A stretch of DNA of 64,000 nt from Candidatus Omnitrophota bacterium (GTDB taxonomy: Bacteria; Omnitrophota; Gorgyraeia; 2-01-FULL-45-10), in the NCBI GenBank assembly GCA_041650935.1, contig JBAZKH010000002.1, positions 64,372 through 128,371 on the forward strand. The letters are read 5' to 3'. This document shows, piece after piece, positions 1 through 64,000 of this stretch. The translations under genes were made by a program, and so were the position numbers. Within the stretch, counting starts at the first letter, position 1. Every line of letters begins with the position of its first letter. The notes beneath the pieces are model-generated. The model ran no database searches. It was given only the letters and a program-made list of their open reading frames with translations, and was not told where the DNA came from.

Positions 1-778
1 GATACTCTTTTACGAAGCTCTCGGGCTGACACCGCCGCAATTCGGCCACATGCCGCTTATAATGGGCGCCGACGGCGCGAAACTATCCAAGCGCCACGGA
101 GGCGTTTCCGTCGAAGAGTACAAAAAAGAAGGGTTTCTGCCGGAAGCGCTTGTCAACTACCTGTTATTGCTCGGCTGGTCGCCGGGCGGCGACCGGGAGC
201 TCATCGGCCTGGATGAAGCCGTGAAGTTATTCAATATCGATGATATGAAGGGCGTCCAGGCAAAATTCGACCTGATAAAACTCAAATGGATGAACGGCGA
301 ATATATCGCCGCGCACCCGGACGCGGCTCTTTTACCGCTAATAAAAAAACAGATGACGGATGAAGGTAAACCGCCTGCCGCTCCGGACGAAACATTGCTC
401 AAAGTGATAGGTTTATATAAAGTGCGCATTAAGACGCTTTCCGAATTTGTCGGCATGACCGACTATTTCTTCGCCGATACTTATTCGGTCGAGGAGAAAG
501 CCGCCGAAAAGTACTTGTCGGGAGCCGGATCAAAAGATATCCTGAAAGAATTTTCCGCAAAGCTCGAAAAAATAGAAGATTTTTCCCATGGTGTTATTGA
601 GGAAGCCTGCCGCGCGCTGGCCGCGGAAAAAGGGGTGAAGGCGGGCCAGATAATTCATCCCACCAGAGTTGCGATAAGCGGTAAGACGACCGGAGCAGGG
701 CTATTCGAGATGATGGAGGTCCTGGGTAAGCCCAAGGTCCTGGAGCGCATGCAAAAAGCCGCCGGGGTTTCCGCATAG
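1..778 (+). CDS. gltX: Glutamyl-tRNA synthetase, C-terminal part (the gene starts upstream of the window)
   Basis: Translation from position 2 gives ...[22 protein letters not shown], the class I KMSKS-region signature of GluRS. The anticodon-binding C-terminal domain follows. The reading frame is open from the window edge. Confidence 0.85.
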
Positions 779-792
779 AAGGGCGACGTAGA

Positions 793-2475
793 ATGGAAAA
801 TACCAAATCCACAAATTTCATACGCGAGATAATAGACGAGCATCTGAAGACCGGCAGGTTCGCCCAAAAGGTCCATACGCGGTTTCCGCCGGAACCGAAC
901 GGCTATCTCCATATAGGGCACGCGAAATCGATCTGTCTTAATTTCGGTATCGCCCGGGATTATAAAGGATTATGCAACCTCCGCATGGACGATACAAACC
1001 CGGAAAAAGAAGAAGTCGAATATGTCGACTCTATCATTGAAGATGTCCGGTGGCTCGGGTTCGACTGGCAGGACCGGTTATTCTACGCCTCCGACTATTT
1101 CGAAAAGATATACGGATACGCGGTAGAATTGATAAAGACAGGCAAGGCATACGTATGCGATCTTGACGCAGACCAGATCCGCGAATACCGCGGCACCCTG
1201 ACAAAGCCCGGTAAGCCGAGCCCGTCCCGCCTCCGGACGGCCGGTGAGAATCTTGCGCTCTTCGAGCGCATGAGGCAGGGCGAATTTCCCGACGGCGCCA
1301 AGACTCTCCGGGCGAAGATCGATATGCAGAGCCGGCATATAATAATGCGCGACCCGGTCCTTTACCGGATCAAGCGCGAGCACCACCACCGTACGCTCGA
1401 CAAATGGTGCATATATCCAATGTATGATTTTGCGCACTGCATCTCCGATTCGATCGAGGGCATCACGCATTCGATTTGCACGCTCGAATTCGAAAATAAC
1501 AGGCCTCTCTACGACTGGATCCTCGACAACCTGAATATTTATCACCCTCAGCAGATCGAATTTGCGCGGCTTAACTTAAGCCACACGGTCTTAAGCAAGC
1601 GCAAACTCCTGCAGCTCGTCAACGAAAAGCTCGTCGAGGGATGGGACGATCCGCGTATGCCGACTATCTCCGGTTTTAGGAGACGCGGCTATACGCCGGC
1701 GGCAATAAGGGGCTTCTGCGATGAGATCGGTGTCTCGAAGATGGATTCGATAATAGAGCTGGCGGTGCTGGAGAACTCGATACGAAATGAACTGAACAAG
1801 ACGGCCCCACGCGCCATGGCGGTCTTAAAGCCGGTGAAGCTTGTTATTACAAATTACCCTGAGGGCAAGACCGAAGAACTCGACGCGGTAAATAATCCCG
1901 AGGACCCGTCGGCGGGAACGCGCAAGATCGTATTCGCGCGGGAACTTTATATAGAGGCAGATGATTTCCGCGAAGTGCCGCCTCCGAAATTCTTCAGGTT
2001 ATCGCCCAGTAAAGAGGTGCGCCTCAGGTACGCGTACTTCGTAAAGTGCACGGAGGTGATGAAGGACGCCTCCGGCAGGATCGCCGAGATACGATGCGTA
2101 TATGATCCGGCAACACGGGGCGGGGACGCGCCGGACGGACGAAAGGTGAAGGCGACGCTCCATTGGGTGTCGGCCCGCCAGGCCGTAGACGCGGAGGTCC
2201 GGCTCTATAATACGCTTTTTACTAAACGCGCGCCGGACGATGTCCCGGAGGGCGCCGATTTCAAGGCCAATCTGAACCCGAAATCCCTCGAGGTGCTGAC
2301 CGGATGTAAACTTGAGCCCGGGCTTACCAGAGCAGTTGCGGGAAGCCGCTATCAATTCGAGCGGCTAGGCTATTTTTACCTCGATCACGTTGCCGCTAAA
2401 GAGGGTAAGCGCATTTTTAACCGGATCGTTACGCTCAAAGACGAATGGGCGAAGATTCAGCAAAAGAAGCATTGA
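793..2475 (+). CDS. glnS: Glutaminyl-tRNA synthetase
   Basis: 560 aa. N-terminus has [16 protein letters not shown] (HIGH motif). GlnRS-like length and C-terminal beta-barrel region. Sits next to tRNA-Gln. Confidence 0.9.
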
Positions 2476-2575
2476 AAAACGGGCGGTTTTGGTATAAGAT
2501 TTATAGTCCGCCCTTGCTTTAACATATGGGCGGGATAATGGGACGGTTTAGACTTTGATATGCGAGATTAGCTGT

Positions 2576-2649
2576 TGCCCGGTGGTGTAATGGTAGCACG
2601 GCAGCCTCTGGAGCTGCTTGTCTAGGTTCGAATCCTAGCTGGGCAACCA
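2576..2649 (+). tRNA. tRNA-Gln (anticodon CUG)
   Basis: Manual cloverleaf. Acceptor stem TGCCCGG/CTGGGCA with one G-U pair. Anticodon stem GCAGC/GCTGC, loop CTCTGGA (U33, anticodon CTG, purine 37). T-arm CTAGGTTCGAATCCTAG. Discriminator A plus an encoded CCA. Confidence 0.85.
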
Positions 2650-2745
2650 TCCTACTTCGCTCTTAAGGCAGTCAAATAGAGTAGAGCTTCGTAGGATACC
2701 CTACGAAGCACCAGGTTATTTAAGTATTGGAGTGCGAAGTAGGGC
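2650..2745. repeat. Repeat R, copy A. About 95 bp, with terminal inverted repeats CTACTTCGC...GCGAAGTAG and an internal perfect 10-bp hairpin (GCTTCGTAGG-ATAC-CCTACGAAGC). Starts 3 nt after the tRNA-Gln CCA.
   Basis: A 38-nt core TACTTCGCTC(T/C)TAAGGCAGTCAAATAGAGTAGAGCTT is shared with 3726-3763. Both copies are bounded by the same inverted termini. Confidence 0.5.
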
Positions 2746-2848
2746 AACTATCAGTATTCGCTGACACTAGGATTTGAAAAGAGCGAGCACTGAGCGAAGC
2801 GACGACGCCCTTGCTTTTATTATATTTTTGGATATAATATAAGACCCC

Positions 2849-3262
2849 ATGATAATTTACGAAGAAATATTGCGCGAGTTCCAGAAGCAGAAGGTTAAGT
2901 ATATCCTGGTGGGCGGGATTGCGTTCAATCTATTAGGAGGAGAGCGGGCTACTCACGATATGGACGTGATTGTTGAAATGAGCGACGATAACCTGGCGAA
3001 AGCGGTCTCCATACTTAAGCGCGAAGGCTATAAAATAAAGCAACCGGTAGACCCTATGGAAATAGCGAACATAAAAACCCGTAATGATTGGATATACAAT
3101 AAGAATATGAAGGCGTTCAACTTCTACAAAAAAGATGAAATGAAGAAAGTGGATATTATTATAGATTCTCCGGTGCAGTATCAAAAAGCCGAAAAAGACA
3201 AGGTTAAGATTAAGAGCGGCATATTGAATATACCGGCAGGCCCATGGACCAGTTTGATGTAA
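2849..3262 (+). CDS. Hypothetical nucleotidyltransferase-fold protein (MNT/AbiEii-like motif)
   Basis: 137 aa. The motif LVGGIAFNLLGGERATHDMDVIV resembles the Pol-beta nucleotidyltransferase G-G/S...D-x-D signature. A possible 53-aa ORF follows on + at 3303-3464. Confidence 0.35.
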   Translation: MIIYEEILREFQKQKVKYILVGGIAFNLLGGERATHDMDVIVEMSDDNLAKAVSILKREGYKIKQPVDPMEIANIKTRNDWIYNKNMKAFNFYKKDEMKKVDIIIDSPVQYQKAEKDKVKIKSGILNIPAGPWTSLM

Positions 3263-3501
3263 AAACCCTTAAAAATATAGAAAAAATTAGCAAAGAAATA
3301 AGATGAATTTTAGATGGGAGACGGAAAAAGAAAAGTTGTTGCGTTCGATGAAGGTCTCTCCGCAGAAGAAGATGGAGTGGCTTAATGAGATGCACGATTT
3401 TTTGCTTTCTACGGCCACACCTAAAAGGAAAAAGATTTTTTGGAAATTGAGAGGAATTAAGTAAAAACTTCGCACATAACAATTTGGAATATACAGATTT
3501 T

Positions 3502-3586
3502 GCGCGGGTGGTGGAACTGGCAGACACGACAGTTTGAGGGGCTGTTGGGGCAACCCTTGCAGGTTCAAGTCCTGTCCCGCGCACCA
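3502..3586 (+). tRNA. tRNA-Leu (anticodon GAG), type II with long variable arm
   Basis: Acceptor stem GCGCGGG/CCCGCGC. Anticodon stem ACAGT/GCTGT, loop TTGAGGG (anticodon GAG). Long variable arm, T-loop TTCAAGT, discriminator A plus CCA. Confidence 0.85.
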
Positions 3587-3704
3587 TTTTAGTCAGTACG
3601 AGTATGGACTTGAAGCGAGCGAGCGCCGAGCAAAGCGAGGAAAAGCGCTATGCGCGACAGCGAGCGAGGTGAGGTTACGCAGCCGCCTATGGCGGCGTAG
3701 TAAC

Positions 3705-3725
3705 CAAGTCCTGTCCCGCGCACCA
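3705..3725 (+). repeat. Exact 21-bp direct duplicate of the tRNA-Leu 3' end (CAAGTCCTGTCCCGCGCACCA, identical to 3566-3586)
   Basis: Read directly from the sequence. The two copies bracket a 118-bp GC-rich segment (3587-3704). Confidence 0.8.
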
Positions 3726-3811
3726 TACTTCGCTCCTAAGGCAGTCAAATAGAGTAGAGCTTTGCCCTACGAAGCTCTACCCTTATCTAAGCGTCTTAAG
3801 AGCGAAGTAGG
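3726..3811. repeat. Repeat R, copy B. Starts immediately after the duplicated tRNA-Leu 3' fragment and ends 1 nt before tRNA-Glu.
   Basis: Same termini (TACTTCGCTCC...GAGCGAAGTAG) and core as 2650-2745. Internal hairpin GTAGAGCTTTGCCCTACGAAGCTCTAC. Confidence 0.5.
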
Positions 3812-3889
3812 GGCCTCATCGTCTAGCCTGGCCTAGGACATTAGGTTCTCAGCCTAAAGACTGGGGTTCAAATCCCCATGGGGCTACCA
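3812..3889 (+). tRNA. tRNA-Glu (anticodon CUC)
   Basis: Acceptor stem GGCCTCA/TGGGGCT with two G-U pairs. Anticodon stem TTAGG/CCTAA, loop TTCTCAG (anticodon CTC). T-arm TGGGGTTCAAATCCCCA. Discriminator A plus CCA. Confidence 0.75.
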
Positions 3890-3929
3890 TATATTCTGCC
3901 TCGAACCAGAGAGGCAGAGAAAATCAGCT

Positions 3930-3963
3930 GTAGGGCACCTTTAAAGGTGCCCTACGTATTTTT
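3930..3963 (+). terminator. Rho-independent terminator after the tRNA cluster: perfect palindrome GTAGGGCACCTTTAAAGGTGCCCTAC followed by GTATTTTT
   Basis: 11-bp perfect stem plus a T-run. A second hairpin, TCTGCCTC...GAGGCAGA, lies at 3895-3918. Confidence 0.6.
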
Positions 3964-4177
3964 CAATTTGTCGTCGAGGAAATCAGAGATACCGCACCAG
4001 CTTGATCGATCCTGCCAGCATTGGCTCTGACCATCGGATTCTACGGAAGCAGCTCAAATCCAGCCAAAACACGCGTTTATTAACGCTCTAACTCTCTTAG
4101 TTAATCGATGGACAGTTAATGGAATATTGACCGACTATTTGCGAGATTTGAGGTAGTGATTTAGCAGGTTAATTCCA

Positions 4178-4558
4178 TTAACTGCTTTTGAGGAGAAAGT
4201 CCCACATCTTGATCTGTTTTTCCCAGAGAGGTTCTTTGACGATATTGCGGATGCTGTATTCGCCGAGAGCGAATAATCGCTTGTTTTTGGATAGTAGAAT
4301 ATCTTTCTGAATCTTCGGACATAACAAAAGAATCTCCATTATCTGGCACATTCGCGCTGGCGTCATATTAAGCCACTCCGATATCTGCCTTGAAGTCATG
4401 CCTGAGTCTTTTTCAAGCATATCCTTTATCTGATAAGCGAGAATCAAGTATTGGCGCAGCTTCGGCTCTTGAGATAGCTTTAGCATGTTGTACTTATGCG
4501 ATTTATGCCGCACAGGTTTTAAGTCTATTTTGAATTCAAACTTCAAGTCAGTTCCCAT
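4178..4558 (-). pseudogene. C-terminal segment of a large serine recombinase, in a different frame from 4570-6144. Either a frameshift (pseudogene or sequencing error) or a programmed shift.
   Basis: The translation (KFEFKIDLKPVRHK...LSQEPKLRQYLILAYQI...ISEWLNMTPARMCQIMEILL) is collinear with the C-terminus of the intact paralogue 32347-33942 (HQFALKLAELKHIPYHRQ...SKEPLIRQNLILAHQI...IAGWIGISPARICHIATMLL). Stop coordinates differ mod 3. Confidence 0.6.
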
Positions 4559-4569
4559 AAAATCCTCGC

Positions 4570-6144
4570 TTATTTTAAGTCCTTTTGCAGTTCTGGATGC
4601 AATAGCAGGTATAGGAATTTAAGTCCGTTGTGGTTTAACGTGAGCGCGATTTTGCCGTCCATAGCGCTATAATCGATCCGTTTAACCATGAGTTTTAATG
4701 CTTTGTATTTTTCCTGAGGGAAAAGTGTCTCCCAGATAGGGGAGTTCATTATAAGCGCCTGCGAAAGTTCGTGATCCGTGATGAGTTTTTGTCCAAGCGT
4801 CATCTCTTTTACACGAGCTTCGGTTAATAAGCGGTCAAAGTCGCCATGTTTAGCAGTTAAATTTTTCAATTGGAGTTCCAGCTCTCTCTTATTACAATCC
4901 GGGTTCTTTAACGATTCTTTTACAGTCTCGATTTTTTCATTTAAGGTACGGGCATCTTTAATAAGAGTTTTCATCTCCTTATTATGAGTTTCAATCTCCT
5001 TTTGGATCTGCTCGTTTACATCGCGCAGCGCTTCTTTGCGCAGTTCCGACTCATTGGCTATTTTTATTAATGAGACCACTACTGCGTTTTCAATATCCTG
5101 CGCATTAACAGATCTTGTAGGGCATCCAGAATAACCGCGCTTATGAGCGTTTAAGCAGACATAGTAGCGGTATTTTCGGCCGTCTTTCTTACTGCTGTAA
5201 GTATGAAACATAAGGCTGTTACAGGCCTTGCAGTGCAGGGCGCTGCCAAGGAGGCCTGTATTAGGCGTATTCTTGGAATAGTCGCGCCTTACGCGGTTAC
5301 CCGCGATAATTTCCTGCGCTTTATTGAATGTTTCATCCGAGACTATGGCATCATGCGAGCCTTTGTAGAGTTCGCCGTTATATTTGACCTTGCCGATATA
5401 GAGCACATTATTTAATATGTGACTGATATTCGATGCCTTGAACCTTATGCCTCCGTGATCGCCTGATTTGGTCGGATGGCGTTTGGTAAGATAGCCTTTT
5501 TCATTCAGTATCTTCGCTACTGATAGCAGGGTTCTCTTTTTCAAGTATAGGTCGAATATCTCGCGTACCAGTTGTGCGTCTTTTTCGTTCACTACAATCC
5601 TATGATTTGCTTTATCGAGATCATAGCCTAATATCGGACGGCCTCCGAGCCATTTGCCTTTCTTACGAGCAGCTCCCATCTTGTCTTTAACACGCTCGCT
5701 GATAATCTCGCGTTCGAATTGGGCGAAGGAAAGAAGGATGTTGAGCGTAAGGCGCCCCATAGAATTATTGGTGTTAAAGGCTTGAGTTACGGATACGAAG
5801 ACGACGTTATTTTTCTCGAAGAGTTCGAGCAGTTGAACGAAATCGAGCAAGGATCGCGATAGCCTATCGACTTTATAGACCACAACGCAGTTAATCTTGC
5901 CTTCTTTAATATCGGCGATTAGCTTTCGCAAGGCAGGCCTTTCGGTATTAGCGCCCGTATAGCCTCCATCATCGTATCGATCCGGTAATAATATCCATCC
6001 TTCGCTCTTTTGGCTATTAATATAACTCTCAGAGGATTCGCGCTGGTTATCCAAAGACGTGAAGTCCCGGTCTAAGCCCTCGCTTGTGGACTTACGCGTA
6101 TAGATCGCGCAGTATAATCGTTTTGTGACAGTCTTTTCAGCCAT
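4570..6144 (-). CDS. Large serine recombinase: resolvase/invertase catalytic domain, recombinase domain and zinc-ribbon region. Truncated relative to its paralogue.
   Basis: N-terminus YCAIYTRKSTSEGLDRDFTSLDNQRE carries the catalytic Ser context. Also VVYKVDRLSRS. Cys-rich segment HCKACNSL...YYVC. 524 aa against 531 aa for the paralogue. Confidence 0.8.
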   Translation of the reverse strand: MAEKTVTKRLYCAIYTRKSTSEGLDRDFTSLDNQRESSESYINSQKSEGWILLPDRYDDGGYTGANTERPALRKLIADIKEGKINCVVVYKVDRLSRSLLDFVQLLELFEKNNVVFVSVTQAFNTNNSMGRLTLNILLSFAQFEREIISERVKDKMGAARKKGKWLGGRPILGYDLDKANHRIVVNEKDAQLVREIFDLYLKKRTLLSVAKILNEKGYLTKRHPTKSGDHGGIRFKASNISHILNNVLYIGKVKYNGELYKGSHDAIVSDETFNKAQEIIAGNRVRRDYSKNTPNTGLLGSALHCKACNSLMFHTYSSKKDGRKYRYYVCLNAHKRGYSGCPTRSVNAQDIENAVVVSLIKIANESELRKEALRDVNEQIQKEIETHNKEMKTLIKDARTLNEKIETVKESLKNPDCNKRELELQLKNLTAKHGDFDRLLTEARVKEMTLGQKLITDHELSQALIMNSPIWETLFPQEKYKALKLMVKRIDYSAMDGKIALTLNHNGLKFLYLLLHPELQKDLK

Positions 6145-6151
6145 AACTCAC

Positions 6152-6661
6152 CTAAAGGTTAAAAAACGCGTATCCATTCCAGTGCGCCCCTGTTATCGCG
6201 CTGGCTACAGCGCCGATAGTCTTATAAAATTTGCCATTATATTCAAAGCCTTTTTCAAGCGCTTTGACGCGAATTTCAGTGCTCTTATAGTTCTTGGTAA
6301 TGATGGTGCCCGGGATAGGGAGCCTTCTATCTCGCGTAATAAGCTGTTTATTGGCGATATCAGGCCGCAGCGTCTTATTATTGATAGGATCAAATTCATT
6401 AACCAGTTCCTTAACCTTGTTATATACCGGTTCCGGAAGGCCGCCGTATTCGATCTCCTGTATCCGATAAGCTATCCTCTGCCACAGATACGTCTTATTA
6501 TTCGAAGTCGCCTTTTTGCCGTCAAATAGCTCCGAATATCGCGCTTGAAGCTCCGGAACAGCCATCTCTTTTAAGGCCAATATTTGCTCTAAAATCGCCT
6601 CATTCATTGCCAAAACCTCCTCTCTAACCTCATTACATATAGGCCATACTAACTGCCGCAA
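6152..6661 (-). CDS. DUF2924-family protein (frequent partner of large serine recombinases)
   Basis: 169 aa. The C-terminus RLPIPGTIITKNYKSTEIRVKALEKGFEYNGKFYKTIGAVASAITGAHWNGYAFFNL is nearly identical in pattern to 33951-34394. Sits immediately upstream of the recombinase in both copies. Confidence 0.65.
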   Translation of the reverse strand: MRQLVWPICNEVREEVLAMNEAILEQILALKEMAVPELQARYSELFDGKKATSNNKTYLWQRIAYRIQEIEYGGLPEPVYNKVKELVNEFDPINNKTLRPDIANKQLITRDRRLPIPGTIITKNYKSTEIRVKALEKGFEYNGKFYKTIGAVASAITGAHWNGYAFFNL

Positions 6662-6817
6662 GTCAAGGCAAAGGGAGCAGATAGTTTTGATTGTTAAAGG
6701 GGGTCAAAAGCTATATAATAAACAAGCAGATATGGCGATAATATAGCGTTATGAGATATACTGAAATGTAAATAATGCTGAAGTTTTTTAATGGAATGAC
6801 TGAGGTAAAAAATAATC

Positions 6818-8446
6818 ATGAGTAGATATAATGGTTGGTCGAGAGAAAAACTAATAGCCGAGATTAAGCGCCTAAAGAAGGGTAAGAAATTCGGGTTAGT
6901 TTGGGAAGATAAAATCGAAGACGTGGCGGAACTTTGCAAAACAAAACTACCTGTCTTAGTAGAAGTTGAGGATAAAGAAATCTCCAGCGATTCCCATGGC
7001 TCGGCTAATATTCTAATCGAAGGTGATAATTACCACGCCCTATCGGTTCTTAATTACACACATAAAGAAAAAATTGATTTTATCTATATCGATCCGCCGT
7101 ACAATACTGGTAATAATGACTTTATCTATAATGACAAATTTGTTGATGCCGAAGACCCGTATAGGCATAGTAAATGGATAGCTTTTATGGAAAAACGTCT
7201 AAGGTTAGCAAGGCCTCTTTTGAAAAAAGACGCAGTAATTTTTATTAGCATTGATGACAATGAGCAATCACAGTTGAAATTATTATGTGATGAGGTATTT
7301 AATGAGAAAAATTTTGTTTCCACGATAATTTGGCAGAGAGCATATAGCCCAAAAAATCAGTCCAAAAGAATTTCCGTTGATCATGAATATATCTTGGCAT
7401 ATGCAAAAAATATTGAATTTTTGGATTTCAAGTTACTCCCAAGAACTGAAAAAATGAATGCGAGATATAAGAATCCAGATAAAGATCCTCGTGGCAATTG
7501 GAAATCCGGTGATTTGGTGGCAAACGAAGAACGAAGAAACGGCCATTATATTATTACTGGACCTCATGGTAATAAATTTGATGCTCCTCCCGGGAAGCAT
7601 TGGAGTTTCGGAAAAGAAACGATGATGGGATTTCTGAAAGATAATCGACTTTATTTTGGAAAAGACGGGAAAGCATTTCCTTCTCTGAAACAATTTTTAA
7701 ACGAAGTCCAGCAGGGCAGGAAGGCTTCAACACTGTTTTTCCATGATCAAGCTGGTCATAATGATGAGGCGAAAAAAGAGCTAAAAGATTTTTTTGAACA
7801 ATCAGATGATTTATTTTCTACCCCAAAACCAACACGCTTGATAAAGCAACTTATGAGATTGCTAAATAAAGATGATGCGATTATTTTAGATTTCATGGCT
7901 GGCTCAGGTACAACAGCGCAAGCCGTTTTAGACCTCAACAAAGAAGATCGCGGTAATCGCCAATTTATTCTTTGCACTAACAACGAAAATAATATTTGTT
8001 CGAATGTTTGTCATCCGAGAATTAAAAAAGTTATAGTCGGCTATAAAGATATTAAAGGTGAAAAAGTCGAAGGTTTTGGTGGAAATCTAAAGTATTTCCG
8101 AACAGACTTTGTCGACGCCGATCCGACAGACAAAAATAAAAAGAAATTGACCAAGATGGCCACGGGAATGCTTTGCCTCAAGGAAGGCACTTTTGAGAAG
8201 ATAATAAACAAAAAAGCCTTCAAGATTTATAAAAATACTAACCATTACACCGGCATTGTTTTTGATCAAATGGCGATATCTGATTTCAAGGAAGCCAGTG
8301 CCAAGATGAAGGGTAAATTTAACGTCTATGTGTTCTCGCTTGGTGATGATTCTTTTGAGGAAGAATTTGATGACATTAAGCAGAAGGTTAAATTGTCCCC
8401 TATCCCCGAAGTCATTTTGCGGGTTTACAGGAGAATTTTCAAATAA
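6818..8446 (+). CDS. mod: Type III restriction-modification methyltransferase (Mod), N6-adenine/N4-cytosine DNA methyltransferase
   Basis: 542 aa. DPPY motif in FIYIDPPYNTGNNDF. C-terminal FxGxG-like MAGSGTT. Stop overlaps the start of the downstream res gene (TAATG). Confidence 0.8.
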   Translation: MSRYNGWSREKLIAEIKRLKKGKKFGLVWEDKIEDVAELCKTKLPVLVEVEDKEISSDSHGSANILIEGDNYHALSVLNYTHKEKIDFIYIDPPYNTGNNDFIYNDKFVDAEDPYRHSKWIAFMEKRLRLARPLLKKDAVIFISIDDNEQSQLKLLCDEVFNEKNFVSTIIWQRAYSPKNQSKRISVDHEYILAYAKNIEFLDFKLLPRTEKMNARYKNPDKDPRGNWKSGDLVANEERRNGHYIITGPHGNKFDAPPGKHWSFGKETMMGFLKDNRLYFGKDGKAFPSLKQFLNEVQQGRKASTLFFHDQAGHNDEAKKELKDFFEQSDDLFSTPKPTRLIKQLMRLLNKDDAIILDFMAGSGTTAQAVLDLNKEDRGNRQFILCTNNENNICSNVCHPRIKKVIVGYKDIKGEKVEGFGGNLKYFRTDFVDADPTDKNKKKLTKMATGMLCLKEGTFEKIINKKAFKIYKNTNHYTGIVFDQMAISDFKEASAKMKGKFNVYVFSLGDDSFEEEFDDIKQKVKLSPIPEVILRVYRRIFK

Positions 8447-10662
8447 TGCAGCTTAAAAATTATCAAATCAACGCTATTGGCGAGTTATTAAGTAAGGCCA
8501 AAAAGCTGTTTACCTATGCCGATAATAAAAAGCTAATATTCAAGGCTCCTACCGGCTCTGGTAAGACCATAATGGTGGCCGAGTTTTTGAAGCAGCTATG
8601 TGAGGATAAGGAGATTAAATTTCCTCTTGCCTTTATCTGGACGGCCCCACGGCAATTGCACGAGCAAAGCAAGAATAAGCTGGATTACTATTACGAGCCG
8701 AGCCGGGCCCTGCGTTGTTCTTTCTTTGAGGACTTGGACGATAAAAAGATCGACCAAAATGAAATTTTGTTCTTTAACTGGGAGAGTATTAACAAAGAAG
8801 ATAATATCTACATTCGTGATAACGAGCAGGATAATAATCTGTTAAATGTTGTCGCTCAGACCAAAGAAGAAGGCCGGACGATAATTCTTATTATAGATGA
8901 AAGTCACCATCATGCCACAAGCGAAATATCACAAAACTTAATTCGAGATATTGGACCCAAGCTAACGATCGAGGTATCCGCCACCCCGGTCCTAGAAAGC
9001 CCGGATGAGATTGTTTCCATCCAGTTAGAGGACGTCAAGGTTGAAGGGATGATCAAGAAAGCCGTTATCCTTAACCCAGAGTTTAATAATGTACTAAAAG
9101 ATGAAAAAATTCAGAGTCAACTAAGTAAGCAATCCGAAGAGTTGGTTATTGAGCTTGCCCTAAAAAAAAGGAAAATCCTGAAAGAGGCCTACCAAAAGGA
9201 AAAGATCGATATCAACCCTCTGGTGCTTGTGCAATTGCCGGATCGGCATACCAGTCTCGAAGACGTCATAAAAGATAAAGTTATAGCGATTCTAAAGGAT
9301 AAGCACAAGATAACAACCAAAAACGGTAAACTGGCAATCCATCTTTCCGGTGACCACAAAAATTTAGAGAACATTTCAAGAGCGGACAGCGAGACGGAAG
9401 TTTTAATATTTAAGCAGGCACTCGCTCTGGGTTGGGATTGTCCTCGGGCGCAAATATTGGTTCTATTTCGTGATTGGAAAAGCATTGTTTTTTCAATCCA
9501 GACGATCGGCAGGATTATGCGTATGCCCGATCCCGATTATGGCCACTATGCAAATGAAATTCTCAATCACGGATATATATTCACCAATCTGGACGATATA
9601 GCAATTCAAGAGGACATTGCCAGAGACTACATCACGATTCATATATCAAGACGTCGAGGCGATTATTCGCCTTTGGGTATGCCTTCCTGCCATTCAAAAA
9701 GGCATCGTGAAAAAACAAGATTATCGCTATTCTTTATTAAAGTCTTTTCGCAAGAAGCCGACGCTTATGGTCTTGCTAAAAAGATACAGAAGAAATCAAA
9801 AGGTTTGAGTGTAAATTTTATCTCAGATTTCAAGGCGGAGAGCGTTGACGCTTTGGTGGGACAGACGATTTCTGGTGATAAGGGCATCAAAATGACCGGA
9901 TTTGATCTGCAAAAGTATTTCGATTATTTCATCAGAAAAAATCTTGCTCCGTTTCATCCGGAGGATCGATCCATTGGCAGGCTAAAAGAAGCGATCTACT
10001 ATTTTTTTGACTACACGATGGGTATTAAGTATGAGGATGATCAGGAAGCTATTGTCGAAATGGTGCTCAGCGAGCACAATATACAGCATTTTATCAATGT
10101 TATAGATCAGACCAAGGAAAAGTATAGAGACCATGTATCGAAGAGGGAAAAAGAGCTTGATTATGATGAAAAATGGGATGTGCCGGAAAGCATCAGTTTT
10201 AGCTCTCAATGCGTCCTCGAGCATCAGAAGAAATCAATTATGCAGCCGTTTTATAACAATGGGCGGTCGGCTCTTGAAACGGCATTTATTAAATATCTGG
10301 AAAGCCCCAATAAGGTGGCTTGGTGGTTCAAAAATGGTGATCGGGATGCCGTATATTTTGCCGTTCCCTATGAAGAAGGTAGCGATAAGAAGCCTTTTTA
10401 CGTTGATTTTATTATTCGTATGAAAGATGGCTCTATCGGTCTTTTTGATACCAAATCAGGTCTTACAAGGCAAGTAGCAGGCCCAAAAGTAGACGGACTT
10501 AATGCCTATATTCACGAGCAGAATAAAAAAGGCAAAAATCTATTCGGTGGAATCGTTACCAATACCGATGCTCGCAATTATACCGGCCGATGGATTTATT
10601 TTAATAAGGACGCAAAAGTTTTTACGAATAGCTTTGATAACTGGGAAAATTTGGTTTTATAG
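8446..10662 (+). CDS. res: Type III restriction enzyme Res subunit (SF2 helicase plus endonuclease)
   Basis: 738 aa. Walker A APTGSGKT. DExH-like IIDESHHHA. Translationally coupled to mod. Confidence 0.75.
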   Translation: MQLKNYQINAIGELLSKAKKLFTYADNKKLIFKAPTGSGKTIMVAEFLKQLCEDKEIKFPLAFIWTAPRQLHEQSKNKLDYYYEPSRALRCSFFEDLDDKKIDQNEILFFNWESINKEDNIYIRDNEQDNNLLNVVAQTKEEGRTIILIIDESHHHATSEISQNLIRDIGPKLTIEVSATPVLESPDEIVSIQLEDVKVEGMIKKAVILNPEFNNVLKDEKIQSQLSKQSEELVIELALKKRKILKEAYQKEKIDINPLVLVQLPDRHTSLEDVIKDKVIAILKDKHKITTKNGKLAIHLSGDHKNLENISRADSETEVLIFKQALALGWDCPRAQILVLFRDWKSIVFSIQTIGRIMRMPDPDYGHYANEILNHGYIFTNLDDIAIQEDIARDYITIHISRRRGDYSPLGMPSCHSKRHREKTRLSLFFIKVFSQEADAYGLAKKIQKKSKGLSVNFISDFKAESVDALVGQTISGDKGIKMTGFDLQKYFDYFIRKNLAPFHPEDRSIGRLKEAIYYFFDYTMGIKYEDDQEAIVEMVLSEHNIQHFINVIDQTKEKYRDHVSKREKELDYDEKWDVPESISFSSQCVLEHQKKSIMQPFYNNGRSALETAFIKYLESPNKVAWWFKNGDRDAVYFAVPYEEGSDKKPFYVDFIIRMKDGSIGLFDTKSGLTRQVAGPKVDGLNAYIHEQNKKGKNLFGGIVTNTDARNYTGRWIYFNKDAKVFTNSFDNWENLVL

Positions 10663-10688
10663 AATAATATGATTAGATAAGGAAAATT

Positions 10689-10835
10689 ATGGATAAGAAA
10701 TCGCATACATCGCTAGAAGTGTTTTTTAATTCTCTTGAGGAGAAGGATAAAGAGCTATTGGTAGATTATATGAAAGATCGTAAATATGAAAGTCTTTCTA
10801 GTAAATTCGACACGCTTTTAAAGACGAAAAAATGA
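10689..10835 (+). CDS. Possible 48-aa ORF translationally coupled (ATGA overlap) to the downstream ATPase
   Basis: Start ATG 10689 with an upstream AAGGA-like RBS. The TGA stop overlaps the ATG of 10832. Below the ORF-track length cutoff. Confidence 0.25.
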   Translation: MDKKSHTSLEVFFNSLEEKDKELLVDYMKDRKYESLSSKFDTLLKTKK

Positions 10836-13219
10836 AAATTACTAAACTCACAATAAGAGGATTTAGAGGATTTAACGAACAACAATCAATACCATTAGAT
10901 AGTAATGTTATCTTAGTTTATGGTTTGAATGGTTCAGGGAAGAGCAGTTTTACAGAGGCCTTGGAATGGCTATTTTTTGGTGAAATATCTAGGCAGCGGC
11001 TATCTCGTTGTCGTTCTGAATATCAATACGAGGAATATTTAAAGAACCTTTTTTATAATGATACCGGAAATCCTTTTGTCGAGATAGAAGGTATAATTAA
11101 TGGTAAAAATATAAAGATAAAGAAAGAAATAAATCCAGATGGCGAAAAACTCTTCATAGATGATAAAGAATCCCCAGATCTTAATGCCATCAATCTCAAT
11201 TTAGAGAGCTATTTCAGACCAATGCTTGCTCAAACCGAAATAAAAGCTCTGGTAGATTCTGAGCAAAAAGATCGATGGGAGCAGCTTTCAAGCATTTTAG
11301 GCCAAGATGAACTTACTAACCTTAGGGAAAACCTGATATCTCTTAGAAATAATAAGAAAAAGGACGAAAATTATAAAAAACAAGAGTTGAAATGGCAATC
11401 TATTCTAAGTGATATAACTGAACTTCAATCTCTCTCGCAACTTAACCGTGCTATTCAGGATTTAGATAGCATTAATTTGCTTTCCGGAATAAAAAATATT
11501 ACCGGAAGTTCTACAAATAATCTTCAAGATATTCTTAAAGAAGTTAGAATTAGGCAAAAAAGCCTTCTGAATACCGAAATAGGCAAGCGTGTAACCGAAA
11601 TATCCTATCTAGACGCTATTGAATTATCGAAATATTTAAAAGAATTATCGGATAGTTTTACGAAGCTTGAGGAGCATTTAATAATATCAACGAAAGAAGG
11701 GCATGATCATGATTATTTAGATTTTCTAAAAAATGGATTAGCTTTTGTGAAATTACCAGAATGCCCATATTGTTTGGAAAAAACATTAAATCAAAAACGC
11801 TTGGATGATATCAATGAAAAATTGGAATTAGGCAAGGAGTCTCGAGAAGCAAAAAACCAGTTCGATCAGCTCAAGAATTCCATAAAATTATGGATACAGT
11901 CTTTTCCCGAAAGCATTAAGTCGTATCTTCCATCTCAACAAGAGTTAAAAATAATATCACAGAAATTCCTTGATATAGAAGAAGCAGAATTGGCAGTTAA
12001 GGTTCAGAACATCGAGAAAGAAATAGCTACTACAATTGCAAGTCTTAATAAAGAATTAAAAAGCGCTATTGATGAATTTCATGGTTATCTTGAAATAAGA
12101 TATTTTCATAAAGGTACTGTGGATGAAAATATACCAAAAAAACTATCTGACATCATACAAAAAATAATATCTCAGCAGAATGACATTATTACGAAATGGG
12201 AAGATTTAAAAATAGAAATAGCGAAAAGCTTATCTATTACAGGAGTCGTAAACCAAGAGGAAATAAAAAAGTGGTTAGCTTTGGAAAAAATAGCCTCTTT
12301 TTTCATTAACGCAGTAGAGTTTATTAAATGTGCAAGCTTACTTAAACAAATCGATGTGATACAGGCCAAGTTAGAGCAATATGAGAAAAGTGAAATTACT
12401 AGACTTTTACAAGAACATGCTACTGAAATAAAAGCGTACTATGAAAAACTAAACCCAGGAGATAAAATTCAGTTTTCTGGAATAGAAGTAAAAGGTGGAG
12501 TGAGGCGTCAGGCTAAGCTTAGCGCGGAAGCTTTTGGTAAAGTTGTTAATCCAGTTACCTTTTTTAGCGAGGCACATACCAATAGTTTAGCATTGAGTAT
12601 TTATTTTCCCCAAAGAGTAGATCGAAACAATACTTGGGATGTTGTTATACTGGATGATCCTGTTCAATCAATGGATGAAAATCATTCACAAGCATTGATT
12701 GATATTTTGGTCGGTATATCTACGAAGAAACAAGTGATAGTGTTGACTCATTCAAAATCATTCTTCCGTCGTTTGTGTGCTCGCTTTGGGCATTTGAAAC
12801 CAAAGATATTTTTATTCCATAATAATGATGAGAAAGGTCCATCTATTTGTCTTGATAAAGGAGAAACTCTTTCCTATTTGTCATTAATTGAGGAAAATTG
12901 TAAAAAGGGAGACCTTAGATCATTAGAAACTGCTTCTCAACATTTACGGAAATCCATAGAGTCTGTATGTTTAGAGTTTCTATTAGATAAAGGAACAAGT
13001 TTTAGCAAAGCACAGAAACTACAAAATGCTGGTTTGCAATCTTCTTTTGCAGAATGCGAAAAGTTAGGTTTGCCTGCGTCTGAAACAGGCAAGCTAAAAA
13101 GTGTATTGGATACTTCACACAGTGATTCACATGCTTGGAGTATTGCTGATACAACTGTCGGTACTATACAAGTTGGAAAAAAGTACGTCCAAGATATTTA
13201 TGATGCATACTTAAAATAA
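10832..13219 (+). CDS. Rad50/SbcC/SMC-like ABC ATPase with a long coiled-coil insert and about 190-aa C-terminal extension. Candidate defence ATPase.
   Basis: 795 aa. N-terminal Walker A GLNGSGKSS. Signature-like FSEAHTNSLALS, Walker B VVILDDPVQSMD and H-loop VLTHS near the C-terminus. About 500 aa of predicted coiled coil lie between. Confidence 0.6.
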   Translation: MKITKLTIRGFRGFNEQQSIPLDSNVILVYGLNGSGKSSFTEALEWLFFGEISRQRLSRCRSEYQYEEYLKNLFYNDTGNPFVEIEGIINGKNIKIKKEINPDGEKLFIDDKESPDLNAINLNLESYFRPMLAQTEIKALVDSEQKDRWEQLSSILGQDELTNLRENLISLRNNKKKDENYKKQELKWQSILSDITELQSLSQLNRAIQDLDSINLLSGIKNITGSSTNNLQDILKEVRIRQKSLLNTEIGKRVTEISYLDAIELSKYLKELSDSFTKLEEHLIISTKEGHDHDYLDFLKNGLAFVKLPECPYCLEKTLNQKRLDDINEKLELGKESREAKNQFDQLKNSIKLWIQSFPESIKSYLPSQQELKIISQKFLDIEEAELAVKVQNIEKEIATTIASLNKELKSAIDEFHGYLEIRYFHKGTVDENIPKKLSDIIQKIISQQNDIITKWEDLKIEIAKSLSITGVVNQEEIKKWLALEKIASFFINAVEFIKCASLLKQIDVIQAKLEQYEKSEITRLLQEHATEIKAYYEKLNPGDKIQFSGIEVKGGVRRQAKLSAEAFGKVVNPVTFFSEAHTNSLALSIYFPQRVDRNNTWDVVILDDPVQSMDENHSQALIDILVGISTKKQVIVLTHSKSFFRRLCARFGHLKPKIFLFHNNDEKGPSICLDKGETLSYLSLIEENCKKGDLRSLETASQHLRKSIESVCLEFLLDKGTSFSKAQKLQNAGLQSSFAECEKLGLPASETGKLKSVLDTSHSDSHAWSIADTTVGTIQVGKKYVQDIYDAYLK

Positions 13220-13279
13220 TTTATTTGGATGAATCGGAATCGAGAACGGTCCAGAAGGTGCCATTTCATAAATTAAACT

Positions 13280-14011
13280 ATGAAACCCGGCGACATACTA
13301 CTATTTAAGGCAGAAAAAGATTTAGCCTCAAAACTTATCGCGTGGGGCACTAACAGTCTCTATAGTCATGTTGCCATTTGCGTCTCGGAGGAGATGAATC
13401 TTGCTATCGAATCTATCCCCGGCGGAGGCGTCCGTGGCCGTGACATAAGAAAGATCCAGGAAACCTATGACGTCTATAGCATTAAAGACGGATATAGTTT
13501 CGATCTGCATAGCACAATATCTTATCTGGTAGATAAGTTAAACGCGAAGTACGATACCTGGGGTATCACATTTCTTGGTATTTTAAAATTTTTTATCAGA
13601 ATAGGCTGCCCCTTGAGACCCATAGCAAATAAGTGGCAAAAGGATCGAGACTATTTCTGTTCCGAGCTTTGTTATGAGGCGTTTTATCGCGGCGGAGGGC
13701 TCGATATAGTGCCAGCCGTTTCCGAAGCAGATGTAACTTCCCCGGGTGATATCGCAAAGAGCCAGATTGTGGAGTTAATAGAGAGTAAAAAGGGAAAGGA
13801 GCCGGCCATGGGATGGTATATGAAGATGGTGGAGAGAGTAAAGGCGCTTGATACCCCGATGTTTATGCTATTTGTAAGCGTTAAGGCGCTCGGTGGTTTG
13901 GCGATCGGTATCATAATCGCGCCTTATGTTGGCAGGATAGGGTGGTGGGTACTACTTGCGGCTATTATTATATCTATCCCCCTAATGCTTAAAATATTTA
14001 AAAAGACATAA
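13280..14011 (+). CDS. YiiX/YaeF-like permuted papain-fold amidase (Peptidase C92 / DUF830 family) with a C-terminal transmembrane anchor
   Basis: 243 aa. N-terminal GDILLFKAEKDLASKLIAWGTNSLYSHVAI (family GDILL...S..I...T.S.YSHV motif). Downstream Cys in CSELCYEAF. The C-terminal 60 aa are strongly hydrophobic (two predicted TM helices). Confidence 0.5.
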   Translation: MKPGDILLFKAEKDLASKLIAWGTNSLYSHVAICVSEEMNLAIESIPGGGVRGRDIRKIQETYDVYSIKDGYSFDLHSTISYLVDKLNAKYDTWGITFLGILKFFIRIGCPLRPIANKWQKDRDYFCSELCYEAFYRGGGLDIVPAVSEADVTSPGDIAKSQIVELIESKKGKEPAMGWYMKMVERVKALDTPMFMLFVSVKALGGLAIGIIIAPYVGRIGWWVLLAAIIISIPLMLKIFKKT

Positions 14012-14264
14012 CGATATATAAATTAGGAACAACAACGACCATTTTTTAATATTCCCGAATCAAAAACCGGTCGCGATTACACGGCCGGAGTTAGCAATCG
14101 AAAATAAATAAATCTCAATCCCTGAACAGATTATGCCTATTCGGGGATTTTCATTTCCATCAGAGTAAAGATTTTTGTTGACAGGAATAGCCGACTGTAA
14201 TATAATCTTACAAGACTTGTAATATAATCGAACATATGATACACTTTATATTGGAGGTGAGAGC

Positions 14265-15026
14265 ATGATTACAAAGCATAAGCTTGCGGAAAGAATAAAA
14301 AAGATGCGAGAAGATAGGGAGCTCTCACAAGAGGAGCTTGCTGCCAAGCTGGGAGTGCCTCGTCCTTCAATATCTCAGATCGAATCAGGACAAAGGGATA
14401 TAAGCAGTATAGAGCTGGCAAAGATTGCAAAGATATTCGAAATCTCAATGGATGATTTATTAAGCCCAGACCTAGATGGAAAAGAACGTATGGATATGAA
14501 AAGAGAGCCAAAAATGCCTAAATTCAACAAAGAGAAGTTTAAGCAAGTGCTGCTGTATATCTTAGATAAGTGCGGAGCCAAGGCTAACGTTGGAGAAACA
14601 GTATTATATAAGCTGCTTTATTTTTCTGACTTTAACTATTATGAACTATTCGAAGACTATTTGACAGGAGCAGCTTATAGAAAGATAAGTTACGGGCCAG
14701 CCCCTTGTGATTTTCAGCATATTGTTCAGGAGATGATAGATGAAGGCAAGTTAAAGAAGGTCACAACAGAGTATTATGGCAAGCCTCAGAAGAAATATTT
14801 ACCGCTAGTCAATGCTGATATAAATGAATGGAAATGGAGCGCACGGGAAAAAGAAGTAATTGATAACGTCATTGAGAGATTGTCTGCTATGGATGCCACC
14901 ACAATAAGCGAATTTTCTCATGAGGATATCCCGTGGGAGGTAACCAAGGACAAGGAAATAATAGACTACGATACCGTCTTCTATAGAAAACCGCCCTTTT
15001 CAGTGAGAGCATACCCCGAGGAATGA
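14265..15026 (+). CDS. XRE-family HTH fused to a Panacea/SocA-like (DUF4065) domain. Putative antitoxin.
   Basis: 253 aa. N-terminal HTH LSQEELAAKLGVPRPSISQIESGQRDIS. The C-terminal region VLYKLLYFSDFNYYELFEDYLTGAAYRKISYGPAP matches the DUF4065 pattern. Confidence 0.55.
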   Translation: MITKHKLAERIKKMREDRELSQEELAAKLGVPRPSISQIESGQRDISSIELAKIAKIFEISMDDLLSPDLDGKERMDMKREPKMPKFNKEKFKQVLLYILDKCGAKANVGETVLYKLLYFSDFNYYELFEDYLTGAAYRKISYGPAPCDFQHIVQEMIDEGKLKKVTTEYYGKPQKKYLPLVNADINEWKWSAREKEVIDNVIERLSAMDATTISEFSHEDIPWEVTKDKEIIDYDTVFYRKPPFSVRAYPEE

Positions 15027-15030
15027 CATC

Positions 15031-15375
15031 ATGGAATTTACATCTGTGGCTGAATTCGACTCGGAGTTTGATAAGCTCCTCAAAAAATACCGCAGTTTAG
15101 AAGAAGACCTAAAAGTCCTAAAAGCCGTTCTGGTGAAATACCCTCGTGGATACGAACCTTTTGCATTACGGATACCCGGCCTTGGCATTGAAACAGAGAT
15201 CTATAAGGTTAAGCACTTTCGGTGTAAGGCATTGAACAGAGGATCACGCAGCGGCATCAGGGTAATATATGCGTACCTAGAAGCTAAACAAGAAATCAAG
15301 TTCGTGGAAATATACTATAAAGAAAAAGGCGACGTAGACTGTAACAAGGAGAGGATTCAGAAGTATTTTACATAA
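15031..15375 (+). CDS. Putative RelE/ParE-superfamily toxin partnered with the Panacea antitoxin
   Basis: 114 aa, 4 nt downstream of the antitoxin. The C-terminal GIRVIYAYLEAKQEIKFVEIYYK resembles the RelE/ParE R-V-I-Y core. Confidence 0.4.
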   Translation: MEFTSVAEFDSEFDKLLKKYRSLEEDLKVLKAVLVKYPRGYEPFALRIPGLGIETEIYKVKHFRCKALNRGSRSGIRVIYAYLEAKQEIKFVEIYYKEKGDVDCNKERIQKYFT

Positions 15376-15543
15376 AAAGAAGAGGACGGAATAAAATTAA
15401 AAGGTTTGCGACCCCTCTTATCCCGCCCTCCATACTAGTAATCTGCTCTAGTATTGCTGGCAACAGTTTATAATAGTGAGGTGAAGGTAGTCAACAACTT
15501 TGTCGGTTTCCCTGCAGAAATTCCATAGGAAGGAGACTACCCA

Positions 15544-15750
15544 ATGGCAAAGTACAACAGAAACTCGGGGAAGCCTTGGAAGTCAAGCGAAGTATCACAG
15601 CTGAAAAGCTTGGCGCGCCAAAACACCCCTACCAGAGTCATCGGTTTAAAATTAGGACGTACGCCAGATGCCGTATATAGCCGGGCAAGTGAAGAGAATA
15701 TATCATTAGATCCGACTAACCGATCACCCTATAATCGTAGAGCGAGATAA
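15544..15750 (+). CDS. Hypothetical small basic protein
   Basis: 68 aa. Good RBS GGAAGGAG 8 nt upstream. No recognisable motif. Confidence 0.3.
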   Translation: MAKYNRNSGKPWKSSEVSQLKSLARQNTPTRVIGLKLGRTPDAVYSRASEENISLDPTNRSPYNRRAR

Positions 15751-16089
15751 GGGAAAAGCATTAATGTAATACTAAATGCCCATCCGTTTGAGGTGGGCAT
15801 TTAGTATGTTCAGGCGATTTTATAATAAAAATCACGAAGAAAGGATAATAAAACACGGCCTTACGCCTTACCATCGCAGGTCTTGGTGTCAAGCCATCGA
15901 GCGACGAAGAGGAATTAAACTTAATATATTCAAATAAATCATAAGTAATCATGGAAAGAATTGGATATAGGGAACCATTCATTACCGAAAATCATCGCTG
16001 TCCAGAACTGAATCACCCGAAGTAGTGCTACAAAACTCGCGCTATAATCTTATGCGTATGATATAATTACATAATTAATAAGGCAGATT

Positions 16090-17133
16090 ATGAAAAGAAT
16101 ACCGAAAGAATATGAAATCGGGGATAAGACCATAGACAGCTTGATAAGTGAACTTACCAAGAGATCCGGTTCTGTTGAAACCGAACACGTGCTGCGCGAA
16201 ATCCTTACGACTGCTGTTAAGTTAGGAAGGGAATCAAGCGATAAGGGAGATCTGAAGCTTATCAATAATGCTCTGAAAGAATTGCGGTATTCTTTCAAGA
16301 TATTTTCTCCTTATAGAGATATTAAAAAGGTGATAATCTTCGGATCTGCGAGATCAAAGAAGACATCAGCCGAATATAAGATGGCTGAGGAATTTACGCG
16401 AAAGCTGACAGCTAAGGGTTATATGATCGTAACCGGAGGCGGTCCCGGGGTTATGGAGGCCGGAAACAAAGGTGCTAAAGCAGGCAAGGAATTTGCGTTA
16501 AATATAAGGCTTCCTTTTGAGCAAAAGCCCAATCCGTATATTGACGAAAAAGATAAAATAATCAACTTTAAATATTTTTTCACAAGAAAACTGATCTTTG
16601 TCAAAGAGACCGATGCCACCGCTCTTTTCCCCGGCGGATTCGGCACGCATGATGAGGGGTTTGAAATGCTTACCCTGATCCAAACCGGTAAATCTAGGCC
16701 CAGGCCAATAGTTTTAATGGAACCCAAAGGCTCGACATATTGGGAGGCATGGAAACGCTATGTAGTCGACCATCTGCTTAAAAATGACTTTATTGCAAAA
16801 GAAGACCTTAAGCTTTTTCGTATTACGAAGACTGCTGACGAAGCAATAAAATATATTGATGATTTTTACAGGATATATCACTCAATAAGATATGTCTCGG
16901 GCCTGACTGTAATAAGATTGAATAAAGAGATCTCGCCAAAAAAGCTAAAATTAATCAATCAAGAGTTTAGGGACATTTTGACAAGCGGTGAGATCAAGAG
17001 TTCGCCTCCGATGAATAAAGAGGTTCAGGAAAGGGAATATCTTAATCTGCCCAGGATAGCGATGAATTTTAATATGCGTGACTATGGCAGGCTTTGCGAG
17101 ATGATCCATGCCATTAATAGAGACCAGTCGTAA
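16090..17133 (+). CDS. LOG-family (TIGR00730-type) nucleotide 5'-monophosphate nucleosidase-like protein
   Basis: 347 aa. TGGGPGVMEAGNKGA and PGGFGTHDE motifs typical of LOG/PpnN Rossmann proteins. Confidence 0.7.
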   Translation: MKRIPKEYEIGDKTIDSLISELTKRSGSVETEHVLREILTTAVKLGRESSDKGDLKLINNALKELRYSFKIFSPYRDIKKVIIFGSARSKKTSAEYKMAEEFTRKLTAKGYMIVTGGGPGVMEAGNKGAKAGKEFALNIRLPFEQKPNPYIDEKDKIINFKYFFTRKLIFVKETDATALFPGGFGTHDEGFEMLTLIQTGKSRPRPIVLMEPKGSTYWEAWKRYVVDHLLKNDFIAKEDLKLFRITKTADEAIKYIDDFYRIYHSIRYVSGLTVIRLNKEISPKKLKLINQEFRDILTSGEIKSSPPMNKEVQEREYLNLPRIAMNFNMRDYGRLCEMIHAINRDQS

Positions 17134-17175
17134 ACGCGTGCAGGTTTTGGTATAATAGGGCAAAGGCAGGCATTA

Positions 17176-17868
17176 ATGAAAGAGCGCATACTCATAGTCG
17201 AAGATGACAAGCACATATCTAAATTGGTTAAATTTAACCTCGAAAAAGCCAATTATGAATGTACTATTGCCGCAACCGGAGAGAAGGCCCTGGAAGCATT
17301 GGATGACCGATCCGTAGATCTTATAATCTTAGACATAATGCTTCCCGGCATGGATGGATTCGGGATTTGCCGTGCGATAAAAGAAAAAGAAAAGTTTAAA
17401 AACATACCAATAATAATGCTTACCGCCAAGGGCGAAGAAGTCGATAGAATAGTCGGGCTTGAATTAGGGGCGGATGACTACATAGTTAAGCCATTCAGCC
17501 CGAGGGAGCTGGTGCTAAGGGTTAAAGCGATTCTAAAAAGAGGTAAGGTTGAAGAAGCTAAAAAAGATATTCTGGCGGCAGGAGACATAATAGTCGATAT
17601 TCCAAAACATAAAGTAACAGTTAAAGAAAAACCTATAGACCTTACCCAGATGGAGTTCAAGCTTTTAGTGACGCTTATGGAAAGGCGAAGCCGGGTACAG
17701 ACACGAGAAAGGCTTTTGTCCGATGTCTGGGATATGGGTACAGGCGTTGATACGCGTACTATCGATACGCATGTGAAACGCCTAAGAGAGAAACTGGGCA
17801 AATCCGGCAGTCTTATAGAGACCATAAGGGGGCTCGGTTACAAATTCAAGGAAGAAGATGAGGATTAG
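17176..17868 (+). CDS. phoB: OmpR/PhoB-family response regulator (probable PhoB)
   Basis: 230 aa. Receiver domain with DD...D...K residues. C-terminal winged-helix (KPFSPRELVLRVKAIL...). Followed by a histidine kinase and the pst operon. Confidence 0.75.
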   Translation: MKERILIVEDDKHISKLVKFNLEKANYECTIAATGEKALEALDDRSVDLIILDIMLPGMDGFGICRAIKEKEKFKNIPIIMLTAKGEEVDRIVGLELGADDYIVKPFSPRELVLRVKAILKRGKVEEAKKDILAAGDIIVDIPKHKVTVKEKPIDLTQMEFKLLVTLMERRSRVQTRERLLSDVWDMGTGVDTRTIDTHVKRLREKLGKSGSLIETIRGLGYKFKEEDED

Positions 17869-19630
17869 GATATATTGGAAACTGACCTTTATATTTTGCT
17901 CGCTCATAGTCCTTATACTTACCGCGGCATATTTTTATCTTAATACCCACCTGAAGACCTACACTGAAACTCGTATACAGGATAACCTAAAAAAAGACCT
18001 CCTTTTAAACAAGAACCTTATCGACAACGAGTTGAGCCATAAGATAAACTCTGCCGATACGGATGATCTTGCCAATCGAATCGGCCAAAGTTTAGGCGTG
18101 CGGGCGACTATCATCAATCCAGAAGGCGTTGTCATTGGCGACTCCGAAGTAGGCAAGGAGGGGCTGCCGAAGCTCGAAAATCATATAACAAGAACTGAAG
18201 TTCAGGATGCCTTGCGAGAAGGTTTTGGTCAGAGCAAGCGTTTTAGCACCAGTATAAGAAAGAATATGCTGTATATGGCAGTTCCTTTAGGAAAAGGAAA
18301 ACTTATTGGAATATTGAGATTGGCTATCCCGCTTTCCGATATAGAGCTTATCGAGTCAAGGATGTTTAAGACTATAGGCATAACAGTAATTTTTGCTCTT
18401 CTTGCCACATTGATCGCAAGTTTTTTTGTTTCAATCATGATTTCGAGGCCGTTATACGAAATGTCTGCCATAGCAAAGCGCCTTGCAACGGGAGATTTTT
18501 CAAGAAAAGCGATAGTGCATTCTAACGATGAAACTGGAGACCTCGCCAAGGCCCTGAACGATATGGCGGATGAAATAAATGCAAAAGTGAAGAATATATC
18601 ATCCGAAAAGGCAAAGCTGGAGGCGATACTATCAAGTATGTTTGAAGGGATAATGCTTACAAACGAAAGAGGCGAAATCCTGTTGCTCAACCCATCGATC
18701 AGAAAGCTGTTTTTTATCGACTCATCACCGGAAGGCAGGAAGCCGTTAGAAGTAATACGGAATAACGCGATACAGGAGATCGTCGACAGGGTTTTACATG
18801 AAAATAGAGAGGTCATAACACAGGAAGTCAGCATTTCGATACCGGAACAAAAGACGATAATGATAAACGGAGTGCCCATTATTAAAGATAATATTATCGA
18901 GGGCGCTGTTTTCGTTTTCCATGATATTACAGAATTAAAACGTCTCGAAGAAATCCGCAAAGATTTTGTAGCAAATGTTTCGCATGAACTGCGCACCCCC
19001 ATATCAAGCATCAAAGGTTACGCGGAAACGCTTTTAGATGGAAAGGTTGATAACGAGGATACCGTAAAAGAATTCTTGAGTATCATCTATCAGGACAGCA
19101 ACCGCCTTGCGAATCTAATAGATGACCTGCTGGATCTTTCTAAGATAGAATCCGGCAAGATGAAGATGGAATTCGAACCCTTGGAGATATTGCCAATCGT
19201 AAGTCGATGTGTAAATGTGTTAGAAAAAACGGCTAAGGATAAAACGCTATCCTTAAAATTGGACATTCCTGCTGATTTGTCAAAGGTATTGGGTGATCAC
19301 AAGCGGCTATCGCAGGTTTTCTTAAATCTTTTGGATAATGCCATAAAATATACCCCTGAAGGTGGATCAATAACCGTAATCGCCACCAGCAAAGAAAAGA
19401 TAGTTCAAATCGACATTTCCGATACAGGGATCGGCATTGCCGAGAAGGACCTACCGAGAATATTTGAACGCTTTTACAGGGTCGATAAAGCCCGTTCCCG
19501 GGAGCTCGGGGGAACAGGGTTAGGCCTTTCTATCGTCAAGCATATCATTCAAGCCCACAACGGCCAGGTCTGGGTGCAATCAACACTCGGACAGGGCTCT
19601 ACATTTAGCTTCACCATTCCGACAGCTTAA
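17858..19630 (+). CDS. phoR: Sensor histidine kinase (PhoR-like) with N-terminal TM, HAMP, PAS, HisKA and HATPase domains
   Basis: 590 aa. H-box VSHELRTPISSIKGY. G-boxes DTGIGI and GGTGLGLSIVK. Start overlaps the stop of the regulator. Confidence 0.75.
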   Translation: MRIRIYWKLTFIFCSLIVLILTAAYFYLNTHLKTYTETRIQDNLKKDLLLNKNLIDNELSHKINSADTDDLANRIGQSLGVRATIINPEGVVIGDSEVGKEGLPKLENHITRTEVQDALREGFGQSKRFSTSIRKNMLYMAVPLGKGKLIGILRLAIPLSDIELIESRMFKTIGITVIFALLATLIASFFVSIMISRPLYEMSAIAKRLATGDFSRKAIVHSNDETGDLAKALNDMADEINAKVKNISSEKAKLEAILSSMFEGIMLTNERGEILLLNPSIRKLFFIDSSPEGRKPLEVIRNNAIQEIVDRVLHENREVITQEVSISIPEQKTIMINGVPIIKDNIIEGAVFVFHDITELKRLEEIRKDFVANVSHELRTPISSIKGYAETLLDGKVDNEDTVKEFLSIIYQDSNRLANLIDDLLDLSKIESGKMKMEFEPLEILPIVSRCVNVLEKTAKDKTLSLKLDIPADLSKVLGDHKRLSQVFLNLLDNAIKYTPEGGSITVIATSKEKIVQIDISDTGIGIAEKDLPRIFERFYRVDKARSRELGGTGLGLSIVKHIIQAHNGQVWVQSTLGQGSTFSFTIPTA

Positions 19631-19901
19631 TTCCCAGATAATACCCCGTTTTACAATTCACACACAGTTCACATCCCCTTAAGGATTTTGTCACCTCACC
19701 ACGCTATACTTCCATTGAACAAAGAAAGCGAGGTGGCAAAATGATGAAAGATACCCTTCAGATAATATTCGCAGCATCCTTATTAGTAACTCTGATTTTT
19801 GTACTGCTTCGCTACGTAAAACCTCGTAGGAATCAAGCCGAGTTTATTATAGGCCTGTTGAAAAACTTAAGCGAAAAAAATGGGTTGGAGGGGAAATATA
19901 T

Positions 19902-20606
19902 ATGCCGCAAAAAAAGAAAATACTGATTGTAGATGACGAAAAACAACTTGTGTCATTGGTCAGCCTCCACATGAAGATGTCCGGCTATGAGGTCCTATCA
20001 GCCAAAGACGGTGAAGAGGCGTTGGCTATCACCAAGGAAGAGGCCCCGGATCTCATAATACTCGATCTGATGCTTCCTAAAATAGACGGCTGGGAAGTTT
20101 GTAAGCGACTAAGAGCGGAATCAAAGATAGGGGATATTCCCGTAATAATGTTGACTGCTCGTTCGGAAGCCGGAGACAAGCTAAAAGGATTCGAATGCGG
20201 CGCCGATGATTACGTAACGAAACCTTTTAGCCCAAGAGAGCTTGTAGCGCGTGTAAAGCGGGTTCTTGCCAGAGCCGAAAAAGGACCTTCAACACCTACA
20301 AGATATAGCTTCGGCGATGTTGATATAGACCTTGAAAATTTTACGGTTAAGGTGAAAGACGAGGAAATCCCTATTACTGAGAAAGAAAGAGGCATCCTTA
20401 AGGTGCTTATAAGCAGGCCCGGCGAGCTTTTTACCCGGGATCAATTATTGGATGCCGTATGGAGTAATAAGGACAGCGTTGAATATGGCAATATTGACGT
20501 TCATATAAGGCATCTAAGAGAAAAAATAGAAAAAGACCCGGAAAACCCGCAGATAATCAAGACGGTTAAAGGCGCGGGTTATATATGTGAGGTACGGGCA
20601 GTATAG
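19902..20606 (+). CDS. Second OmpR-family response regulator with no kinase of its own
   Basis: 234 aa. ILIVDDE...DLIILDLMLP...KPFSPRELVARVKRVL. Confidence 0.8.
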   Translation: MPQKKKILIVDDEKQLVSLVSLHMKMSGYEVLSAKDGEEALAITKEEAPDLIILDLMLPKIDGWEVCKRLRAESKIGDIPVIMLTARSEAGDKLKGFECGADDYVTKPFSPRELVARVKRVLARAEKGPSTPTRYSFGDVDIDLENFTVKVKDEEIPITEKERGILKVLISRPGELFTRDQLLDAVWSNKDSVEYGNIDVHIRHLREKIEKDPENPQIIKTVKGAGYICEVRAV

Positions 20607-20648
20607 ATGAATAATGGGCTCCGAATTCAAAAGAAAGGAGGTGAAAAA

Positions 20649-20843
20649 ATGTTCGGTGATGAACTGACAATAGGGAGCGTTAGAGCTCAGTCAAATCGTC
20701 TTAAAGAAATCCTGTCTCAGATAGAAAATGATGAAAAATGGCAGGATCACAGCTCGTATTATGCCAAAGAGATGCATGATATCGAGAGGAATTTGAGAAG
20801 GATCCGAAAGACGGATTTTGAGCTTATAAATAAGTGTGGATAG
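20649..20843 (+). CDS. Hypothetical small protein. Start reassigned to an internal Met with a strong RBS.
   Basis: AAGGAGGTG lies 7 nt before ATG 20649. The track ORF 20607-20843 is trimmed accordingly. Confidence 0.3.
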   Translation: MFGDELTIGSVRAQSNRLKEILSQIENDEKWQDHSSYYAKEMHDIERNLRRIRKTDFELINKCG

Positions 20844-20888
20844 ATAACTGATAAGGATATCAATGATGAAAAAAGGAGAAAGGAAACG

Positions 20889-22277
20889 ATGAAAAAGATA
20901 TTATTAGCCGTAGTTTTAGGAGCCCTGTTCCTGATAATGGCTAAAACACCGGCGCAGGCAGGGGAAGTTGATGTTTTGGTGCAGAAGCTGGTTGAGAAAA
21001 ACATTCTCACACCGGCTGACGCGCAGATAATTCTTGATGAAACAAAGATTCAAGTCTCAAAAGATCTCGCGCAGGCAAAGTCGCTTTCTGTGCCTGAGTG
21101 GACCCAGAGGATAAAATGGGGAGGAGATGTAAGGTTCAGAACGCAGGGTGATTGGGGCAGCCCTACCGGAGCAGCCGCGACAGACGTCGTAAAACATCAG
21201 AGGATCAGAGAAAGGGTTCGTGGTAGATTCTATATGGAAGGGAAAATTAATGACTTCATGTATGGCGGGGTGAGGTTTGCTGGCGGAGGCACGAGCGCAA
21301 GATCCACCAATGACACTCTTGACGATTATTTTACCAAAGATATGGTAATGTTTGATCAGTACTATATCAGGACTGAGGCACCAAGCGATATGATCAGGGA
21401 TTACGGCCAGTATTTTAGCGATGCCAAACTCTGGTTGGGAAGATTTCCTATTCCATATGAGTATTCTGAGCTCGTATGGGACTCGGATATAAATTTGAAC
21501 GGCATCGCATTCCAGTATGTATCCCCTGATTTAAAGACAGGTGTGCTGCCTGATATCAACATCTACTCTAATATGGGTTTTCACTGGGTAAATGAAGGCG
21601 CCAACATTAGCGATGATCCGCTGCTCTTTGGGTATCAGGTAGGTGGAAAGACCGCTCCTTTTGGCCCCCTCGATACCATACTTAATATAGCAGCCAGCAT
21701 GTGGGATTTTACGCACTTGAAAAACAAGGCCCCCACAGGATCGGCGCTCACAAATTCACGCTGGTGGAACGGTGCCGGGCTTGACAACCCTACGAATACC
21801 GACAGGTTTAATTATTATCTGTTCGATGTACTGCTTAACGTGGACAACTCAAAGATATTCGGTATTGAGTTTCCGCACGGCTTCTATACAGATCTAGTTC
21901 ACAACATGGGATGCTCTACTGAAAACAACGGATGTCTGGTAGGCGGGTATATAGGTAAGAAGAAATTGAAAGTTCCGGGAGACTGGAAGGTCAGGGCCGA
22001 ATGGCGCTACATAGAGCGCGATGCAGTTACGGACTTCACTCCGGATTCGGACTTCTACGGCTTCGGTACTTATAACACGGCCGCCACCAGCGCTAACACG
22101 AACGGTATGCCGAGAGAAGGCGGCACTAATGGCAAAGGTATCAATCTGGCCGCCGAGTATCAGCTCTTTAAGAACACTACGCTGAACATTGAATACTACT
22201 GGATGGAGCCCATAAAGTCTTGGCAAAATATGAAGCCATGGAATGAGCTCCAGGTCGATGTAGTAACGAAGTTCTAG
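20889..22277 (+). CDS. Outer-membrane porin with signal peptide. Probably a Pho-regulon phosphate-selective porin (OprO/OprP-like).
   Basis: 462 aa. N-terminal signal MKKILLAVVLGALFLIMAKTPAQA. Aromatic-rich beta-strand pattern ending in F. Located between the pho regulators and pstS. Confidence 0.45.
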   Translation: MKKILLAVVLGALFLIMAKTPAQAGEVDVLVQKLVEKNILTPADAQIILDETKIQVSKDLAQAKSLSVPEWTQRIKWGGDVRFRTQGDWGSPTGAAATDVVKHQRIRERVRGRFYMEGKINDFMYGGVRFAGGGTSARSTNDTLDDYFTKDMVMFDQYYIRTEAPSDMIRDYGQYFSDAKLWLGRFPIPYEYSELVWDSDINLNGIAFQYVSPDLKTGVLPDINIYSNMGFHWVNEGANISDDPLLFGYQVGGKTAPFGPLDTILNIAASMWDFTHLKNKAPTGSALTNSRWWNGAGLDNPTNTDRFNYYLFDVLLNVDNSKIFGIEFPHGFYTDLVHNMGCSTENNGCLVGGYIGKKKLKVPGDWKVRAEWRYIERDAVTDFTPDSDFYGFGTYNTAATSANTNGMPREGGTNGKGINLAAEYQLFKNTTLNIEYYWMEPIKSWQNMKPWNELQVDVVTKF

Positions 22278-22405
22278 AGCCCTTCGACAAAAGCTCAGGA
22301 CTCTATCCTGAGCGAAGTCGAAGGATAGAGTTCACAAAGATTTCACATTTCTGTCACGTAAAATATATAATAACATAGTATAATTTAAACCAGAAGGAGG
22401 AGGAA

Positions 22406-23347
22406 ATGAATAGATTCGTTCGGTTGTTTACTATAGGTGCCGCGCTTGTCTTCTACTGTAATATTTGCTTGGCGGAAGATATGGTGCAGGTGAAGGGTTC
22501 CGACACCCTTATTAACATGGTGCAGAAACTGTCCGAGATATATATGGCGAAAAAGCCAGGCACCGCCATCGCTGTTACAGGAGGCGGATCAGGCACAGGG
22601 ATAGCGGGTTTAATAAACAAAAAATGCGATATAGCGAATTCATCGCGGCAGATCAAATCGAGCGAGGTTGAAGACGCCAATAAAAGAGGGGTAGATCCGA
22701 AAAGAGTAGTCGTAGCGATAGACGCTCTTAGCATTATAGTAAGCGCGCAAAATTCGGTCGATAAGCTTACGGTCGATCAGATCGGTAAGATCTATAGGGG
22801 CGAAGTAAAGAATTGGAATGAAGTAGGCGGGAATGATTTGCCCATTACCCTTTATGGCAGGCAATCAAATTCCGGCACCTACGATTTTATGAAAGAAAAT
22901 GTTATGCTCGGGGAATACTCCCCGAACCTTAAGAGCATGAACGGTAACGCGCAGATAGCGGAGGCCCTTAAACAGGACGCTTCCGGCATAGGCTATGTAG
23001 GAGTCGGCTATGCCAAAGAGGCGTCCGGTATCAAGGTGTTAAAAGTGGCTACCAAGCCGGGGGCTACCTATTATGATCCGATGAACTCTATTGATGTGAA
23101 GAACGGCAAATACCCGATAACACGGCCGCTTAATCAATATGTGAACGGCACTCCAAAGGGAGCTGTCAGGAACTTCATTATATTTGAGCTAAGCGAAGAA
23201 GGTCAGGCAATAGTTGAGAAAGAAGGCTTTTTCGCGATACCGGGCGAATATCAGGCTTATAACGACCAGACTCTCGGTATAACAGGGACGGTGAGAGACG
23301 ACCCTATGAGGCCCAAGGATCTTGGCGTAAATGACGGTATAGGATAG
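22406..23347 (+). CDS. pstS: Phosphate ABC transporter substrate-binding protein
   Basis: 313 aa. Signal peptide. PBP-fold motifs GSDT and TGGGSGTG. Confidence 0.8.
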   Translation: MNRFVRLFTIGAALVFYCNICLAEDMVQVKGSDTLINMVQKLSEIYMAKKPGTAIAVTGGGSGTGIAGLINKKCDIANSSRQIKSSEVEDANKRGVDPKRVVVAIDALSIIVSAQNSVDKLTVDQIGKIYRGEVKNWNEVGGNDLPITLYGRQSNSGTYDFMKENVMLGEYSPNLKSMNGNAQIAEALKQDASGIGYVGVGYAKEASGIKVLKVATKPGATYYDPMNSIDVKNGKYPITRPLNQYVNGTPKGAVRNFIIFELSEEGQAIVEKEGFFAIPGEYQAYNDQTLGITGTVRDDPMRPKDLGVNDGIG

Positions 23348-23372
23348 ATGCATATGAAAGGATTGATAGGCC

Positions 23373-24263
23373 ATGGCTAAGCATAATAATTTCAAAGAGA
23401 AACTTATCCATGGCCTATTCTTCCTTAATGGGCTGCTGGTAGTAATAGTTCTAGTGGGCATATTTGTCTTATTGGTAACAAAATCCCTGCCGGCCTTCAA
23501 AGAAATACGTTTTAGCGAATTTCTGTTTAAGGCAAATTGGAATCCTACCGCTACCTTTGTGACGCCCTCATACGGAATAGGATCTATGCTTGTAAGCACG
23601 TTGATGGTATCTATAGGCGCCCTCGCTATCGCTATACCGCTTGGCATAGGCGCAGCCGCATATTTATCTGATGTGGCGAGCCAACGAGTCAGAGAAATAG
23701 CAAAGCCTATAATAGAGATATTGGCAGGCATACCTTCTGTGGTCATCGGTTTTCTTGGAATAGTATTAGTGGGGCCGGTTATCGCCAAGATATTCCATAT
23801 TTCAAACGGCCTGAATGCCCTTAATGGGTCAATTCTTCTTGCCGTTATGGCGTTGCCCACTATTATAAGTTTATCGGAAGACGCCCTGAATAGCGTCCCT
23901 AAATCGTTTCAAGAGGCATCACTTGCGCTGGGGGCCACACACTGGCAAACTCTGGTTAGGGTAAAAATACCGGCGGCGTTATCGGGAATAATCGCGGCCA
24001 GCATGCTGGGCATGGGCAGGGCCATAGGCGAGACCATGACTGTTTTAATGGCTACAGGTTGCGCCATCGCGATGCCGACAAGTTTTTTGCAATCCGTACA
24101 GACCATGACCGCGACTATAGCCATTGAACTGGGCGAAGTGCCCTATAATACAACCCATTATTACGCTCTTTTCGGCATAGGTCTTGTACTATTTATTATT
24201 ACTTTCATTGTAAATATGATTTCCGACATCGTATTGCATAAGTATCAGAGGGTCTTGAAATGA
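23373..24263 (+). CDS. pstC: Phosphate ABC transporter permease PstC
   Basis: 296 aa polytopic membrane protein with an EAA-like loop. Gene order pstS-C-A-B. Confidence 0.8.
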   Translation: MAKHNNFKEKLIHGLFFLNGLLVVIVLVGIFVLLVTKSLPAFKEIRFSEFLFKANWNPTATFVTPSYGIGSMLVSTLMVSIGALAIAIPLGIGAAAYLSDVASQRVREIAKPIIEILAGIPSVVIGFLGIVLVGPVIAKIFHISNGLNALNGSILLAVMALPTIISLSEDALNSVPKSFQEASLALGATHWQTLVRVKIPAALSGIIAASMLGMGRAIGETMTVLMATGCAIAMPTSFLQSVQTMTATIAIELGEVPYNTTHYYALFGIGLVLFIITFIVNMISDIVLHKYQRVLK

Positions 24264-25114
24264 AGGCCAGACAATTTAAAGAGATTTTTGGGTTTAATAT
24301 CCTAAGGCTATGTGTAGGCATTGTTATCGTCATTTTAATAGTTATTTTATACGATATAACAAGTAAGGGCATCGGGGTGATAAGCTGGAAGTTCCTTACA
24401 GCTATGCCCAAGAATGGAATGACAGAAGGCGGTATATTGCCCGCCATAGTAGGCACTTTTTTAGTAACCGTTATAACGGCGTTATTATCCATTCCTTTAG
24501 GGATGGGATGCGCTATTTATTTGAATGAATATGCCAGAGATAATAAAATTACTCGGCTGATCCGCATGTCTATACGTAATTTATCAGGCGTGCCTTCAAT
24601 AGTATATGGGTTATTCGGTGTAATATTGTTTGTCCAGATGATGAATTTAGGGACCTGTATCCTATCAGCAGGATTTACCCTCGGGCTTATGACCTTGCCA
24701 TGGACGATCACAGCAAGTGAAGAGGCATTAAAAAATGTGCCAAATTCATATAGAGAAGGGGCTCTTGCCTTGGGTGCCACAAAATGGCAGGCGATTAAGA
24801 CTAACGTACTGCCATATGCCATCCCCGGAATGTTAACCGGCACTATATTGGGCTTATCTCGCGCCGCCGGAGAGACGGCGCCCATCCTTTTTACCGGAGC
24901 GGCTTTTTCCCTCCCGTTTTTGCCGAAGTCTCTGTTCAGCCAATTTATGGCATTGCCATATCATCTTTATATAATGTCAACTCAGCATCATGCCGTGTCT
25001 AAGGTAAGACCTATTGCGTACGGTACGGCCTTAGTGCTTATCGCGCTCGTGTTTATAATGAACCTATGCGCCGTAATGGTGCGGTACCGTTTAAGAAAGA
25101 TTAAGATGGAGTAA
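24260..25114 (+). CDS. pstA: Phosphate ABC transporter permease PstA
   Basis: 284 aa. EAA-type loop [24 protein letters not shown]. Overlaps the pstC stop. Confidence 0.8.
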
Positions 25115-25118
25115 TCTA

Positions 25119-25877
25119 ATGGACGATATAAAGATAAGAGTCGGGAATTTTAATTTTTACTATGGCAAAACACACGTATTAAAGAATGTGTCGATGGATA
25201 TTGCCACAAATAAAGTAACCGGCATTATTGGCCCGTCAGGATGCGGTAAATCAACATTTTTGCGCAGCATAAACCGTATGAACGACACGATACTTGGCAC
25301 CAAGGCAGAGGGCCGCATGATAATAGACGGTAAGAATATTTATGATGAAGATATTGATGTTGTAGAGATAAGGCGCAAGGTTGGGATGGTGTTTCAAAAA
25401 TCAAACCCTTTTCCGAAGACAATATTTGATAACGTAGCCTATGGGCTCAGAATAAATGGAGTAAAGGATAAATACTATATACAGGAACGGGTGGAAAAAA
25501 GCCTGAAAGACGCGGCAATATGGGATGAGGTTAAGGATAGGTTGAACAAGAACGCATTTGAGCTATCCGGTGGTCAGCAGCAACGGCTTTGTATAGCAAG
25601 AGCATTGGCGGTGGAACCGGAGATAATTCTTATGGATGAGCCCGCTTCCGCGTTAGATCCTACCGCAACGCTGAAGATTGAAGAATTGATACAGCAGCTT
25701 AAGAAGAAATACACTATAATTATCGTAACCCATAATATGCAGCAGGCGGCCAGAATTTCTGACTTCACAGCGTTTTTTATGCTGGGCGAACTCATGGAGT
25801 ATAATATTACGAGCATCATGTTTACAAAACCCAGCAAAAAAATAACCGAAGACTATATAACGGGGAGGTTCGGATGA
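25119..25877 (+). CDS. pstB: Phosphate ABC transporter ATP-binding protein PstB
   Basis: 252 aa. Walker [10 protein letters not shown], signature LSGGQQQRL, Walker B ILMDEP. Confidence 0.9.
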
Positions 25878-26287
25878 TAAGGGTGATTTTGCTGATAGCT
25901 ATGTGTCTAACCTTATCTTCCTGCGAGACCGTGCGAAGTATCCAGAATGACGAGAGATTTAGTACCGTAGGCTCCTTTGAGCTAAATCCGGTTCAGCTGA
26001 ATAATTATTGGTATAATGGTCAGTCATACGAGTACAATGAATATGAGATAGAGATTACGGCCGGGCCAGGCCCGGCGAAAATTCAGTGGGCCGGGAGAAC
26101 AATAGGTACAACGCCTTTCGTCTATCGCTTCACGGGAATATTGGACAAGGATGACTACATAAAAGTCCGGGCCATCCCTATTGACGGAAATCTTCCGGCT
26201 CAGGAAGCGATGCTTCGTATAAGAAAAGAGCTTCCGAGAAAAATACATTTTGATCTACGAAATAAACAAGAGGCCAATGGTATATGA
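25874..26287 (+). CDS. Hypothetical lipoprotein
   Basis: Signal peptide with lipobox LSSC. 137 aa. Confidence 0.4.
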
Positions 26288-26691
26288 AGAAAGTGCTGTT
26301 TGTGTGTGTAGAAAACTCATGCAGAAGCCAGATGGCGGAAGGGTTCGCCAGACTTTCTGGTAAGGGCATATTCGAGCCATATAGCGCCGGGTCAAAGCCA
26401 TCCGGCAAGGTTGATCCTATGGCAATAGAGGTTATGAAAAAGGTAGATATAGATATATCATCACAGAAATCCAAGAGTTTTACCGACCTTGGCGTTAAAG
26501 AATTTGACATGGTTATCACATTAGGATGCGGTGATGTGTGCCCATTTGTTCCCGCGAAGGAACATATAGAATGGAAGGTAGACGATCCGAAAGGCAAAGA
26601 TATCGATTTTTTCAGGGTCGTTCGAGATCAAATCAAAGACCACGTTAAAAGATTAGCAGAATCTATTATTCATAACGAAAGAGGGAGATAA
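26284..26691 (+). CDS. Arsenate reductase / low-molecular-weight protein-tyrosine phosphatase family (ArsC, LMW-PTP type)
   Basis: N-terminal CVENSCRSQMAEG (CX5R P-loop) and downstream Cys residues. 135 aa. Confidence 0.65.
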   Translation: MKKVLFVCVENSCRSQMAEGFARLSGKGIFEPYSAGSKPSGKVDPMAIEVMKKVDIDISSQKSKSFTDLGVKEFDMVITLGCGDVCPFVPAKEHIEWKVDDPKGKDIDFFRVVRDQIKDHVKRLAESIIHNERGR

Positions 26692-26695
26692 AAAA

Positions 26696-27370
26696 ATGGA
26701 AAGACACTTCGACGATGAATTAAGAGATTTAAAACAAGATATTTTGAAAATGGGCGTCTTCGCCCAGGAGGCTATCCATAACTCTATAGAATCCTTAAAG
26801 AATCGCGATAGGGAGTTGGCGAAGAGTATTATAGAAAATGACACAAAAGTAGATAAACTCGAACTTGTCATTGATGAAAAATGCGTTGACTTAATCGCTC
26901 GACACCAGCCACTTGCAAAAGATCTGAGATTCATTACGGTCGGTATGAAACTAAATTCAGAACTCGAAAGGATTGCTGATATAGCGGTTGATATTGCGCA
27001 GCGGGTTCTCGAAATCGTAGATAAGCCGCTTTTAAAGCCTTTAGTCGATATTCCAAAATTGACGGTTGTTGCGCAAAGTATGATAAAAATGGCTGTCGAT
27101 TCATTCGTGAAAGGCGATGTTGAACTGGCCAAAAAAGCTATATTGTCCGACAGTGAAGCCGATAAGCTGCGCAATTTAATAACAAAGGAACTGATCGAAG
27201 ACTATATGGCTAAAGACGCCTCCACGGCTCCAAGAGCTGTTCAGCTTTTATTAATTGCTCGTTTTTTAGAAAGAATTTGCGATCATGCAACAAACATTGC
27301 TGAAGATGTTATTTATATGGTTCAGGCCGAAGTCGTTAAACATCATCCCGAGAAATTGAAGGAGGCGTAA
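26696..27370 (+). CDS. phoU: Phosphate transport system regulator PhoU
   Basis: 224 aa. Two PhoU repeats with conserved ERIADIAVDIA and ERICDHATNIAEDV motifs. Confidence 0.85.
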   Translation: MERHFDDELRDLKQDILKMGVFAQEAIHNSIESLKNRDRELAKSIIENDTKVDKLELVIDEKCVDLIARHQPLAKDLRFITVGMKLNSELERIADIAVDIAQRVLEIVDKPLLKPLVDIPKLTVVAQSMIKMAVDSFVKGDVELAKKAILSDSEADKLRNLITKELIEDYMAKDASTAPRAVQLLLIARFLERICDHATNIAEDVIYMVQAEVVKHHPEKLKEA

Positions 27371-27486
27371 AATAGTTTAAAATAAGATTTAAACTTGAGA
27401 TTTTCTTCAAAAGTAGTAAAATAAGCTCAAGATGAAAGAGCTAAGCCCGAACGAATTTTTGAGGAAACCGAAACAATAAAATAATT

Positions 27487-27520
27487 AAAACCCTCGTTTA
27501 TAATAACGAGGGTTTTTTCT
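27487..27520 (+). terminator. Rho-independent terminator downstream of phoU (AAAACCCTCGTT-TATAATA-ACGAGGGTTTTTTCTTT)
   Basis: Perfect 9-bp GC-containing stem followed by a T-run. Confidence 0.7.
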
Positions 27521-27552
27521 TTGGTAGGAATTAACTTTTCTAGGAGGGAGAA

Positions 27553-28089
27553 ATGGAATATCCCAATTTATATAAAGAACAAACGATTGAAGTGCTCGAT
27601 CTACCCTTTATGATATTGAAAGATGACAATGGTTATATGTGGGAATTCCCGCTGCGCTTAACGCCGCCTCCTTCAGGATGGATGATTGGAGATACGGTTG
27701 TTATTGAACCGGCGGGAGCTACGAGAAAGGGTGAAGATAAAGCTTATTATAAAGTAATCAACAAAACCAGAAAGCAAGAAGCAGGAGCTGGTCTGAATAA
27801 CCCATCTGACAGTATCAAAAAGAACTTAGAATTGAGTGATTTAAAAGAAGACTATGCTAATTATGATGCGGAGATGAGAATTACAAAGATAGAAGGTGAA
27901 TTATTTACGTTGGAAGATAGCTCGAAGTGGTATGTATATAATGTAGTACTCAATCCGGGTCTCTGGAAAGTCGGGGATATAGTGACAGTTGCTAGAGCTA
28001 TTGAAAAAAGCAAGAATAAGATTTGTAAAATGACGAACATTAAGACCGGAAAAGTTTTAATGGCAGTCCGGAAAAGGGCTGAAGAATGA
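27553..28089 (+). CDS. Hypothetical protein, first gene of packaging module 1
   Basis: 178 aa. Stop overlaps the start of the ParB-MTase gene (ATGA). Confidence 0.35.
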   Translation: MEYPNLYKEQTIEVLDLPFMILKDDNGYMWEFPLRLTPPPSGWMIGDTVVIEPAGATRKGEDKAYYKVINKTRKQEAGAGLNNPSDSIKKNLELSDLKEDYANYDAEMRITKIEGELFTLEDSSKWYVYNVVLNPGLWKVGDIVTVARAIEKSKNKICKMTNIKTGKVLMAVRKRAEE

Positions 28090-29345
28090 ATATTCGGAAA
28101 GTCCGTATCGATCAAATAAACCCCGCCGCTTACAACCCCCGCCTTGATTTAAAACCCGGTGATCCCGAATATGAAAAACTCAAGAAAAGCATTAAAACTT
28201 TCGGCTATGTCGAGCCCTTGGTATGGAATAGCCGGACAGGAAATCTTGTCGGGGGACATCAGCGCCTGAAGGTTCTTACTGAACAAGGTGATAAGGAAGT
28301 AGATGTCAGTGTCGTTGACCTTGACCCCGAAAAAGAAAAAGCCTTGAATCTGGCTTTAAATAAGATTCGCGGTGATTGGGATATTGAAAAACTCGGTGAG
28401 CTTCTGGATGAGCTCGGTAAAAGCCCCGACTTTGACGTAACTTTAACAGGCTTCGACATTCCAGAAATCAGCGAAATCCTCGACCAATTGGAAGAAGCCA
28501 AGGAAGATGATTTTGATTTTGAAAGCGCATTAAAAGATGAGGAAAAAGCCACGACCAAGCCGGGCGATATCATTGGGCTTGGTGAGCACAGGATTTTATG
28601 CGGCGACGCTTCAAAGCTGGAAGATCTGGCGAAACTTCTAGGAAACGAAATAGTCGGCCTGATTCACACAGACCCGCCCTATAATGTCGATTACTACGGA
28701 GGAGCTAGGCCTCATGATAAAGCTCGTCCTAAAAACTCAAAGCAGTGGAGGAGGATTTATAACGATAACATGAGCCAAGAAGATTATGAAAAATGGCTCA
28801 AAACTATTATTACTAACGCTTCCAAGTATCTTGCTCTCGGAGCGGCTGTTTACATCTGGAACGGCAGTCGGCAATTCGGCCCCATGTATGATATGCTTAC
28901 TGAGTTAAATTTTCATATAGGGTGCGTAATTACATGGGCAAAAGAACGATTCGCCATAGGCTACGGAGATTATAACCAGCAGACCGAATTCTGCCTATAC
29001 GGCTGGAAAGAAAAGGCAGGCGCTCATAAATGGTATGGCCCCAATAACGAATCAACTTTATGGCAAATCAAAAGAGATTCTACCGCCGGATATATCCATC
29101 CCACCCAAAAACCAGTTGCTTTAGCCCACAGAGCCATTAGGAATAGCTCAAAAAGAGGAGATATTGTGCTCGATCTATTCTTAGGTTCCGGCACAACCTT
29201 GATGGCCGCGGAGTCATTAAAAAGAAGGTGCTTTGGTACGGAAATCTCCCGCGCATATTGCGATGGAATCATTAAAAGGTATGTGAAATTTGCCGGTAAA
29301 GATAAAGTTTCTCAAGAAATTTTAAAAAAATACGAACTTTCATAA
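28086..29345 (+). CDS. ParB-like nuclease domain fused to a beta-class N6/N4 DNA methyltransferase (phage-type)
   Basis: 419 aa. N-terminal ParB/Srx-like region with GGHQRL. MTase motif IV DPPY (IHTDPPYNVDYYGG) precedes motif I FLGSGTT. Paralogue at 46371-47648. Confidence 0.75.
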   Translation: MNIRKVRIDQINPAAYNPRLDLKPGDPEYEKLKKSIKTFGYVEPLVWNSRTGNLVGGHQRLKVLTEQGDKEVDVSVVDLDPEKEKALNLALNKIRGDWDIEKLGELLDELGKSPDFDVTLTGFDIPEISEILDQLEEAKEDDFDFESALKDEEKATTKPGDIIGLGEHRILCGDASKLEDLAKLLGNEIVGLIHTDPPYNVDYYGGARPHDKARPKNSKQWRRIYNDNMSQEDYEKWLKTIITNASKYLALGAAVYIWNGSRQFGPMYDMLTELNFHIGCVITWAKERFAIGYGDYNQQTEFCLYGWKEKAGAHKWYGPNNESTLWQIKRDSTAGYIHPTQKPVALAHRAIRNSSKRGDIVLDLFLGSGTTLMAAESLKRRCFGTEISRAYCDGIIKRYVKFAGKDKVSQEILKKYELS

Positions 29346-29359
29346 GGAGGTAAAAATTT

Positions 29360-30034
29360 ATGCCGGATGAAGAACGCCCCGATAATATCGAAGAATCCCC
29401 AGCACTTCAAATATTAGCACAGATTCGAGACGGCACGCTAGATCCTAAAAAAATACCTTCAGAAATCCGCCAAGACTGTGTCGAACATCTGTGGCATGTG
29501 GAAGGCCAGCCTACAGCCGCAATAGCCCAGATCTTAAAAGTAAGTGATAAGACGATCAGGCGCGATAAGGATGATATCAGGGAAAGAAACGCCAAAAAAT
29601 TAACTCCTGAGGACAGGCTAAAACTTCTCAATGAATTCATGTCTAAATGGACCGCTTCGCAAGAGAATTTACAGAGATTGTCGCGCTCGCAAACGGGATC
29701 GATTCAGGAAAAATCGCAGGCCGGTTATTTTGCCATGAAAGCCATTAAAGAACAGATAGAGATTCTTCAAAGTTTAGGTATCTTTTATGAGAAGCCGGAG
29801 CAGTCAGAAATTGATATCCATGCTCACGAGGAAGAAGTTAACCCAGCTAAATTAAAGGAAGAATTAGCGCGCCTTGAAAAAATAGCGAATGACAAGGATA
29901 TCAATGATCCGGAAGTCGCAAAATTAATAGAGGACGTAAAGCGCAATATCGCAATCGCGGAGGCTAAAGAAGGATTAACTAAGTTGGAAGGAAAGATTAA
30001 TGATATAACTAAGAATAAGGATTCTCAGAAGTGA
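29360..30034 (+). CDS. HTH-containing small protein in the terminase small-subunit position (putative TerS)
   Basis: 224 aa. Central TAAIAQILKVSDKTIRRDKDDIRERNA helix-turn-helix. Lies immediately upstream of the large terminase and overlaps it. Paralogue at 47635-48312. Confidence 0.4.
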   Translation: MPDEERPDNIEESPALQILAQIRDGTLDPKKIPSEIRQDCVEHLWHVEGQPTAAIAQILKVSDKTIRRDKDDIRERNAKKLTPEDRLKLLNEFMSKWTASQENLQRLSRSQTGSIQEKSQAGYFAMKAIKEQIEILQSLGIFYEKPEQSEIDIHAHEEEVNPAKLKEELARLEKIANDKDINDPEVAKLIEDVKRNIAIAEAKEGLTKLEGKINDITKNKDSQK

Positions 30035-31728
30035 GTATCGGCATTGAATCAGAAAGACGTCTGCGTAAAACGATGGGCAAAAAATCCATCTTGGCCTTTG
30101 CCGATATTTATCTTTCTCATCATATAAAACTCAAAAGTCCAAGCCCTCCTTTTCACAAAGAAATATGCGATTTTCTCATAGACATGACTAACCATCGCGA
30201 TAAACGGCTGGCAATCGCGGCGCCACGCGGATACGCAAAAAGTACACTTGTAAATTTATTTTATGTATTGTGGTCTATTTGTTACGGAAAAGAACGATTT
30301 ATCTTAATTTTTTCAGCGACTGCCGATCAGGCGCAGTCGCAGTTAGCCACAGTGTCAAAAGAGCTTCAAACAAATATTCTCCTGCGAGATGATTTCGCGG
30401 ATGTATTTTCCACCAAAAGTCAGATTAAAGGAAAATTTACCCAAGATGAAATCATTACACCTAATGATATTAAAGTAAAAGCATATGGCGCAGGACAAGG
30501 TTCCCGGGGGATTAAGCATAATGAGCATAGGCCTACTTTAATTCTCCTCGATGATATCGATGGTGAAAAGAATACTTATAGCTCCAAAGCCAGAGAAAGT
30601 ATCTTCAGCTGGTTTAATCAAGTGGTCCTGTTTATGGGCGCGATTAACGTTGTTAATATGATCGCCATAGGAACACTTGTCCACCCCAAGTCACTATTGA
30701 CACGGCTGACCTATAAAGATGAATTCCTTAATTGGGATAAACTTATTTATAAGGCGATCGAAGAATTCTCCAAGCATGACGACTTGTGGCAAAAGTGGGA
30801 GAATATCGCGCGTAATCGCGGCGAGAGTTATGAAAGCGGAGTAGGCCTAGAAGCGGCAGATAGGTTCTTTCAGGATAATAAAGCCGATATGCTTAAAGAC
30901 ACAAAAGTCCTCTGGGAAGAGATGGAAGATTATTATACATTGATGAAAATCAAGACATTTGGAACTTCCTATAGCTTCGATTCCGAGAAACAAAATGATC
31001 CCACTAAAACTATGGATAGTCGTTACGACCCGGGAAAATTCTACTACTGGGATGACCAATTCCCCACGCTGGAAGAACTGCTCGCATCATTCGGCGGCGA
31101 CTATAGCTATGTAGGTGCCTGCGACCCGAGCGTTGGCGTAAAAAGTGGTCGCTCGGATCACTCGGGTATCATTATCCTTGCCCAGCATAAAGGCCGGCTT
31201 TATATCATCGATGCCGATATTATGGAACGTACTCAGGATGATCTGGTTCATACTATTGTTAATTACTGCAAAATCCGCCATCCAATGAACAACTTCATTA
31301 TCGAAGCTAATCTATTCCCACAGTTATTGCTTAATACTGTGCGTAATCACGCTTATAAGGAAAATGTTGTAGCCCCTTTTAAAGAAATCCGCAATACCGG
31401 GATTTCTAAAGAACAAAGAATCTTTGGAATGGAAACCTATCTTACAACAGGTACGGTTTTATTCTCCCGAAAGCATACAACATTGCTTGATCAACTTAAA
31501 TATTTTCCCAGAGACGATCATAACGATGGCCCGGACGCTTTAGAGATGGCCATAAGGGCAGCGGAAAGTCGAGTCAGTTTCTTGCCGATGGATGACGATG
31601 ATATAAGAGACAAACAGGGAAGACGTATTACTGATAGGGATTTTGGCCAAACAACTCCAGAAGAGGATGCGCGAGACGAGGACGACGAAGATGATGATCC
31701 AAATCGCAAGGGTGGCGTTAGCCCCTAA
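30031..31728 (+). CDS. Phage terminase large subunit (ATPase plus RNase-H-like nuclease) with an unusual acidic C-terminal tail
   Basis: 565 aa. Walker A AIAAPRGYAKST, Walker B LILLDDIDGE. C-terminal nuclease Asp residues (GACDPS, IIDADIME). Tail EEDARDEDDEDDDPNRKGG. Confidence 0.7.
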   Translation: MSIGIESERRLRKTMGKKSILAFADIYLSHHIKLKSPSPPFHKEICDFLIDMTNHRDKRLAIAAPRGYAKSTLVNLFYVLWSICYGKERFILIFSATADQAQSQLATVSKELQTNILLRDDFADVFSTKSQIKGKFTQDEIITPNDIKVKAYGAGQGSRGIKHNEHRPTLILLDDIDGEKNTYSSKARESIFSWFNQVVLFMGAINVVNMIAIGTLVHPKSLLTRLTYKDEFLNWDKLIYKAIEEFSKHDDLWQKWENIARNRGESYESGVGLEAADRFFQDNKADMLKDTKVLWEEMEDYYTLMKIKTFGTSYSFDSEKQNDPTKTMDSRYDPGKFYYWDDQFPTLEELLASFGGDYSYVGACDPSVGVKSGRSDHSGIIILAQHKGRLYIIDADIMERTQDDLVHTIVNYCKIRHPMNNFIIEANLFPQLLLNTVRNHAYKENVVAPFKEIRNTGISKEQRIFGMETYLTTGTVLFSRKHTTLLDQLKYFPRDDHNDGPDALEMAIRAAESRVSFLPMDDDDIRDKQGRRITDRDFGQTTPEEDARDEDDEDDDPNRKGGVSP

Positions 31729-31825
31729 AAAGAGGTCTTTTAAGGGCGGACATTTTGATTAAAATAGCGTGTCCGCCGAAAAGAGCGTATATTTTATAAC
31801 TATATATACATCAATTGGTTATGAT

Positions 31826-31880
31826 TTTATGTCCATCTGAAAAGTGGACAGAAATGGACATAAAAGTGGACATGTCCAAA
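31826..31880. promoter_or_regulatory. Cluster of TGGACA/TGTCCA repeats including the perfect palindrome TGGACATGTCCA. Candidate binding-site array.
   Basis: The sequence ATGTCCATCTGAAAAGTGGACAGAAATGGACATAAAAGTGGACATGTCCAAAT contains five copies of (T)GGACA or its complement within 55 bp. Confidence 0.35.
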
Positions 31881-32037
31881 TACCTCTCTGAAACTCGCCT
31901 CTCTGATTTTCGAAAATTCTTGTTTTCTGTAACTCATAACTGTATAATGGTGCTTAAGAATTAAGATGTAACATTAATGTTAGGGGATAACCCCCCTACC
32001 AAAAATCTCTCTCTCGTTTTAAGAAGAGAGAGGCATT

Positions 32038-32074
32038 AAGCTCTGATTGGTTCAGCCGATCAGAGCTTTTTCTT
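32038..32074 (+). terminator. Hairpin plus T-run (AAGCTCTGAT-TGGTTCAGCC-GATCAGAGCTTTTTCTTT)
   Basis: 10-bp perfect stem followed by TTTTTCTTT. A second hairpin, CTCTCTCG...GAGAGAG, lies just upstream at 32008-32033. Confidence 0.5.
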
Positions 32075-32346
32075 TGTCTTTACGTTTCAAAGACTTAGGG
32101 CATTTCTACCCGACGAGCCACGCAGCTTTTAACATTATTCTCTTTTAGCATTTAAAATTTATGCAGATCAGGCCAGCTAATCGCCGGAATAGCTCGATTC
32201 ATCTCTGATTTGGATTATTTTAGAGTGCGTGTAGTAAATGGTATTTTGGCGATATTATGCTGCTATTGATCGAACGGAATAGCCATTTACTAGGAATTGG
32301 CAGATACCTGGCTGGACTTATCTCTAGTAAATGACCTACTTGTGGG

Positions 32347-33942
32347 CTAATTTTGCTGGGACTTAAGGAGGTTATTCCAGATCTCTTGCTGCCTATTCCA
32401 GTCTAATTCCTGCGTTATATCGCGCAGCTTGTATTCAGGGATGCTGGACAACGCTTTGTTGTCAGACAGGAGTATCTCTTCCTGGATTCGTGGCGACATG
32501 AGGAGCATAGTCGCGATGTGGCAGATCCTGGCTGGACTTATGCCGATCCAACCAGCGATTTCTTTTAAAGTGCATCTTTTTTCATGCACGATTTGGTCTA
32601 TCTGATGAGCCAGGATCAGGTTCTGCCGTATGAGCGGTTCTTTGCTTATCGCGGCCTGCTGGCGATGATAAGGTATATGCTTTAATTCAGCCAGCTTTAG
32701 CGCGAATTGGTGGCTTTTATCGCCATCATGGAGCACTATCTCAAGAGTTCCGTTAACCGCGTCGTAATGCGCAACCTTGGCGATTGATTTAAGGACTGGT
32801 ATTTTTGCTTCCAGGGTTAGCGATTCCCAGACCTTGGCCTCAATCCGCGGATCTTTGCAGACTGTCCTTAAAAATTCCATAAACTTATTCTCAATAGCTT
32901 GAGCTGAAATGAGACGCGTAGGACAGCTCTTATAGCCACGCTTCTGGGCGTTCATACAAAGGTAGTAATGGTACTTATTAGTGCCTTTCTTGCTATATAT
33001 GTAGTACATAGTGCTATCGCAGGCCTTGCAGCGCAGGATACTGTTTAATAAGCCAGTATTCGTCACTACGCCAGCGACCTTGCGCTCACGACGGTTATTG
33101 GCCAGTATTTCTTGAGCCTTTTGGAATATATCGTCGGGTAATATGCGCTCTTGCTCGCCTTGATAAAGCTGCCCGGCATGATGAACTTTACCGATATAGA
33201 ATGGATTTTTAACTATCGATTGAATGCTCGTACTTTTAAACTTTACACCGCCGGATTTCCGGCCTTCCAGGGTAGCGTAGCTTTTTGTCATGCGACTCTT
33301 CTCATTTAGCGCTACTGCTACTGAAAGGAGAGATCGCTTCTCAAGATAAAGATCGAATATCTCTTTTACGATCTCGGCCTCTTTTGGATTTATGACAAGC
33401 TTTCGGTTTATCTTGTCGATATCATAGCCTAAAGGCGGCCTGCCACCGACCCACTTACCTCTCTTTTTGGAAGCAGCCATCTTGTCGCGTGTTCGTTCGC
33501 TTATAATTTCACGTTCGAACTGTGCAAAAGAGAGGAGTATATTTAAGGTAAGGCGCCCCATCGAGGTATTGGTGTTGAAAGCCTGTGTCACAGATACAAA
33601 TGTTACGTTGTTCTGTTCAAAGAACTCTAAGAGTTGAGTAAAATCAAGAAGCGAGCGTGATAATCGATCTACTTTATAAACCACGACACAATTAATGCCA
33701 CCTTTTTTAATGTTAGTCATGAGTTTTTGCAGGGCAGGTCGTTCGGTATTCGCTCCTGTATAGCCAGGATCATCGTAGCACTCAGACAACGTTATCCAGC
33801 CTTCCGACTTTTGGCTTTGGATATAGCTCTCTGCCGATTCGCGCTGGTTATCTAACGACGTAAATTCCTGCGCTAACCCTTCAGTAGTCGAGACGCGTGT
33901 ATATATGGCGCAATTAATCTTTTTCTTTTCTTGTTTTTCCAT
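32347..33942 (-). CDS. Large serine recombinase, intact (531 aa)
   Basis: N-terminal INCAIYTRVSTTEGLAQEFTSLDNQRE. VVYKVDRLSRS. Recombinase domain. Cys cluster CKACDSTMYYIYS...YYLC. Paralogue of 4178-6144. Confidence 0.85.
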   Translation of the reverse strand: MEKQEKKKINCAIYTRVSTTEGLAQEFTSLDNQRESAESYIQSQKSEGWITLSECYDDPGYTGANTERPALQKLMTNIKKGGINCVVVYKVDRLSRSLLDFTQLLEFFEQNNVTFVSVTQAFNTNTSMGRLTLNILLSFAQFEREIISERTRDKMAASKKRGKWVGGRPPLGYDIDKINRKLVINPKEAEIVKEIFDLYLEKRSLLSVAVALNEKSRMTKSYATLEGRKSGGVKFKSTSIQSIVKNPFYIGKVHHAGQLYQGEQERILPDDIFQKAQEILANNRRERKVAGVVTNTGLLNSILRCKACDSTMYYIYSKKGTNKYHYYLCMNAQKRGYKSCPTRLISAQAIENKFMEFLRTVCKDPRIEAKVWESLTLEAKIPVLKSIAKVAHYDAVNGTLEIVLHDGDKSHQFALKLAELKHIPYHRQQAAISKEPLIRQNLILAHQIDQIVHEKRCTLKEIAGWIGISPARICHIATMLLMSPRIQEEILLSDNKALSSIPEYKLRDITQELDWNRQQEIWNNLLKSQQN

Positions 33943-33950
33943 CAGACCTC

Positions 33951-34394
33951 CTATAAATTAAAGAACAGATATCCGTTCCAATGCGCTCCGGTTATCTCCT
34001 TAGCGATTGCGGATAATGTCTTATAAATCTTTCCGTTATACTCGAAACCTTTCTCAAGTACCTTTACTCGGTACTTAGCGTCATTATATTCCTTAGTAAT
34101 CACAGTTCCCGGAATAGGAAGACGCTTATCCTTGGTACTGGCTGGCAGACATGAAGGCGGCCTATCCGGCCTGAGAGCTTTGTTATTGATAGGATCATAC
34201 TCCTCAATAAGCGCCGAAAGTCGCCCATTGGCCTTGTCTGATAGACTGCCTTGCTCGCGCTCCTGTAGCCTATAAGCGATCTTACGCCAGAGATAGAGCC
34301 TATGGTTACTGGTGGCATCCTCGCCATAAAGCTCCTTATATCTCTCGAGAAGCTCTTCAACAGGCGCACTTTTAAGTGTCATTATCTCGCTCAT
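33951..34394 (-). CDS. DUF2924-family protein (recombinase partner)
   Basis: 147 aa. KRLPIPGTVITKEY...GFEYNGKIYKTLSAIAKEITGAHWNGYLFFNL, paralogous to 6152-6661. Confidence 0.65.
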   Translation of the reverse strand: MSEIMTLKSAPVEELLERYKELYGEDATSNHRLYLWRKIAYRLQEREQGSLSDKANGRLSALIEEYDPINNKALRPDRPPSCLPASTKDKRLPIPGTVITKEYNDAKYRVKVLEKGFEYNGKIYKTLSAIAKEITGAHWNGYLFFNL

Positions 34395-34538
34395 TTTGGC
34401 CCCCTTTCCTTAATACATATATAGCCATAGGTTTTTCGAAATAGCAAGTTATATTAGAGATAAGCACAATATACAGTAGGAATAATTTAGTGTTGGCAAC
34501 ACCAGATTTATGTATCATTAAAATTTATTACTTTTTAC

Positions 34539-34567
34539 TTGACAGAATTATTGCCATGTGATATATT
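34539..34567 (+). promoter_or_regulatory. Sigma70-type promoter for the Type I restriction-modification operon: TTGACA, 17-nt spacer, extended -10 TGaTATATT
   Basis: -35 TTGACA at 34539-34544. Spacer GAATTATTGCCATGTGA. -10 TATATT at 34562-34567 preceded by TG. Confidence 0.5.
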
Positions 34568-34573
34568 TTCTGC

Positions 34574-35185
34574 ATGGTTAAAGATGATATAGACATGACA
34601 GAAAGAACGAAGCCTTTAAAACTATTATCCAAAGAGATATTTTCAGGCGCTCCATTATATAGTACGGAGAAAATGGAAGAAGGCGCGGATGGTCTTCCCT
34701 TGATAAATATTAAGGATGTAGCCGAAGGAACTATTAGACCTGATACGTGTCGGCGGTTAATACCTGGGGATTTTAAGAACTTAGCTAGATATTTAGTATA
34801 TCCGAAAGATGTCGTTGTTACCTGCAGAGGTAGCCTATTGAAAGCCGCTGTTATTCCCGAGAACATCGGCAAGGCTCTAATAACATCAAACTTAATAGCC
34901 GTACGCCTAGACGAGTTAGTGTTACCAGAATTTTTGGCCATATATCTGAATATAAAGGAAGGCCAAAGAAAAATTCTTACGAGCGCAACTTCCGCTGATA
35001 CGCGCCTCGTGCTTACAGTTTCAAACATAGAAGAGTTTGAGATTCCTGTTTTGCCGATCAATTTACAGAAACAGATAATAGATTTAACAGCGTCTTCTGT
35101 TGAACAGTATAGATTGAGTTTGGATGCTGCAGTCACAAGGAAAAAAATTACCGAGCAGATTATAGAAGAACTAATAAAGAAATAG
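34574..35185 (+). CDS. hsdS: Type I restriction-modification specificity subunit, half-size (single target-recognition domain)
   Basis: 203 aa. One target-recognition domain followed by the conserved C-terminal helical region (LQKQIIDLTASSVEQYRLSLDAAV...). Lies directly upstream of hsdM. Confidence 0.55.
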   Translation: MVKDDIDMTERTKPLKLLSKEIFSGAPLYSTEKMEEGADGLPLINIKDVAEGTIRPDTCRRLIPGDFKNLARYLVYPKDVVVTCRGSLLKAAVIPENIGKALITSNLIAVRLDELVLPEFLAIYLNIKEGQRKILTSATSADTRLVLTVSNIEEFEIPVLPINLQKQIIDLTASSVEQYRLSLDAAVTRKKITEQIIEELIKK

Positions 35186-35196
35186 GGAGGATAAAA

Positions 35197-36717
35197 ATGT
35201 CAAAGCTAACAAATGGCGAACTCAATAATTATCTATGGGGTGCAGCAGATATTCTACGCGGCTCGATTGACTCATCCGATTATAAGAACTATATCTTCGG
35301 CTTTCTATTCCTTAAGCGTCTATCCGATGTTTTTGAGGATGAGGCGGAGAAAGTTATACAGAGGGAGCTTAAACGTGGCACATCTCAGGCTGAGGCCACA
35401 AAGATAGCCATGGAAGATCCAGACGAGCATCAATTCTTTGTACCGAAGCGCGCTCGCTGGTCCGAGATACGCAAGGTTTCACAGAATATAGGAGATGAGC
35501 TCAATAAGGCCTGTCATGCTCTCGAAGATAAGAATCAGATCCTCGAGGGCGTTCTTGCAGACATAGACTTTAATTCCAATAAGCTCGGCGATACAAAAAA
35601 CCGCGATTCGGTACTATCACGGCTTGTGAACCACTTCTCTAAAATCAGCCTTAAAAATACAGACCTCGAAGAGCCGGACATGTTGGGTAGGGCCTATGAA
35701 TACCTCATTGAGAAGTTCGCCGACGACGCCGGAAAAAAAGGCGGAGAGTTTTATACGCCGCGGAAAGTTGTCCAGCTGATCGTGGAGCTTCTAAAGCCCA
35801 AAGAAGGTATGCGTATTTGCGATCCCACCTGTGGTTCAGGCGGTATGCTTATCGAATGTGCCCATTATATAGAGAGGAAGAAGGGTAACCCAAGGAATAT
35901 TTCATTGTTCGGCCAGGAAAAGAATCTGGGTACCTGGGCCATATGCAAGATGAACATGCTCCTACATAACCTACCTGATGCAAGAATTGAGAAGGGCGAT
36001 ACAATACGGACTCCCAAACTTGTTAAGGAAGGCGAGTTAATGCTATTTGATAGAGTCATAGCAAACCCGCCATTCAGCTTAAAAGATTGGGGCATGGAAG
36101 CGGCTCAGAATGATGGTTTCGGAAGATTTCGTTATGGCATTCCTCCAAAGACCAAAGGAGATTATGCTTTCATGCAGCACATGATTGCTACAATTAACGA
36201 TAAAGGTATGGTTGGTGTGGTGATGCCTCACGGCGTGCTCTTTAGGGGCGCATCTGAAGGTAAGATCAGGAAAGTCCTGATAGAAGAAGACCGCTTTGAG
36301 ACGGTGATAGGATTAGCCCCGAATCTTTTCTACGGCACCCCCATTCCTGCAACAATTTTAATCTTTAATAGGAACAAACCAAAGGAGCGAAAAAACAAAA
36401 TTTTGTTTATTAATGCTTCAGGATGTTATGAGGGAGGCAAAAATCAGAATAAACTCAGAGCCGCAGATATCGAAAGAATCGTTAGTGCTTTTAATGGATA
36501 TGAGGATATAGAAAGATTTGCTAGGGTAGTTTCGCAGGATGAAATTAAGGAGAACGACTACAATCTTAATATTAGCCGCTACATTGATATGACGGAACCC
36601 GAACCCAGGATCGACGTCAGGGATGCGCTTAAGAAGTTACGCGATCTTGAGGCTCATCGCGATCAGGCTGAAAAAAAGATGGATGAATGCTTGAAGGGAT
36701 TAGGGTATGGGAAATAG
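35197..36717 (+). CDS. hsdM: Type I restriction-modification DNA methyltransferase subunit
   Basis: 506 aa. N-terminal HsdM_N region (LWGAADILRG...YIFGFLFLKRLSD). Motif I DPTCGSGGML, motif IV NPPF (VIANPPFSLKDW). Confidence 0.9.
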   Translation: MSKLTNGELNNYLWGAADILRGSIDSSDYKNYIFGFLFLKRLSDVFEDEAEKVIQRELKRGTSQAEATKIAMEDPDEHQFFVPKRARWSEIRKVSQNIGDELNKACHALEDKNQILEGVLADIDFNSNKLGDTKNRDSVLSRLVNHFSKISLKNTDLEEPDMLGRAYEYLIEKFADDAGKKGGEFYTPRKVVQLIVELLKPKEGMRICDPTCGSGGMLIECAHYIERKKGNPRNISLFGQEKNLGTWAICKMNMLLHNLPDARIEKGDTIRTPKLVKEGELMLFDRVIANPPFSLKDWGMEAAQNDGFGRFRYGIPPKTKGDYAFMQHMIATINDKGMVGVVMPHGVLFRGASEGKIRKVLIEEDRFETVIGLAPNLFYGTPIPATILIFNRNKPKERKNKILFINASGCYEGGKNQNKLRAADIERIVSAFNGYEDIERFARVVSQDEIKENDYNLNISRYIDMTEPEPRIDVRDALKKLRDLEAHRDQAEKKMDECLKGLGYGK

Positions 36718-37951
36718 TCACAAGCTACCTTCCGGATGGAAGCGTATTAAGCTCGGAGAGTATCTTACCGAAATTAGCGATCGCAATAACACAATCAAAG
36801 ATAACGGCGCGCCCGTTCTGAGTGTCACAAACAGACCCGGTTTTTCGATATCAGAGGAGCATTTTTACAAAAAAGTGTTTAGTAAGGATCTGTCTAATTA
36901 CAAAATTATTAAGAGAGGGCAGTTCGCCTATAACCCTTCAAGGGTCAATGTTGGCTCTATAGCACGCCTGAAGGAAGTCGATAAAGGGCTACTCAGTCCT
37001 ATGTATGTTACATTTGAGACCAAGATGGGTCTAAATGAATCATACCTGGATCATTGGATACTCAGTCCTCGCTTTAGAAGCCTTGTCAAGGCTGGCACGC
37101 AAGGTAGCGTAAGGAATTCATTAAATTTCTCTGCTCTTGCAGATTTCCCATTTTACCTTCCACCTGATGAAGAGCAAAAGAAGATAGTTGAAATCCTTGA
37201 TCGTATCGATCTTGTCATCGACCAAACCCAAGCAATTATTGATCAAACTCAAACTCTCAAGAAGGGTCTCATTCAGGAGTTATTCACGCGCGGGATTCCG
37301 AGTAAGAAAAAAAAGTTTATAAAAAGTGAACTTGGGGAAATTCCAGAAAAATGGCAAATTTTAAGGTTTGAAAATATCGTTGCTGACTATAGAAATGGAA
37401 TATATAAACATGAAAGACATTATGGAGCTGGAGTTCCTTGCATCAGAATGTATAACATATTTGATGGCAAGGTTAATACTCGAAATACACCATTAGTGAA
37501 AGCAAGCAAGAAAGAGTTGGTTGATTATGGTTTATTACCAGGGGATATATTAATTAATAGAGTAAATAGTTTAGACCAAGTAGGTAAGGCTGGTATTGTG
37601 AGAGAAGACTTAGGACCGGCTGTTTTTGAAAGCAAGAATATTAGGGTAAGAACAGACGGGTCAAAATGTCTTCCCGAGTATTTAATTACCTTTTTATCAT
37701 CTTCTCTATATTTAAGACAGATGAAACGTGGAATAAAAGCAGCTGTGCAACAGGCAACTATTAATCAAGACGATTTAAATCGAATAAAGATTAGCTTACC
37801 GCAAATAGAAGAGCAGCAGGTCATTATTAATCTTATGCAAAAGATTGATTTAGATATTCAAATTAACCAGACAACATATAATTTTTATCACGAAGTCAAA
37901 TCTGCAATTATGCAGGTCCTTTTGACTGGCGAGGTAAGAATTAAAAAATGA
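36707..37951 (+). CDS. hsdS: Type I restriction-modification specificity subunit, full-length (two target-recognition domains)
   Basis: 414 aa. Two target-recognition domains separated by a central conserved helix, and a C-terminal conserved helix. Overlaps the hsdM stop. Confidence 0.8.
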   Translation: MGNSHKLPSGWKRIKLGEYLTEISDRNNTIKDNGAPVLSVTNRPGFSISEEHFYKKVFSKDLSNYKIIKRGQFAYNPSRVNVGSIARLKEVDKGLLSPMYVTFETKMGLNESYLDHWILSPRFRSLVKAGTQGSVRNSLNFSALADFPFYLPPDEEQKKIVEILDRIDLVIDQTQAIIDQTQTLKKGLIQELFTRGIPSKKKKFIKSELGEIPEKWQILRFENIVADYRNGIYKHERHYGAGVPCIRMYNIFDGKVNTRNTPLVKASKKELVDYGLLPGDILINRVNSLDQVGKAGIVREDLGPAVFESKNIRVRTDGSKCLPEYLITFLSSSLYLRQMKRGIKAAVQQATINQDDLNRIKISLPQIEEQQVIINLMQKIDLDIQINQTTYNFYHEVKSAIMQVLLTGEVRIKK

Positions 37952-37961
37952 GAGGTGTGAA

Positions 37962-39032
37962 ATGAGCGACTATTCTAAATTATTCGAGGCAATATTAAAG
38001 GAGTCGAAAAACGCTAACGGAGCCTTTGGGCAGCTCCTTGACTCCTCAATAAACATACCGGAAGGGATCCGGTCTACGGCTAGTGATAGCCATAATCATT
38101 TGCGAGAATTTTTAGAAGGTGAGCATAAGCGAGATTCGACCTTTCCGCGGGTGTTATCCATAAAAGATGATGATTTCTTGGGAGGTTCTTTTGCAAGACA
38201 TACTAAGATATGGCCGCTGGATGATATAGATATATATTTCCCGTTGGATGGGTTTAATCTGTCTTATCTGCAAAACGGCTATAGGTTGCCATATACCGTT
38301 GTGTCAGATGGCGTGTTATCAAATAACCCATTGTTAGGTAGCCGCTGGACGATCGGAATTTATATATCGTCTTCTAAGTTAGTGACAGAATTTGCAGCAG
38401 TTCTTAAGCGGCACTATCCTGATACTAAAGTTAAACCCGATGGACAATCTGTTGCTATAAGGATGACCCAGGGTGAAACGTCCGATGAAGAAGGTTTGGG
38501 ATACGATATAGTTCCCTGCTTCTCATTGCAGCCGGATAACAAGACGGAAAGCTCTTTTTACCTTATACCCGATGGAAAAGATAACTGGACAAGGACTAAC
38601 CCTAGGATTGACACTGAGATAGCGGAAAAATTACACGTCGCTAACAATAAAACATATAGGAAAGTAGTTAAAATTGTGAAATATTGGAATAAAGAAAAGT
38701 TTCGTAGCATATTACCTTCCTATTATATTGAATTGGCTATAGCAAAGGGCTACATACAGAAAAATAAAGAGGGCGAGAATATAAACAGCCTTTCTTATGG
38801 TGTGGCAGTTGGATTCTGGGCTCTTAATGAGGCTATTAAACAGGGTGGTCAAGACTCATTTCTGCCATTGGCGCCCAAGGTTTACCCGGGACAATTAGAC
38901 GAAGGGCATAAGTTAATAATAGGTGCAGCCCACTCTGTTTCTCTTCAGGCTTGGGATGCTGAGAAAGCTGGCAATCAAGATCAAGCGATAAGTCACTGGA
39001 AGCGGATTTTTGGTGATACGTTTGGAGCGTAA
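37962..39032 (+). CDS. cGAS/DncV-like nucleotidyltransferase (CD-NTase-like). Candidate CBASS cyclase.
   Basis: 356 aa. GGSFARHTKIWPLDDIDIYF gives the GS-x11-[DE]h[DE]h motif. Third acidic residue at GYDIVPC. C-terminal VVKIVKYWNKEK resembles the OAS/cGAS KxW helix. RBS GAGAGGTG. Confidence 0.55.
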   Translation: MSDYSKLFEAILKESKNANGAFGQLLDSSINIPEGIRSTASDSHNHLREFLEGEHKRDSTFPRVLSIKDDDFLGGSFARHTKIWPLDDIDIYFPLDGFNLSYLQNGYRLPYTVVSDGVLSNNPLLGSRWTIGIYISSSKLVTEFAAVLKRHYPDTKVKPDGQSVAIRMTQGETSDEEGLGYDIVPCFSLQPDNKTESSFYLIPDGKDNWTRTNPRIDTEIAEKLHVANNKTYRKVVKIVKYWNKEKFRSILPSYYIELAIAKGYIQKNKEGENINSLSYGVAVGFWALNEAIKQGGQDSFLPLAPKVYPGQLDEGHKLIIGAAHSVSLQAWDAEKAGNQDQAISHWKRIFGDTFGA

Positions 39033-39042
39033 AGGATAAGCC

Positions 39043-39864
39043 ATGAAATTAACAGACCGATTAATCGAAGCTATGAGATCCGAGTTTGGTAAGAGCAAGA
39101 GATGGTATCATAGAAGTATTTGTGCAAGCTTAGGGATGTTGCTACTATCAGTAATCCTGGTTCCTTGTTCGTCCGGCATATCCGCAGTCATATTAGGGAT
39201 GGGCTTATTTATCTTACCGATGCTCTTATTTGTATCACGCGAATTTTCATTAGAACATCAGGATCGCGCTGAGTATATTAGGCGCTCTCTTATGTTGGCA
39301 GATGCTCTCGATCATAAGCCATCAAAAATTGAATTAGCTCAACTCAAAATCGACGTGGGAAGCATAGACAGAAGCGAGCCATTATTCGATAAACGTTATT
39401 ACGACTCTAAAATAGCTGTTGGGCCGAGTAGATTGATTGATATTTTAGCAGAATCAGCATTTTTTACGCATAACCTAAGTAAGCGTGTAGCCTATATTTT
39501 AGGGGGCATAATTTGTGTCGGCGTTGTTGGTCTATTTTTTGTCCTTTATATGCTTCTTAGTATACCTGTCGGGCATGAGATATCCTTGGTGGTTGCCAAA
39601 TGGGCTGCTCTAGTTATGTCATTCTTAGCAGCAGGAGATTTTTCATATTTATTTCGTAGATCTTTTTGTTTGTCCATAGCTTCCAAAAATGTGTTAAGTA
39701 AAAGCGATGTGTTCATAAAGAATGGAAATATTTCTGCAGAAGATGCAATGGAATTGGCAGATGAATATAACTGCGCTGTTATACAGTCGCCGCCAATTCC
39801 GGGTGCAATTTATAAGTACATGCTCAAATCATTGAATGAAGCATGGCGAAAGAGGCAATCATGA
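39043..39864 (+). CDS. Multi-pass membrane protein. Candidate CBASS membrane effector.
   Basis: 273 aa. Four hydrophobic segments (LGMLLLSVILVPC, VILGMGLFILPMLLFV, IICVGVVGLFFVLYMLL, AALVMSFLAAG). Immediately follows the nucleotidyltransferase. Its stop overlaps the hsdR start. Confidence 0.45.
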   Translation: MKLTDRLIEAMRSEFGKSKRWYHRSICASLGMLLLSVILVPCSSGISAVILGMGLFILPMLLFVSREFSLEHQDRAEYIRRSLMLADALDHKPSKIELAQLKIDVGSIDRSEPLFDKRYYDSKIAVGPSRLIDILAESAFFTHNLSKRVAYILGGIICVGVVGLFFVLYMLLSIPVGHEISLVVAKWAALVMSFLAAGDFSYLFRRSFCLSIASKNVLSKSDVFIKNGNISAEDAMELADEYNCAVIQSPPIPGAIYKYMLKSLNEAWRKRQS

Positions 39865-42842
39865 CCAGTAAAGGTTGGAACGAGTTACACTTATCAGAAG
39901 ACTCGACCGTTGAGCTCCTGCAGGCTCTAGGGTATACGTTTGTCCCCCCTGAGCAATTGGAGACAGAACGAGGTAGCCTTAAAGAGATAGTGTTGACCTA
40001 TCGCCTGGAGAAGAAGCTCAAAGAGATAAATCCTTGGCTTTCAGATGAGAATCTTAAAAAGGCGGTTCGTGCCATAACCACTGTTCCAGCAACGAGTCTT
40101 ATCGAGGCAAATGAAAAGATTTATACGTCTTTGGTTCATGGTGTTTCCATTGAGCAGGATATAGGCGATGGGCAAGGCAAGAAGGGTCACAGCGTATCCT
40201 TCATTGATTTTGATCACCCAGAGAAAAATGAGTGCGTAGTTACCCGCCAATTTAAAGTTGCTGGGCCAAAAGAAAATATTAAGTGCGATGTTGTCGTCTT
40301 TATTAACGGTATCCCTGTTGTTTTAATAGAGTGTAAAAATCCCACGATTCTTGATCCTATTAATAAAGCAATCGAGCAGCTTTTTAGATATCAGGAGCTA
40401 AAAGAAGAATATAAAGATAGGGGCGCACCTAAGCTATTCGAAACCATGCAGCTTCTTATAGCCACGTGTGGGCAGCAGGCAAAATATGCTACCGCTTATA
40501 CTCCATATCGTCATTATCTCGAATGGAAGGTTCCATATCCGATCAGCCTCGATGAATTAAATGAAAAATATACCAAAAGATTGTTTGGAAGGACGCCCAA
40601 TCCGCAAGATATTCTCATATATGGCCTGCTTGAAATCAGCAATCTGCTTGATATAATCAGAAATTTTATTTCTTTTGAGGTTGAGGGTGGGAAGACCATA
40701 AAGAAGATAGCTCGCTATCAGCAATTCATAGCTGTCAATAATGCCATCAGAAGAATTCAGAAGGAGAAAAGTTCGAAGAAGCGCGGAGGCGTTATCTGGC
40801 ATACTCAGGGCTCAGGCAAGTCTCTTTCTATGCTTTGGCTTGCTGTTAAGCTAAAGAGATGTAGAGAGCTTGAAAATCCCACCCTAGTTATTGTTACGGA
40901 TCGCGTAGATCTTGATAATCAGATTGTTGGAACATTCCAAAGATGTGGTTTCCCGAATCCGGCTCAGGCAAAGAGCGTAGCTAATCTGCGCGAGCTTATT
41001 AGGCAGGGGAATGGGCAAACAGTCATAACTACTATTCAGAAGTTTCAAGAAGCATCCGAAAATACAAGACATCCTGTGTTGTCAGAGGCAGAGAATGTAT
41101 TTGTGATGGTGGATGAAGCGCATAGAACACAGTATAAGAATTTAGCAGCCAATATGAGGCAGGCATTACCTAATGCGTGTTTCTTTGGCTTTACAGGCAC
41201 GCCAATAGATAAGAAAGATCGTAGCACTATACAGACCTTCGGGCCGTATATCCATACTTATACAATCGAGCAAGCCGTACAGGATGGGGCTACCGTCCCC
41301 ATTTATTATGAAAGCAGGCTTCCTGATGTTCATGTACAAGGTGAGAATCTTGATACCATTTTCGACAGATATTTTCAGGAATATAGCGAAAAAGAACGTG
41401 AAGAGATAAAGCGAAAATATGCCACAGAAGAGATAATTGGCCTTGCGTCCTCTAGGGTGGAAGCCATATGCCTAGATATTATTGATCATTATGAAAAATT
41501 CATCATGCCAAATGGCTTTAAGGCTCAGATTGTAACTCCGAGCAGAGAAGCTGCTATTATGTACAAGGAGATGCTTGATAAGCTCAGTGGTCCACCATCA
41601 GCAGTTTTGATATCAGGTAGTAACAATGACCCACAGCGGCTTAAGAAGCATCACAAGACTCAGGCTGAGGAGAAGGAGATAATTCGTAGTTTTAAGGAAG
41701 ATCCCGTTGAAAAATTAGCCATTATTATTGTCTGTGACAAGCTTTTAACTGGTTTCGATGCTCCTGTGGAACAAGTAATGTATATCGATAGCCCTTTAAA
41801 AGACCACACGCTCCTACAGGCGATAGCACGTGTAAATAGAACCGCAGACAAGAAAGACTACGGCCTTGTAATTGACTATTGGGGTATTTCAAAAGATCTA
41901 CAAGAGGCGCTTATTGTATTTCAACCTACTGATATAGTAGGAGCGTTAACTCCAAAAACGGATGAATTGCCAAGGCTTGAAGCACGTCATAGAATTGCTA
42001 TGCATTTCTTTGATAAAGTGACCAGAGATGATCTTGAGACATGTATAAAAATAGTAGAGCCAGAAGATGTAAGGGCAGAGTTTGATCTTGCATTCAGACG
42101 TTTTGCGCAGAGTATGGATATGGTTTTACCAGATCCTGCAGCATTACGGTATAGTTCTGATTTAAAATGGCTAGGCAAGATTAGAAATGCCGCGAGAGCT
42201 CGTTTTAGAGACTCTTCCCTAGACTTATCGAGTTGTGGTGCAAAGGTGAGGCAGCTTATCGAAGAACACATAAAAACCGATGGCGTACAGAGGCTACTTG
42301 AGCCAGTTTCCATTTTTTCAAAGAAGTTTGATGAATTTGTTGAAAACCTTACTACACCAGAAGCAAGGGCGAGCGAAATTGAACATGCTATGCGGCATGA
42401 AATCCACGTTCATCTTCAGGAAGACCCTGTATTTTTCGAATCTTTAAAAGCGCGTCTTGAGAAGATAATCGAAGAGAGGAAGCAGCAAAGGATAGATGCT
42501 GTTGAAGAGCTCAAACGCCTAAATTCATTAGTTGAGGAAATGCGTAATATTGGCAAGGTGGCCGAAGACCTAGGTTTCACAGAGACAGAATATGCATTCT
42601 ATAAGATGTTAAAGGCAAGTAGTGGCAAAAAAGATGACAATAGCTATGAAGCTTTGGCCCATTCAATCGTTAAAGCTTTAGAAAATCTGGCAGTTATAGA
42701 TTGGGTGCATAAAGATGACGTTCAGCGAGAAATGCGTAGGCAGATAAAAAGTATTCTTCGTTCAGGAGGTTATCAATTTGAAGAGATCGAAATCTTGATT
42801 GCCAAGATTATGGATTTAGCGAGGGTAAGACTGGCCAAATGA
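39843..42842 (+). CDS. hsdR: Type I restriction-modification endonuclease subunit
   Basis: 999 aa. PD-(D/E)xK motif VVFINGIPVVLIECK. Helicase Walker A HTQGSGKSL. DEAH (MVDEAHRTQ). Motif VI QAIARVNR. Confidence 0.9.
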   Translation: MAKEAIMTSKGWNELHLSEDSTVELLQALGYTFVPPEQLETERGSLKEIVLTYRLEKKLKEINPWLSDENLKKAVRAITTVPATSLIEANEKIYTSLVHGVSIEQDIGDGQGKKGHSVSFIDFDHPEKNECVVTRQFKVAGPKENIKCDVVVFINGIPVVLIECKNPTILDPINKAIEQLFRYQELKEEYKDRGAPKLFETMQLLIATCGQQAKYATAYTPYRHYLEWKVPYPISLDELNEKYTKRLFGRTPNPQDILIYGLLEISNLLDIIRNFISFEVEGGKTIKKIARYQQFIAVNNAIRRIQKEKSSKKRGGVIWHTQGSGKSLSMLWLAVKLKRCRELENPTLVIVTDRVDLDNQIVGTFQRCGFPNPAQAKSVANLRELIRQGNGQTVITTIQKFQEASENTRHPVLSEAENVFVMVDEAHRTQYKNLAANMRQALPNACFFGFTGTPIDKKDRSTIQTFGPYIHTYTIEQAVQDGATVPIYYESRLPDVHVQGENLDTIFDRYFQEYSEKEREEIKRKYATEEIIGLASSRVEAICLDIIDHYEKFIMPNGFKAQIVTPSREAAIMYKEMLDKLSGPPSAVLISGSNNDPQRLKKHHKTQAEEKEIIRSFKEDPVEKLAIIIVCDKLLTGFDAPVEQVMYIDSPLKDHTLLQAIARVNRTADKKDYGLVIDYWGISKDLQEALIVFQPTDIVGALTPKTDELPRLEARHRIAMHFFDKVTRDDLETCIKIVEPEDVRAEFDLAFRRFAQSMDMVLPDPAALRYSSDLKWLGKIRNAARARFRDSSLDLSSCGAKVRQLIEEHIKTDGVQRLLEPVSIFSKKFDEFVENLTTPEARASEIEHAMRHEIHVHLQEDPVFFESLKARLEKIIEERKQQRIDAVEELKRLNSLVEEMRNIGKVAEDLGFTETEYAFYKMLKASSGKKDDNSYEALAHSIVKALENLAVIDWVHKDDVQREMRRQIKSILRSGGYQFEEIEILIAKIMDLARVRLAK

Positions 42843-43579
42843 TAACGGAAAAAGGAACAATAGCATTCGGGAGCCATAATATAGACTTCTTCATACGACG
42901 AAGCAGCAGAAGAAGGACTATAAGTCTTTTTGTCGATCCCCACGAAGGAGTATTTCTGAGAGCGCCGCTGGGACCATCAGTTGATTCGCTAATAAAATTG
43001 GTGCATTCTAAAGCTGACTGGATCATAAAGAAGCAGAAGCAAATCGAAGAAGTGGGTGAGTTTCTTCCTAAGAGAGAGTTTGCTAATGGCGAAACATTTT
43101 TATATCTTGGGCGGCAGTTTCGTCTTAAAGTTTTAAGATTAGATAAAGCATCTTCAAGCAAAGTGAAATTTACGAATGGATGCTTTATAGTTTCTATCAA
43201 TGATGAATATACAGAAGTGGGCAAAAAGAGAGTCATGAGGAAGTTACTAACCAATTGGTACAAGAGGCATGCTCGCAACGCATTATTTAATAGGATTAAA
43301 ATTTACGCTAAGAAGCTAGATCTTGCACCAGTGGAGTTTGCTTTAGCAAACCAGAGCAAGCGGTGGGGCAGTTGTAGCCATAAAGGCAAGGTCAGATTCA
43401 ATTGGCATATTATTATGGCTCCTCTATCTCTAATTGATTACGTTGTCGTTCATGAGCTCTCACACCTAAAGCAACCAAACCACTCGCAAGAATTTTGGAA
43501 ATTATTAGGCAACGTAATGCCTGATTATGAAATAAGGCGCGATCGACTTCGCAAAGAAGGGCATAAGTTTTATTTTTAA
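42839..43579 (+). CDS. DUF45/YgjP-like (M48-family) zinc metallohydrolase, commonly co-transcribed with hsdR
   Basis: 246 aa. HExxH motif VVHELSHLKQPNHSQEF. Overlaps the hsdR stop. Confidence 0.65.
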   Translation: MITEKGTIAFGSHNIDFFIRRSSRRRTISLFVDPHEGVFLRAPLGPSVDSLIKLVHSKADWIIKKQKQIEEVGEFLPKREFANGETFLYLGRQFRLKVLRLDKASSSKVKFTNGCFIVSINDEYTEVGKKRVMRKLLTNWYKRHARNALFNRIKIYAKKLDLAPVEFALANQSKRWGSCSHKGKVRFNWHIIMAPLSLIDYVVVHELSHLKQPNHSQEFWKLLGNVMPDYEIRRDRLRKEGHKFYF

Positions 43580-43621
43580 TATGTTTAATAGCAAAAATAG
43601 CAATATTATTTCGGAGACAAT

Positions 43622-44398
43622 ATGCAATTTCAATATTATGACCTAGGTAATCTAAATGGCGGAGAAATAGTTGAGGTTATTCTTTCAGGGAACTCCGCTA
43701 ATGTCAGATTGATGGACAGTTCAAATTATAGTAGCTTTAAAAATGGTAGACATCATACATATTATGGTGGACTTGCAAAAAGTTCCCCCGTTAGGATTCC
43801 TGTCCCAAGATCTGGGCACTGGTATGTGACTGTTGATTTAGGCGGATATCGTGGTACGGTAAGAACATCGGTTAATGTTTTGCCAGGCGCGCTTCCTGAG
43901 TTACGACAAGTCCCGCTATCGAGCGTTCCAACTCTTCGCTTGGATAGAGATTATACTAATGGTCAATTTGTAGAAAGAGAGGAACATAGGGAATACGATG
44001 TTTTTGTTTCTCATGCATCAGAAGATAAGGATGAAGTGGTGCGGCCTTTAGCTATAAAGTTACAATCAAAGGGTCTGAAAGTCTGGTATGATGAGTTTGA
44101 GTTAAAAATCGGAGATAGTCTTAGAAGAAAAATTGATAAAGGACTTGCAAACAGTCGATTCGGGATAGTTGTACTTTCAACCGCATTTATTGGCAAGGGC
44201 TGGGCAAATTATGAATTAGACGGAATTGTAACAAAAGCAGTTTCTGGCCAACAAGTGATTCTTCCAATTTGGCACAATATAACAAAACAGCAAGTCATTG
44301 ATTATAGCCCCTCCCTCGCAGATAAGCTTGCAAGGAATACAGCAATAAATACTATTGATGAGATAGCGGAGGAGATATATGGGGTTGTCAAAAGTTGA
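43622..44398 (+). CDS. TIR-domain protein with an N-terminal DUF1883-like domain
   Basis: 258 aa. C-terminal half YDVFVSHASEDKDEVVRPLAIKLQSKGLKVWYDEFELKIGDSL... is a classical bacterial TIR. The N-terminal 100 aa (QYYDLGNLNGGEIVEVILSGNSANVRLMDSSNYSSFKNG...) recalled as DUF1883-like. Confidence 0.65.
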   Translation: MQFQYYDLGNLNGGEIVEVILSGNSANVRLMDSSNYSSFKNGRHHTYYGGLAKSSPVRIPVPRSGHWYVTVDLGGYRGTVRTSVNVLPGALPELRQVPLSSVPTLRLDRDYTNGQFVEREEHREYDVFVSHASEDKDEVVRPLAIKLQSKGLKVWYDEFELKIGDSLRRKIDKGLANSRFGIVVLSTAFIGKGWANYELDGIVTKAVSGQQVILPIWHNITKQQVIDYSPSLADKLARNTAINTIDEIAEEIYGVVKS

Positions 44399-44457
44399 GT
44401 ACGTTATTGTATATATAGGCATAAGATAAAGGTTACATAAATAAAAGGAGGTTTATT

Positions 44458-44691
44458 ATGTCTGACCGAAAACGCGTGTGGGTTTCGCCTGATGGCGAGG
44501 GTGGATGGAACGTGAAGACTCAAGGGAAAAGCAAGGCTGCAGGTAATTTTGAAGATAAAAGCAATGCAATTGATAAGGCTAAGGATATTGCGCAAAATGC
44601 ATCAAAAGGGCAGGTTATTATTCAAAAAAGAGATGGCACTATTCAAACTGAATATACTTACGGGAAAGATCCGTATCCACCGAAGGGGTAG
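44458..44691 (+). CDS. DUF2188-family small protein
   Basis: 77 aa. VWVSPDGEGGWNVKTQGKSKAAGNFEDKSNAIDKAKDIAQNASKGQVIIQKRDGTIQTEYTYGKDPYPPKG fits the DUF2188 pattern. Strong RBS AAGGAGG. Confidence 0.55.
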   Translation: MSDRKRVWVSPDGEGGWNVKTQGKSKAAGNFEDKSNAIDKAKDIAQNASKGQVIIQKRDGTIQTEYTYGKDPYPPKG

Positions 44692-44730
44692 AACTTATTT
44701 CTGATATATAAGCAGGGGCAAACGCAGGAT

Positions 44731-45558
44731 ATGAAAAAACTCCACAATTTTTTTCTATATCTATTTATTGCCTTACTTTTAGTCCCAGGTTGCAATGTTT
44801 CTACTAAGTCTCAACCTGCAACAGCCCAAAGCACAGGCCTCTTTGCGCATACGAAAAGAGCCGATAACAATGAGCACATTCTTTTCGGCTATCCCGGCCA
44901 CGAAAAAATCATTCTTTACCGCAAAGGCTATGTTTTAGGATATAACCCAGATAAGAAGAATGCAGACTGGGTAAGTTACCATTTTACCGAAGCCTATTGT
45001 GTCAAGAACGCAGGTAGGACAGGAGATTTTAGGCCAGACCCAGATTTGCCTCCCGGACAAAGGGCAGAATTAGTTGATTACAAGAATAGCGGTTATGATA
45101 AGGGTCACTTAGCTCCTGCCGCGGATATGGCAAGAGACACACAGACAATGTCCGAGAGCTTTCTTTTATCAAATATGACACCACAGGTGGGTATTGGCTT
45201 CAATAGAGGCATATGGAAGAACCTAGAAGAGAAGGTAAGGAGCTGGGTACACCAGAAGAAAAATATCTATGTCTTTACAGGGCCTATCTATGCGAACTCC
45301 ACTTACAAGACCATAGGGCCAAACAGGGTAGCCGTTCCTGCGCATTTCTATAAGATAATAGTTTCCTGCACAGAAACAGGGGAAAACCTTGATTCGATAG
45401 CGTTTATTCTTCCTAACCAAAAAGGGCCCGGTAATATGCTGCCACAATTTATTACTTCTATTAGAGAGATTGAAAAACGCACCGGATTAGACTTTATGCA
45501 TGATCTCGATGATGATATTGAAAATAAACTCGAAACCAAAACAGCAAAAATGTGGTAA
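44731..45558 (+). CDS. Secreted or lipoprotein DNA/RNA non-specific endonuclease (Serratia NucA family)
   Basis: 275 aa. Signal peptide with lipobox LVPGC. Active-site region GYDKGHLAPAAD (DRGH-type). Confidence 0.7.
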   Translation: MKKLHNFFLYLFIALLLVPGCNVSTKSQPATAQSTGLFAHTKRADNNEHILFGYPGHEKIILYRKGYVLGYNPDKKNADWVSYHFTEAYCVKNAGRTGDFRPDPDLPPGQRAELVDYKNSGYDKGHLAPAADMARDTQTMSESFLLSNMTPQVGIGFNRGIWKNLEEKVRSWVHQKKNIYVFTGPIYANSTYKTIGPNRVAVPAHFYKIIVSCTETGENLDSIAFILPNQKGPGNMLPQFITSIREIEKRTGLDFMHDLDDDIENKLETKTAKMW

Positions 45559-45576
45559 AGAAGAGGGGATAAAAAT

Positions 45577-46140
45577 ATGGGCAAAATAATTGATCCAAAG
45601 AAAATTAGAATAGGCGATGTTATACTTGTAGCGAGCGGCACAGCCGCTACTATTTGGGTACAACAAAAGTTGGGGTATGGAGATAGAAGCAAATGGACTC
45701 ATGTAGCGGGATGTATGGGGGGCTATGATTTAATTGAAGGGCAAGTTCCAAGATCAAGAGTCTGTGACCTGCAAAAGAACTATGTTGATAAAAAGATTGA
45801 AATAAAAGTAATGAGAAAGACTTATGATAACAATTATCCTAGAATAAAAATAGCTCTTTGGTGGGCTTCTATGAATAATACACTTTATGATTTTCCTCAA
45901 CTTTTGTGGTATCCTATAAAAGCAATTGGCCATATTTGGCCAGCATTAGGAAATTGCCTGTTGCATGTAAATAATATATTTAACAACAAAAAATTGCTTA
46001 TTTGTTCAGAATTATTAGCCAGTGGTTTTTATAAAGAAAATTATTATATATTTGGTAAGACAGCCGAAAATGTGCTGCCAGCAGATTTTGATGACTCCAC
46101 TATATTTAACGAAGTAACCGATATCTGGCTAGAAGTATAA
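45577..46140 (+). CDS. YiiX/YaeF-like permuted papain-fold amidase (Peptidase C92 family), soluble form
   Basis: 187 aa. IGDVILVASG...SKWTHVAGCMG and downstream CSELLASGFY. Same family signature as 13280-14011. Confidence 0.45.
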   Translation: MGKIIDPKKIRIGDVILVASGTAATIWVQQKLGYGDRSKWTHVAGCMGGYDLIEGQVPRSRVCDLQKNYVDKKIEIKVMRKTYDNNYPRIKIALWWASMNNTLYDFPQLLWYPIKAIGHIWPALGNCLLHVNNIFNNKKLLICSELLASGFYKENYYIFGKTAENVLPADFDDSTIFNEVTDIWLEV

Positions 46141-46370
46141 AAAGTAAAATATATTTAACTTAAATAATATCAATAATTTATAACTTGCATTTTCTTATAT
46201 TTGTGGTATATTTATAGCGAGAGTGTTAATAAAAAATACTCTTCTTTGTAGCAGATAGTACCGCTACCTAATTCATGTGGCGCCTAACAGCGGCATGAGT
46301 CCAAATTAACGGATTCGTGCCGCTTTTTTTGTTGCCAGCGGCACCTAATGGCTAAAATTGGAGGTGCCAC

Positions 46371-47648
46371 ATGAAGATTCAAAAAGTAAAAGTTTCAGAA
46401 ATCAACCCCGCTGTTTACAATCCTCGTATTACACTTCAGCCAGGCGATGCCGAGTATGAGGGTCTTAAGAAAAGTATCCTAACGTTCGGCCTGGTTGAGC
46501 CACTTGTTCTAAATAAGCGCACAGGCAACCTTGTCGGTGGTCACCAACGGTTGAACATACTTATCGCTGCTGGATTTGAAGAAGTAGAGGTAAGTGTCGT
46601 AGATCTCGATCCTACGCAGGAAAAAGCTCTTAATCTCGCCTTAAACAAAATCCAGGGCGATTGGGACAATGAAAAGCTCGCGGTCTTACTAGAGGAGCTA
46701 ACCAAGATCCCTGACTTTGACATCGGCCTCACGGGCTTTGACTTGCCGGAAATTAGTGAAATCCTGGATAAAGCCGAAGATGCCAGGGAAGATGAGTTCG
46801 ACCTCGATAAAGAGCTCGATAATTTAGGTAATGCCGTAACTCAAAAAGGCGACCTTATTCTTCTCGGCAAACATAGGCTACTGTGTGGTGATTCTTCAAA
46901 TCCAGAAGATATAAAGAGGTTAATCGGTGATGAAAAGGTTAACCTGATTTTTAGCGATCCGCCATACAATGTCAATTACTATGGTGGCAATCGACCGGTG
47001 GATAACGTTCGCCCAAAAAAATCGCGTGATTGGAATAGGATTTATAACGATAATTTGAGCCAGGCAGAATACGAAAAATGGCTTAAAACGATCCTTAAAA
47101 ACGTGACTCCATATCTTGCGCCGGGCGCGCCTTGTTATTTGTTTAATGGGTCGGCCCAATTTGGGTCTATGTACCAGATGCTTACCGAGCTGAAATTTCA
47201 TGTTTCATGCGTAATAACTTGGGCAAAGGAAAGCTTCTCCATCGGTTATGGCGATTATAACCAGCAGACCGAGTTTTGTCTCTACGCCTGGAAAGAAAAT
47301 AATGGTGCACATAATTGGTATGGCCCTACAAATGAGTCAACCCTCTGGCAGATAAAGCGAGACCATACCGCCAGCTATGATCACCCGACCCAGAAACCTG
47401 TCGCTTTGGCTCACCGCGCGATAAAGAATAGTTCCAAACGGGGGGACGTTGTCCTGGACATGTTTTTGGGTTCGGGCACCACCTTAATCGCGGCAGAGGG
47501 CTTGCATAGGGCATGTCTTGGGATCGAGATTGATCCTCATTATTGCGATGCCATAGTGCGCCGCTACATTTCTTGTATAGGTAAGAACAAGGTACCAGCG
47601 GAGCTTGTGAAAAAGTACTATAGCGAGGCGCAGCATGTCAGTAAATAA
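46371..47648 (+). CDS. ParB-like nuclease domain fused to a beta-class DNA methyltransferase (paralogue of 28086-29345)
   Basis: 425 aa. GGHQRL. IFSDPPYNVNYYGG. FLGSGTT. Collinear with the first copy. Confidence 0.75.
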   Translation: MKIQKVKVSEINPAVYNPRITLQPGDAEYEGLKKSILTFGLVEPLVLNKRTGNLVGGHQRLNILIAAGFEEVEVSVVDLDPTQEKALNLALNKIQGDWDNEKLAVLLEELTKIPDFDIGLTGFDLPEISEILDKAEDAREDEFDLDKELDNLGNAVTQKGDLILLGKHRLLCGDSSNPEDIKRLIGDEKVNLIFSDPPYNVNYYGGNRPVDNVRPKKSRDWNRIYNDNLSQAEYEKWLKTILKNVTPYLAPGAPCYLFNGSAQFGSMYQMLTELKFHVSCVITWAKESFSIGYGDYNQQTEFCLYAWKENNGAHNWYGPTNESTLWQIKRDHTASYDHPTQKPVALAHRAIKNSSKRGDVVLDMFLGSGTTLIAAEGLHRACLGIEIDPHYCDAIVRRYISCIGKNKVPAELVKKYYSEAQHVSK

Positions 47649-48312
47649 CGATCAGGCCAATAAAGAGCAGCCTATCCTTGTGCTGATCCAAGACATAAAG
47701 GAAGGCCGCGTAGCGCCTGAAGTTGTCGATAAGGACTTGCGCCAGCAGTGTGTCGAAGTGTTTTTGGGTGAGGGGTACACCGTTGCCTCAATAGCTCAGA
47801 TATTTAAGAAGTGCGATAAGACAATCCGGCGCGATATCGAGGATATAAGAGCACGCAACGCCATTACGCCGGATATAGACCTGGCCAAAAAGACCATAGG
47901 TGAGATGGTCGTATATATGCATACCCACCGGGCGTACCTAATGCGCCTTGCGCGCTCAAAAGATGCCTCGCTGGCCGAAAAGGCCCAGGCCGAATACTTG
48001 GCGGCTCGTATAGGCCTAGAACTGATCGCCAAGCTGCAAACCCTGGGGTTCCTGCCTTTAAAACCTCAGGAGATCGTTGCTGATATCTCGCATCATGTAG
48101 CTGCCGATAATGAGAGTTCGTTCGGAGAATTGAGATCTGAGATAGTAGAGATAGAGAGAATTTCGAAGGAATCCGGAGAGTTGACGCCGGAAATGGTAAA
48201 AGAGCTTGAGAATTTAAAAAAGAGAATTGAAAAAGCGGAAATACAGGATAGCGTAATCAAAATATCATCCCATGCGGATGAGGAAGGGAAAAAAGATGAA
48301 AAAGATAATTGA
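47635..48312 (+). CDS. HTH-containing TerS-like protein (paralogue of 29360-30034)
   Basis: 225 aa. VASIAQIFKKCDKTIRRDIEDIRARNA helix-turn-helix. Confidence 0.4.
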   Translation: MSVNNDQANKEQPILVLIQDIKEGRVAPEVVDKDLRQQCVEVFLGEGYTVASIAQIFKKCDKTIRRDIEDIRARNAITPDIDLAKKTIGEMVVYMHTHRAYLMRLARSKDASLAEKAQAEYLAARIGLELIAKLQTLGFLPLKPQEIVADISHHVAADNESSFGELRSEIVEIERISKESGELTPEMVKELENLKKRIEKAEIQDSVIKISSHADEEGKKDEKDN

Positions 48313-49873
48313 AACTATCAGTAGCGAGATCGGGAGGATCAGAAGGAGGGCGGGAATGGATTTCATCAGTTTCCGTAACTTTTATTTCCAACATTATAAT
48401 AAAAGTCCGGATGGCGAATTCCAGAAAGAATTATCGCAAATCCTCGCCAATATGACTACAAGAAGAGGCGCGCGATATGCAATAGCGGCGCCGCGTGGAT
48501 TCGCAAAAAGCACGATCGTAGGATTACAGTATGTGATCTATTGTATTTGCTATAAGCTTGAGGACTTCATTGTGATAGCCTCCAGCACAAGCAGTCAAGC
48601 GACGGATTTTTTGCGGCATATTAAAGAGGAGTTCGAGAACAACGAAAGATTAAAATTGGACTTTCCGGAAGTTTGCGAAGTCGGCAGTAAGCTAAGCCCA
48701 CCGCGGTGGACACAGAGCGAGATCATCACCAGTAATGACGTGAAGGTCATCGCTCTAGGCACGGGACAACAGTTAAGGGGTCGCAGACACAAAGAATCGC
48801 GGCCTACGTTAATAGTTCTTGATGATATCGAAACCGATGAGTCGGTGGAGAATCCAGATAGTCGTTATAAGCTGGAAGATTGGATAAATAAGACCGTCCT
48901 AAAGGCAGGTGATGCTAGAACCAATGTTATAATTATTGGTACGTTGCATCATCCCGCATCTCTACTGGCAAAATACACTGACCCCAAACAATCGCCCGGT
49001 TGGACCAGTAAAATATACAAGGCGATAATATCGCATGCCGAACATGTCGAGCTATGGGAAAAATGGAAGCGGATACTCTCAGGTAAAGAAACCTACAATG
49101 GGGAATTTGGTAGGGATGCGGCATTTGCGTTTTATAAAAAGCACGAAAGTACTATGCTTGAAGGAGTGAAGCTTTTATGGCCGGACTTCAAGAGCTATCA
49201 CGATCTTATGTTGATGCGGGAACAGGAGGGTTATTCCAGCTTCGATTCCGAAATGCAAAACGAACCCATTAACTCAAGGGACTGCGCCTTTAATATGGAA
49301 GAGGTGAGCTATCGAGAGGATGAATTTGAATCCGAGGAGCATTTAATGCGTGCAATGCGGCACGAAATACTATGTTTTGGGTCATGCGATCCGAGCCTCG
49401 GCAAAGAAGGGAAACAGAGCGACGACTCAGCCATAGTTGTTGTTGCTTGGAATGCTGAAAGAGGGAAGATCTATGTATTGGAGGCCGATATTGCCAGGCG
49501 CAGCCCCGATAAGACGATAGAAGATATACTGGCCCATCACATGAAGCATGAGATTGTGGGGTTTGCCTTTGAGACAAACCAATTTCAGGAGATTATGGCA
49601 AAGGATCTTATAAAGCGCGCCAGGGAAAGATGTATACCGGTACGGCTTAAGGAGGTGAGAAATACCGGGGATAAGCTTGCCAGGATACAGTCGCTTCAGG
49701 CCCTTATCAAGAGCGGTGCTATAGTATTTTCCAGGAAGCATCAGACCTTGCTTGAGCAGCTACGGTATTTCCCTAAGGGCCCGCATGACGATGGGCTGGA
49801 TGCATTGGAGATGGTAGTGCGGTTATGCTATAAGCCACCAAGAGACTACAGATTGTTATCTATACCGTGGTAA
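48272..49873 (+). CDS. Phage terminase large subunit (paralogue of 30031-31728). The true start may be the internal Met at 48296.
   Basis: Walker A AIAAPRGFAKST, Walker B LIVLDDIETDE. C-terminal nuclease GSCDPS. RBS GAGGAAGGG lies upstream of ATG 48296. Confidence 0.7.
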   Translation: MRMRKGKKMKKIIETISSEIGRIRRRAGMDFISFRNFYFQHYNKSPDGEFQKELSQILANMTTRRGARYAIAAPRGFAKSTIVGLQYVIYCICYKLEDFIVIASSTSSQATDFLRHIKEEFENNERLKLDFPEVCEVGSKLSPPRWTQSEIITSNDVKVIALGTGQQLRGRRHKESRPTLIVLDDIETDESVENPDSRYKLEDWINKTVLKAGDARTNVIIIGTLHHPASLLAKYTDPKQSPGWTSKIYKAIISHAEHVELWEKWKRILSGKETYNGEFGRDAAFAFYKKHESTMLEGVKLLWPDFKSYHDLMLMREQEGYSSFDSEMQNEPINSRDCAFNMEEVSYREDEFESEEHLMRAMRHEILCFGSCDPSLGKEGKQSDDSAIVVVAWNAERGKIYVLEADIARRSPDKTIEDILAHHMKHEIVGFAFETNQFQEIMAKDLIKRARERCIPVRLKEVRNTGDKLARIQSLQALIKSGAIVFSRKHQTLLEQLRYFPKGPHDDGLDALEMVVRLCYKPPRDYRLLSIPW

Positions 49874-49942
49874 TCTAGCGAAAATAGCCCTAGGCGCGGT
49901 TGATCGCCTAGGGCTATTTTTATATTATTGTGCAGTTAAGGA

Positions 49943-50185
49943 CTATATATTGCGCTCGGCTTCTTTTATTAGCTTGCTTAATGGCTGGTTTAAAGCAGAG
50001 GCGACCTTATAGGCGGTACCGATTCCTACATCTACTTTGCCAAGCTCTATTGAACTGACGTAGGTGCGGTGTATTTCGGCCTTATCCGCAAAATCCTCCT
50101 GGGAAAGACCCATATTATGGCGTCTTCTTCTGACTGCCATCCCAAATTCTTCCCTAAAGCTATTAACCTTGCCTTTGTCTTTCAT
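49943..50185 (-). CDS. XRE/Cro-family HTH transcriptional regulator
   Basis: 80 aa. MGLSQEDFADKAEIHRTYVSSIELGK helix-turn-helix. Confidence 0.6.
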   Translation of the reverse strand: MKDKGKVNSFREEFGMAVRRRRHNMGLSQEDFADKAEIHRTYVSSIELGKVDVGIGTAYKVASALNQPLSKLIKEAERNI

Positions 50186-50204
50186 CAGAGCTATAATCCC
50201 ATCT

Positions 50205-50238
50205 TGTAGACAATAAATCTACAGACGATAGTCTACAA
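50205..50238. promoter_or_regulatory. Operator-like sites in the divergent intergenic region: perfect palindrome TGTAGAC-AATAAAT-CTACA plus a third half-site AGTCTACAA
   Basis: Lies directly upstream of the XRE gene start and of the divergent gene 50292. Confidence 0.45.
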
Positions 50239-50291
50239 AATGAATATGCCATTTTGGGGATAATATTGGCTATAAAAGGAGGGTTAGGGCT

Positions 50292-51032
50292 ATGAAAAAG
50301 ATAAGGCATTTTATCAAAGCGCATTATAAGGTAACTTTGGCACTATTTATTTTGTCGTTTCTGTGCAGCAGTGTGCTTGCTAAGGAAGTAATGTATGAAA
50401 ACCCACAAATATTCGATTATCCGTTCGATAAGGTGTGGACAACCGTTGTGCTAGCGCTTCAAAAATCAGGTATGATGATAAAAGAGATGAATAGGGATAG
50501 CGGATTCATCTCTACAGATTGGGGCATGATGGGTGGCGGCATCGGAGGAGCATTTAGCAGGGCAATGGTGGGTAGGGCGTATTTATACAAATTTACCTAT
50601 TCAATCGTTCCTATTAATGATCGTCAAACTTCCGTGAAAATAAAGTGCGCTGTTGGGCTACAGAATCAGTTCGGGCAGATAGACTCGGGAGATTGGATGG
50701 CAGGTGGCGATCTGGCAAAGAATGAGCTGGAACAGATCAAGGGGCTTGATTTATGGCTGATTGGGGAGCCATCCGTGGCTATGGGAATAGATTATAAGTA
50801 TAATAAGGACCTTGATAGGCTTAGAATCATGAAGGTATTCCCAAATACATCTGCCAAAAAGGCAGGCATGAGATATTATGATCTTCTTATGAAAATAGAC
50901 AGCAGAGACATAACCAATGAGCGCGACTACATGACAGCCATGAAAAATCTTAAGCCAGGCGACATATACACTGTAACTATATCGCGTTTTGATGAAGCTA
51001 AAGAGTTCAAGCTGACAGCAGAAGCTAAATAA
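50292..51032 (+). CDS. Secreted protein with a C-terminal PDZ domain
   Basis: 246 aa. N-terminal signal or TM segment. C-terminal MRYYDLLMKIDSRDITNERDYMTAMKNLKPGDIYTVTISR is PDZ-like. Confidence 0.45.
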   Translation: MKKIRHFIKAHYKVTLALFILSFLCSSVLAKEVMYENPQIFDYPFDKVWTTVVLALQKSGMMIKEMNRDSGFISTDWGMMGGGIGGAFSRAMVGRAYLYKFTYSIVPINDRQTSVKIKCAVGLQNQFGQIDSGDWMAGGDLAKNELEQIKGLDLWLIGEPSVAMGIDYKYNKDLDRLRIMKVFPNTSAKKAGMRYYDLLMKIDSRDITNERDYMTAMKNLKPGDIYTVTISRFDEAKEFKLTAEAK

Positions 51033-51176
51033 CAGCAATTATCCTACTAGCCTTTCAGCGATCCTACCCGTTGCATAAAATCCGTTGAAGGCTGACTATC
51101 GAGGAGTATAATACATATATATAGGGACAGAATAAAGAAGGATGCCTCAATTGTACGCTATTAAAAAGGGATAACA

Positions 51177-53093
51177 ATGCCTCAAGACAGAATAAGTGGA
51201 GCCGATGCAGATAGGTATGGCAGTGAGACTGCGAGGCTGATAGCAAAAGCGATTGGAGCTATATCTATCAGCGAAACCAGTAATGAATTTGAATTAGATA
51301 ACAGTAAAATAACAATCAGATGCGCTAGAAAAAATACGCAAAATTTGGGTGCCCCGTATAAACTATTAGAAAGAGTAAGTGCTGTAATAGCTGCTTTAGA
51401 GCAAGAAAATGGCGATTATAAATTATACGAAATAACCCCGGCTAAATTTAAGGAAAAGATGAGGCCCACAGGAAGCACAGGGCCATCTGCCGGAAGAGTT
51501 GGGCTAGTGAGTAAATCCTTATTTATTAATGAAGGGAAATTCATCCGTGAAGTAAAATTGAATACAGAAGAAAAAAATAAAATATGGAGGATGGCTTTTC
51601 GTTGTGGAAACCAGGGTCAATCATTGTGGGAGGAATGCAAAAAATATAATGTTGCAGCAATCACTTATAGCCCTTTGGAAAAATTCGATTTAACAAATCA
51701 CAAGTATAATGAACCAGTCGAGCTATGGAGCAAGCTTTCCTCCTCTTCACAAAAATCAAGCCTAAGACACGTTGCCTACGATATGAAAAATGGTGATACG
51801 ATATATGTTAAAGAGGGACCGAAAATTATTTGCAAAGGGACTGTCTTAGGTAAGCCAGATCGGGCATATGTATTTGATCAGAGTTTTCGAATAGTTGATC
51901 ATAATGGTACCCCATGGCCTCACCAAGTGCCTGTAGCGTGGGAAGCTTCTTTTGAACCCGTTGGTGTGCTGCTTGGAGCAGAACAAAATGCCGTTCTGGA
52001 GCTGAATGGTGAACGATTAAGTAAATTACAAAAGGCCCTTTCAAACAATGGGGCAGTTGGTGTTGAAAACAAAATTGCCAGGATCTGTTGGAATGATCAT
52101 GGATGGCAAAGACCTTCCGGACGCGATGGTAAAAGTAAGAATAAAGATGCGTATGAGTTTAAAGTAGGATATGGACATGAGGAGTGGTTGCTTGATACAG
52201 AAAAATTAGTTGATGGCTATCATTATGGATACTTACAGCCAATTGGAAAGGCTTGGGATAAATATCAAGGCCAAACTTTTAATATTTCTCTCTATTCGAT
52301 AAACGACGATTCGCGCCAGCGATGGTGGATTGGAACCATCAGAAATGCCGAGGTTGTATCGCCAGAGGAATCGAAAGAAGTTTTAGAATATTATAAGAAA
52401 AAAGGCTGGCTGCAAGAAATGATAGACCAAATAAAAAATATAAATGGTGACGAGAGAGATTTTGGTAAAAATGCTCCATTCGCATTTACGAATATTAAAT
52501 TTAAGCCAGCCGATTGGGAATTGCTCGATCCCCCGCAGCGTATTTCAAATAAGGACAAATCAGTATCATCTACTTACTATGTGCTACTGAATAAAGTAAA
52601 AAATCCAGATTTGGAGCTACCATTTGGCGATGATCCAACTTTTACCCCAGGGCATACCATAAGAGATGAAAAAGGCATTGCATATTATGGACAGAGAAAA
52701 AGCGAGATTGACCGTTTCCATTATAAGATGCAGAATAACTCATATAAGCAGTTAGTAGATATGTATGGGCATGATAATGTTAGCACCGAACGCCAGATAG
52801 GCATTGGAGCAGCCGTTGATATTTCAGTTAAAGATGGAGATGGTGAAATCTTCTATGAATTTAAAACCAGTAATTCCATAAAAGCATGTATACGGGAAGC
52901 CCTATCGCAACTTCTCGAGTATTCATATTATCCTGATACGGAAAGAGCGAAGAAATTAATTATCGTATCGCAAAATCCAATAACTAAAGATGCCAAAAAT
53001 TATTTAATTAAGATTAGAGAGCATTTTAAAATACCTGTTTATTACAAGCAATATAATGTAGATAAGAATTGCTTGGAAGAAGATGAATATTAA
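51177..53093 (+). CDS. Large hypothetical protein with a C-terminal PD-(D/E)xK nuclease-like motif and a possible PUA/EVE-like N-terminal region. Candidate modification-dependent restriction enzyme.
   Basis: 638 aa. C-terminal AAVDISVKDGDGEIFYEFKTSN (D...E-x-K). N-terminal GDTIYVKEGPKIICKGTVLG beta-barrel-like segment. No ATPase motifs. Confidence 0.3.
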   Translation: MPQDRISGADADRYGSETARLIAKAIGAISISETSNEFELDNSKITIRCARKNTQNLGAPYKLLERVSAVIAALEQENGDYKLYEITPAKFKEKMRPTGSTGPSAGRVGLVSKSLFINEGKFIREVKLNTEEKNKIWRMAFRCGNQGQSLWEECKKYNVAAITYSPLEKFDLTNHKYNEPVELWSKLSSSSQKSSLRHVAYDMKNGDTIYVKEGPKIICKGTVLGKPDRAYVFDQSFRIVDHNGTPWPHQVPVAWEASFEPVGVLLGAEQNAVLELNGERLSKLQKALSNNGAVGVENKIARICWNDHGWQRPSGRDGKSKNKDAYEFKVGYGHEEWLLDTEKLVDGYHYGYLQPIGKAWDKYQGQTFNISLYSINDDSRQRWWIGTIRNAEVVSPEESKEVLEYYKKKGWLQEMIDQIKNINGDERDFGKNAPFAFTNIKFKPADWELLDPPQRISNKDKSVSSTYYVLLNKVKNPDLELPFGDDPTFTPGHTIRDEKGIAYYGQRKSEIDRFHYKMQNNSYKQLVDMYGHDNVSTERQIGIGAAVDISVKDGDGEIFYEFKTSNSIKACIREALSQLLEYSYYPDTERAKKLIIVSQNPITKDAKNYLIKIREHFKIPVYYKQYNVDKNCLEEDEY

Positions 53094-53117
53094 CCTTAAC
53101 AAGGAAATGAGGTTATT

Positions 53118-53864
53118 GTGCTAGAACGAGAATTTGAAGATATTCTGTCAACATATCCAGAATTAATAGAGGAAGGGTTGTCTTTAAAAGGCCGTCAGGT
53201 GAACACTGATAGAAAATTCATAGATTTACTTTTTAAGGATAAAACTGGCCAGGACTTGATAGTAGAGCTGAAAATAGGAGTAGCAAAAAGAGAACATGTT
53301 GCTCAGTTGTTAGATTATGCTGGATATAAAATAGCTGAAGGTAAAGTGCCTGTTAGGATTATGCTTATTGCGAATCGAATCCCTGAAAATTTTAAACATT
53401 CTTTCGATTATTTCGGGTTTGAATATAAAGAAATAACCATTGATAAATTGCACGATTTCGTACGCATCAAAAATGATCAAAACCTATTAAAGATCTTTGC
53501 AGCCCCTGTAGAAAATGAAAAAAGCTTTGTGACCGAGCCCACACGCACAGATCTTTCGGTTAGCAGGCCGAGCCTAGCCATAAAAACACCTATAAATGGG
53601 ACCAATCGCAATGAAACCAGACAAGCGATGGCATCTCGTATTAAATCCGGACAATTGTTTAATCAAGCCAAATGCGCCATAGAGCTACTTAATACATCTC
53701 AGGACCCCGTAGATATGAAAAGAATAATCTCTTTTATGTCTACGAAAGGCTACCATTCAAAAACTTACTATGATTTATTTAATTCATTGGTCGATTCCGA
53801 CCTTGTTGAGCAGGTAACTCTTGGCGGTAGAAAGGCATATCGGCTAAGAAGAGATGAGTTATAG
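53118..53864 (+). CDS. NucS/DUF91-like RecB-family nuclease domain protein with a C-terminal winged-helix-like region
   Basis: 248 aa. EEGLSLKGRQVNTDRKFIDLLFKDKTGQDLIVELK...QLLDY matches the NucS C-terminal nuclease pattern (E..G...D-x-L...ELK...Q..Y). Confidence 0.5.
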   Translation: MLEREFEDILSTYPELIEEGLSLKGRQVNTDRKFIDLLFKDKTGQDLIVELKIGVAKREHVAQLLDYAGYKIAEGKVPVRIMLIANRIPENFKHSFDYFGFEYKEITIDKLHDFVRIKNDQNLLKIFAAPVENEKSFVTEPTRTDLSVSRPSLAIKTPINGTNRNETRQAMASRIKSGQLFNQAKCAIELLNTSQDPVDMKRIISFMSTKGYHSKTYYDLFNSLVDSDLVEQVTLGGRKAYRLRRDEL

Positions 53865-54108
53865 CAAAAATAGATTTACGCCTTAGCTTCGAGAAGCCCC
53901 ATATAGATAGGGGCTGCAATTCTCAATTGCTAAAGCGGGAATGGAGATATTGAATATGGAAATAAATATTCGTATTCGAATCTCTGTTAAGGCCCTAAGA
54001 GTTATTTTATCATTGCTCTTATGGGCAGTGATAGGATAGCCCTGAGGTCCGGGCCACGGAGGGGTTTAATAACCCCTCCGTGGTTTTTTAAATTTAGGAA
54101 AATGATAT

Positions 54109-54882
54109 ATGAAAGATAGCTTAAAGTTTCACCCGCTAGTAGAGAAGACTAAAAAAGGCATCGATAAATCTCATATATACAGAGGATGTATTAAGAATAA
54201 ACATGGCGATATTAATATTCGAATCGGACCAAATAGCCTTGATCGAGCATTAAAAATCATGGATTCGGTAATTAAGAAACTTGAAAAGAAAAGCGCGAAA
54301 GTATTTCTAAATGAGCAACAGTATAAGAGCGCTACTTGCGTAACCATTTTTGAAGAAACGCTTTCAATAGATCTATATGAAAAAATAAATATTACCAAAA
54401 AGAAAGAGATGCGAGATCGTTTTGATTACGATCCTTATAACTATACTCCTAATGGGAATCTTGTGCTTCGCATCAAAGACGGTCCTTATGAGATTCGTAG
54501 CGAGTGGGAAGACGGCAAGAGGAAACAATTAGAGGATCACATAGATGATTTTATCGATGGATTGTTTCTTGCAGCAAAGAAGGGGAGGGCTGATAGGTTA
54601 GAAAGAGAGCGCGAACATCGGAAATGGGAAGCGGAAGAGAGTAGGAAAGAAAAAGAAGAGCAGGCAAGGCAGCGCGAACAGGCAGAGCTCGATTCGCTAG
54701 AAAATGAAGCAATGCGATGGCAAAGAAGCAAAATAATCCGAGCTTATATAGAAGCCACTACGGATGCATATATAAAAAAGAACGGCAAAATTGATCCGGG
54801 AAGCGAATTTGACCAATGGAAAACATGGGCTAACGAGCGCGTGAATCGTCTCGATCCTCTTTACGGCAAATTTCCTGCATAA
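54109..54882 (+). CDS. Hypothetical protein with a charged coiled-coil segment
   Basis: 257 aa. RADRLEREREHRKWEAEESRKEKEEQARQREQAELDSLENE. No enzymatic motif recognised. Confidence 0.3.
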   Translation: MKDSLKFHPLVEKTKKGIDKSHIYRGCIKNKHGDINIRIGPNSLDRALKIMDSVIKKLEKKSAKVFLNEQQYKSATCVTIFEETLSIDLYEKINITKKKEMRDRFDYDPYNYTPNGNLVLRIKDGPYEIRSEWEDGKRKQLEDHIDDFIDGLFLAAKKGRADRLEREREHRKWEAEESRKEKEEQARQREQAELDSLENEAMRWQRSKIIRAYIEATTDAYIKKNGKIDPGSEFDQWKTWANERVNRLDPLYGKFPA

Positions 54883-54898
54883 CAAAAAAGAAAGTTAC

Positions 54899-55108
54899 GT
54901 GTTGAAAGATGGGGAAAGGATGGGCTCAATGAAAACACCCGAGTATAGCAGTGAATCAGGCCATAATCTAGAAGACTGCGAGAATGAAATAGCCGAAATA
55001 CTAGCCGACGCAATGTATGAGCACATTAAAAAAAGCCCGCAAAAACCAGATCAAAAGGTAAAAGATAAAGAACATGAAAGCCAGATAAAGCAATGTCCGG
55101 GTCGGTAG
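54899..55108 (+). CDS. Hypothetical small acidic protein
   Basis: 69 aa ORF. No motif. Confidence 0.2.
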   Translation: MLKDGERMGSMKTPEYSSESGHNLEDCENEIAEILADAMYEHIKKSPQKPDQKVKDKEHESQIKQCPGR

Positions 55109-55331
55109 GGATGGACATTACTATCCCATAGTATTTCAGTAAGTTACGTAATTTCAGGCCAAAAATGACCGGACAAAACGGACACGTTTTCGCTCATTTT
55201 GTCCGTTTCGGACACCAAAAATCACCGAGGAATACTATCTCTCTATTCGAAATTTTCTTGATATGATAAGGTATTATGGCTATAATGCACCTGTGTAAAT
55301 AAGAGATACCTTGCCGTAGTGATACGGGCAA

Positions 55332-55344
55332 GGGCTACCATATA
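55332..55344 (+). repeat. 13-bp exact copy (GGGCTACCATATA) of the 3' end of tRNA-Glu plus 4 flanking nt (identical to 3881-3893). Candidate right-hand att remnant.
   Basis: Read directly from the sequence. Preceded by the hairpin CCTTGCCG...CGGGCAAGG and followed by a terminator. Confidence 0.4.
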
Positions 55345-55383
55345 GAAAAAATCACCGTAGAAAGAACGCGGTGATTTTTTTAT
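55345..55383 (+). terminator. Rho-independent terminator, potentially bidirectional (GAAAAAATCACCG-TAGAAAGAA-CGCGGTGATTTTTTTATT)
   Basis: Stem ATCACCG/CGGTGAT, flanked by an A-run and a T-run. Confidence 0.6.
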
Positions 55384-55517
55384 TGTGGTAGCTATAGGGG
55401 ATTTGAAGCTATAGAACGCCGAGTGAAAATTTGCCGTTTAGAGAAATCTATGCTACAATTGTCTTATCATGATAAATAAAAGGAGGCCGTTGTTTAAAAT
55501 CTTGCTCTCTTTATAAA

Positions 55518-55553
55518 AACATTTCGTCCATGACGGGCGAAATGTTTTTTTAT
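55518..55553 (+). terminator. Hairpin plus T-run (AACATTTCGTCC-ATGA-CGGGCGAAATGTTTTTTTATT) upstream of the hss-like gene
   Basis: Roughly 10-bp stem with one bulge, followed by TTTTTTT. Confidence 0.5.
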
Positions 55554-55587
55554 TGTCTAAACTTCATAAAGGGAGGGCAATGATATC

Positions 55588-57036
55588 GTGATATTTAAAA
55601 ATAACGTTCTGATAATCGGATACGGATCCGTAGCTCGCTGCGTTTTACCGATCCTCCTCAAGCATATCTCCATACCGTACAAAAACATCACAATAATCGA
55701 CTTCGTAGACAAGAGAAAAGAGCTTTTGCCCTGGATAAAACGCGGAATAAAATTCTGCCAGGGAAAGATCACCCCGCTCAACATTTCCCAGGTCCTATCG
55801 GAACATGTTTCTCCCGGCGGTATTATAATCGATTTATCGTGGAATATAGACTGCATCGAAATGCTCAACTGGTGCCATGATAATAATGTTTTGTATATAA
55901 ATACGTCGGTTGAGCAGTGGGACCCTTACGCCGATATCCACAATAAGACGCCGTTCCAAAAATCCCTGTATTACCGCCAGAAGGAGATAAAGAAGGCGTC
56001 GTCCCGGTGGCGGGCGCCTGCGGCGACGGCGATCCTGGACCACGGCGCCAACCCGGGGCTCATATCTCATTTCACAAAGAAAGGACTCGCCGATATCGCT
56101 CAAAGATCGCTGGAAGATAATAATCTTTCGCCGAAGGCAAAGCGCAGGATCAAAGAGTGCCTTAAAGCAAAGATATTCGCTCATCTAGCTAAGGAGCTGA
56201 ACGTCAAGGTCATCCATATAAGCGAGCACGATACGCAGATCACGGACAGGCCTAAAAGGTATAATGAATTTGTGGGCACATGGTCGATCGAGGGCCTGCG
56301 GGAGGAGGGGATAGCTCCCGCAGAGATGGGGTGGGGCACCCACGAGACGGATATACCGCTATTTTCGACGTTCCCTCCCGCGAACAGCAAGAACCAGATA
56401 TTCCTTTCCCAGATGGGAATGAATACCTGGGTCCGCTCCTGGGTTCCCAGCGAGGAGATAATCGGCATGGTCATACGCCATGCCGAGGCGATAAGCATCT
56501 CCGACCATCTTACCGTCAAAGAAAAAGGCAAGATAATATATTGTCCGACGGTACATTATGCCTATATGCCGTGCAATGAGACTATAACATCTCTTCATGA
56601 GCTCAGGTGCAGGAATTACGACCTTCAAAAGCGGCTGAGGATCATGAACAATGAGATCACGGAAGGCGATGATATATTGGGGGCGCTCATCATGGGGCAT
56701 AAATATAATTCCTGGTGGACGGGGAGCGTACTCAACATCCATGAATCGCGCAGGCTCGTGCCTCATCAGAACGCGACGACGGTGCAGGTGGCCATCGGGG
56801 CGGTATCGGCCGTCATGTGGATGCTGGAGAATCCGCGGAAAGGTATCTGCGTGCCGGACGATCTCCCGTACGAATATATACTCGACATCGCGCATCCGTA
56901 CCTGGGGAAGCTGGTATCGATCGCTTCTGACTGGACACCGCTGAAGAATTACCAGATCTTCTTTAAAGAAAACCCCAACCTGTGCCTGGACAGGAAGAAC
57001 GCGTGGTCCTTTAAGAATTTCTTATTCTGTGATTAA
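55588..57036 (+). CDS. hss: Homospermidine synthase-like protein (saccharopine dehydrogenase superfamily)
   Basis: 482 aa. N-terminal Rossmann IIGYGSVARCVLP. Segments GANPGLISHF, GTWSIEGL, AEMGWGTHE, VHYAYMPCNE and HQNATTVQV match my recollection of bacterial homospermidine synthase. Confidence 0.6.
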   Translation: MIFKNNVLIIGYGSVARCVLPILLKHISIPYKNITIIDFVDKRKELLPWIKRGIKFCQGKITPLNISQVLSEHVSPGGIIIDLSWNIDCIEMLNWCHDNNVLYINTSVEQWDPYADIHNKTPFQKSLYYRQKEIKKASSRWRAPAATAILDHGANPGLISHFTKKGLADIAQRSLEDNNLSPKAKRRIKECLKAKIFAHLAKELNVKVIHISEHDTQITDRPKRYNEFVGTWSIEGLREEGIAPAEMGWGTHETDIPLFSTFPPANSKNQIFLSQMGMNTWVRSWVPSEEIIGMVIRHAEAISISDHLTVKEKGKIIYCPTVHYAYMPCNETITSLHELRCRNYDLQKRLRIMNNEITEGDDILGALIMGHKYNSWWTGSVLNIHESRRLVPHQNATTVQVAIGAVSAVMWMLENPRKGICVPDDLPYEYILDIAHPYLGKLVSIASDWTPLKNYQIFFKENPNLCLDRKNAWSFKNFLFCD

Positions 57037-57101
57037 AAAATTAACTTGATAATTAGGCGCCCTGTGCTACAATCACTATAAATGTAATACGGGGACGCAA
57101 A

Positions 57102-57518
57102 ATGGCTGGATTATTCAGGTTTGGTATCTCTTTATCGAAAGATTTGCTCGATAAGTTCGACAGGCTCATAGAAGGGAAGAGTTATTCCAGCCGCTCCGAA
57201 GCATTGCGCGACCTGATAAGGCAGGAATTGGTAAAGAAAGAGTGGGAGCGGGGCAGCGAGGTGGCCGGCGCCGTTACGCTTGTCTATAACCACCATAAAA
57301 GAGAGCTCGTAAATAAGCTTACCGATATCCAGCACGATCACCAGAAAGTAATTATTTCTACCCAGCATATACATCTCGATCACGATAATTGCCTGGAAAT
57401 AGTCGCTGTAAAAGGCCATCCGCGCGAGGTCCAGAAACTGGCAGATACGCTTAAGGCTGTAAACGGCGTCAAGCACGGCGCATTGAACATGACGAGCACC
57501 GGCAAGGATATCGATTAG
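57102..57518 (+). CDS. nikR: Nickel-responsive transcriptional regulator NikR
   Basis: 138 aa. N-terminal ribbon-helix-helix (SRSEALRDLIR). C-terminal metal-binding domain with HHKRELVNKL...STQHIHLDHDNCLEIVAVKG, closely matching the E. coli NikR pattern. Confidence 0.85.
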   Translation: MAGLFRFGISLSKDLLDKFDRLIEGKSYSSRSEALRDLIRQELVKKEWERGSEVAGAVTLVYNHHKRELVNKLTDIQHDHQKVIISTQHIHLDHDNCLEIVAVKGHPREVQKLADTLKAVNGVKHGALNMTSTGKDID

Positions 57519-57544
57519 GTAAAAACAGACAAGGTCATAAATTT

Positions 57545-58519
57545 TTGAAGACGCAGACGGTAGTTTTAACCGGCGGAGCCGGATTTATCGGGAGTTGTTT
57601 CCTGTGGAAGCTGAATAAAGAAGGCATCGACAATATAGTAGTGGTCGATAACCTCGGCACGTCCGAAAAATGGCGTAATCTCACGGGCAAGAGATTTTCA
57701 GACTATATCCAGAAGGACGATTTCCTGAAAGTGCTGAGCGCGGACAAGATCAGGAATGTCAGCGCAGTAGTGCACCTGGGAGCCTGCAGTTCAACCACCC
57801 TCACAGACGCCGCGTACTACATCAGAAATAATTACGAATATTCGAAAACTATCGCTGTATGGGCCAGGCGGCACGGCGCCCGCTTCATATACGCTTCTTC
57901 TGCCGCGACATACGGCAGCGGCGCGGAAGGGTATGATGATTCCGAAGCGACGCTGTATAATTTAAAACCATTGAACATGTACGGTTATTCAAAGCATCTT
58001 TTTGACATGTGGGCGCTGAATAACGGCATGCTTAAAGAGACGGCGGGAATAAAATTTTTCAATGTATTCGGCCCTAACGAGTACCATAAGGGCGAGATGA
58101 TGAGCGTTATCTGTAAAAGATTCAAGGATGTGAGAGATAAGGGCGTCATAAGGCTTTTCAAATCGTATAACAGTGATTACAGGGACGGTGAGCAGCAGAG
58201 GGATTTTATTTATGTCAAAGACGCCGTCAAGGTGCTCTATCATTTTTTCACACATCCGCGGCTTAACGGCATATTTAATCTCGGCTCCGGGACCGCGAGA
58301 AGCTGGAACGATCTCGCGCATGCCATGTTTTCGGCGCTGGAGAAGAAGCCGAGGATCGAATATGTAGAGATGCCGGAAGAGATCAAGCCGAAATATCAGT
58401 ATTTCACCGAGGCCAGGATGAATAAATTGCGCAAAGCCGGGTACAGGGCCGGCTTTACCTCGCTGGAAGAGGCCGTGAAAGATTACGCGATATACCTTAA
58501 GGACGGCAGCTGCATGTGA
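57545..58519 (+). CDS. hldD: ADP-L-glycero-D-manno-heptose 6-epimerase
   Basis: 324 aa. TGGAGFIGS...VVDNL NAD-binding N-terminus. YGYSK catalytic motif. Overall HldD/RfaD architecture. Confidence 0.75.
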   Translation: MKTQTVVLTGGAGFIGSCFLWKLNKEGIDNIVVVDNLGTSEKWRNLTGKRFSDYIQKDDFLKVLSADKIRNVSAVVHLGACSSTTLTDAAYYIRNNYEYSKTIAVWARRHGARFIYASSAATYGSGAEGYDDSEATLYNLKPLNMYGYSKHLFDMWALNNGMLKETAGIKFFNVFGPNEYHKGEMMSVICKRFKDVRDKGVIRLFKSYNSDYRDGEQQRDFIYVKDAVKVLYHFFTHPRLNGIFNLGSGTARSWNDLAHAMFSALEKKPRIEYVEMPEEIKPKYQYFTEARMNKLRKAGYRAGFTSLEEAVKDYAIYLKDGSCM

Positions 58520-58884
58520 GGCGGGAGGAGAGAATATCGATGCACGACCTAAGATACGCGAACGAGATCCTGGCAGCCCTGAAAAATAAAAATGTAAGTA
58601 AGGGCAGGGCCAAAGACGTAACCGTTAACGTCAGATTGAGCCCGTTTAGCCACGTGAGGCCGGAAGGGCTGAACGAAACATTCCGGTTATTAGCGGGTAG
58701 CGAGGGTTATGGTAATGTTAAGCTGGATGTTAAGGCGTTAGAGTTCGAGATGCATTGCAGGTCCTGCGGCCGCGAATCCAGGCACGCGAAAGCCGTTTTT
58801 AAATGCCCTTATTGCGATTCCGCCGACTTTGATATACAGAAGAACGAAGAATTTTACATAGATTCGATAGATATAAATAATTAA
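58516..58884 (+). CDS. hypA: HypA-like hydrogenase/urease nickel-incorporation zinc-finger protein. The likely start is the internal MHD at about 58540.
   Basis: MHDLRYANEIL (the MHE-type N-terminus that binds Ni). C-terminal CRSCG...CPYCDS double CxxC zinc motif. Neighbours nikR. Confidence 0.5.
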   Translation: MRREERISMHDLRYANEILAALKNKNVSKGRAKDVTVNVRLSPFSHVRPEGLNETFRLLAGSEGYGNVKLDVKALEFEMHCRSCGRESRHAKAVFKCPYCDSADFDIQKNEEFYIDSIDINN

Positions 58885-58894
58885 CATACACCCG

Positions 58895-59989
58895 ATGGAA
58901 ACAGGCGAAGTAGCGTTGTTACAAAAGACACCTTTATATGAGACCCACACAGCGATGGGCGCCAAGATGGCCCCTTTTGGCGGTTGGCTCATGCCCATAC
59001 AGTACGATGGGATACTTTCCGAGCATGCCCACACGCGCAATGCCGTATCCGTATTCGATATCTGCCACATGGGTGAATTTATGCTGGAGGCCGATCCCGT
59101 CTCAAGCGGCCTCGACCGCATCGTTACTCAGAATATCATTGCAATGCCCGCAGGCGCCTGCCGTTACGGTTTTATGCTTAATGATGATGGCGGGGTTATC
59201 GACGATCTTGTCGTTTACAGGTTCGGGGAAAAATCATGGATGCTTGTCGTCAACGCCGCAACCATCGCTAACGACGAGACGCATTTAAGAAAACATCTCT
59301 CCGGGCAATACAGTTTCGAGAATGCATCTGCCGTAACGGGTAAACTAGATATCCAGGGGCCGAAGTCGCCCGAAACGCTAAAAACAATTTTCGGGGATGG
59401 GATAATGCGCCTGGCTTATTACACCTTCGGCAAATTTAAGTTATGGGGAGACGATGTTATAGTGAGCCGCACCGGATATACCGGAGAGCCCGGATATGAA
59501 GTATATATACCGGCTGCCCGGGCGGTGAAGTTCTGGAAATTTTTGACGGGAAAAGACAGCCGTGTCAAACCCGCGGGACTGGGCGCCCGCGATACCCTGC
59601 GGCTTGAGATGGGGTACCCTCTTTACGGTCAGGACCTCGATCCGGGCCATACGCCTGTTGCGGCCGGGTTCGGGCGGTTCGTCGATTTCGATAAAGATTT
59701 TATAGGAAAGAGCGCCTTGCTTAAAGAGCGTAATCTGGGGGCGAAGGAGCGTCTTATCTGTTTCAAATCCGTGACGCGCCGCTCGCCCCGCCACAGCTTT
59801 GCCATATTTAAAGGCACTGAGCGCGTCGGGACGGTTACGAGCGGTTCTTTTTCCCCGAGCCTCCTGGCGGGTATAGGGATGGGCTACGTTTCCGGCGATC
59901 ATAAGATCGGCGACTCTCTCATCGTCAGGGATTCTAACACGGAAATACCGGTGACCGTTGTCAAAAAACCTTTCTATCATAACAAATAG
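58895..59989 (+). CDS. gcvT: Glycine cleavage system T protein (aminomethyltransferase)
   Basis: 364 aa. TPLYETH...VFDICHMGEF. Followed by gcvH and gcvP. Confidence 0.85.
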   Translation: METGEVALLQKTPLYETHTAMGAKMAPFGGWLMPIQYDGILSEHAHTRNAVSVFDICHMGEFMLEADPVSSGLDRIVTQNIIAMPAGACRYGFMLNDDGGVIDDLVVYRFGEKSWMLVVNAATIANDETHLRKHLSGQYSFENASAVTGKLDIQGPKSPETLKTIFGDGIMRLAYYTFGKFKLWGDDVIVSRTGYTGEPGYEVYIPAARAVKFWKFLTGKDSRVKPAGLGARDTLRLEMGYPLYGQDLDPGHTPVAAGFGRFVDFDKDFIGKSALLKERNLGAKERLICFKSVTRRSPRHSFAIFKGTERVGTVTSGSFSPSLLAGIGMGYVSGDHKIGDSLIVRDSNTEIPVTVVKKPFYHNK

Positions 59990-60000
59990 GAGATATTCCG

Positions 60001-60390
60001 ATGAATGCGCCGAAAAATATTTTATATACCAAAGACCATGAATGGGCCCGTATCGAAGGCAAGAAGGCCTATATCGGTATTACCGATTATGCGCAAGCGG
60101 CGCTGGGAGATATCACATTTGCCGGCCTGCCGAAGAAGGGGGACGTGCTGAAGCAGTCCGACATCTGCGCGACCGTCGAGAGCGTAAAAGCCGCCTCCGA
60201 TGTTTACGCTCCGTTTTCCGGTAAAGTTGTCGCAGTTAACGAAAACCTTGCCGCGCATCCCGAATTAATAAATAAATCTCCATACGAGAGCGGTTACTTT
60301 TTTATTATGGAGATCTCCAATGAACCCGAGAAGGCAAAGCTTATGGATAGCACCGCCTACAGCGCTTACGTGGAGGGGATCTCCAAGTGA
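60001..60390 (+). CDS. gcvH: Glycine cleavage system H protein (lipoyl carrier)
   Basis: 129 aa. YTKDHEW. Lipoyl-lysine motif ESVKAASD. Confidence 0.9.
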   Translation: MNAPKNILYTKDHEWARIEGKKAYIGITDYAQAALGDITFAGLPKKGDVLKQSDICATVESVKAASDVYAPFSGKVVAVNENLAAHPELINKSPYESGYFFIMEISNEPEKAKLMDSTAYSAYVEGISK

Positions 60391-61714
60391 GTTATGTTCC
60401 GCATACCAAAGACGATATTAAGGAGATGCTCAAAACAATAGGGGTTTCGGGCGTCGGGGACCTATTTAAAGATATTCCCGCGAGTCTCCGCCCAAAATCG
60501 TTTAATATTCCGGCGGGTAAATCTGAGTGTGAAGTCACCGGCCATTTAAAAAGACTCTCTTCGAAGAACGCGACGGACCTGATAAATTTCGTCGGAGCGG
60601 GTTTTTACGACCACTTCATCCCTGCCGCGGTCGACGCGATCGTGAACCGCCCGGAATTTTATACGGCATATACCCCGTACCAGCCGGAATGTTCCCAGGG
60701 CTGGCTCCAGGCGATATACGAATACCAGACGGTCATCTGCGAGCTTACCGGCCTCGATGTCTCCAATGCTTCTTTATACGACGGCGGGACCGCCATCTAT
60801 GAGGCGGCGATGATGGCCTTACGGCTTACGAAGCGAAACAAGATCATCATGGATAGCGGCGTTAATTTGATCTACCGCACTATGCTCTATACTTATACGT
60901 CCAACCTTTCGATCGAATTCGTTGAGATACCCGTTGTGCACGGCCAGAGTTCGCGCGAGGAGCTTTTCAAGCACCTCGACGATAAGACGGCGGCGGTGAT
61001 CCTGCAGAACCCGAATTTTTTCGGAGCGGTCGATGATTATAGCGATATAGTCGAGCGTGTCCACAAACACGGGGCGCTTGCCATCGCTTCCGTCTATCCG
61101 GTTTCACTGGGCATGCTGAAATCGCCCGGCGAGATGGGATTCGACATTGCCACGGGCGAAGGGCAGAGTCTCGGCATTCCGCTCTCCTTTGGAGGACCGT
61201 ATCTCGGTTTCATGGCAGCCAAAAAAGAGCTGGTGCGGCAGATGCCCGGCAGGATCGTGGGAGCCACGATCGATAAGGACGGCAGGAGGGGCTTCGTCCT
61301 GACGTTACAAACGCGCGAGCAGCATATAAGGAGAGAAAAGGCTACCTCCAATATATGCTCGAACGAGGCCCTGTGTGCGCTGCGCGCGGTCGTATTCGTT
61401 TCGCTTGTAGGCACCGAGGGTTTAAAAGAGCTCGCCCAGCGTAATTACCAGAAAGCGGAATTTGCCAAGAATGAACTGTCGCGGATCGCCGGAGTTGAGG
61501 TTAAACGCTCCGCGCCTACCTTTAATGAGTTTACGGTGAGCTTGCCGCGGCATGCCAACGAAGTGGTCTACGGCATGATAGATAAAGGTTTTGCCTGCGG
61601 GTTCCCGCTGGGTAGATTTTATAAAGGTATGAATAATTATCTTCTGGTTGCCGTTACCGAAAAAAGGACCAAAGAAGATATCCGGAAACTTGCCGACGGA
61701 CTGGAGGCTGTGCT

Positions 61715-61718
<4 letters not shown>
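60387..61718 (+). CDS. gcvPA: Glycine dehydrogenase (decarboxylating) subunit 1
   Basis: 443 aa. Typical GcvPA N-terminal half. Overlaps the gcvH stop. Confidence 0.9.
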
Positions 61719-63166
<1,448 letters not shown>

Positions 63167-63186
63167 AACAGTCCTAAAAGACGCGT

Positions 63187-63933
63187 ATGAAGACATTCAG
63201 GCTCATCAGGTCCCGTCCGTCGGGCGCATCCTGCAATATGGCATTGGACGAGCGGATATTTTCCCGTTATCTTGACGAAGGCATCCCTGTTTTCCGCGTC
63301 TATGGCTGGAAGAGACCCGCCCTGACCTACGGTATTTCGCAAAAACCGGATGATTCTCTCGACGGGCCGCGCCTTGCGCGGGACGGAATAGAGGTTGTAA
63401 AAAGGATTACCGGCGGTGGTATACTGTTCCACGACAACGAAATAACTTATAGTTTTGTCTGCAGTAAGGCGGATGTGGGTGAACCGGCCGGGACGCTGGT
63501 CTCTTACCGTGAGATATGCGCCTTTCTCATACGATTTTACGATCTCATCGGTCTTAAGGCCTCTTTCGCGCTTGAATCCGGGGATTTTCGAAATAGATGC
63601 GCTCCGCACGAACTCTGCTCGGCCGCTCATGAAAAATATGACATCGTAATTAACGGCAAAAAGATAGGCGGGAACGCCCAGAAGCGGAAACGGCAGGTTG
63701 TATTCCAGCACGGTTCTATACCCATCGGCATCGATTGGAATTTAGCGCGCCGTTATATCAGGACTTTGCCCGAAGACGTATCCGCCGGGGTAACTACGCT
63801 CCGTGAAGAGCTGGGAAGCGTCCCGGAAAAAAGAGTGCTGGAAGAGAAGCTTATCGATGCTTTTAGCGCTGAATTCGGCGTTCGCTTTACCGAGGAGACA
63901 GGAGCCCTGTATGAGACCGGCGTGGCTCGATAA
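63187..63933 (+). CDS. Lipoate-protein ligase / octanoyltransferase family protein (LplA/LipM-like catalytic domain)
   Basis: 248 aa. RITGGGILFHD and KIGGNAQKR motifs of the BPL/LplA/LipB fold. Follows the gcv operon, consistent with GcvH lipoylation. Confidence 0.6.
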   Translation: MKTFRLIRSRPSGASCNMALDERIFSRYLDEGIPVFRVYGWKRPALTYGISQKPDDSLDGPRLARDGIEVVKRITGGGILFHDNEITYSFVCSKADVGEPAGTLVSYREICAFLIRFYDLIGLKASFALESGDFRNRCAPHELCSAAHEKYDIVINGKKIGGNAQKRKRQVVFQHGSIPIGIDWNLARRYIRTLPEDVSAGVTTLREELGSVPEKRVLEEKLIDAFSAEFGVRFTEETGALYETGVAR

Positions 63934-64000
63934 GAAGATAAGTTTGAACGCGTGCTCCGGCATGAAGGAGACACTGCGCAGCCTGCGCGTCGAGACTGTA

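Follow-up and report, generated by a model that had tools for sequence, protein, structure and literature searches.

Organisation of the locus

The region under study lies in a 64,000-nt stretch of DNA from a Candidatus Omnitrophota bacterium (the window) and holds three open reading frames, 10689-10835 (48 aa), 10832-13219 (795 aa) and 13280-14011 (243 aa), all present as described in the first-pass annotation. The 48-aa ORF and the ATPase gene share an ATGA overlap of stop and start codons (aaaaATGAaaatt), and a gap of 60 nt separates the ATPase gene from that of the amidase. The main features of the locus are as follows.

4570-6661: large serine recombinase and DUF2924
6818-10662, + strand: type III restriction-modification (R-M) system, Mod 6818-8446 and Res 8446-10662
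10689-10835, + strand: small partner gene, 48 aa, in ATGA overlap with the ATPase start
10832-13219, + strand: Rad50/LmuB-like ABC ATPase with a C-terminal HEPN domain, 795 aa, RloC-like architecture
13280-14011, + strand: C92 permuted-papain amidase with a two-helix transmembrane (TM) tail, outside the conserved cassette

The defence and mobile setting is as had been noted, with the type III Mod and Res genes upstream, an HTH-SocA/Panacea antitoxin downstream and the serine recombinase within the window. On the same strand, 26 nt separate the end of Res from the small ORF, and no terminator or convincing promoter was found separating Res, the cassette and the amidase gene. The cassette stretch has the lowest GC content in the window (0.33), and a comparison of the DNA of the 3.5-kb region with E. 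coli genomes and plasmids gave zero matches.

The ATPase is a Rad50/LmuB-like protein with a zinc-hook motif

The motifs previously assigned to the 795-aa protein were all located: Walker A (GLNGSGKS, residue 31), a signature-like FSEAH (578), Walker B (VVILDDP, 604) and the H-loop (LTHS, 638); a Q-loop, LAQ, was found at aa 132-134. The long helical insert between the two halves of the ATPase head was confirmed as well, and the protein is divided as listed below.

10832-11311, + strand: N-terminal ABC head half, aa 1 to ~160, with Walker A (aa 31-38) and the Q-loop
11312-12508, + strand: helical (coiled-coil) insert between the head halves, aa ~161-559, placed by alignment
11762-11773, + strand: zinc-hook-like CPYC in the middle of the coiled coil, aa 311-314
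12509-12862, + strand: C-terminal ABC head half, aa ~560-677, with signature-like motif, Walker B and H-loop, followed by a beta-hairpin linker
12863-13216, + strand: HEPN-fold domain, aa ~678-795, with invariant R706 and H767

The family profile resembles helical-bundle chains of the PDB over approximately 338-518. Residues C311, P312 and C314 of the CPYC motif are invariant in an alignment of 34 homologues, and sister clades carry CP[FML]C at the matching position. Both Pfam SMC_N and AAA_13 match above their cutoffs (AAA_13 with 40 bits). The best PADLOC models, for this ATPase and for all sister clades, are those of LmuB (PDLC03865, 4.4e-42; PDLC03859, 1.5e-28 over the full length), and the RloC-type model PDC-S06 (2e-13) follows well behind. 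We collected 67 full-length homologues, and the family forms 65 clusters at 50% identity among 1.84 billion proteins; it is rare, but its sister clades are spread over many phyla. Together they occur in Actinobacteria, Proteobacteria, Bacteroidota, CPR bacteria and archaea, and the distribution of the family is patchy, across unrelated phyla, plasmids and mobile elements.

The head motifs and the zinc hook resemble those of Rad50/SbcC, and some homologues are labelled 'SbcCD ATPase subunit', as would be expected of a housekeeping DNA-repair protein of the SMC family (an orthologue of SbcC, Rad50, RecN or RecF). However, the NCBIfam scores are far under the respective cutoffs (RecF 38/172, Rad50 23/1000, SMC 27/567), no SbcD or Mre11 gene is found next to the ATPase, the protein carries a fused HEPN domain, and such a rare, patchy spread over mobile elements speaks against a housekeeping role, which we find scarcely credible. 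The earlier description of an LmuB/Rad50-like ATPase among defence genes stands.

A HEPN domain is fused to the C-terminus of the ATPase

The ATPase had also been described as lacking any fused nuclease, and this proved wrong: its last ~120 residues form a HEPN-fold domain. Arg706 (nt 12947-12949) lies within LRKSIE, an R-x3-E motif, and His767 (nt 13130-13132) is directly preceded by Ser766, giving R706-x3-E710-x56-S766-H767, with a Glu-His spacing of 52-57 in the family. Arg and His are invariant, whereas one clade has A, G or C at the Glu710 position. The canonical HEPN motif R-x4-6-H is not present in the C-terminal domain.

RloC is counted among the known defence systems. It is defined by ABC ATPase motifs, a CXXC motif and an anticodon nuclease (ACNase) triad that reads Arg-X3-Glu-X36-52-His, often with Ser before His; its zinc hooks read CxFC (Davidov & Kaufmann 2008, PMC2610378). 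Like RloC, the ATPase of the window is ~800 aa long, its ABC head is interrupted by a coiled coil that bears a CxxC hook at its centre, and it ends in a HEPN-class domain, here with an Arg-x3-Glu...(Ser)His pattern close to the RloC triad. With this domain, the ATPase would unite sensor and effector in a single protein, as RloC does.

As the classical RloC-type reference we used the protein of Methylocystis pMpar-2 (AAA_13, 115 bits; PDC-S06, 228 bits). Aligned over the whole protein with hhalign, the two match with a probability of 96.5% and with R, E and H in register, whereas the match of the HEPN domain alone to the classical RloC C-domain is weak (probability 21%, E 1e-3). An exhaustive profile search with the HEPN domain returned its own family only and retrieved neither RloC nor PrrC. 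The AAA_13 match ends at profile position 583 of 713 and leaves the C-domain uncovered; unlike that of RloC, this C-domain is missed both by Pfam AAA_13 and by the reverse profile search. The cassette differs from RloC also in the Glu-His spacing (52-57 versus 36-52), in a Glu that is not invariant and in an ABC part that scores higher on LmuB than on PDC-S06. Two further candidates for comparison were looked at: a plasmid match (H14) proved to be the ATPase of an 'ABC-three component system' rather than RloC, and a 746-aa rloC gene (PMC2610378, Table S1) was not found within 1-62 kb of the Shewanella ANA-3 plasmid.

The conserved partner of the ATPase is the small upstream ORF

The coupled 48-aa ORF had been reported as a side remark; the ORF is real, but this ranking of it was mistaken, since it is the true conserved partner of the ATPase. 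Two helices are predicted in the 48-aa protein. A purely positional control, counting any overlapping upstream ORF, gave no information in GC-rich genomes and gave way to conservation clustering. An HMM of the small protein was run on the six-frame ORFs of 180 loci. All 69 matches end at an ATPase start, and 57 of the 58 core loci are covered. The small ORF overlaps the start of the ATPase in 39 of 40 distinct core proteins, by 1-26 nt (most commonly 11 nt), and its protein sequence (45-71 aa in the family) remains conserved between loci with ATPases of 28-92% identity. Three sister clades with 20-29% ATPase identity keep the layout of the ~800-aa ATPase and carry conserved overlapping small ORFs of their own, one of which, on a Nitrosospira plasmid, is annotated in RefSeq. 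The 48-aa ORF and the ATPase together make up the conserved unit. No match to the 48-aa protein was found in Pfam, PADLOC (LmuC models included) or NCBIfam, and no homologue of known function was detected. No small ORF is present at the Methylocystis RloC-type protein, and RloC has been described as a single gene, whereas the cassette has an obligate overlapping gene upstream.

The amidase is an unrelated neighbour

The first-pass annotation had proposed the ATPase and the membrane-anchored C92 amidase as a defence pair; in such a two-gene system, sensing would fall to the ATPase and the amidase would be the effector at the envelope. Much of what was said of the amidase itself is correct. Pfam PF05708 matches with 28 bits (cutoff 27); His30 and Cys127 (DYFCSELC) are invariant in 21 homologues; and the two C-terminal hydrophobic helices are found at 194-242. 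The family profile matches PDB 3KW0 with E 2e-5, with H30 and C127 aligned, and Foldseek finds 3KW0 and YiiX 2IF6 and no others with the AF2 model, whose low confidence (pLDDT 58) makes these fold matches corroboration only. The protein shares with the permuted NlpC/P60 enzymes YiiX, YaeF and YycO of C92 the permuted His...Cys order and the SH and FCSE motifs, and differs from them in the TM tail, which is restricted to the copy in the window and one 96% identical sequence; about 390 homologues of ~168 aa lack it. The clade is a tight one, mainly of MAGs labelled Omnitrophota (62-81% identity), and there was no PADLOC match to the amidase of the window.

The two genes are co-oriented across the 60-nt gap with no terminator-like site between them, the catalytic dyad is intact, and amidase homologues are often located among defence genes, all of which would fit a functional pair. 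However, tblastn searches of 6-kb flanks found the amidase in 0 of 168 loci of ATPase relatives, and amidase homologues, standalone genes in unrelated neighbourhoods, never adjoin the ATPase, the adjacency being unique to the locus of the window. The genes 3' of the ATPase in relatives, including those of 92%, 91% and 84% identity, are a 116-aa ORF, DUF4917+SIR2_2, a 49-aa ORF and HEPN_AbiV, and the downstream gene differs in relatives of 65%, 53% and 44% identity as well. The DNA of the relative with the 92% identical ATPase (L001) is 91% identical to that of the window, the identity being confined to 10684-13219, and the similarity ends exactly at the ATPase stop codon. Besides, the ATPase already has a putative effector domain of its own. 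Because synteny is lacking, the pair is refuted, a joint system of ATPase and amidase being very improbable, and the C92 amidase is an unrelated neighbour of the cassette.

Association with restriction-modification genes is facultative

ABC-HEPN fusions have been described as 'often found in R-M operon', and the neighbourhood of the cassette calls to mind PrrC of EcoprrI, an ABC ATPase with a C-terminal HEPN domain (an anticodon nuclease in PrrC) beside an R-M system that may control it. In a back-up mechanism of this kind, Res/Mod would silence the nuclease, phage anti-restriction would release it, and the unit would be Mod-Res-small ORF-ATPase. The 26-nt spacing between Res and the small ORF, on one strand and with no terminator-like site between, agrees with this, as do the PrrC/EcoprrI precedent and the linkage of 8 of 72 rloC genes to type I or III R-M. 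Type III systems, distinct from one another, adjoin the cassette in the window, in L001 and in a further relative (L007), and a type II or IIS system adjoins the ATPase gene in another (L183) and in the Methylocystis locus.

On the other side, in most core loci no R-M gene lies within two genes of the cassette in either direction, and N6_N4_Mtase appears 4 times and ResIII twice among 123 neighbours. No DNA similarity was detectable between the R-M genes beside the L001 cassette and those of the window, and hence the cassette moves independently of any particular R-M system. PrrC itself has ~400 aa with neither coiled coil nor zinc hook and is nearly always part of a type I hsd locus, whereas the cassette ATPase has a ~400-aa coiled-coil insert and an R-M association that is of type III and facultative. 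We regard such a back-up mechanism as unlikely; the adjacent type III system is a candidate functional partner of the cassette. More generally, no recurrent partner gene was found in 38 loci, where 89 of 126 neighbour proteins are singletons; methylases, serine recombinases, ThsB-TIR, PD-(D/E)XK, BglII, HigB and PD-Lambda-2 are enriched among the neighbours of these loci. RloC, too, is sometimes linked to R-M systems of type I or III, and to genes of recombinases or transposases.

Relation to Lamassu and a model of action

Lamassu (LmuA-LmuB-LmuC; ABC-3C) has in common with the cassette an LmuB-like ATPase derived from SMC/Rad50, a small gene directly upstream of it, location in defence islands and the logic of a sensor with a toxic effector. 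The cassette might accordingly be a compact derivative of Lamassu, in which an LmuB-type SMC protein would carry the HEPN effector at its own C-terminus rather than on a separate LmuA, the small ORF would be a minimised LmuC in contact with the coiled coil or with DNA, and DNA ends would be sensed as in Lamassu. The top PADLOC models are indeed LmuB, with PDLC03859 covering the full length and PDC-S06 much weaker; LmuC lies directly upstream of LmuB, as the SbcD C-terminal domain lies upstream of SbcC; and a single CxxC motif is kept in long Lamassu LmuB proteins. However, Lamassu has a separate LmuA, whereas the effector of the cassette is fused to the ATPase, there is no conserved third gene, and no LmuA appears in the Pfam and PADLOC summaries of the neighbours. 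The upstream protein of 45-71 aa has no PADLOC match to LmuC models and is 3-4 times shorter than LmuC, and a fused HEPN domain with R-x3-E...S-H is a hallmark of RloC. We consider such a derivation rather doubtful. It overlaps with the explanation preferred below, the two agreeing in mechanism and differing in ancestry.

We consider it probable that 10689-13219 is a mobile two-gene abortive-infection cassette, RloC-like and related to Lamassu, with a small partner and a fused HEPN RNase. This explanation builds on the domain architecture, invariant residues, gene coupling, cassette boundaries and defence and mobile context established here; by analogy we infer that the domain is an RNase, which RNA it cuts, what triggers it and what the small protein does. 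In the proposed mechanism of this RloC-like cassette, a helical protein of ~50 aa is translationally coupled to a sensor-effector of ~800 aa that consists of an ABC head of the Rad50/SbcC/LmuB type, an antiparallel coiled coil and a C-terminal HEPN domain acting as a putative ribonuclease. The CPxC zinc hook that caps the coiled coil predicts dimerisation. As in RloC, the Rad50-like part may bind DNA and ATP and sense a state of DNA linked to infection, candidate triggers being DNA ends, DNA damage, or the failure or inhibition of an adjacent restriction system. Sensing would free the HEPN domain, which would then cleave RNA, most likely in tRNA anticodon loops, whereupon translation would stop and the infection would be aborted. 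While RloC is a tRNA anticodon nuclease that excises the wobble nucleotide, tRNA cleavage by the cassette is putative.

The small protein, made in step with the ATPase, would bind it, either as a silencing, antitoxin-like subunit or as an adaptor in place of LmuC or the SbcD C-terminal domain, which are encoded upstream of LmuB and SbcC. Antitoxin-like silencing is plausible by comparison with RnlA-RnlB and HEPN-MNT, in which a HEPN RNase is also accompanied by a small co-expressed partner; the cassette differs from them in that its toxin is fused to a large Rad50-like sensor and its small protein does not resemble any known antitoxin. The antitoxin gene is the upstream one in many classical type II toxin-antitoxin pairs, as the small ORF is here.

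We also entertain, more tentatively, the idea that the small protein and the LmuB-like, zinc-hook and HEPN protein constitute a distinct, uncatalogued two-component immune system between Lamassu and RloC, to which the ~50-aa subunit is essential. In such a system that subunit would be a minimal adaptor resembling LmuC or the SbcD C-terminal domain, or else a gatekeeper of the HEPN nuclease.

Implications

For this window, the ATPase-amidase pair that had been flagged is not worth pursuing. LmuB profiles match the cassette ATPases strongly, so annotation pipelines may report them as orphan LmuB genes, and a partner of 45-71 aa is easily overlooked by gene callers. If the cassette does represent a distinct system, this family and the sister clades would so far have escaped notice or been mis-scored as orphan LmuB. 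The cassette superfamily may be an evolutionary bridge from Lamassu, with its separate effector, to RloC, in which the effector is fused. The small protein poses the question of whether it is an inhibitor or an adaptor to DNA or to the coiled coil, like LmuC or the C-terminus of SbcD, and the coupled partner of ~50 aa would provide a testable handle on how the Rad50-like part controls an RloC-type nuclease.

Gene organisation of the locus

The window derives from a 300-kb contig of a Candidatus Omnitrophota MAG, and its genes from position 50 onward are arranged as follows.

50-2475, GluRS/GlnRS
2576-3889, three tRNAs
4570-6144 (minus strand), large serine recombinase
6152-6661 (minus strand), DUF2924 protein
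6818-8446, type III Mod
8446-10662, type III Res
10689-13219, cassette of the small ORF and the ATPase
13280-14011, C92 amidase
14265-15026, HTH-SocA/Panacea antitoxin-type protein
15031-15375, 114-aa ORF
16090 onward, LOG/SLOG, then two-component regulators

The three ORFs proposed in the first-pass annotation were located exactly where it had placed them: 10689-10835 (48 aa), 10832-13219 (795 aa) and 13280-14011 (243 aa). The small ORF is coupled to the ATPase start, its TGA overlapping the ATPase ATG ('aaaaATGAaaatt'), and 60 nt separate the ATPase stop from the amidase start. Upstream, the type III Res gene ends 26 nt before the cassette, which is surrounded by defence and mobile-element genes.

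The GC content of the window reaches its minimum in the cassette region (0.33; neighbouring sequence has ~0.40 and the flanks have 0.52). The serine-recombinase island (represented here by 4178-6661) begins directly after the tRNA-Gln/Leu/Glu cluster (2576-3889), beside the GluRS/GlnRS genes, and the drop in GC starts at the same place, suggesting that the island integrated beside the cluster. Further on, a 253-aa HTH_3 and SocA/Panacea antitoxin-type protein is followed after 4 nt by the 114-aa ORF, for which no family match was found; the two (14265-15375) probably constitute a Panacea-type toxin-antitoxin pair with the 114-aa ORF as candidate toxin. Another large serine recombinase (32347-33942, minus strand), with a small ORF alongside (33951-34394, minus strand), precedes a type I R-M HsdR gene (39843-42842), and the stretch 32347-43579 resembles another R-M island marked by a recombinase.

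The small ORF and the ATPase form the conserved unit

In the 58 full-length loci of the core family (relatives of the window ATPase), 39 of the 40 distinct ATPases have their start overlapped by an ORF of 45-71 aa; the overlap is 1-26 nt, most commonly 11. The small proteins are mostly acidic (median pI 4.9) and, when aligned, show a two-helix pattern, ..LLEEF..L......Y.....LS..FD... The small-protein HMM, run against all six-frame ORFs of 180 loci, gave 69 matches, all terminating at an ATPase start; one match flagged as an exception (L087, where the ATPase match is only partial) is actually adjacent as well. The HMM recognised 57 of the 58 core loci, and in the missing one (L014) the motif is present within a longer ORF. 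No recurrent third gene was found, 89 of 126 neighbour proteins being singletons, and the recurring neighbour families (DNA methylases, serine recombinases, PD-(D/E)XK, ThsB-TIR, BglII, HigB, ResIII and PD-Lambda-2) are those commonly seen in defence islands and mobile elements. It is the small ORF and the ATPase together that are conserved, and the translational coupling between them is obligate.

The cassette is also mobile as a two-gene unit. Window positions 10684-13219 are 91% identical at the nucleotide level to positions 5854-8388 of L001, the locus with the closest ATPase relative, and this identity is limited exactly to the small ORF and the ATPase: apart from the recombinase (68%), no DNA similarity between the two loci was detected on either side, and their flanking type III R-M genes have no mutual DNA similarity. 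Together these results indicate cassette-level exchange between otherwise different islands. In L001, L182, L183 and L184 (ATPases 84-92% identical), the genes that immediately follow the cassette differ from locus to locus; in three of the four a ParB_N-N6_N4 methylase comes next, with a terminase-like gene in one. This pattern suggests a phage-like element in which a slot for defence genes varies.

The amidase is genuine and is not a partner of the ATPase

The assignment of the downstream protein to the C92 permuted-papain enzymes held. Its Pfam PF05708 match is borderline (28 bits versus a cutoff of 27); H30 and C127 (DYFCSELC) are unchanged across 21 homologues, and the family profile matches PDB 3KW0 (E 2e-5, both motifs aligned) and, weakly, YiiX 2IF6. 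A fold search with a low-confidence model (pLDDT 58) returned 3KW0 and 2IF6 as the sole significant matches.

The proposed ATPase-amidase defence pair, by contrast, was refuted. Synteny of the pair was not seen elsewhere: tblastn with the amidase gave no match in 168 ATPase-relative loci with 6-kb flanks, the gene downstream of the ATPase is different in every relative inspected, and DNA similarity to the L001 locus stops at the ATPase end. Most of the ~390 homologues of the amidase are encoded by standalone genes for proteins of ~168 aa (62-81% identical) that lack the TM tail, and they have neighbours of other kinds.

Table. Genes found downstream of ATPase relatives (identity of the ATPase; downstream content)
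92% (L001); 116-aa ORF
92% (L182); DUF4917 + SIR2_2
91%; 49-aa ORF, then ParB-methylase and terminase
84%; HEPN_AbiV
65%; DUF2779
53%; 207-aa ORF
44%; type III Mod/Res

The amidase clade is very tight and labelled mainly Omnitrophota, and the 2-TM tail occurs elsewhere in one sequence only (96% identical). This small conserved amidase recurs in variable islands, with neighbourhoods (L169-L175) that are often defence-like, such as SMODS + S_4TM + ApeA/HEPN_Apea or ResIII...PLDc_2.

Domains of the ATPase and comparison with RloC

The ABC head motifs are intact, and C311-P312-x-C314, located midway along the helical insert and invariant across 34 aligned homologues (28-84% identity), resembles in sequence a Rad50-type zinc hook. 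No Pfam family matches the last ~140 residues, which contain an invariant R706 (LRKAIE) and H767 (S-H); therefore, the earlier statement that the ATPase lacks a fused nuclease is wrong. The complete motif, R706-x3-E710-x56-S766-H767, can be set beside the definition of RloC, an ABC-HEPN anticodon nuclease: ABC motifs, a CXXC hook in the coiled-coil insert and 'Arg-X3-Glu-X36-52-His (where Ser often precedes His)', the triad of the Geobacillus enzyme being R692, E696 and H737 (PMC2610378). In the ~44% identical clade (P0038-P0050 in alignment A1), R706 and H767 are invariant and E710 is replaced by Ala, Gly or Cys, so that either E710 is dispensable in the family or the chemistry is altered in this clade.

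As a classical RloC-type reference we used WP_016921274 of Methylocystis parvus plasmid pMpar-2, a 764-aa protein of the kind covered by PADLOC candidate PDC-S06 (228 bits). Its gene immediately follows those for an Eco57I-type methylase and a PaeR7I endonuclease, and the protein has CPFC and LRPILE...x53...H. The family profile aligned with it by hhalign over 510-777 with 96.5% probability (E 7.5e-10), R/E/H facing R/E/H; the C-domain alone gave the same register weakly (21%, E 1e-3). An exhaustive HMMER search of 1.84 billion representatives with the C-domain profile retrieved 65 clusters only, nearly all of ~790-815 aa with the domain C-terminal, and did not reach classical RloC or PrrC. 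Further differences were observed. The Pfam AAA_13 match of the reference (115 bits) reaches profile position 691/713, whereas that of the window ATPase ends before the C-domain; E710 varies in the ~44% identical clade, as noted above; and the cassette includes a small ORF, while descriptions of classical RloC give it one gene only and no small ORF is present at the Methylocystis locus.

The cassette adjoins R-M genes, following type III Res by 26 nt. Of 72 rloC genes, 8 were reported as linked to an R-M system of type I or type III (PMC2610378, Table S1), and a HEPN survey counts PrrC/RloC among the fusions of an ABC ATPase with HEPN, 'often found in R-M operon'. A PrrC-like dependence of the cassette on the adjacent type III R-M system is possible at the window locus; however, it is not general, because most family loci have no R-M neighbours and the 91% identical L001 cassette lies beside a non-homologous type III system.

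Comparison with Lamassu and the sister clades

By PADLOC, the window ATPase and all sister clades are closest to LmuB (4e-42; full length 1.5e-28 to 4e-34) and match PDC-S06 weakly. In Lamassu, LmuC directly precedes LmuB, an arrangement mirrored by SbcC with the SbcD C-terminal domain upstream of it; the small ORF occupies the LmuC position upstream of an LmuB-like ATPase, but it is much shorter than LmuC and gave no LmuC match.

The three sister clades have ATPases 20-29% identical to that of the window, each with its own conserved start-overlapping small ORF. Common to all are a layout of ~800-820 aa, CP[FML]C at ~310-335, a DDP Walker B and a C-terminal R-x3-E...H.

Table. Sister clades (loci; overlap of small ORF and ATPase)
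14 actinobacterial loci; 11 nt
13 loci, Proteobacteria, Bacteroidota, Salinibacter; mostly 20-29 nt
4 further loci; 20 nt

These loci (L054-L125 in clade A, L069-L121 in clade B, L071-L111 in clade C, and also L177) come from Solirubrobacterales and other Actinobacteria, Proteobacteria, Dyadobacter, Salinibacter, Chloroflexota and Bathyarchaeia. One pair is annotated in RefSeq, on Nitrosospira plasmid pNRS527-2, where WP_213539971 (65 aa) overlaps WP_213539970 (817 aa). A literature search found no published description of the small partner or of an LmuB-HEPN fusion. On Shewanella baltica OS195 plasmid pS19501 (L176, found only via weak ABC-head similarity), an annotated 'ABC-three component system' (component, middle component 1, 1059-aa ATPase) adjoins a 445-aa HEPN-domain protein.

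Proposed mechanism and significance

By analogy with RloC, PrrC, Lamassu and HEPN biology, the dimeric Rad50-like part would sense an infection-linked DNA state and use ATP to license the HEPN RNase, which would probably cut tRNA anticodon loops and so halt translation; the small protein may be a stoichiometric silencing subunit or a coiled-coil/DNA adaptor. Overall, the ORFs and the C92 amidase of the first-pass annotation are real, whereas its ATPase-amidase pairing and absence of a fused nuclease did not survive. Judged from its sequence, the cassette is a RloC-like, Lamassu-related predicted ABC-HEPN nuclease with an obligate small partner, of a type that is rare in the exact form seen here. 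Strong LmuB profile matches (down to 4e-42) occur in the window ATPase and the sister clades, yet LmuA is absent, and automated pipelines may list these proteins as orphan or partial Lamassu.

Follow-up and report, generated by a model that had tools for sequence, protein, structure and literature searches.

Two tandem tRNA-Glu islands of a Candidatus Omnitrophota genome, each with its own terminase and a possible satellite-like lifestyle

Satellites of the cf-PICI type encode their own large terminase, and in Mu-like transposable phages the terminase packages integrated genomes. The PLE of Vibrio cholerae is a satellite that is integrated by a large serine recombinase (LSR) (PMC6002521, PMC9638900). 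In prophage WO of Wolbachia, a DUF2924 gene lies immediately upstream of the LSR (PMC10299305), and DUF2924 has been interpreted as a RAMA-like DNA-binding domain (PMC11342252). Here, we describe a locus in which a large terminase, an LSR and DUF2924 are found together. Segment 3890-55334 of the window (the whole stretch of 64,000 nucleotides that was analysed, from a Candidatus Omnitrophota genome) is low in GC and consists of two tandem islands, A and B, in the 3' end of a tRNA-Glu gene (Table 1), with two LSR and DUF2924 pairs and two packaging operons. The literature searched contained no description of islands that combine a ParB-methylase, a TerS-like protein and TerL with an LSR, in agreement with a first-pass annotation that had called this no described satellite family. 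On our best reading, the islands form a new family that is helper-dependent and satellite-like and carries its own terminase, with packaging being the step that we infer. A terminase without capsid genes suggests that the islands spread inside the capsids of another phage.

Both islands follow one plan: attL, LSR/DUF2924, cargo, a terminator-gated packaging operon, a conserved right end and a CTACCA core. The exact 13-nt repeat GGGCTACCATATA has just two occurrences, one at the tRNA-Glu 3' end (3881-3893) and the other at 55332-55344, and GC content climbs to the host level from the attR core at 55335. Homology to relatives ends at the predicted island ends. The metagenome contig collection, from which the source contig is absent, yielded no empty attB and no alternative junction. 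We consider this anatomy and the assignment of the islands to one family to be highly probable. The interval 27553-34394, which the first-pass annotation had flagged, comprises the right end of A and the left end of B. Its best explanation, which we consider somewhat better than evenly balanced, is that it represents the joint of two tandem mobile islands of the same family with a satellite-like lifestyle.

Table 1. Features of islands A and B and of their target site, in window positions.
Feature	Coordinates	Strand	Details
tRNA-Glu(CTC)	3812-3889	+	Integration target; ARAGORN, Rfam
attL core CTACCA	3884-3889		Final 6 nt of tRNA-Glu
Island A	3890-32001		28.1 kb
Left non-coding arm of A	3890-4177	.	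Hairpin then intrinsic terminator, 3895-3965; fold z = -7.75
126-aa ORF of A	4178-4558	-	Equivalent to LSR C-terminal domain, separately encoded
LSR_A	4570-6144	-	Resolvase, Recombinase, Zn_ribbon_recom; catalytic motif YTRKST
DUF2924 of A	6152-6661	-	PF11149, E 7e-36; 58% identical to B copy
Cargo of A	6818-27370	+	Type III RM, LmuB-like SMC ATPase, C92 peptidase, HTH-SocA, LOG-like protein (Pfam, PADLOC); two two-component systems, porin, pstSCAB-phoU, LMW phosphatase
Gate of operon A	27395-27516	+	Promoter TTGAGA-16-TAAAAT, short leader, intrinsic terminator 27487-27516
178-aa protein X, operon A gene 1	27553-28089	+	Conserved, function not assigned
ParB_N / N6_N4 DNA methyltransferase of A	28086-29345	+	Pfam; PHROG 498, E 8e-131
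Small-terminase candidate of A	29360-30034	+	Position and architecture only: N-terminal HTH, long helices
TerL of A	30031-31728	+	PHROG 38, E 6e-90; dN/dS 0.085
Right end of A	31729-31995	+	GGACA/TGTCC array 31748-31877, 7 copies; outward promoter TTGTTT-17-TATAAT 31920-31948
Junction core CTACCA, A/B boundary	31996-32001		P arm of A joined to P' arm of B
Island B	32002-55334		23.3 kb
Left non-coding arm of B	32002-32346	.	Hairpin, terminator 32038-32068, TAGTAAATG repeats
LSR_B	32347-33942	-	Resolvase, Recombinase, Zn_ribbon_recom; YTRVST; C-terminal domain fused
DUF2924 of B	33951-34394	-	PF11149, E 1.5e-40
Cargo 1 of B	34574-46140	+	Type I RM (hsdM/S/R), nested CBASS cyclase + 4TM effector (Pfam, PADLOC); YgjP, DUF1883-TIR, DUF2188, non-specific endonuclease, 187-aa protein
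Operon B leader	46141-46370	+	Intrinsic terminator 46289-46324; RBS-occluding structure (z = -5.0)
ParB_N / N6_N4 DNA methyltransferase of B	46371-47648	+	Pfam
Small-terminase candidate of B	47635-48312	+	36% identical to A copy; 87% to L038 copy
TerL of B	48272-49873	+	PHROG 38, E 4e-104; Terminase_6C match; dN/dS 0.054
Cargo 2 of B, 3' of TerL	49943-54882	.	HTH_3 regulator (49943-50185, -), PDZ lipoprotein (Pfam); 638-aa uncharacterised protein, NucS-like nuclease, 257-aa uncharacterised protein
Right end of B	55085-55334	+	GGACA/TGTCC array 55094-55214, 6 copies; outward promoter TTGATA-17-TATAAT 55258-55286
attR core CTACCA	55335-55340		Original tRNA-Glu trailer and terminator follow (fold z = -7.6)

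The two recombinases are 57% identical. The 126-aa ORF of A matches residues 408-528 of LSR_B (39% identity, E 7e-29), and the same split of the C-terminal domain is found in relatives L049 and L039. The DUF2924 protein of A is predicted to be a DNA-binding partner of the LSR. The terminator in the left arm of A supplies one to tRNA-Glu, and the two-hairpin plan of this arm recurs at the left end of island B and in L009, to whose left ends the left arm of B is homologous. The right end of B has homologues in L018, L030 and L009. In both right ends, the outward promoter lies about 45 nt ahead of the CTACCA crossover core, and the non-coding stretch 31729-32346, described as full of repeats in the first-pass annotation, contains seven GGACA/TGTCC motifs, where the background is 0.19 per 150 nt. 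Our best guess for a pac site is this GGACA array; alternatively, it could serve the adjacent promoter as an operator or be bound by DUF2924 or the LSR. Large serine integrases do not usually target tRNAs or reuse hybrid sites in tandem, a point that counts against the best explanation.

The cargo is large, variable and mostly made up of anti-phage defence systems, with a phosphate-uptake gene set in A. Cargo 2 of B is low in GC like the rest of the island, and defence genes follow TerL in relatives as well. The gate region of operon A is kept in L008 and L006, and the operon B leader is kept in L038. Protein X, which had no Pfam or PHROG match, has homologues at the equivalent position in L002, L004, L006, L009 and L011 and is restricted to island A and its subclade.

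The ORFs of the first-pass annotation were re-found where it had placed them, and its two diverged copies of a three-gene module were borne out, with 68.5% identity between the A and B ParB-methyltransferases (dN/dS 0.05 for that of A), 36% between the TerS-like proteins and 39% between the TerLs. The label TerS-like fared less well. Searches of Pfam, PHROG, PDB sequences and Foldseek gave no support for it, and it stands on gene position, an N-terminal HTH and long helices; the AF2 model of the A candidate has a pLDDT of 74, and its dN/dS is 0.10. The TerL assignments, by contrast, were upheld by PHROG 38. Across 24 homologues, the ATPase and nuclease residues K70, D174/D175, D365, E425 and D499/D502 are invariant, and, as judged from sequence, the island TerLs are true large terminases with intact catalytic residues. 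The acidic C-terminal tail noted in the first-pass annotation is present in TerL A and its subclade only; TerL B ends in ...RDYRLLSIPW. As that annotation had also stated, the large ORFs of the islands include no capsid, portal, tail, lysis or replication families.

With a TerL profile, 80 related loci were fetched, and approximately 45 of these contain ParBMT-TerS-TerL without head genes, in MAGs of Omnitrophota, Planctomycetota and Elusimicrobiota. In these head-less loci, the LSR usually adjoins TerL, in one of three arrangements. Insertion site and cargo vary from locus to locus. A genome often has several copies, which have only a core block of about 7 kb in common. L002, for example, adjoins glnS and ends in a tRNA-Gln-like GGGCAACCA, and therefore occupies a different site. 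In L009, the units form a tandem array, one of them being non-autonomous and 4.9 kb long. The earlier proposal is supported to the extent that these are integrative elements with a recombinase and a terminase of their own and no structural genes. The head-less TerLs are monophyletic in a neighbour-joining tree without support values, and the packaging genes are under strong purifying selection (dN/dS 0.05-0.10). The islands go unrecognised as phage: in IMG/VR, the best TerL is only 35-36% identical, and the operon is present in just 1 of 80 viral contigs.

We propose that the LSR would excise the island and integrate it at tRNA 3' ends, and that the terminator would keep the packaging operon switched off until read-through is triggered by a helper phage or some other signal. 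The island terminase could then recognise an island-specific pac site and pump island DNA into helper-phage procapsids, a lifestyle that would be that of a phage satellite. Helper-dependent packaging of this kind falls a little short of being probable. Packaging may also start on the integrated island, with the LSR later resolving the island from transduced linear DNA, because the TerL lineage is closest to Mu-like phages, which package integrated DNA. The closest cultured-phage matches are Mu-like transposable phages, and the sister clade of the island TerLs carries Mu transposase, MuB-like ATPase, GemA, Mor, gp27 and Mu F. However, BLASTP finds the TerL of E. coli Mu unrelated to the island TerL, and non-Mu head modules in Nitrospinota also use this TerL family, so that the case for packaging in situ is one of association only, and we regard it as doubtful.

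The islands might instead have co-opted the terminase operon for a role other than transfer, such as an anti-phage device that interferes by competing for, or cutting, the DNA or procapsids of invading phages. Their own movement would then depend on other routes, for example transformation or being mobilised through generalised transduction. Defence systems dominate the cargo, terminase subunits serve interference in known satellites (PMC9618062), and the islands have no replicon, so that few copies would be available to package. Neither the TerS-like protein nor TerL matches a PADLOC model, however, and strict conservation extends over both enzymatic halves of TerL. Moreover, linkage of the operon to the LSR and to the conserved cis-acting arms is tight across long evolutionary distances, and a transfer function thus fits better than pure defence. 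We consider co-option improbable.

Rather less probable still is lateral transduction or a GTA-like activity, in which the terminase would start at the right arm and fill capsids, encoded by another part of the host genome, with either neighbouring chromosomal or random DNA. In its favour, the operon and the outward promoter stand at the island edge facing host DNA, and phages that package integrated DNA are among the relatives of the TerL lineage. Against it, these hosts have no known capsid locus, and multiple copies, different sites and tandem arrays are hallmarks of selfish mobility.

The first-pass annotation took 27553-34394 itself for one of two minimal integrative elements; on this reading, the second module copy would be another such element that had lost its recombinase. 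The serine recombinase and DUF2924 at 32347-34394 are indeed intact, as shown by their domains and the YTRVST motif; TerL adjoins an LSR in many related loci; and the Planctomycetota copies have a ParBMT-TerS-TerL-LSR block in common. Between TerL of A and LSR_B, however, lies the att-type CTACCA core with right-end motifs on one side and left-end motifs on the other, and homology of island A to L008 runs up to 31948 and ends ahead of the recombinase. This recombinase belongs to the next island, and that of the first TerL copy lies 26 kb upstream. Because it had missed the second LSR and DUF2924 pair (4570-6661), the annotation drew the wrong boundaries; this pair lies beside the tRNA, at the left extreme, and gives each module a recombinase of its own. 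Low GC and end motifs place the cargo inside the islands, which, with their large cargo and full lengths, are not minimal. The link that had been drawn between module and recombinase does not hold for this pair of neighbours, which come from different islands, but TerL and LSR are normally neighbours on the circular map in comparative loci, and the intuition of a functional link was right in that sense. We judge the minimal-element reading to be very unlikely.

A single composite 51-kb island, duplicated internally, would account for the 13-nt repeat at the outer ends only. The core gene sets, however, are only 36-68% identical, and the nearest relatives lie in different genomes (L008 for A, L038 for B). 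Around the CTACCA core of the internal junction, both the right and the left arm are complete, L009 has the same kind of tandem arrays, and we give this reading very little credence. Least credible, and largely refuted, is the decay of two temperate prophages by deletion of their structural genes, for although phage late operons commonly begin with ParB-methylase/TerS/TerL and distant TerL relatives (31-35% identity) precede portal, protease and capsid genes, only such distant relatives sit in complete head modules, the head-less layout is repeated in about 45 loci of three phyla with SIR2, Fic, HNH and similar genes but never portal after TerL, the head-less TerLs are one clade, every ORF is intact and under the purifying selection described above, and non-coding sequence is conserved in both arms.

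Read as tandem satellite-like islands, A and B share features with several known systems. Like PICI/SaPI elements, VEIMEs and PICI-like tycheposons, they are integrated islands with att repeats, defence cargo and phage-derived packaging genes but no genes for capsid, tail or lysis, and they presumably require a helper phage. PICIs, however, have tyrosine integrases, their own primase/rep and ori, a size of about 7-18 kb, and TerS or a cos site only, whereas the islands have an LSR with DUF2924, no replicon, 23-28 kb, a complete TerS-like and TerL pair and a ParB-methylase. A size of 23-28 kb without a replicon is atypical for known satellites and counts against the best explanation. The cf-PICIs resemble the islands in having their own large terminase but also encode capsid, portal, protease and connector proteins, all of which are absent from the islands. 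PLE shares the large serine recombinase but has RepA/ori, no terminase genes and superintegron repeat sites, and is confined to Vibrio.

Mu-like phages (Mushu, BalMu-1, SuMu, KS10 and D3112-like) provide the closest cultured and sister-clade TerL relatives, at only about 30% identity; the islands lack MuA/MuB transposase, Gam, Mor and Mu-type head genes and use site-specific serine recombination. SCCmec-type LSR islands and tycheposons have cargo, a location at the 3' end of a conserved gene or tRNA and short repeats, and accumulate as tandem composite arrays, as the islands do. SCC elements, however, have ccrAB pairs and no packaging genes, and tycheposons have replication genes and, for the most part, tyrosine recombinases. 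Prophage WO shares the pairing of DUF2924 with a large serine recombinase but, having head, baseplate and tail modules, is a complete tailed prophage.

Between its host-gene flanks (GC ~0.50-0.54) the window carries a block with a GC of ~0.40, which is preceded by three tRNA genes, the last being tRNA-Glu (ARAGORN, Rfam). The 13-mer GGGCTACCATATA, made up of the last 9 nt of tRNA-Glu and 4 further nt, occurs exactly twice in the window, and at its second copy GC is back at the host level. By itself, a 13-mer repeat is without significance in 64 kb; its meaning comes from its position. The segment CCCCCCTACCAAAAATC holds a further copy of the putative crossover core, CTACCA, between the two 13-mers. 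On the basis of the junction cores, the homology of the conserved non-coding ends (arms), and the breakpoints of homology with relatives, we divide the block into two tandem islands, A and B. Homology with the locus closest to A (L008, 82% nucleotide identity) runs from 28086 to 31948 and ends before the core, and the locus closest to B (L038, 77%) aligns to 46139-49923.

Coordinates of the islands, their predicted boundaries, and the main features of the region.
Feature	Coordinates	Remarks
Host genes gltX and glnS	50-2475	GC ~0.50-0.54
Insert ahead of the islands	2649-3762	~1.07 kb, between tRNA-Gln and tRNA-Glu
42-nt repeat at edges of insert	2648-2689; 3721-3762	93% identical
Nucleotidyltransferase-like ORF	2849-3262	in insert
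Second copy of last 22 nt of tRNA-Leu	3705-3726	exact
tRNA-Glu	3812-3889
13-mer repeat	3881-3893; 55332-55344
Junction 1	core at 3884	CATGGGG-CTACCA-TATATTCTGCC
Island A	3890-32001	28,112 bp
LSR of A	4570-6144	(-) strand
DUF2924 of A	6152-6661	(-) strand
Phosphate set of A	16090-27370	two two-component systems, porin, pstSCAB-phoU, LMW phosphatase
Terminator closing leader of operon A	27487-27516	intrinsic, strong
Protein X	27553-28089	first in operon A
ParBMT_A	28086-29345
TerL_A	30031-31728
C-terminal TerL extension	31566-31728	acidic end
Outward promoter, right arm of A	31920-31948	TTGTTT-17-TATAAT
Predicted short transcript	31920-32075	across att core
Junction 2	core at 31996-32001	AACCCCC-CTACCA-AAAATCTCTCTC
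Island B	32002-55334	23,333 bp
LSR_B	32347-33942
DUF2924 of B	33951-34394
CBASS pair of B	37962-39864
Terminator closing leader of operon B	46289-46324	intrinsic, strong
ParBMT_B	46371-47648
TerL_B	48272-49873
Outward promoter, right arm of B	55258-55286	TTGATA-17-TATAAT
Predicted short transcript	55258-55385	across att core
Junction 3	core at 55335	GCAAGGG-CTACCA-TATAGAAAAAAT
Host genes saccharopine dehydrogenase, nikR, hypA, gcvTHP	from 55588	GC ~0.50-0.54

The three junctions are consistent with separate recombination of A and B at the tRNA-Glu end, and both orders of arrival fit. The attP of A is expected to read AACCCCC-CTACCA-TATATTC... and that of B GCAAGGG-CTACCA-AAAATCTC..., and the empty tRNA-Glu site is predicted to read CATGGGGCTACCATATAGAAAAAAT. 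Exact-pattern scans of a metagenome contig collection that does not include this genome gave 0 matches for the unoccupied attB TGGGGCTACCATATAGAAAAAAT and 0 for junctions with the left arm of island B CTACCAAAAATCTCTCTCGTTTTAAG; as the source contig itself was not recovered from this collection either, these results are uninformative in both directions. Judged by the junctions, the interval 27553-34394, described in the first-pass annotation as a minimal element, is the right end of A together with the left end of B, and the minimal-element reading is contradicted by the att junction inside it and by a second recombinase pair elsewhere in the block. Ahead of the islands, the insert of ~1.07 kb contains a nucleotidyltransferase-like ORF and tRNA-Leu, is edged by a 42-nt repeat, and has the last 22 nt of tRNA-Leu repeated near its right edge; it probably marks where another element that targets tRNA genes once lay.

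Each island has its own large serine recombinase (LSR) and a partner gene, DUF2924, beside it. LSR_B consists of Resolvase, Recombinase, and Zn_ribbon_recom domains (Pfam), and the second LSR/DUF2924 pair, at the left edge of the low-GC block, is 57-58% identical to the pair in B. There are thus two recombinase pairs and two packaging operons, and the order recombinase, cargo, packaging operon is repeated. The catalytic motif is intact in both LSRs. In island A, the C-terminal domain of the LSR is a separate 126-aa ORF that is 39% identical to residues 408-528 of LSR_B, and a split C-terminal ORF is also found in two relatives (L049 and L039). DUF2924 has elsewhere been interpreted as a RAMA-like DNA-binding domain (PMC11342252), and in phage WO a DUF2924 gene precedes the recombinase (PMC10299305).

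The cargo of island A includes a type III restriction-modification (RM) system, an LmuB-like SMC ATPase, a C92 peptidase, an HTH-SocA antitoxin-like protein, and a LOG-like protein (Pfam, PADLOC). Island A also carries a complete phosphate-acquisition set, a metabolic trait on the same vehicle as defence genes. Island B carries a type I RM operon, a CBASS cyclase with a 4TM effector, YgjP, a DUF1883-TIR protein, DUF2188, and a non-specific endonuclease, and downstream of its TerL are a small HTH regulator, a PDZ lipoprotein, a 638-aa unknown protein, and a NucS-like nuclease. The CBASS pair (oligonucleotide cyclase and 4TM effector) is nested between hsdS and hsdR of the type I RM operon. As the first-pass annotation had stated, capsid, portal, tail, lysis, and replication genes were not found among the sizeable ORFs of the region (Pfam, PHROG); primase, helicase-primase, and Rep families were found in neither island (Pfam), and no capsid-remodelling gene was recognised in them. 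A conjugative or mobilisable element was considered and rejected, relaxase and T4SS families not being found in the region's ORFs (Pfam).

The packaging operon consists of a ParB_N/N6_N4_Mtase protein (ParBMT), a TerS-like protein, and TerL, with protein X in first place in A. The ORFs named in the first-pass annotation are present where it had placed them, with their domains confirmed (Pfam), and its two module copies are clearly diverged, with identities of 68.5% for the ParB-methylase, 36% for the TerS-like protein, and 39% for TerL. TerL_A and TerL_B match PHROG 38 ("terminase large subunit") with E values of 6e-90 and 4e-104, and Walker A K70, Walker B D174/D175, and the nuclease residues D365, E425, and D499/D502 are invariant across 24 aligned homologues, the acidic nuclease residues on which the first-pass annotation had made its reading depend among them. 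By profile and motif, these two large ORFs are certainly genuine large terminases. The acidic TerL tail it had remarked on is present in the first copy and its subclade but not in the second: the C-terminal extension of ~55 aa with its acidic end (TTPEEDAxDEDDE...) is kept in the A-type Omnitrophota subclade (L002, L004, L006, L009, L011, and L013) and in none of the B-type or other TerLs examined. Operon B is a mosaic relative to L038, its TerS and TerL being 87% identical and the adjoining ParB-methylase only 65%, a pattern that points to recombination within the operon.

The label "TerS-like" is a guess drawn from gene position and the HTH, and no family, fold, or profile match extends beyond the HTH region. 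The candidate has 78 homologues, all within the head-less clade (loci with no capsid or portal genes), and the exact protein from A is listed at NCBI as "WC522_03805, Candidatus Omnitrophota bacterium." Its AlphaFold (AF2) model, built with 39 sequences, is all-helical (mean pLDDT 74), with a confident N-terminal HTH followed by long helices. Foldseek against the PDB returned HTH-domain matches only, at E 0.5 or worse; Pfam, PHROG, and PDB-sequence profile searches gave no match; and hhalign comparisons, with Mu gp27 as well as with the sister-clade family resembling it, reached 9.5% probability (sister clade), in the HTH region only. With a gene overlapping that of TerL, a length of ~220 aa, and a modelled HTH plus helical region that could oligomerise, a small-terminase identity is plausible.

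TerL_A has 317 homologues at E ≤1e-10, the named ones being from Candidatus Omnitrophota and Planctomycetota metagenome-assembled genomes (MAGs), and in three contexts examined directly the four-gene operon recurs, followed by neither portal nor capsid genes. Look-ups of the exact TerL_A and TerS_A proteins returned no contig, and that of ParBMT_A nothing beyond a Logan fragment of 3.9 kb. Scanning one genome per species with a TerL profile yielded 80 loci, on MAG contigs whose flanks extend no further than 10 kb and that do not span complete relatives end to end; their ORFs were called and clustered all-against-all, and the loci fall into two classes. The first (~45 loci; TerL identity to the window copies 38% or higher) comes from Omnitrophota, Planctomycetota, Elusimicrobiota, and one MAG labelled Pseudomonadota. 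ParBMT, TerS, and TerL are always present in it, and within 10 kb on either side there are 0 conserved gene families. An LSR usually comes after TerL, and three arrangements occur: in 11 loci a co-directional LSR of 600-730 aa adjoins TerL, in 6 loci DUF2924 lies between TerL and a co-directional LSR, and in L039 and L049 LSR and DUF2924 form a convergent pair like that of the window. One locus, L004, has a different LSR together with a Rep gene. Where no LSR follows, SIR2, Fic, metallo-beta-lactamase, HNH, DUF347, or similar genes take its place, never a portal or capsid gene. The second class (TerL 31-35% identical; Nitrospinota and Firmicutes) has Phage_portal, S78 protease, and Phage_capsid, or an SPP1-type portal and Mu F, downstream of TerL. 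The best TerL match in IMG/VR reaches 35-36% identity, and the layout ParBMT-TerS-TerL-LSR was seen in 1 of 80 viral contigs (L088, 7.6 kb).

The first-pass annotation had named plain prophage decay, with structural genes simply deleted here, as the reading that would undo its own. Decay is contradicted by the relatives, which are equally head-less and whose TerLs form a single clade in a neighbour-joining tree of 125 TerLs that carries no support values. Unlike those of a defective prophage, the ORFs are intact and under purifying selection (dN/dS 0.05-0.10 for TerL, TerS-like, and ParBMT in five close pairs), and the arms are conserved.

Searching other genomes for the module at different sites, as had been proposed, gave multiple copies, with 2-3 in several MAGs. 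In MFD01916, loci L023 and L024 share just a 7.1-kb block from ParBMT to LSR at 89% identity, and their upstream DNA differs. The operon of L002 is 67-73% identical to that of A at the nucleotide level; lying directly upstream of glnS and terminating in GGGCAACCA, a tRNA-Gln-type end, this element occupies a different site. A tandem array is found in L009, where a 4.9-kb unit (11946-16910) has left and right arms of the family type and the identical core GAGGGACCCCAGTAAATTCTCTCTCC at both bounds, with recombinase and terminase absent; it appears to be a non-autonomous mini-element, perhaps mobilised in trans. Drawn as circles, the maps of the three arrangements agree: TerL adjoins the LSR, and crossover falls at or close to the 3' end of the recombinase gene. 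The association of terminase with recombinase made in the first-pass annotation therefore holds for the family, but the pair it named is split between two different islands. We regard the anatomy, two tandem islands belonging to a family of head-less terminase operons at different sites, as very probable.

Two further observations concern individual groups of relatives. In five Planctomycetota loci with a co-directional LSR (L023, L024, L032, L019, and L033), nucleotide homology between copies within one genome ends 115-170 nt before the LSR stop codon, so the crossover may sit inside the 3' end of the LSR gene, in which case integration may alter the C terminus of the recombinase. In Nitrospinaceae MAGs (L056-L086, for example L073:7105-19228), TerL is part of a cluster with portal, S78 protease, HK97 capsid, and tail-like genes that occupies one conserved chromosomal place beside dnaA in >15 species-level MAGs, with constant left neighbours (clusters c15, c10, c7, c6, and c4, the last being DnaA). 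This locus looks like a fixed-position one, possibly domesticated or GTA-like.

The right arms, 260 nt to the left of cores 2 and 3, are homologous to each other (alignment A2) and to sequence downstream of TerL in L002, L006, L008, L009, L018, L030, and L047. They contain 5-7 GGACA/TGTCC motifs followed by a near-consensus outward promoter, and the core comes ~45-50 nt past this promoter within sequence resembling a tRNA 3' end (NNNACCA). The window has only two clusters of these motifs, with 7 and 6 copies against a background of 0.19 per 150 nt. The left arms, in the first 80 nt to the right of cores 1 and 2, have a hairpin and then an intrinsic terminator (z = -7.8 and -4.9); the 345-nt left arm of B is homologous to the left arms of L009 and contains TAGTAAATG repeats. 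An Rfam scan of the window found three tRNAs and nothing else, so the conserved arms do not correspond to a known RNA family. The idea that a hairpin just before the core mimics a tRNA T-arm was rejected, its fold z being only -1.1 and -1.7. The leader of each packaging operon is closed by an intrinsic terminator, and in A it is preceded by a promoter, TTGAGA-16-TAAAAT, that is shared with L008 and L006. From the outward promoter, a short transcript is predicted to pass through the att core and stop at the following terminator, either that of the neighbour's left arm or that of the tRNA trailer; the core would then lie inside a small transcription unit whose 3' half varies with the integration state.

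Against 50,697 cultured or deposited phage genomes, all TerL matches are below 32% identity, with E values down to 1e-66. The best are Mu-like transposable phages (Mannheimia 3927AP2, Bacillus BalMu-1, Burkholderia KS10, Faecalibacterium Mushu, and Haemophilus SuMu, along with Ralstonia prophages and many Pseudomonas phages that, from their names, we take to be D3112/MP42-like). Annotated phage records list a transposition protein, Gam, GemA, Mor, and Mu F around the matching TerL, and the Firmicutes sister clade in the neighbour-joining tree has a Mu transposase C-terminal domain with rve, a MuB-like ATPase, GemA, Mor, Phage_Mu_Gp27, Mu F, and tail sheath. The DDE transposase MuA and the MuB ATPase are present in these sister-clade loci and absent from the window. 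The sister prophages also have a NusG paralogue directly upstream of TerL; the islands have none there, and protein X shows no similarity to it. BLASTP shows no similarity between E. coli Mu gp28 and the island TerL, so Mu-like ancestry here refers to the SuMu/BalMu/Mushu/D3112 group and not to Mu itself. In Nitrospinota the same TerL family works with HK97-type head modules, and its tie to transposable phages is thus an association and not a rule.

How might such islands move? The LSR, aided by DUF2924, would integrate and excise at the NCCA ends of tRNA genes. The packaging operon would be turned on through read-through of its leader terminator, perhaps via a helper-phage factor, and the island terminase would bind an island-specific site and load island DNA into helper-phage procapsids. 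The GGACA array is the obvious candidate for this site, being the only conserved repeat cluster and lying at the island edge. We put forward helper-dependent packaging tentatively, at slightly less than an even chance; the gating of the operon by a terminator is no more than an indirect hint of induction by a helper phage and transfer in its capsids. Packaging while integrated is an attractive variant, as the terminase lineage is tied to headful packagers of integrated genomes and the islands have no replicon, and an unlikely one in our estimate. The LSR would in that case resolve the island from the injected linear DNA. Serine recombinases, to our knowledge, need neither supercoiling nor host factors, so the LSR could cut the island from linear DNA and insert it at a tRNA 3' end.

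Two other readings bear on this proposal. It is possible that the islands act as a driver of lateral transduction or a GTA-like process; a gene transfer agent differs from them in that they lack a head-tail cluster, possess an LSR and att cores, and have relatives at varied sites. Alternatively, the terminase may have a role in defence only, as the defence-rich cargo and the interference of satellites with packaging would allow, but under this reading the close linkage of the terminase with recombinase and cis-acting arms is harder to explain. To return to helper-dependent packaging, its fullest form would be a phylum-spanning class of "terminase-only" satellites with a complete TerS and TerL of Mu-like descent and neither capsid nor replicon. 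Their terminase would recognise the right-arm GGACA array of the integrated island and fill a helper capsid by the headful with the whole island and flank, the LSR would reinsert the island, which would open a new route of horizontal transfer, and in Omnitrophota and Planctomycetota such elements would be a main carrier of defence systems. Taken as a whole, we think this scheme improbable.

If helper-dependent packaging holds, the islands would be a new kind of satellite-like element. Members of the family occur in Omnitrophota, Planctomycetota, and Elusimicrobiota, phyla with almost no known mobile-element biology, and with loads of type I and III RM, CBASS, TIR, SIR2, Lamassu-like, and phosphate genes, the islands may be a main route for such genes there. 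The LSRs, with tRNA 3'-end targets and well-delimited att arms, are candidate genome-engineering tools, and the GGACA array, the promoter reading outward over the att core, and the late operon behind its terminator offer testable cis-elements.

Known satellites steal the terminase of the helper or bring only TerS, and capsid-forming PICIs bring a terminase along with capsid genes. VEIMEs and tycheposons have been reported with TerS only. Our literature search found no description of a head-less island with LSR, ParB-methylase, TerS, and TerL, and we consider A and B satellite-like integrative islands whose apparently complete terminase, unaccompanied by capsid or replicon, is undescribed in the literature searched. 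They are most like phage satellites of the PICI/SaPI type, yet miss several defining features. A site-specific integrase, flanking att repeats, and the lack of virion and lysis genes are shared, whereas the islands have no replicon, use an LSR in place of a tyrosine integrase, measure 23-28 kb, and carry a full terminase with a candidate TerS. Unlike cf-PICIs, neither the window nor the relatives contain their own major capsid, portal, and protease. With PLE the islands share an LSR integrase; they differ in lacking RepA/ori, in their unrelated cargo, and in having a terminase. Their TerL is of the SuMu/BalMu/Mushu/D3112 family of Mu-like phages (~30% identity, sister position in the neighbour-joining tree), but they have no transposase or head genes. 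Whereas SCC uses a ccrA/ccrB pair and rlmH, each island has one LSR with DUF2924 and a tRNA target. The islands nonetheless resemble SCC in having an LSR, in inserting at a conserved gene's 3' end between short direct repeats, and in forming tandem composite arrays, and tycheposons in tRNA-end insertion and tandem arrays.

Follow-up and report, generated by a model that had tools for sequence, protein, structure and literature searches.

A probable Type I CBASS cassette at the hsdS-hsdR junction of a Type I restriction-modification operon in Candidatus Omnitrophota

Two consecutive genes on the + strand of a Candidatus Omnitrophota genome separate hsdS from hsdR in a Type I restriction-modification operon, raising the question of what the pair encodes and whether its position makes it part of the restriction system. 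The window analyzed here is the whole 64,000-nucleotide stretch of DNA that contains the operon. The answer developed below, and considered highly probable, is that the two genes form a Type I CBASS, a self-contained cassette lodged between hsdS and hsdR of a restriction-modification operon that is itself intact and lies on a mobile island. The initial annotation had called four open reading frames around this junction (hsdS, a cyclase, a membrane effector and hsdR), and all four are present on the + strand where it placed them. The operon and its flanks contain the following features:

34539..34567, + strand: sigma-70-like promoter match, the operon's best (TTGACA-17-TATATT with TG), 6 nt 5' of the first gene
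34574..35185, + strand: half-size hsdS-like gene, 203 aa, one target-recognition domain, 5' of hsdM
35197..36717, + strand: hsdM, Type I methyltransferase subunit (HsdM_N and N6_Mtase, 1e-107)
36707..37951, + strand: hsdS, full-length, two target-recognition domains (Methylase_S in two stretches; PADLOC Specificity_I, 1.6e-80)
37962..39032, + strand: predicted CD-NTase (CBASS oligonucleotide cyclase), 356 aa (SMODS, PADLOC Cyclase, fold)
39043..39864, + strand: predicted CBASS effector with four transmembrane helices, 273 aa (PADLOC '4TM', hydropathy)
39861..42842 (listed from 39843), + strand: hsdR, restriction and translocase subunit
42839..43579, + strand: YgjP-like metallopeptidase (Pfam YgjP-like, 4.8e-58), overlapping the hsdR stop by 4 nt
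46289..46324, + strand: terminator-like hairpin, the first strong one downstream (14-bp stem, then T7; pattern match only)

All three core genes of the restriction operon, hsdM, hsdS and hsdR, are predicted to be complete from Pfam, PADLOC and NCBIfam. The hsdM product passes TIGR00497 (275.8 bits; cut-off 242.75), and that of hsdR contains HSDR_N, SWI2_SNF2 (1e-88), T1R_D3-like and T1RH-like_C domains, scores 574 bits against TIGR00348, above the cut-off, and has EcoR124I HsdR as its closest solved relative (3.5e-37). The half-size hsdS is recognized by PADLOC Specificity_I (8e-23), with Pfam Methylase_S slightly under its cut-off, and is kept in three related loci (L005, L006 and L089) at 68-92% identity. 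Compared with related loci, hsdM is 86-97% identical and hsdS only 29-73%, a difference that points to the usual swapping of recognition domains. The YgjP-like gene lies 3' of hsdR in every related locus that reaches that far (L005, L010, L011 and L013).

The spacing of the genes suggests that the pair is most likely transcribed together with hsdM, hsdS and hsdR. Gaps of 10 nt separate hsdS from the cyclase gene and the cyclase gene from the effector gene, a start/stop overlap joins the effector gene to hsdR, and a pattern scan finds no terminator-like site inside the operon. The tight overlaps described in the initial annotation therefore apply to the effector-hsdR junction alone, the other two being short gaps. 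That overlap measures 22 nt with the listed hsdR start and 4 nt (ATGA) with a start at 39861. The ATG at 39861, rather than 39843, is probably the true start, since an N-terminal comparison with L011, L005 and L010 shows it to be conserved in L011 and L005; the start/stop overlap itself recurs in L005, L010 and L011. The promoter match agrees at 11 of 12 positions, as a match to a consensus that may not be that of Omnitrophota, and sigma-70-like sites in the region are no more numerous in total than in shuffled sequence. The transcription unit, or the island, may end at the downstream hairpin. GC and GC3 do not set the pair apart as compositionally foreign to the rest of the operon, and no inverted or direct repeats were found flanking it. 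The operon as a whole lies on a mobile island adjoining a large serine recombinase.

Both the fold of the first inserted gene's product and its GS/DxD/D catalytic residues, all of them intact, predict a CD-NTase. It passes the Pfam SMODS threshold (43.6 bits against a cut-off of 26.5) and matches the PADLOC Cyclase model PDLC00802 across residues 17-354 (9.6e-49); the NCBIfam equivalogs CBASS_cyclase_b and CBASS_cyclase_a give 97.9 and 60.7 bits, with a cut-off of 200. A profile of the family aligns with CdnD of P. aeruginosa (PaCdnD) at 2.9e-23, spanning positions 19-356. These searches place the protein in SMODS and CBASS cyclase families, not among aminoglycoside nucleotidyltransferases or MNT proteins. 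Aminoglycoside-NTase, MNT antitoxin and transporter assignments were also considered for the locus, and Pfam, NCBIfam and PADLOC returned no such matches. The AlphaFold model of the cyclase (pLDDT 88.4, pTM 0.85) contains the strands bearing the active-site residues, and ranks 1-13 of a Foldseek search of the PDB are occupied by CdnD, CdnC, EcCdnD and cGAS (E 4e-13 to 4e-8). PaCdnD is the best of these matches (3.6e-13; TM-score of about 0.7 on the target), and MiD51/MAB21-type proteins, which are not cyclases, also appear among the fold matches.

The nucleotidyltransferase triad read from the sequence at the outset is borne out by conservation. The sequence contains the motif string GGSFARHTKIWPLDDIDIYF ... 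GYDIVPC, and all 34 homologues compared, at 47-86% identity, retain G74, G75, S76, D87, D88, D90 and D182. The predicted catalytic set comprises G75-S76, D88, D90 and D182, with D88-I-D90 forming the DxD. K240, W242 and N243 of the 'KYW' helix, also singled out in the initial annotation, are invariant in the same homologues. In the profile alignment, D88 and D90 fall on the catalytic D62 and D64 of PaCdnD; in the D62N/D64N mutant chain of 6p8j, the sequence N-I-N lies beneath the D-I-D of the cyclase. The model has the CD-NTase fold, and the alignment puts D88 and D90 exactly on the residues mutated in PaCdnD, in agreement with a Pol-beta active site. After the DxD strand comes a conserved insert, some 30 residues long (roughly 108-141), in which D116, W129 and S136 are invariant. 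The cyclase had been described as unusually small, a point that does not hold: at 356 aa it is larger than PaCdnD (300), CdnC (about 320) and CdnB (about 290).

The second inserted gene encodes a membrane protein, as had been proposed. Hydropathy indicates two hydrophobic hairpins, at about 27-64 and 150-200, corresponding to four transmembrane helices, and four long helices are seen in the AlphaFold model (pLDDT 86.4). PADLOC assigns it to the CBASS Effector '4TM' class (PDLC00724, 1.1e-20, residues 4-272), and no transporter family is matched. Conservation is concentrated in a soluble linker (65-148) and a C-terminal region (201-273), and the most conserved residues, E77, R80, R81, Y119, Y120, S122, R130, Y242, N243 and W268, all lie outside the membrane helices. 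No solved structural relative was found, nor was a recognized nucleotide-sensor domain (SAVED, STING or Cap15 beta-barrel). The relationship to S-4TM effectors is indirect. The protein does not match Pfam S_4TM (PF18159) at E<=0.01, none of 10 sampled representatives of its family matches S_4TM, and an hhalign comparison with a PGAP-annotated S-4TM protein from the enterobacterium Mixta is not significant. Six of 25 effector homologues, about 30-35% identical, do match S_4TM, the best at 7.5e-8. The profiles thus place the effector in a separate, S-4TM-like sub-family (PDLC00724) that is linked to S-4TM through homologues and contains 1501 cluster representatives at E<=1e-3. A SLATT assignment was rejected; SLATT_1 occurs in one homologue only, below threshold (26 vs 41 bits), and RTasSLATT matches are weak.

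The combination of a CD-NTase and a 4TM effector, unaccompanied by Cap2/Cap3, HORMA or TRIP13 genes, is what leads to the Type I CBASS assignment. The two genes are adjacent on the same strand, and of the 66 related loci with enough downstream sequence, 51 also have the effector. In accordance with the initial annotation, Pfam and PADLOC detect no Cap2/Cap3 (E1/E2/JAB), HORMA or TRIP13 gene among any of the genes between 34574 and 46140. Purifying selection acts on the cyclase and effector genes alike, with dN/dS values of 0.05-0.13 overall (0.055-0.093 for the cyclase and about 0.12 for the effector). Together with 570 homologues at E<=1e-5, these values put the observation far beyond chance, and it is upheld as real; the earlier CBASS-like interpretation of the locus is supported.

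Whether the cassette depends on the restriction operon can be approached through related loci. Eight further loci have the pair in the same place between hsdS and hsdR, and they fall on two divergent Type I backbones, extending the pattern to related genomes. Five loci (L005, L006, L010, L011 and L089) share the backbone of the window, and three (L013, L090 and L092) have a second backbone, whose HsdR and HsdM are 28% and 35% identical to those of the window and whose cyclases are 56-58% identical. Evidence of a restriction junction is present in 8 of 96 unique family loci, and hsdR lies downstream in 5 of the 47 with at least 2.5 kb of downstream sequence. About 90% of cyclase-family loci lie outside restriction operons, for which reason the pair appears to be an autonomous cassette and not an accessory bound to restriction. 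Among the Acidobacteria and Planctomycetota relatives, most have the pair without restriction genes. On plasmids, 953 of which carry distant relatives, these are pairs of an NTase and an 'S-4TM family putative pore-forming effector'; no relatives of the effector were found on plasmids. No exact copy of the cyclase was found in the contig index, and no relatives were found in viral contigs.

The recurrent position nevertheless could reflect more than a hotspot. One alternative, judged unlikely, is a guard resembling PrrC, in which the HsdM2S(R2) complex would hold the CD-NTase or the effector inactive and release it once the enzyme is disabled by a phage protein that counters restriction (Ocr, ArdA or Stp-like). 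CBASS would in that case monitor restriction instead of acting on its own. EcoR124I, the nearest solved relative of the HsdR, and EcoprrI are both Type IC enzymes. The overlap of the effector gene with the hsdR start in the window and in L005, L010 and L011, the recurrence on two divergent backbones, and the embedding of every relative at or above 77% identity are consistent with such a guard, and the conserved cyclase insert, absent from PaCdnD, could offer a sensor surface. The position is also the same as that of prrC, between hsdS and hsdR (PMC12707154). The distribution of the family argues in the other direction, since about nine-tenths of its loci have no restriction genes nearby, whereas PrrC is almost exclusively embedded (10.1101/2024.01.29.577857). 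A cyclase and 4TM pair at 69% identity (L007-9) stands without any restriction genes yet is nested in the embedded clade, and in L013 a Schlafen/AlbA_2 gene parts the effector gene from hsdR. The related proposal that repeated capture on two backbones reflects wiring, with the CD-NTase sensing the state of the restriction complex or its inhibition, perhaps through the insert of about 30 residues, is likewise given only a small chance of being right.

The chemistry of the pair invites a different doubt. It might be a conflict module of a nucleotidyltransferase and a membrane protein that makes no cyclic oligonucleotide and acts instead through linear 2'-5'/3'-5' oligoadenylate, through nucleotidylation of a protein or nucleic acid, or as a toxin-antitoxin-like pair, with a mode of action unlike that of CBASS in spite of the common fold. 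A score beneath the NCBIfam CBASS equivalog cut-off, only about 20% identity of the family to any characterized CD-NTase, an effector with no recognized sensor domain, and the MiD51/MAB21-type fold matches all fit this reading, which is nonetheless considered improbable. Like CdnD, the cyclase retains the full catalytic set and the C-terminal helical lobe, and its best PADLOC model is one that enterobacterial NTase and S-4TM pairs also match, a class that includes the experimentally validated E. coli system EcCdnD12-4TM, whose protection of at least 10,000-fold requires the catalytic aspartates (10.1101/2023.05.21.541620). It is hardly credible that the pair is an inert passenger, a decaying insertion that interrupts the operon and has lost its function. 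The effector and hsdR of L092 appear fragmented, pointing to decay in some copies or to poor assembly, but in the window both reading frames are full length with every invariant residue intact, the downstream hsdR is complete, and both genes have low dN/dS values.

As a Type I CBASS, the cassette would be expected to follow the established course of such systems. Infection would activate the CD-NTase, which would then synthesize a cyclic oligonucleotide. The cytoplasmic parts of the effector would bind this signal, a site suggested by residue conservation, since these parts, and not the membrane helices, hold its most conserved residues. Disruption of the inner membrane by the effector would follow, so that the cell dies or is arrested before phages are released. 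The restriction enzyme would act first, on unmodified DNA; phages that got past it would then face CBASS as a second layer working independently. The idea of a two-layer defense cassette, raised in the initial annotation, is plausible, and gains strength from the eight other loci, spread over two divergent Type I backbones, in which the placement recurs. The position of the cassette may be explained by the tendency of the hsdS-hsdR junction to gather defense cargo and by shared expression; it need not imply a required physical partnership with the restriction enzyme.

Both components of this arrangement, CdnD-4TM CBASS and defense genes at the hsdS-hsdR junction, are already known, and the cassette adds a further case of a known pattern. 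CBASS would thereby join PrrC, DarTG2 and GmrSD-like systems as cargo of this junction. The occurrence of the same cassette on two divergent backbones and as a free-standing unit supports the junction as an exchange site, at which first-line restriction and last-resort abortive infection would be expressed together. The analysis also delineates two groups: a divergent CD-NTase clade, found in poorly studied phyla, and a large, uncharacterized set of four-helix CBASS effectors, a sub-family with about 1,500 cluster representatives. Little is known of what activates Type I CBASS; if the restriction complex does regulate the pair, the pair would be a CBASS guarding restriction, analogous to PrrC, and would provide a defined and tractable trigger. 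In the literature searched, no paper explicitly described a CBASS lying between hsdS and hsdR, and the supplements of Payne et al., in their text form, contain no 'CBASS', 'SMODS' or 'cyclase' entries. Embedded defense genes are a general pattern (10.1101/2024.01.29.577857).

Among characterized cyclases, PaCdnD (PDB 6P82, 6P8J and 6P8U), from a Type III CBASS, is the best match of the window cyclase in both sequence and fold, and the GS, DxD and KYWN-helix residues of the two proteins align. Their identity is only about 20%, however, and the window cyclase has a longer N-terminal helical region, the insert of about 30 residues, and no HORMA or TRIP13 partners. EcCdnD12-4TM and the plasmid-borne NTase and S-4TM pairs are closer in organization, with a cyclase followed by a four-helix membrane protein of about 270-310 aa and no Cap2/Cap3 or HORMA/TRIP13 genes. 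The plasmid cyclases match the same PADLOC model, PDLC00802 (2.9e-141), but the window cyclase is only 27-29% identical to them. The plasmid effectors belong to sub-models 00715-00723/00725, whereas the window effector belongs to PDLC00724; the family of the window is hosted by Omnitrophota and Planctomycetota, and the window pair lies inside a restriction operon.

Other two-gene defense cassettes share that setting. In EPEC, a Type I restriction island carries DarTG2 precisely at the junction of hsdS and hsdR, a site described as a likely recombination hotspot for defense systems (PMC12255303), and TgvAB is embedded in a Type I restriction operon on VPI-2 of V. cholerae (PMC11411939). Their cargo differs, being an ADP-ribosylating toxin-antitoxin pair and a GmrSD-like Type IV restriction system, respectively, and at the start of the window operon a half-size hsdS is found where no RptR-like repressor is recognized. 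PrrC of EcoprrI offers the nearest parallel in position, as a suicide-type defense gene between hsdS and hsdR of a Type IC operon. It is, however, a single ABC-ATPase/nuclease, an anticodon nuclease physically masked by the restriction complex, whereas the CBASS pair is unrelated to it in sequence and resides mostly outside restriction operons.

The cyclase and its putative four-transmembrane (4TM) effector lie between hsdS and hsdR of the Type I restriction-modification operon, a placement proposed in the initial annotation and confirmed by the ORF coordinates, the 10-nt gaps and the overlap with hsdR. The ORFs stand in tight succession on the + strand from 34574 to 43579:

ORFs of the operon, with spacing to the next ORF
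34574-35185, +, half-size hsdS (+11 nt to hsdM)
35197-36717, +, hsdM (-11 nt to hsdS)
36707-37951, +, hsdS (+10 nt to the cyclase)
37962-39032, +, cyclase, 356 aa (+10 nt to the effector)
39043-39864, +, effector, 273 aa (-22 nt to hsdR, start as listed)
39843-42842 as listed, +, hsdR, start probably later (-4 nt to YgjP)
42839-43579, +, YgjP-like peptidase

Comparison with the HsdR N-termini of two related loci, L011 ('MNTQDW') and L005 ('MTNQSW'), suggests that the true hsdR start is ATG 39861, where start codon and effector stop codon share the sequence ATGA. By pattern matching only, the best promoter-like site lies directly 5' of half-hsdS, and the first strong terminator-like hairpin lies at 46289-46324. 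Half-hsdS, located 5' of hsdM, encodes 203 aa with a single target-recognition domain and is kept at 68-92% identity in L005 and in two further related loci, L006 and L089; it could provide the restriction system with a second, palindromic specificity.

An NCBI entry 100% identical to the cyclase, from a Candidatus Omnitrophota MAG, is named hypothetical protein. The cyclase passes the Pfam SMODS cut-off (43.6 bits against 26.5) and matches the PADLOC CBASS cyclase model PDLC00802 (9.6e-49, residues 17-354) along with 30 more PADLOC cyclase models. Both NCBIfam CBASS cyclase equivalogs match with scores below their 200-bit cut-offs, and the cyclase belongs to a divergent clade. An alignment of 34 homologues with 47-86% identity keeps G74, G75, S76, D87, D88, D90, D182, K240, W242 and N243 invariant, and the profile built from it finds P. 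aeruginosa CdnD (PaCdnD) at 2.9e-23 over nearly its whole length; the N-I-N of PDB chain 6p8j, the D62N/D64N mutant of PaCdnD, aligns exactly with the family's D88-I-D90. An AlphaFold model (pLDDT 88.4, pTM 0.85) has only CD-NTases as top Foldseek matches in the PDB, led by PaCdnD (3.6e-13) and followed by CdnC, E. cloacae and S. enterica CdnD, and cGAS. Because profile, active-site alignment and fold all indicate a CD-NTase, the earlier identification stands, and neither an acidic triad outside a Pol-beta active site nor assignment of the enzyme to a non-signalling nucleotidyltransferase family, with the membrane protein in a transporter family, was found.

The cyclase had also been called unusually small, which is incorrect: it exceeds PaCdnD in length by 56 residues, having additional helices at the N-terminus as well as an insert of ~30 residues (roughly 108-141). 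This insert, lacking in PaCdnD, follows the DxD strand and is conserved across the cyclase family, with D116, W129 and S136 invariant and P110, Y111, N122, P123 and R128 near-invariant; it is a candidate regulatory or sensor surface.

The four hydrophobic helices described earlier for the effector are recovered both by hydropathy, as two hairpins (~27-64 and ~150-200), and by a structural model (pLDDT 86.4) with four long helices (3-42, 46-89, 128-172 and 180-227). Residues 4-272 are covered by PDLC00724 (1.1e-20), a PADLOC model for CBASS 'Effector 4TM', which also matches the effector orthologues of the related loci L013, L007 and P0131. The window effector itself falls below the Pfam S_4TM threshold, which 6 of 25 homologues reach. 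An exhaustive profile search retrieves 1501 cluster representatives at E<=1e-3 (308 at E<=1e-30), nearly all full-length, single-domain proteins of ~270-290 aa; solved structures include no relative. Invariant or near-invariant residues (E77, R80, R81, D87, Y119, Y120, S122, G127, R130, E137, Y242, N243, C244, N265 and W268) are located in the soluble linker and C-terminal region. The positive-inside rule predicts that the N-terminus, linker and C-terminus are all cytoplasmic, and these parts form the predicted signal-binding region. As previously noted, accessory genes are absent: no gene within 34574-46140 matches the Cap2/Cap3, HORMA or TRIP13 families, an absence that would make the pair a Type I CBASS.

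The comparison covered 168 loci, gathered by exact-sequence look-ups and from GTDB genomes and JGI metagenomes, and searched with the window and L013 proteins; 96 unique loci have a cyclase at least 38% identical. A 4TM effector lies 3' of the cyclase in 51 of the 66 unique loci with enough downstream sequence, and of the 47 loci that extend at least 2.5 kb downstream, only 5 carry hsdR on that side. The pair occupies the hsdS-hsdR junction in eight loci. Five share the window-type backbone (cyclase identity 86% in L006, 82% in L089, 78% in L005, 77% in L010 and 60% in L011, whose HsdR is 70% identical to the window's). The other three, L013, L090 and L092, have cyclases 56-58% identical to the window's on a second backbone, whose HsdR and HsdM reach no more than 28% and 35% identity, respectively. 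The HsdM of L013 has an N-terminal HTH domain; a 554-aa Schlafen/AlbA_2 + HATPase_c_4 protein is encoded at L013 11993-13657 between the CBASS effector and hsdR, and that junction therefore holds two cargoes.

In a neighbour-joining tree, the embedded copies form two neighbouring sub-clades and the remainder of the family is solo. Nested within the window's sub-clade is a solo pair, L007 (69%), which adjoins ParB-like genes and a gene for a Sigma70_r4/RNA_pol_A_CTD-domain protein. Window hsdM (97%) and half-hsdS (92%) are closest to L089, and hsdS (73%) and the cyclase (86%) to L006; this mosaic points to recombination inside the operon and implies a breakpoint near the hsdM/hsdS junction. In the related locus L001 (8001-10403), the gene after a 58%-identical cyclase does not encode the 4TM protein: a 169-aa 2TM (SLATT-like) CBASS effector (PADLOC 1.3e-61) comes next, then another, different cyclase (PDLC00769, 1.2e-85). 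Effectors are swapped within the cyclase clade.

The pair is most probably an autonomous cassette encoding a Type I CBASS, housed at a cargo site already known from Type I restriction operons and expressed with its host operon; restriction would act first and abortive infection second. The gene for PrrC, the anticodon nuclease that guards Type I restriction, lies specifically between hsdS and hsdR. Recurrence on two backbones hints at a PrrC-like guard relationship between the CBASS pair and the restriction enzyme, the prevalence of solo copies speaks against it, and we consider it unlikely. Two other accounts are also less likely readings. A non-cyclic nucleotidyltransferase mechanism, set beside an active site that aligns with that of PaCdnD, seems very improbable. 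That the pair is an inert passenger is hardly credible; dN/dS values of ~0.05-0.09 for the cyclase and ~0.12 for the effector, rough because dS is near saturation, place both genes under purifying selection.

The surroundings of the cassette contain a module in two diverged copies. One part, a large serine recombinase with DUF2924, lies on the - strand at 4570-6661 and 32347-34394 (DNA ~71% identical); the other, a ParB_N-N6_N4 methylase, a 224-aa ORF and a terminase large subunit (PHROG 38, 6e-90 and 4e-104), lies on the + strand at 28086-31728 and 46371-49873 (DNA ~74% identical). The second recombinase and the second methylase/terminase set flank the restriction/CBASS island, and no phage structural genes were recognised 3' of that set. 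The arrangement may represent satellite-like or prophage-like elements, either in tandem or nested, and L006 and L089 share the window's order recombinase-DUF2924-half-hsdS-hsdM. Directly 3' of YgjP, a DUF1883 + TIR protein (43622-44398; PADLOC candidate PDC-S66 1.5e-73, ThsB-like models 1e-42) probably represents one more of the island's defence genes. At 44458-46140 follow DUF2188 (77 aa), a DNA/RNA non-specific endonuclease (Endonuclease_NS, 1.4e-55) whose hydrophobic, signal-like N-terminus ends in 'PGC', and a 187-aa ORF that matches no family and has the island's lowest GC3 (0.28); the last two may be a secreted nuclease with its immunity or partner protein. In L005, a ubiquitin-like conjugation set (Prok-E2_E, ThiF, TCAD9, BubE; 9941-13906) lies 3' of the restriction/CBASS/YgjP/DUF2188 block in place of the window's TIR and nuclease genes; the island varies in its right-hand cargo. 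Defence-like cargo also adjoins the first recombinase (6818-17133): an N6_N4 methylase, a ResIII/SWI2-SNF2 helicase (738 aa), an SMC-like AAA ATPase (795 aa), a C92 peptidase, an HTH + SocA/Panacea antitoxin-like protein and a SLOG/lysine-decarboxylase-like protein. A 42-nt direct repeat (93% identical; 2648-2689 and 3721-3762), its copies 1073 nt apart, lies in the stretch that separates this recombinase from the first phage-like genes.

To specialists, CBASS at a restriction junction would be expected rather than surprising, and the most useful details are its recurrence on two backbones and the large effector sub-family. No explicit report of CBASS at the hsdS-hsdR junction was found in the literature searched, outside of which lay the list of embedded systems by Payne et al. 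Distant full-length cyclase relatives (27-29% identical) occur on 953 plasmid records, mostly from Escherichia, Salmonella and Klebsiella, and in both records inspected the gene that follows carries the annotation 'S-4TM family putative pore-forming effector'. Like the window's, the cyclase from Mixta matches PADLOC PDLC00802. The Mixta effector matches other '4TM' sub-models and has no similarity to the window effector family detectable by hhalign. Experiments have validated EcCdnD12-4TM as a Type I CBASS, whose protection of at least 10,000-fold requires the catalytic aspartates (10.1101/2023.05.21.541620). The embedding of defence genes in other systems (Type I restriction, BREX, DISARM and Hma) is a documented general pattern, with PrrC almost exclusively embedded (10.1101/2024.01.29.577857). 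Comparable cargoes include prrC within a Type IC restriction-modification locus (PMC12707154), TgvAB in the Type I operon of V. cholerae VPI-2 (PMC11411939) and, in EPEC, DarTG2 between hsdS and hsdR, a site termed a potential recombination hotspot (PMC12255303).
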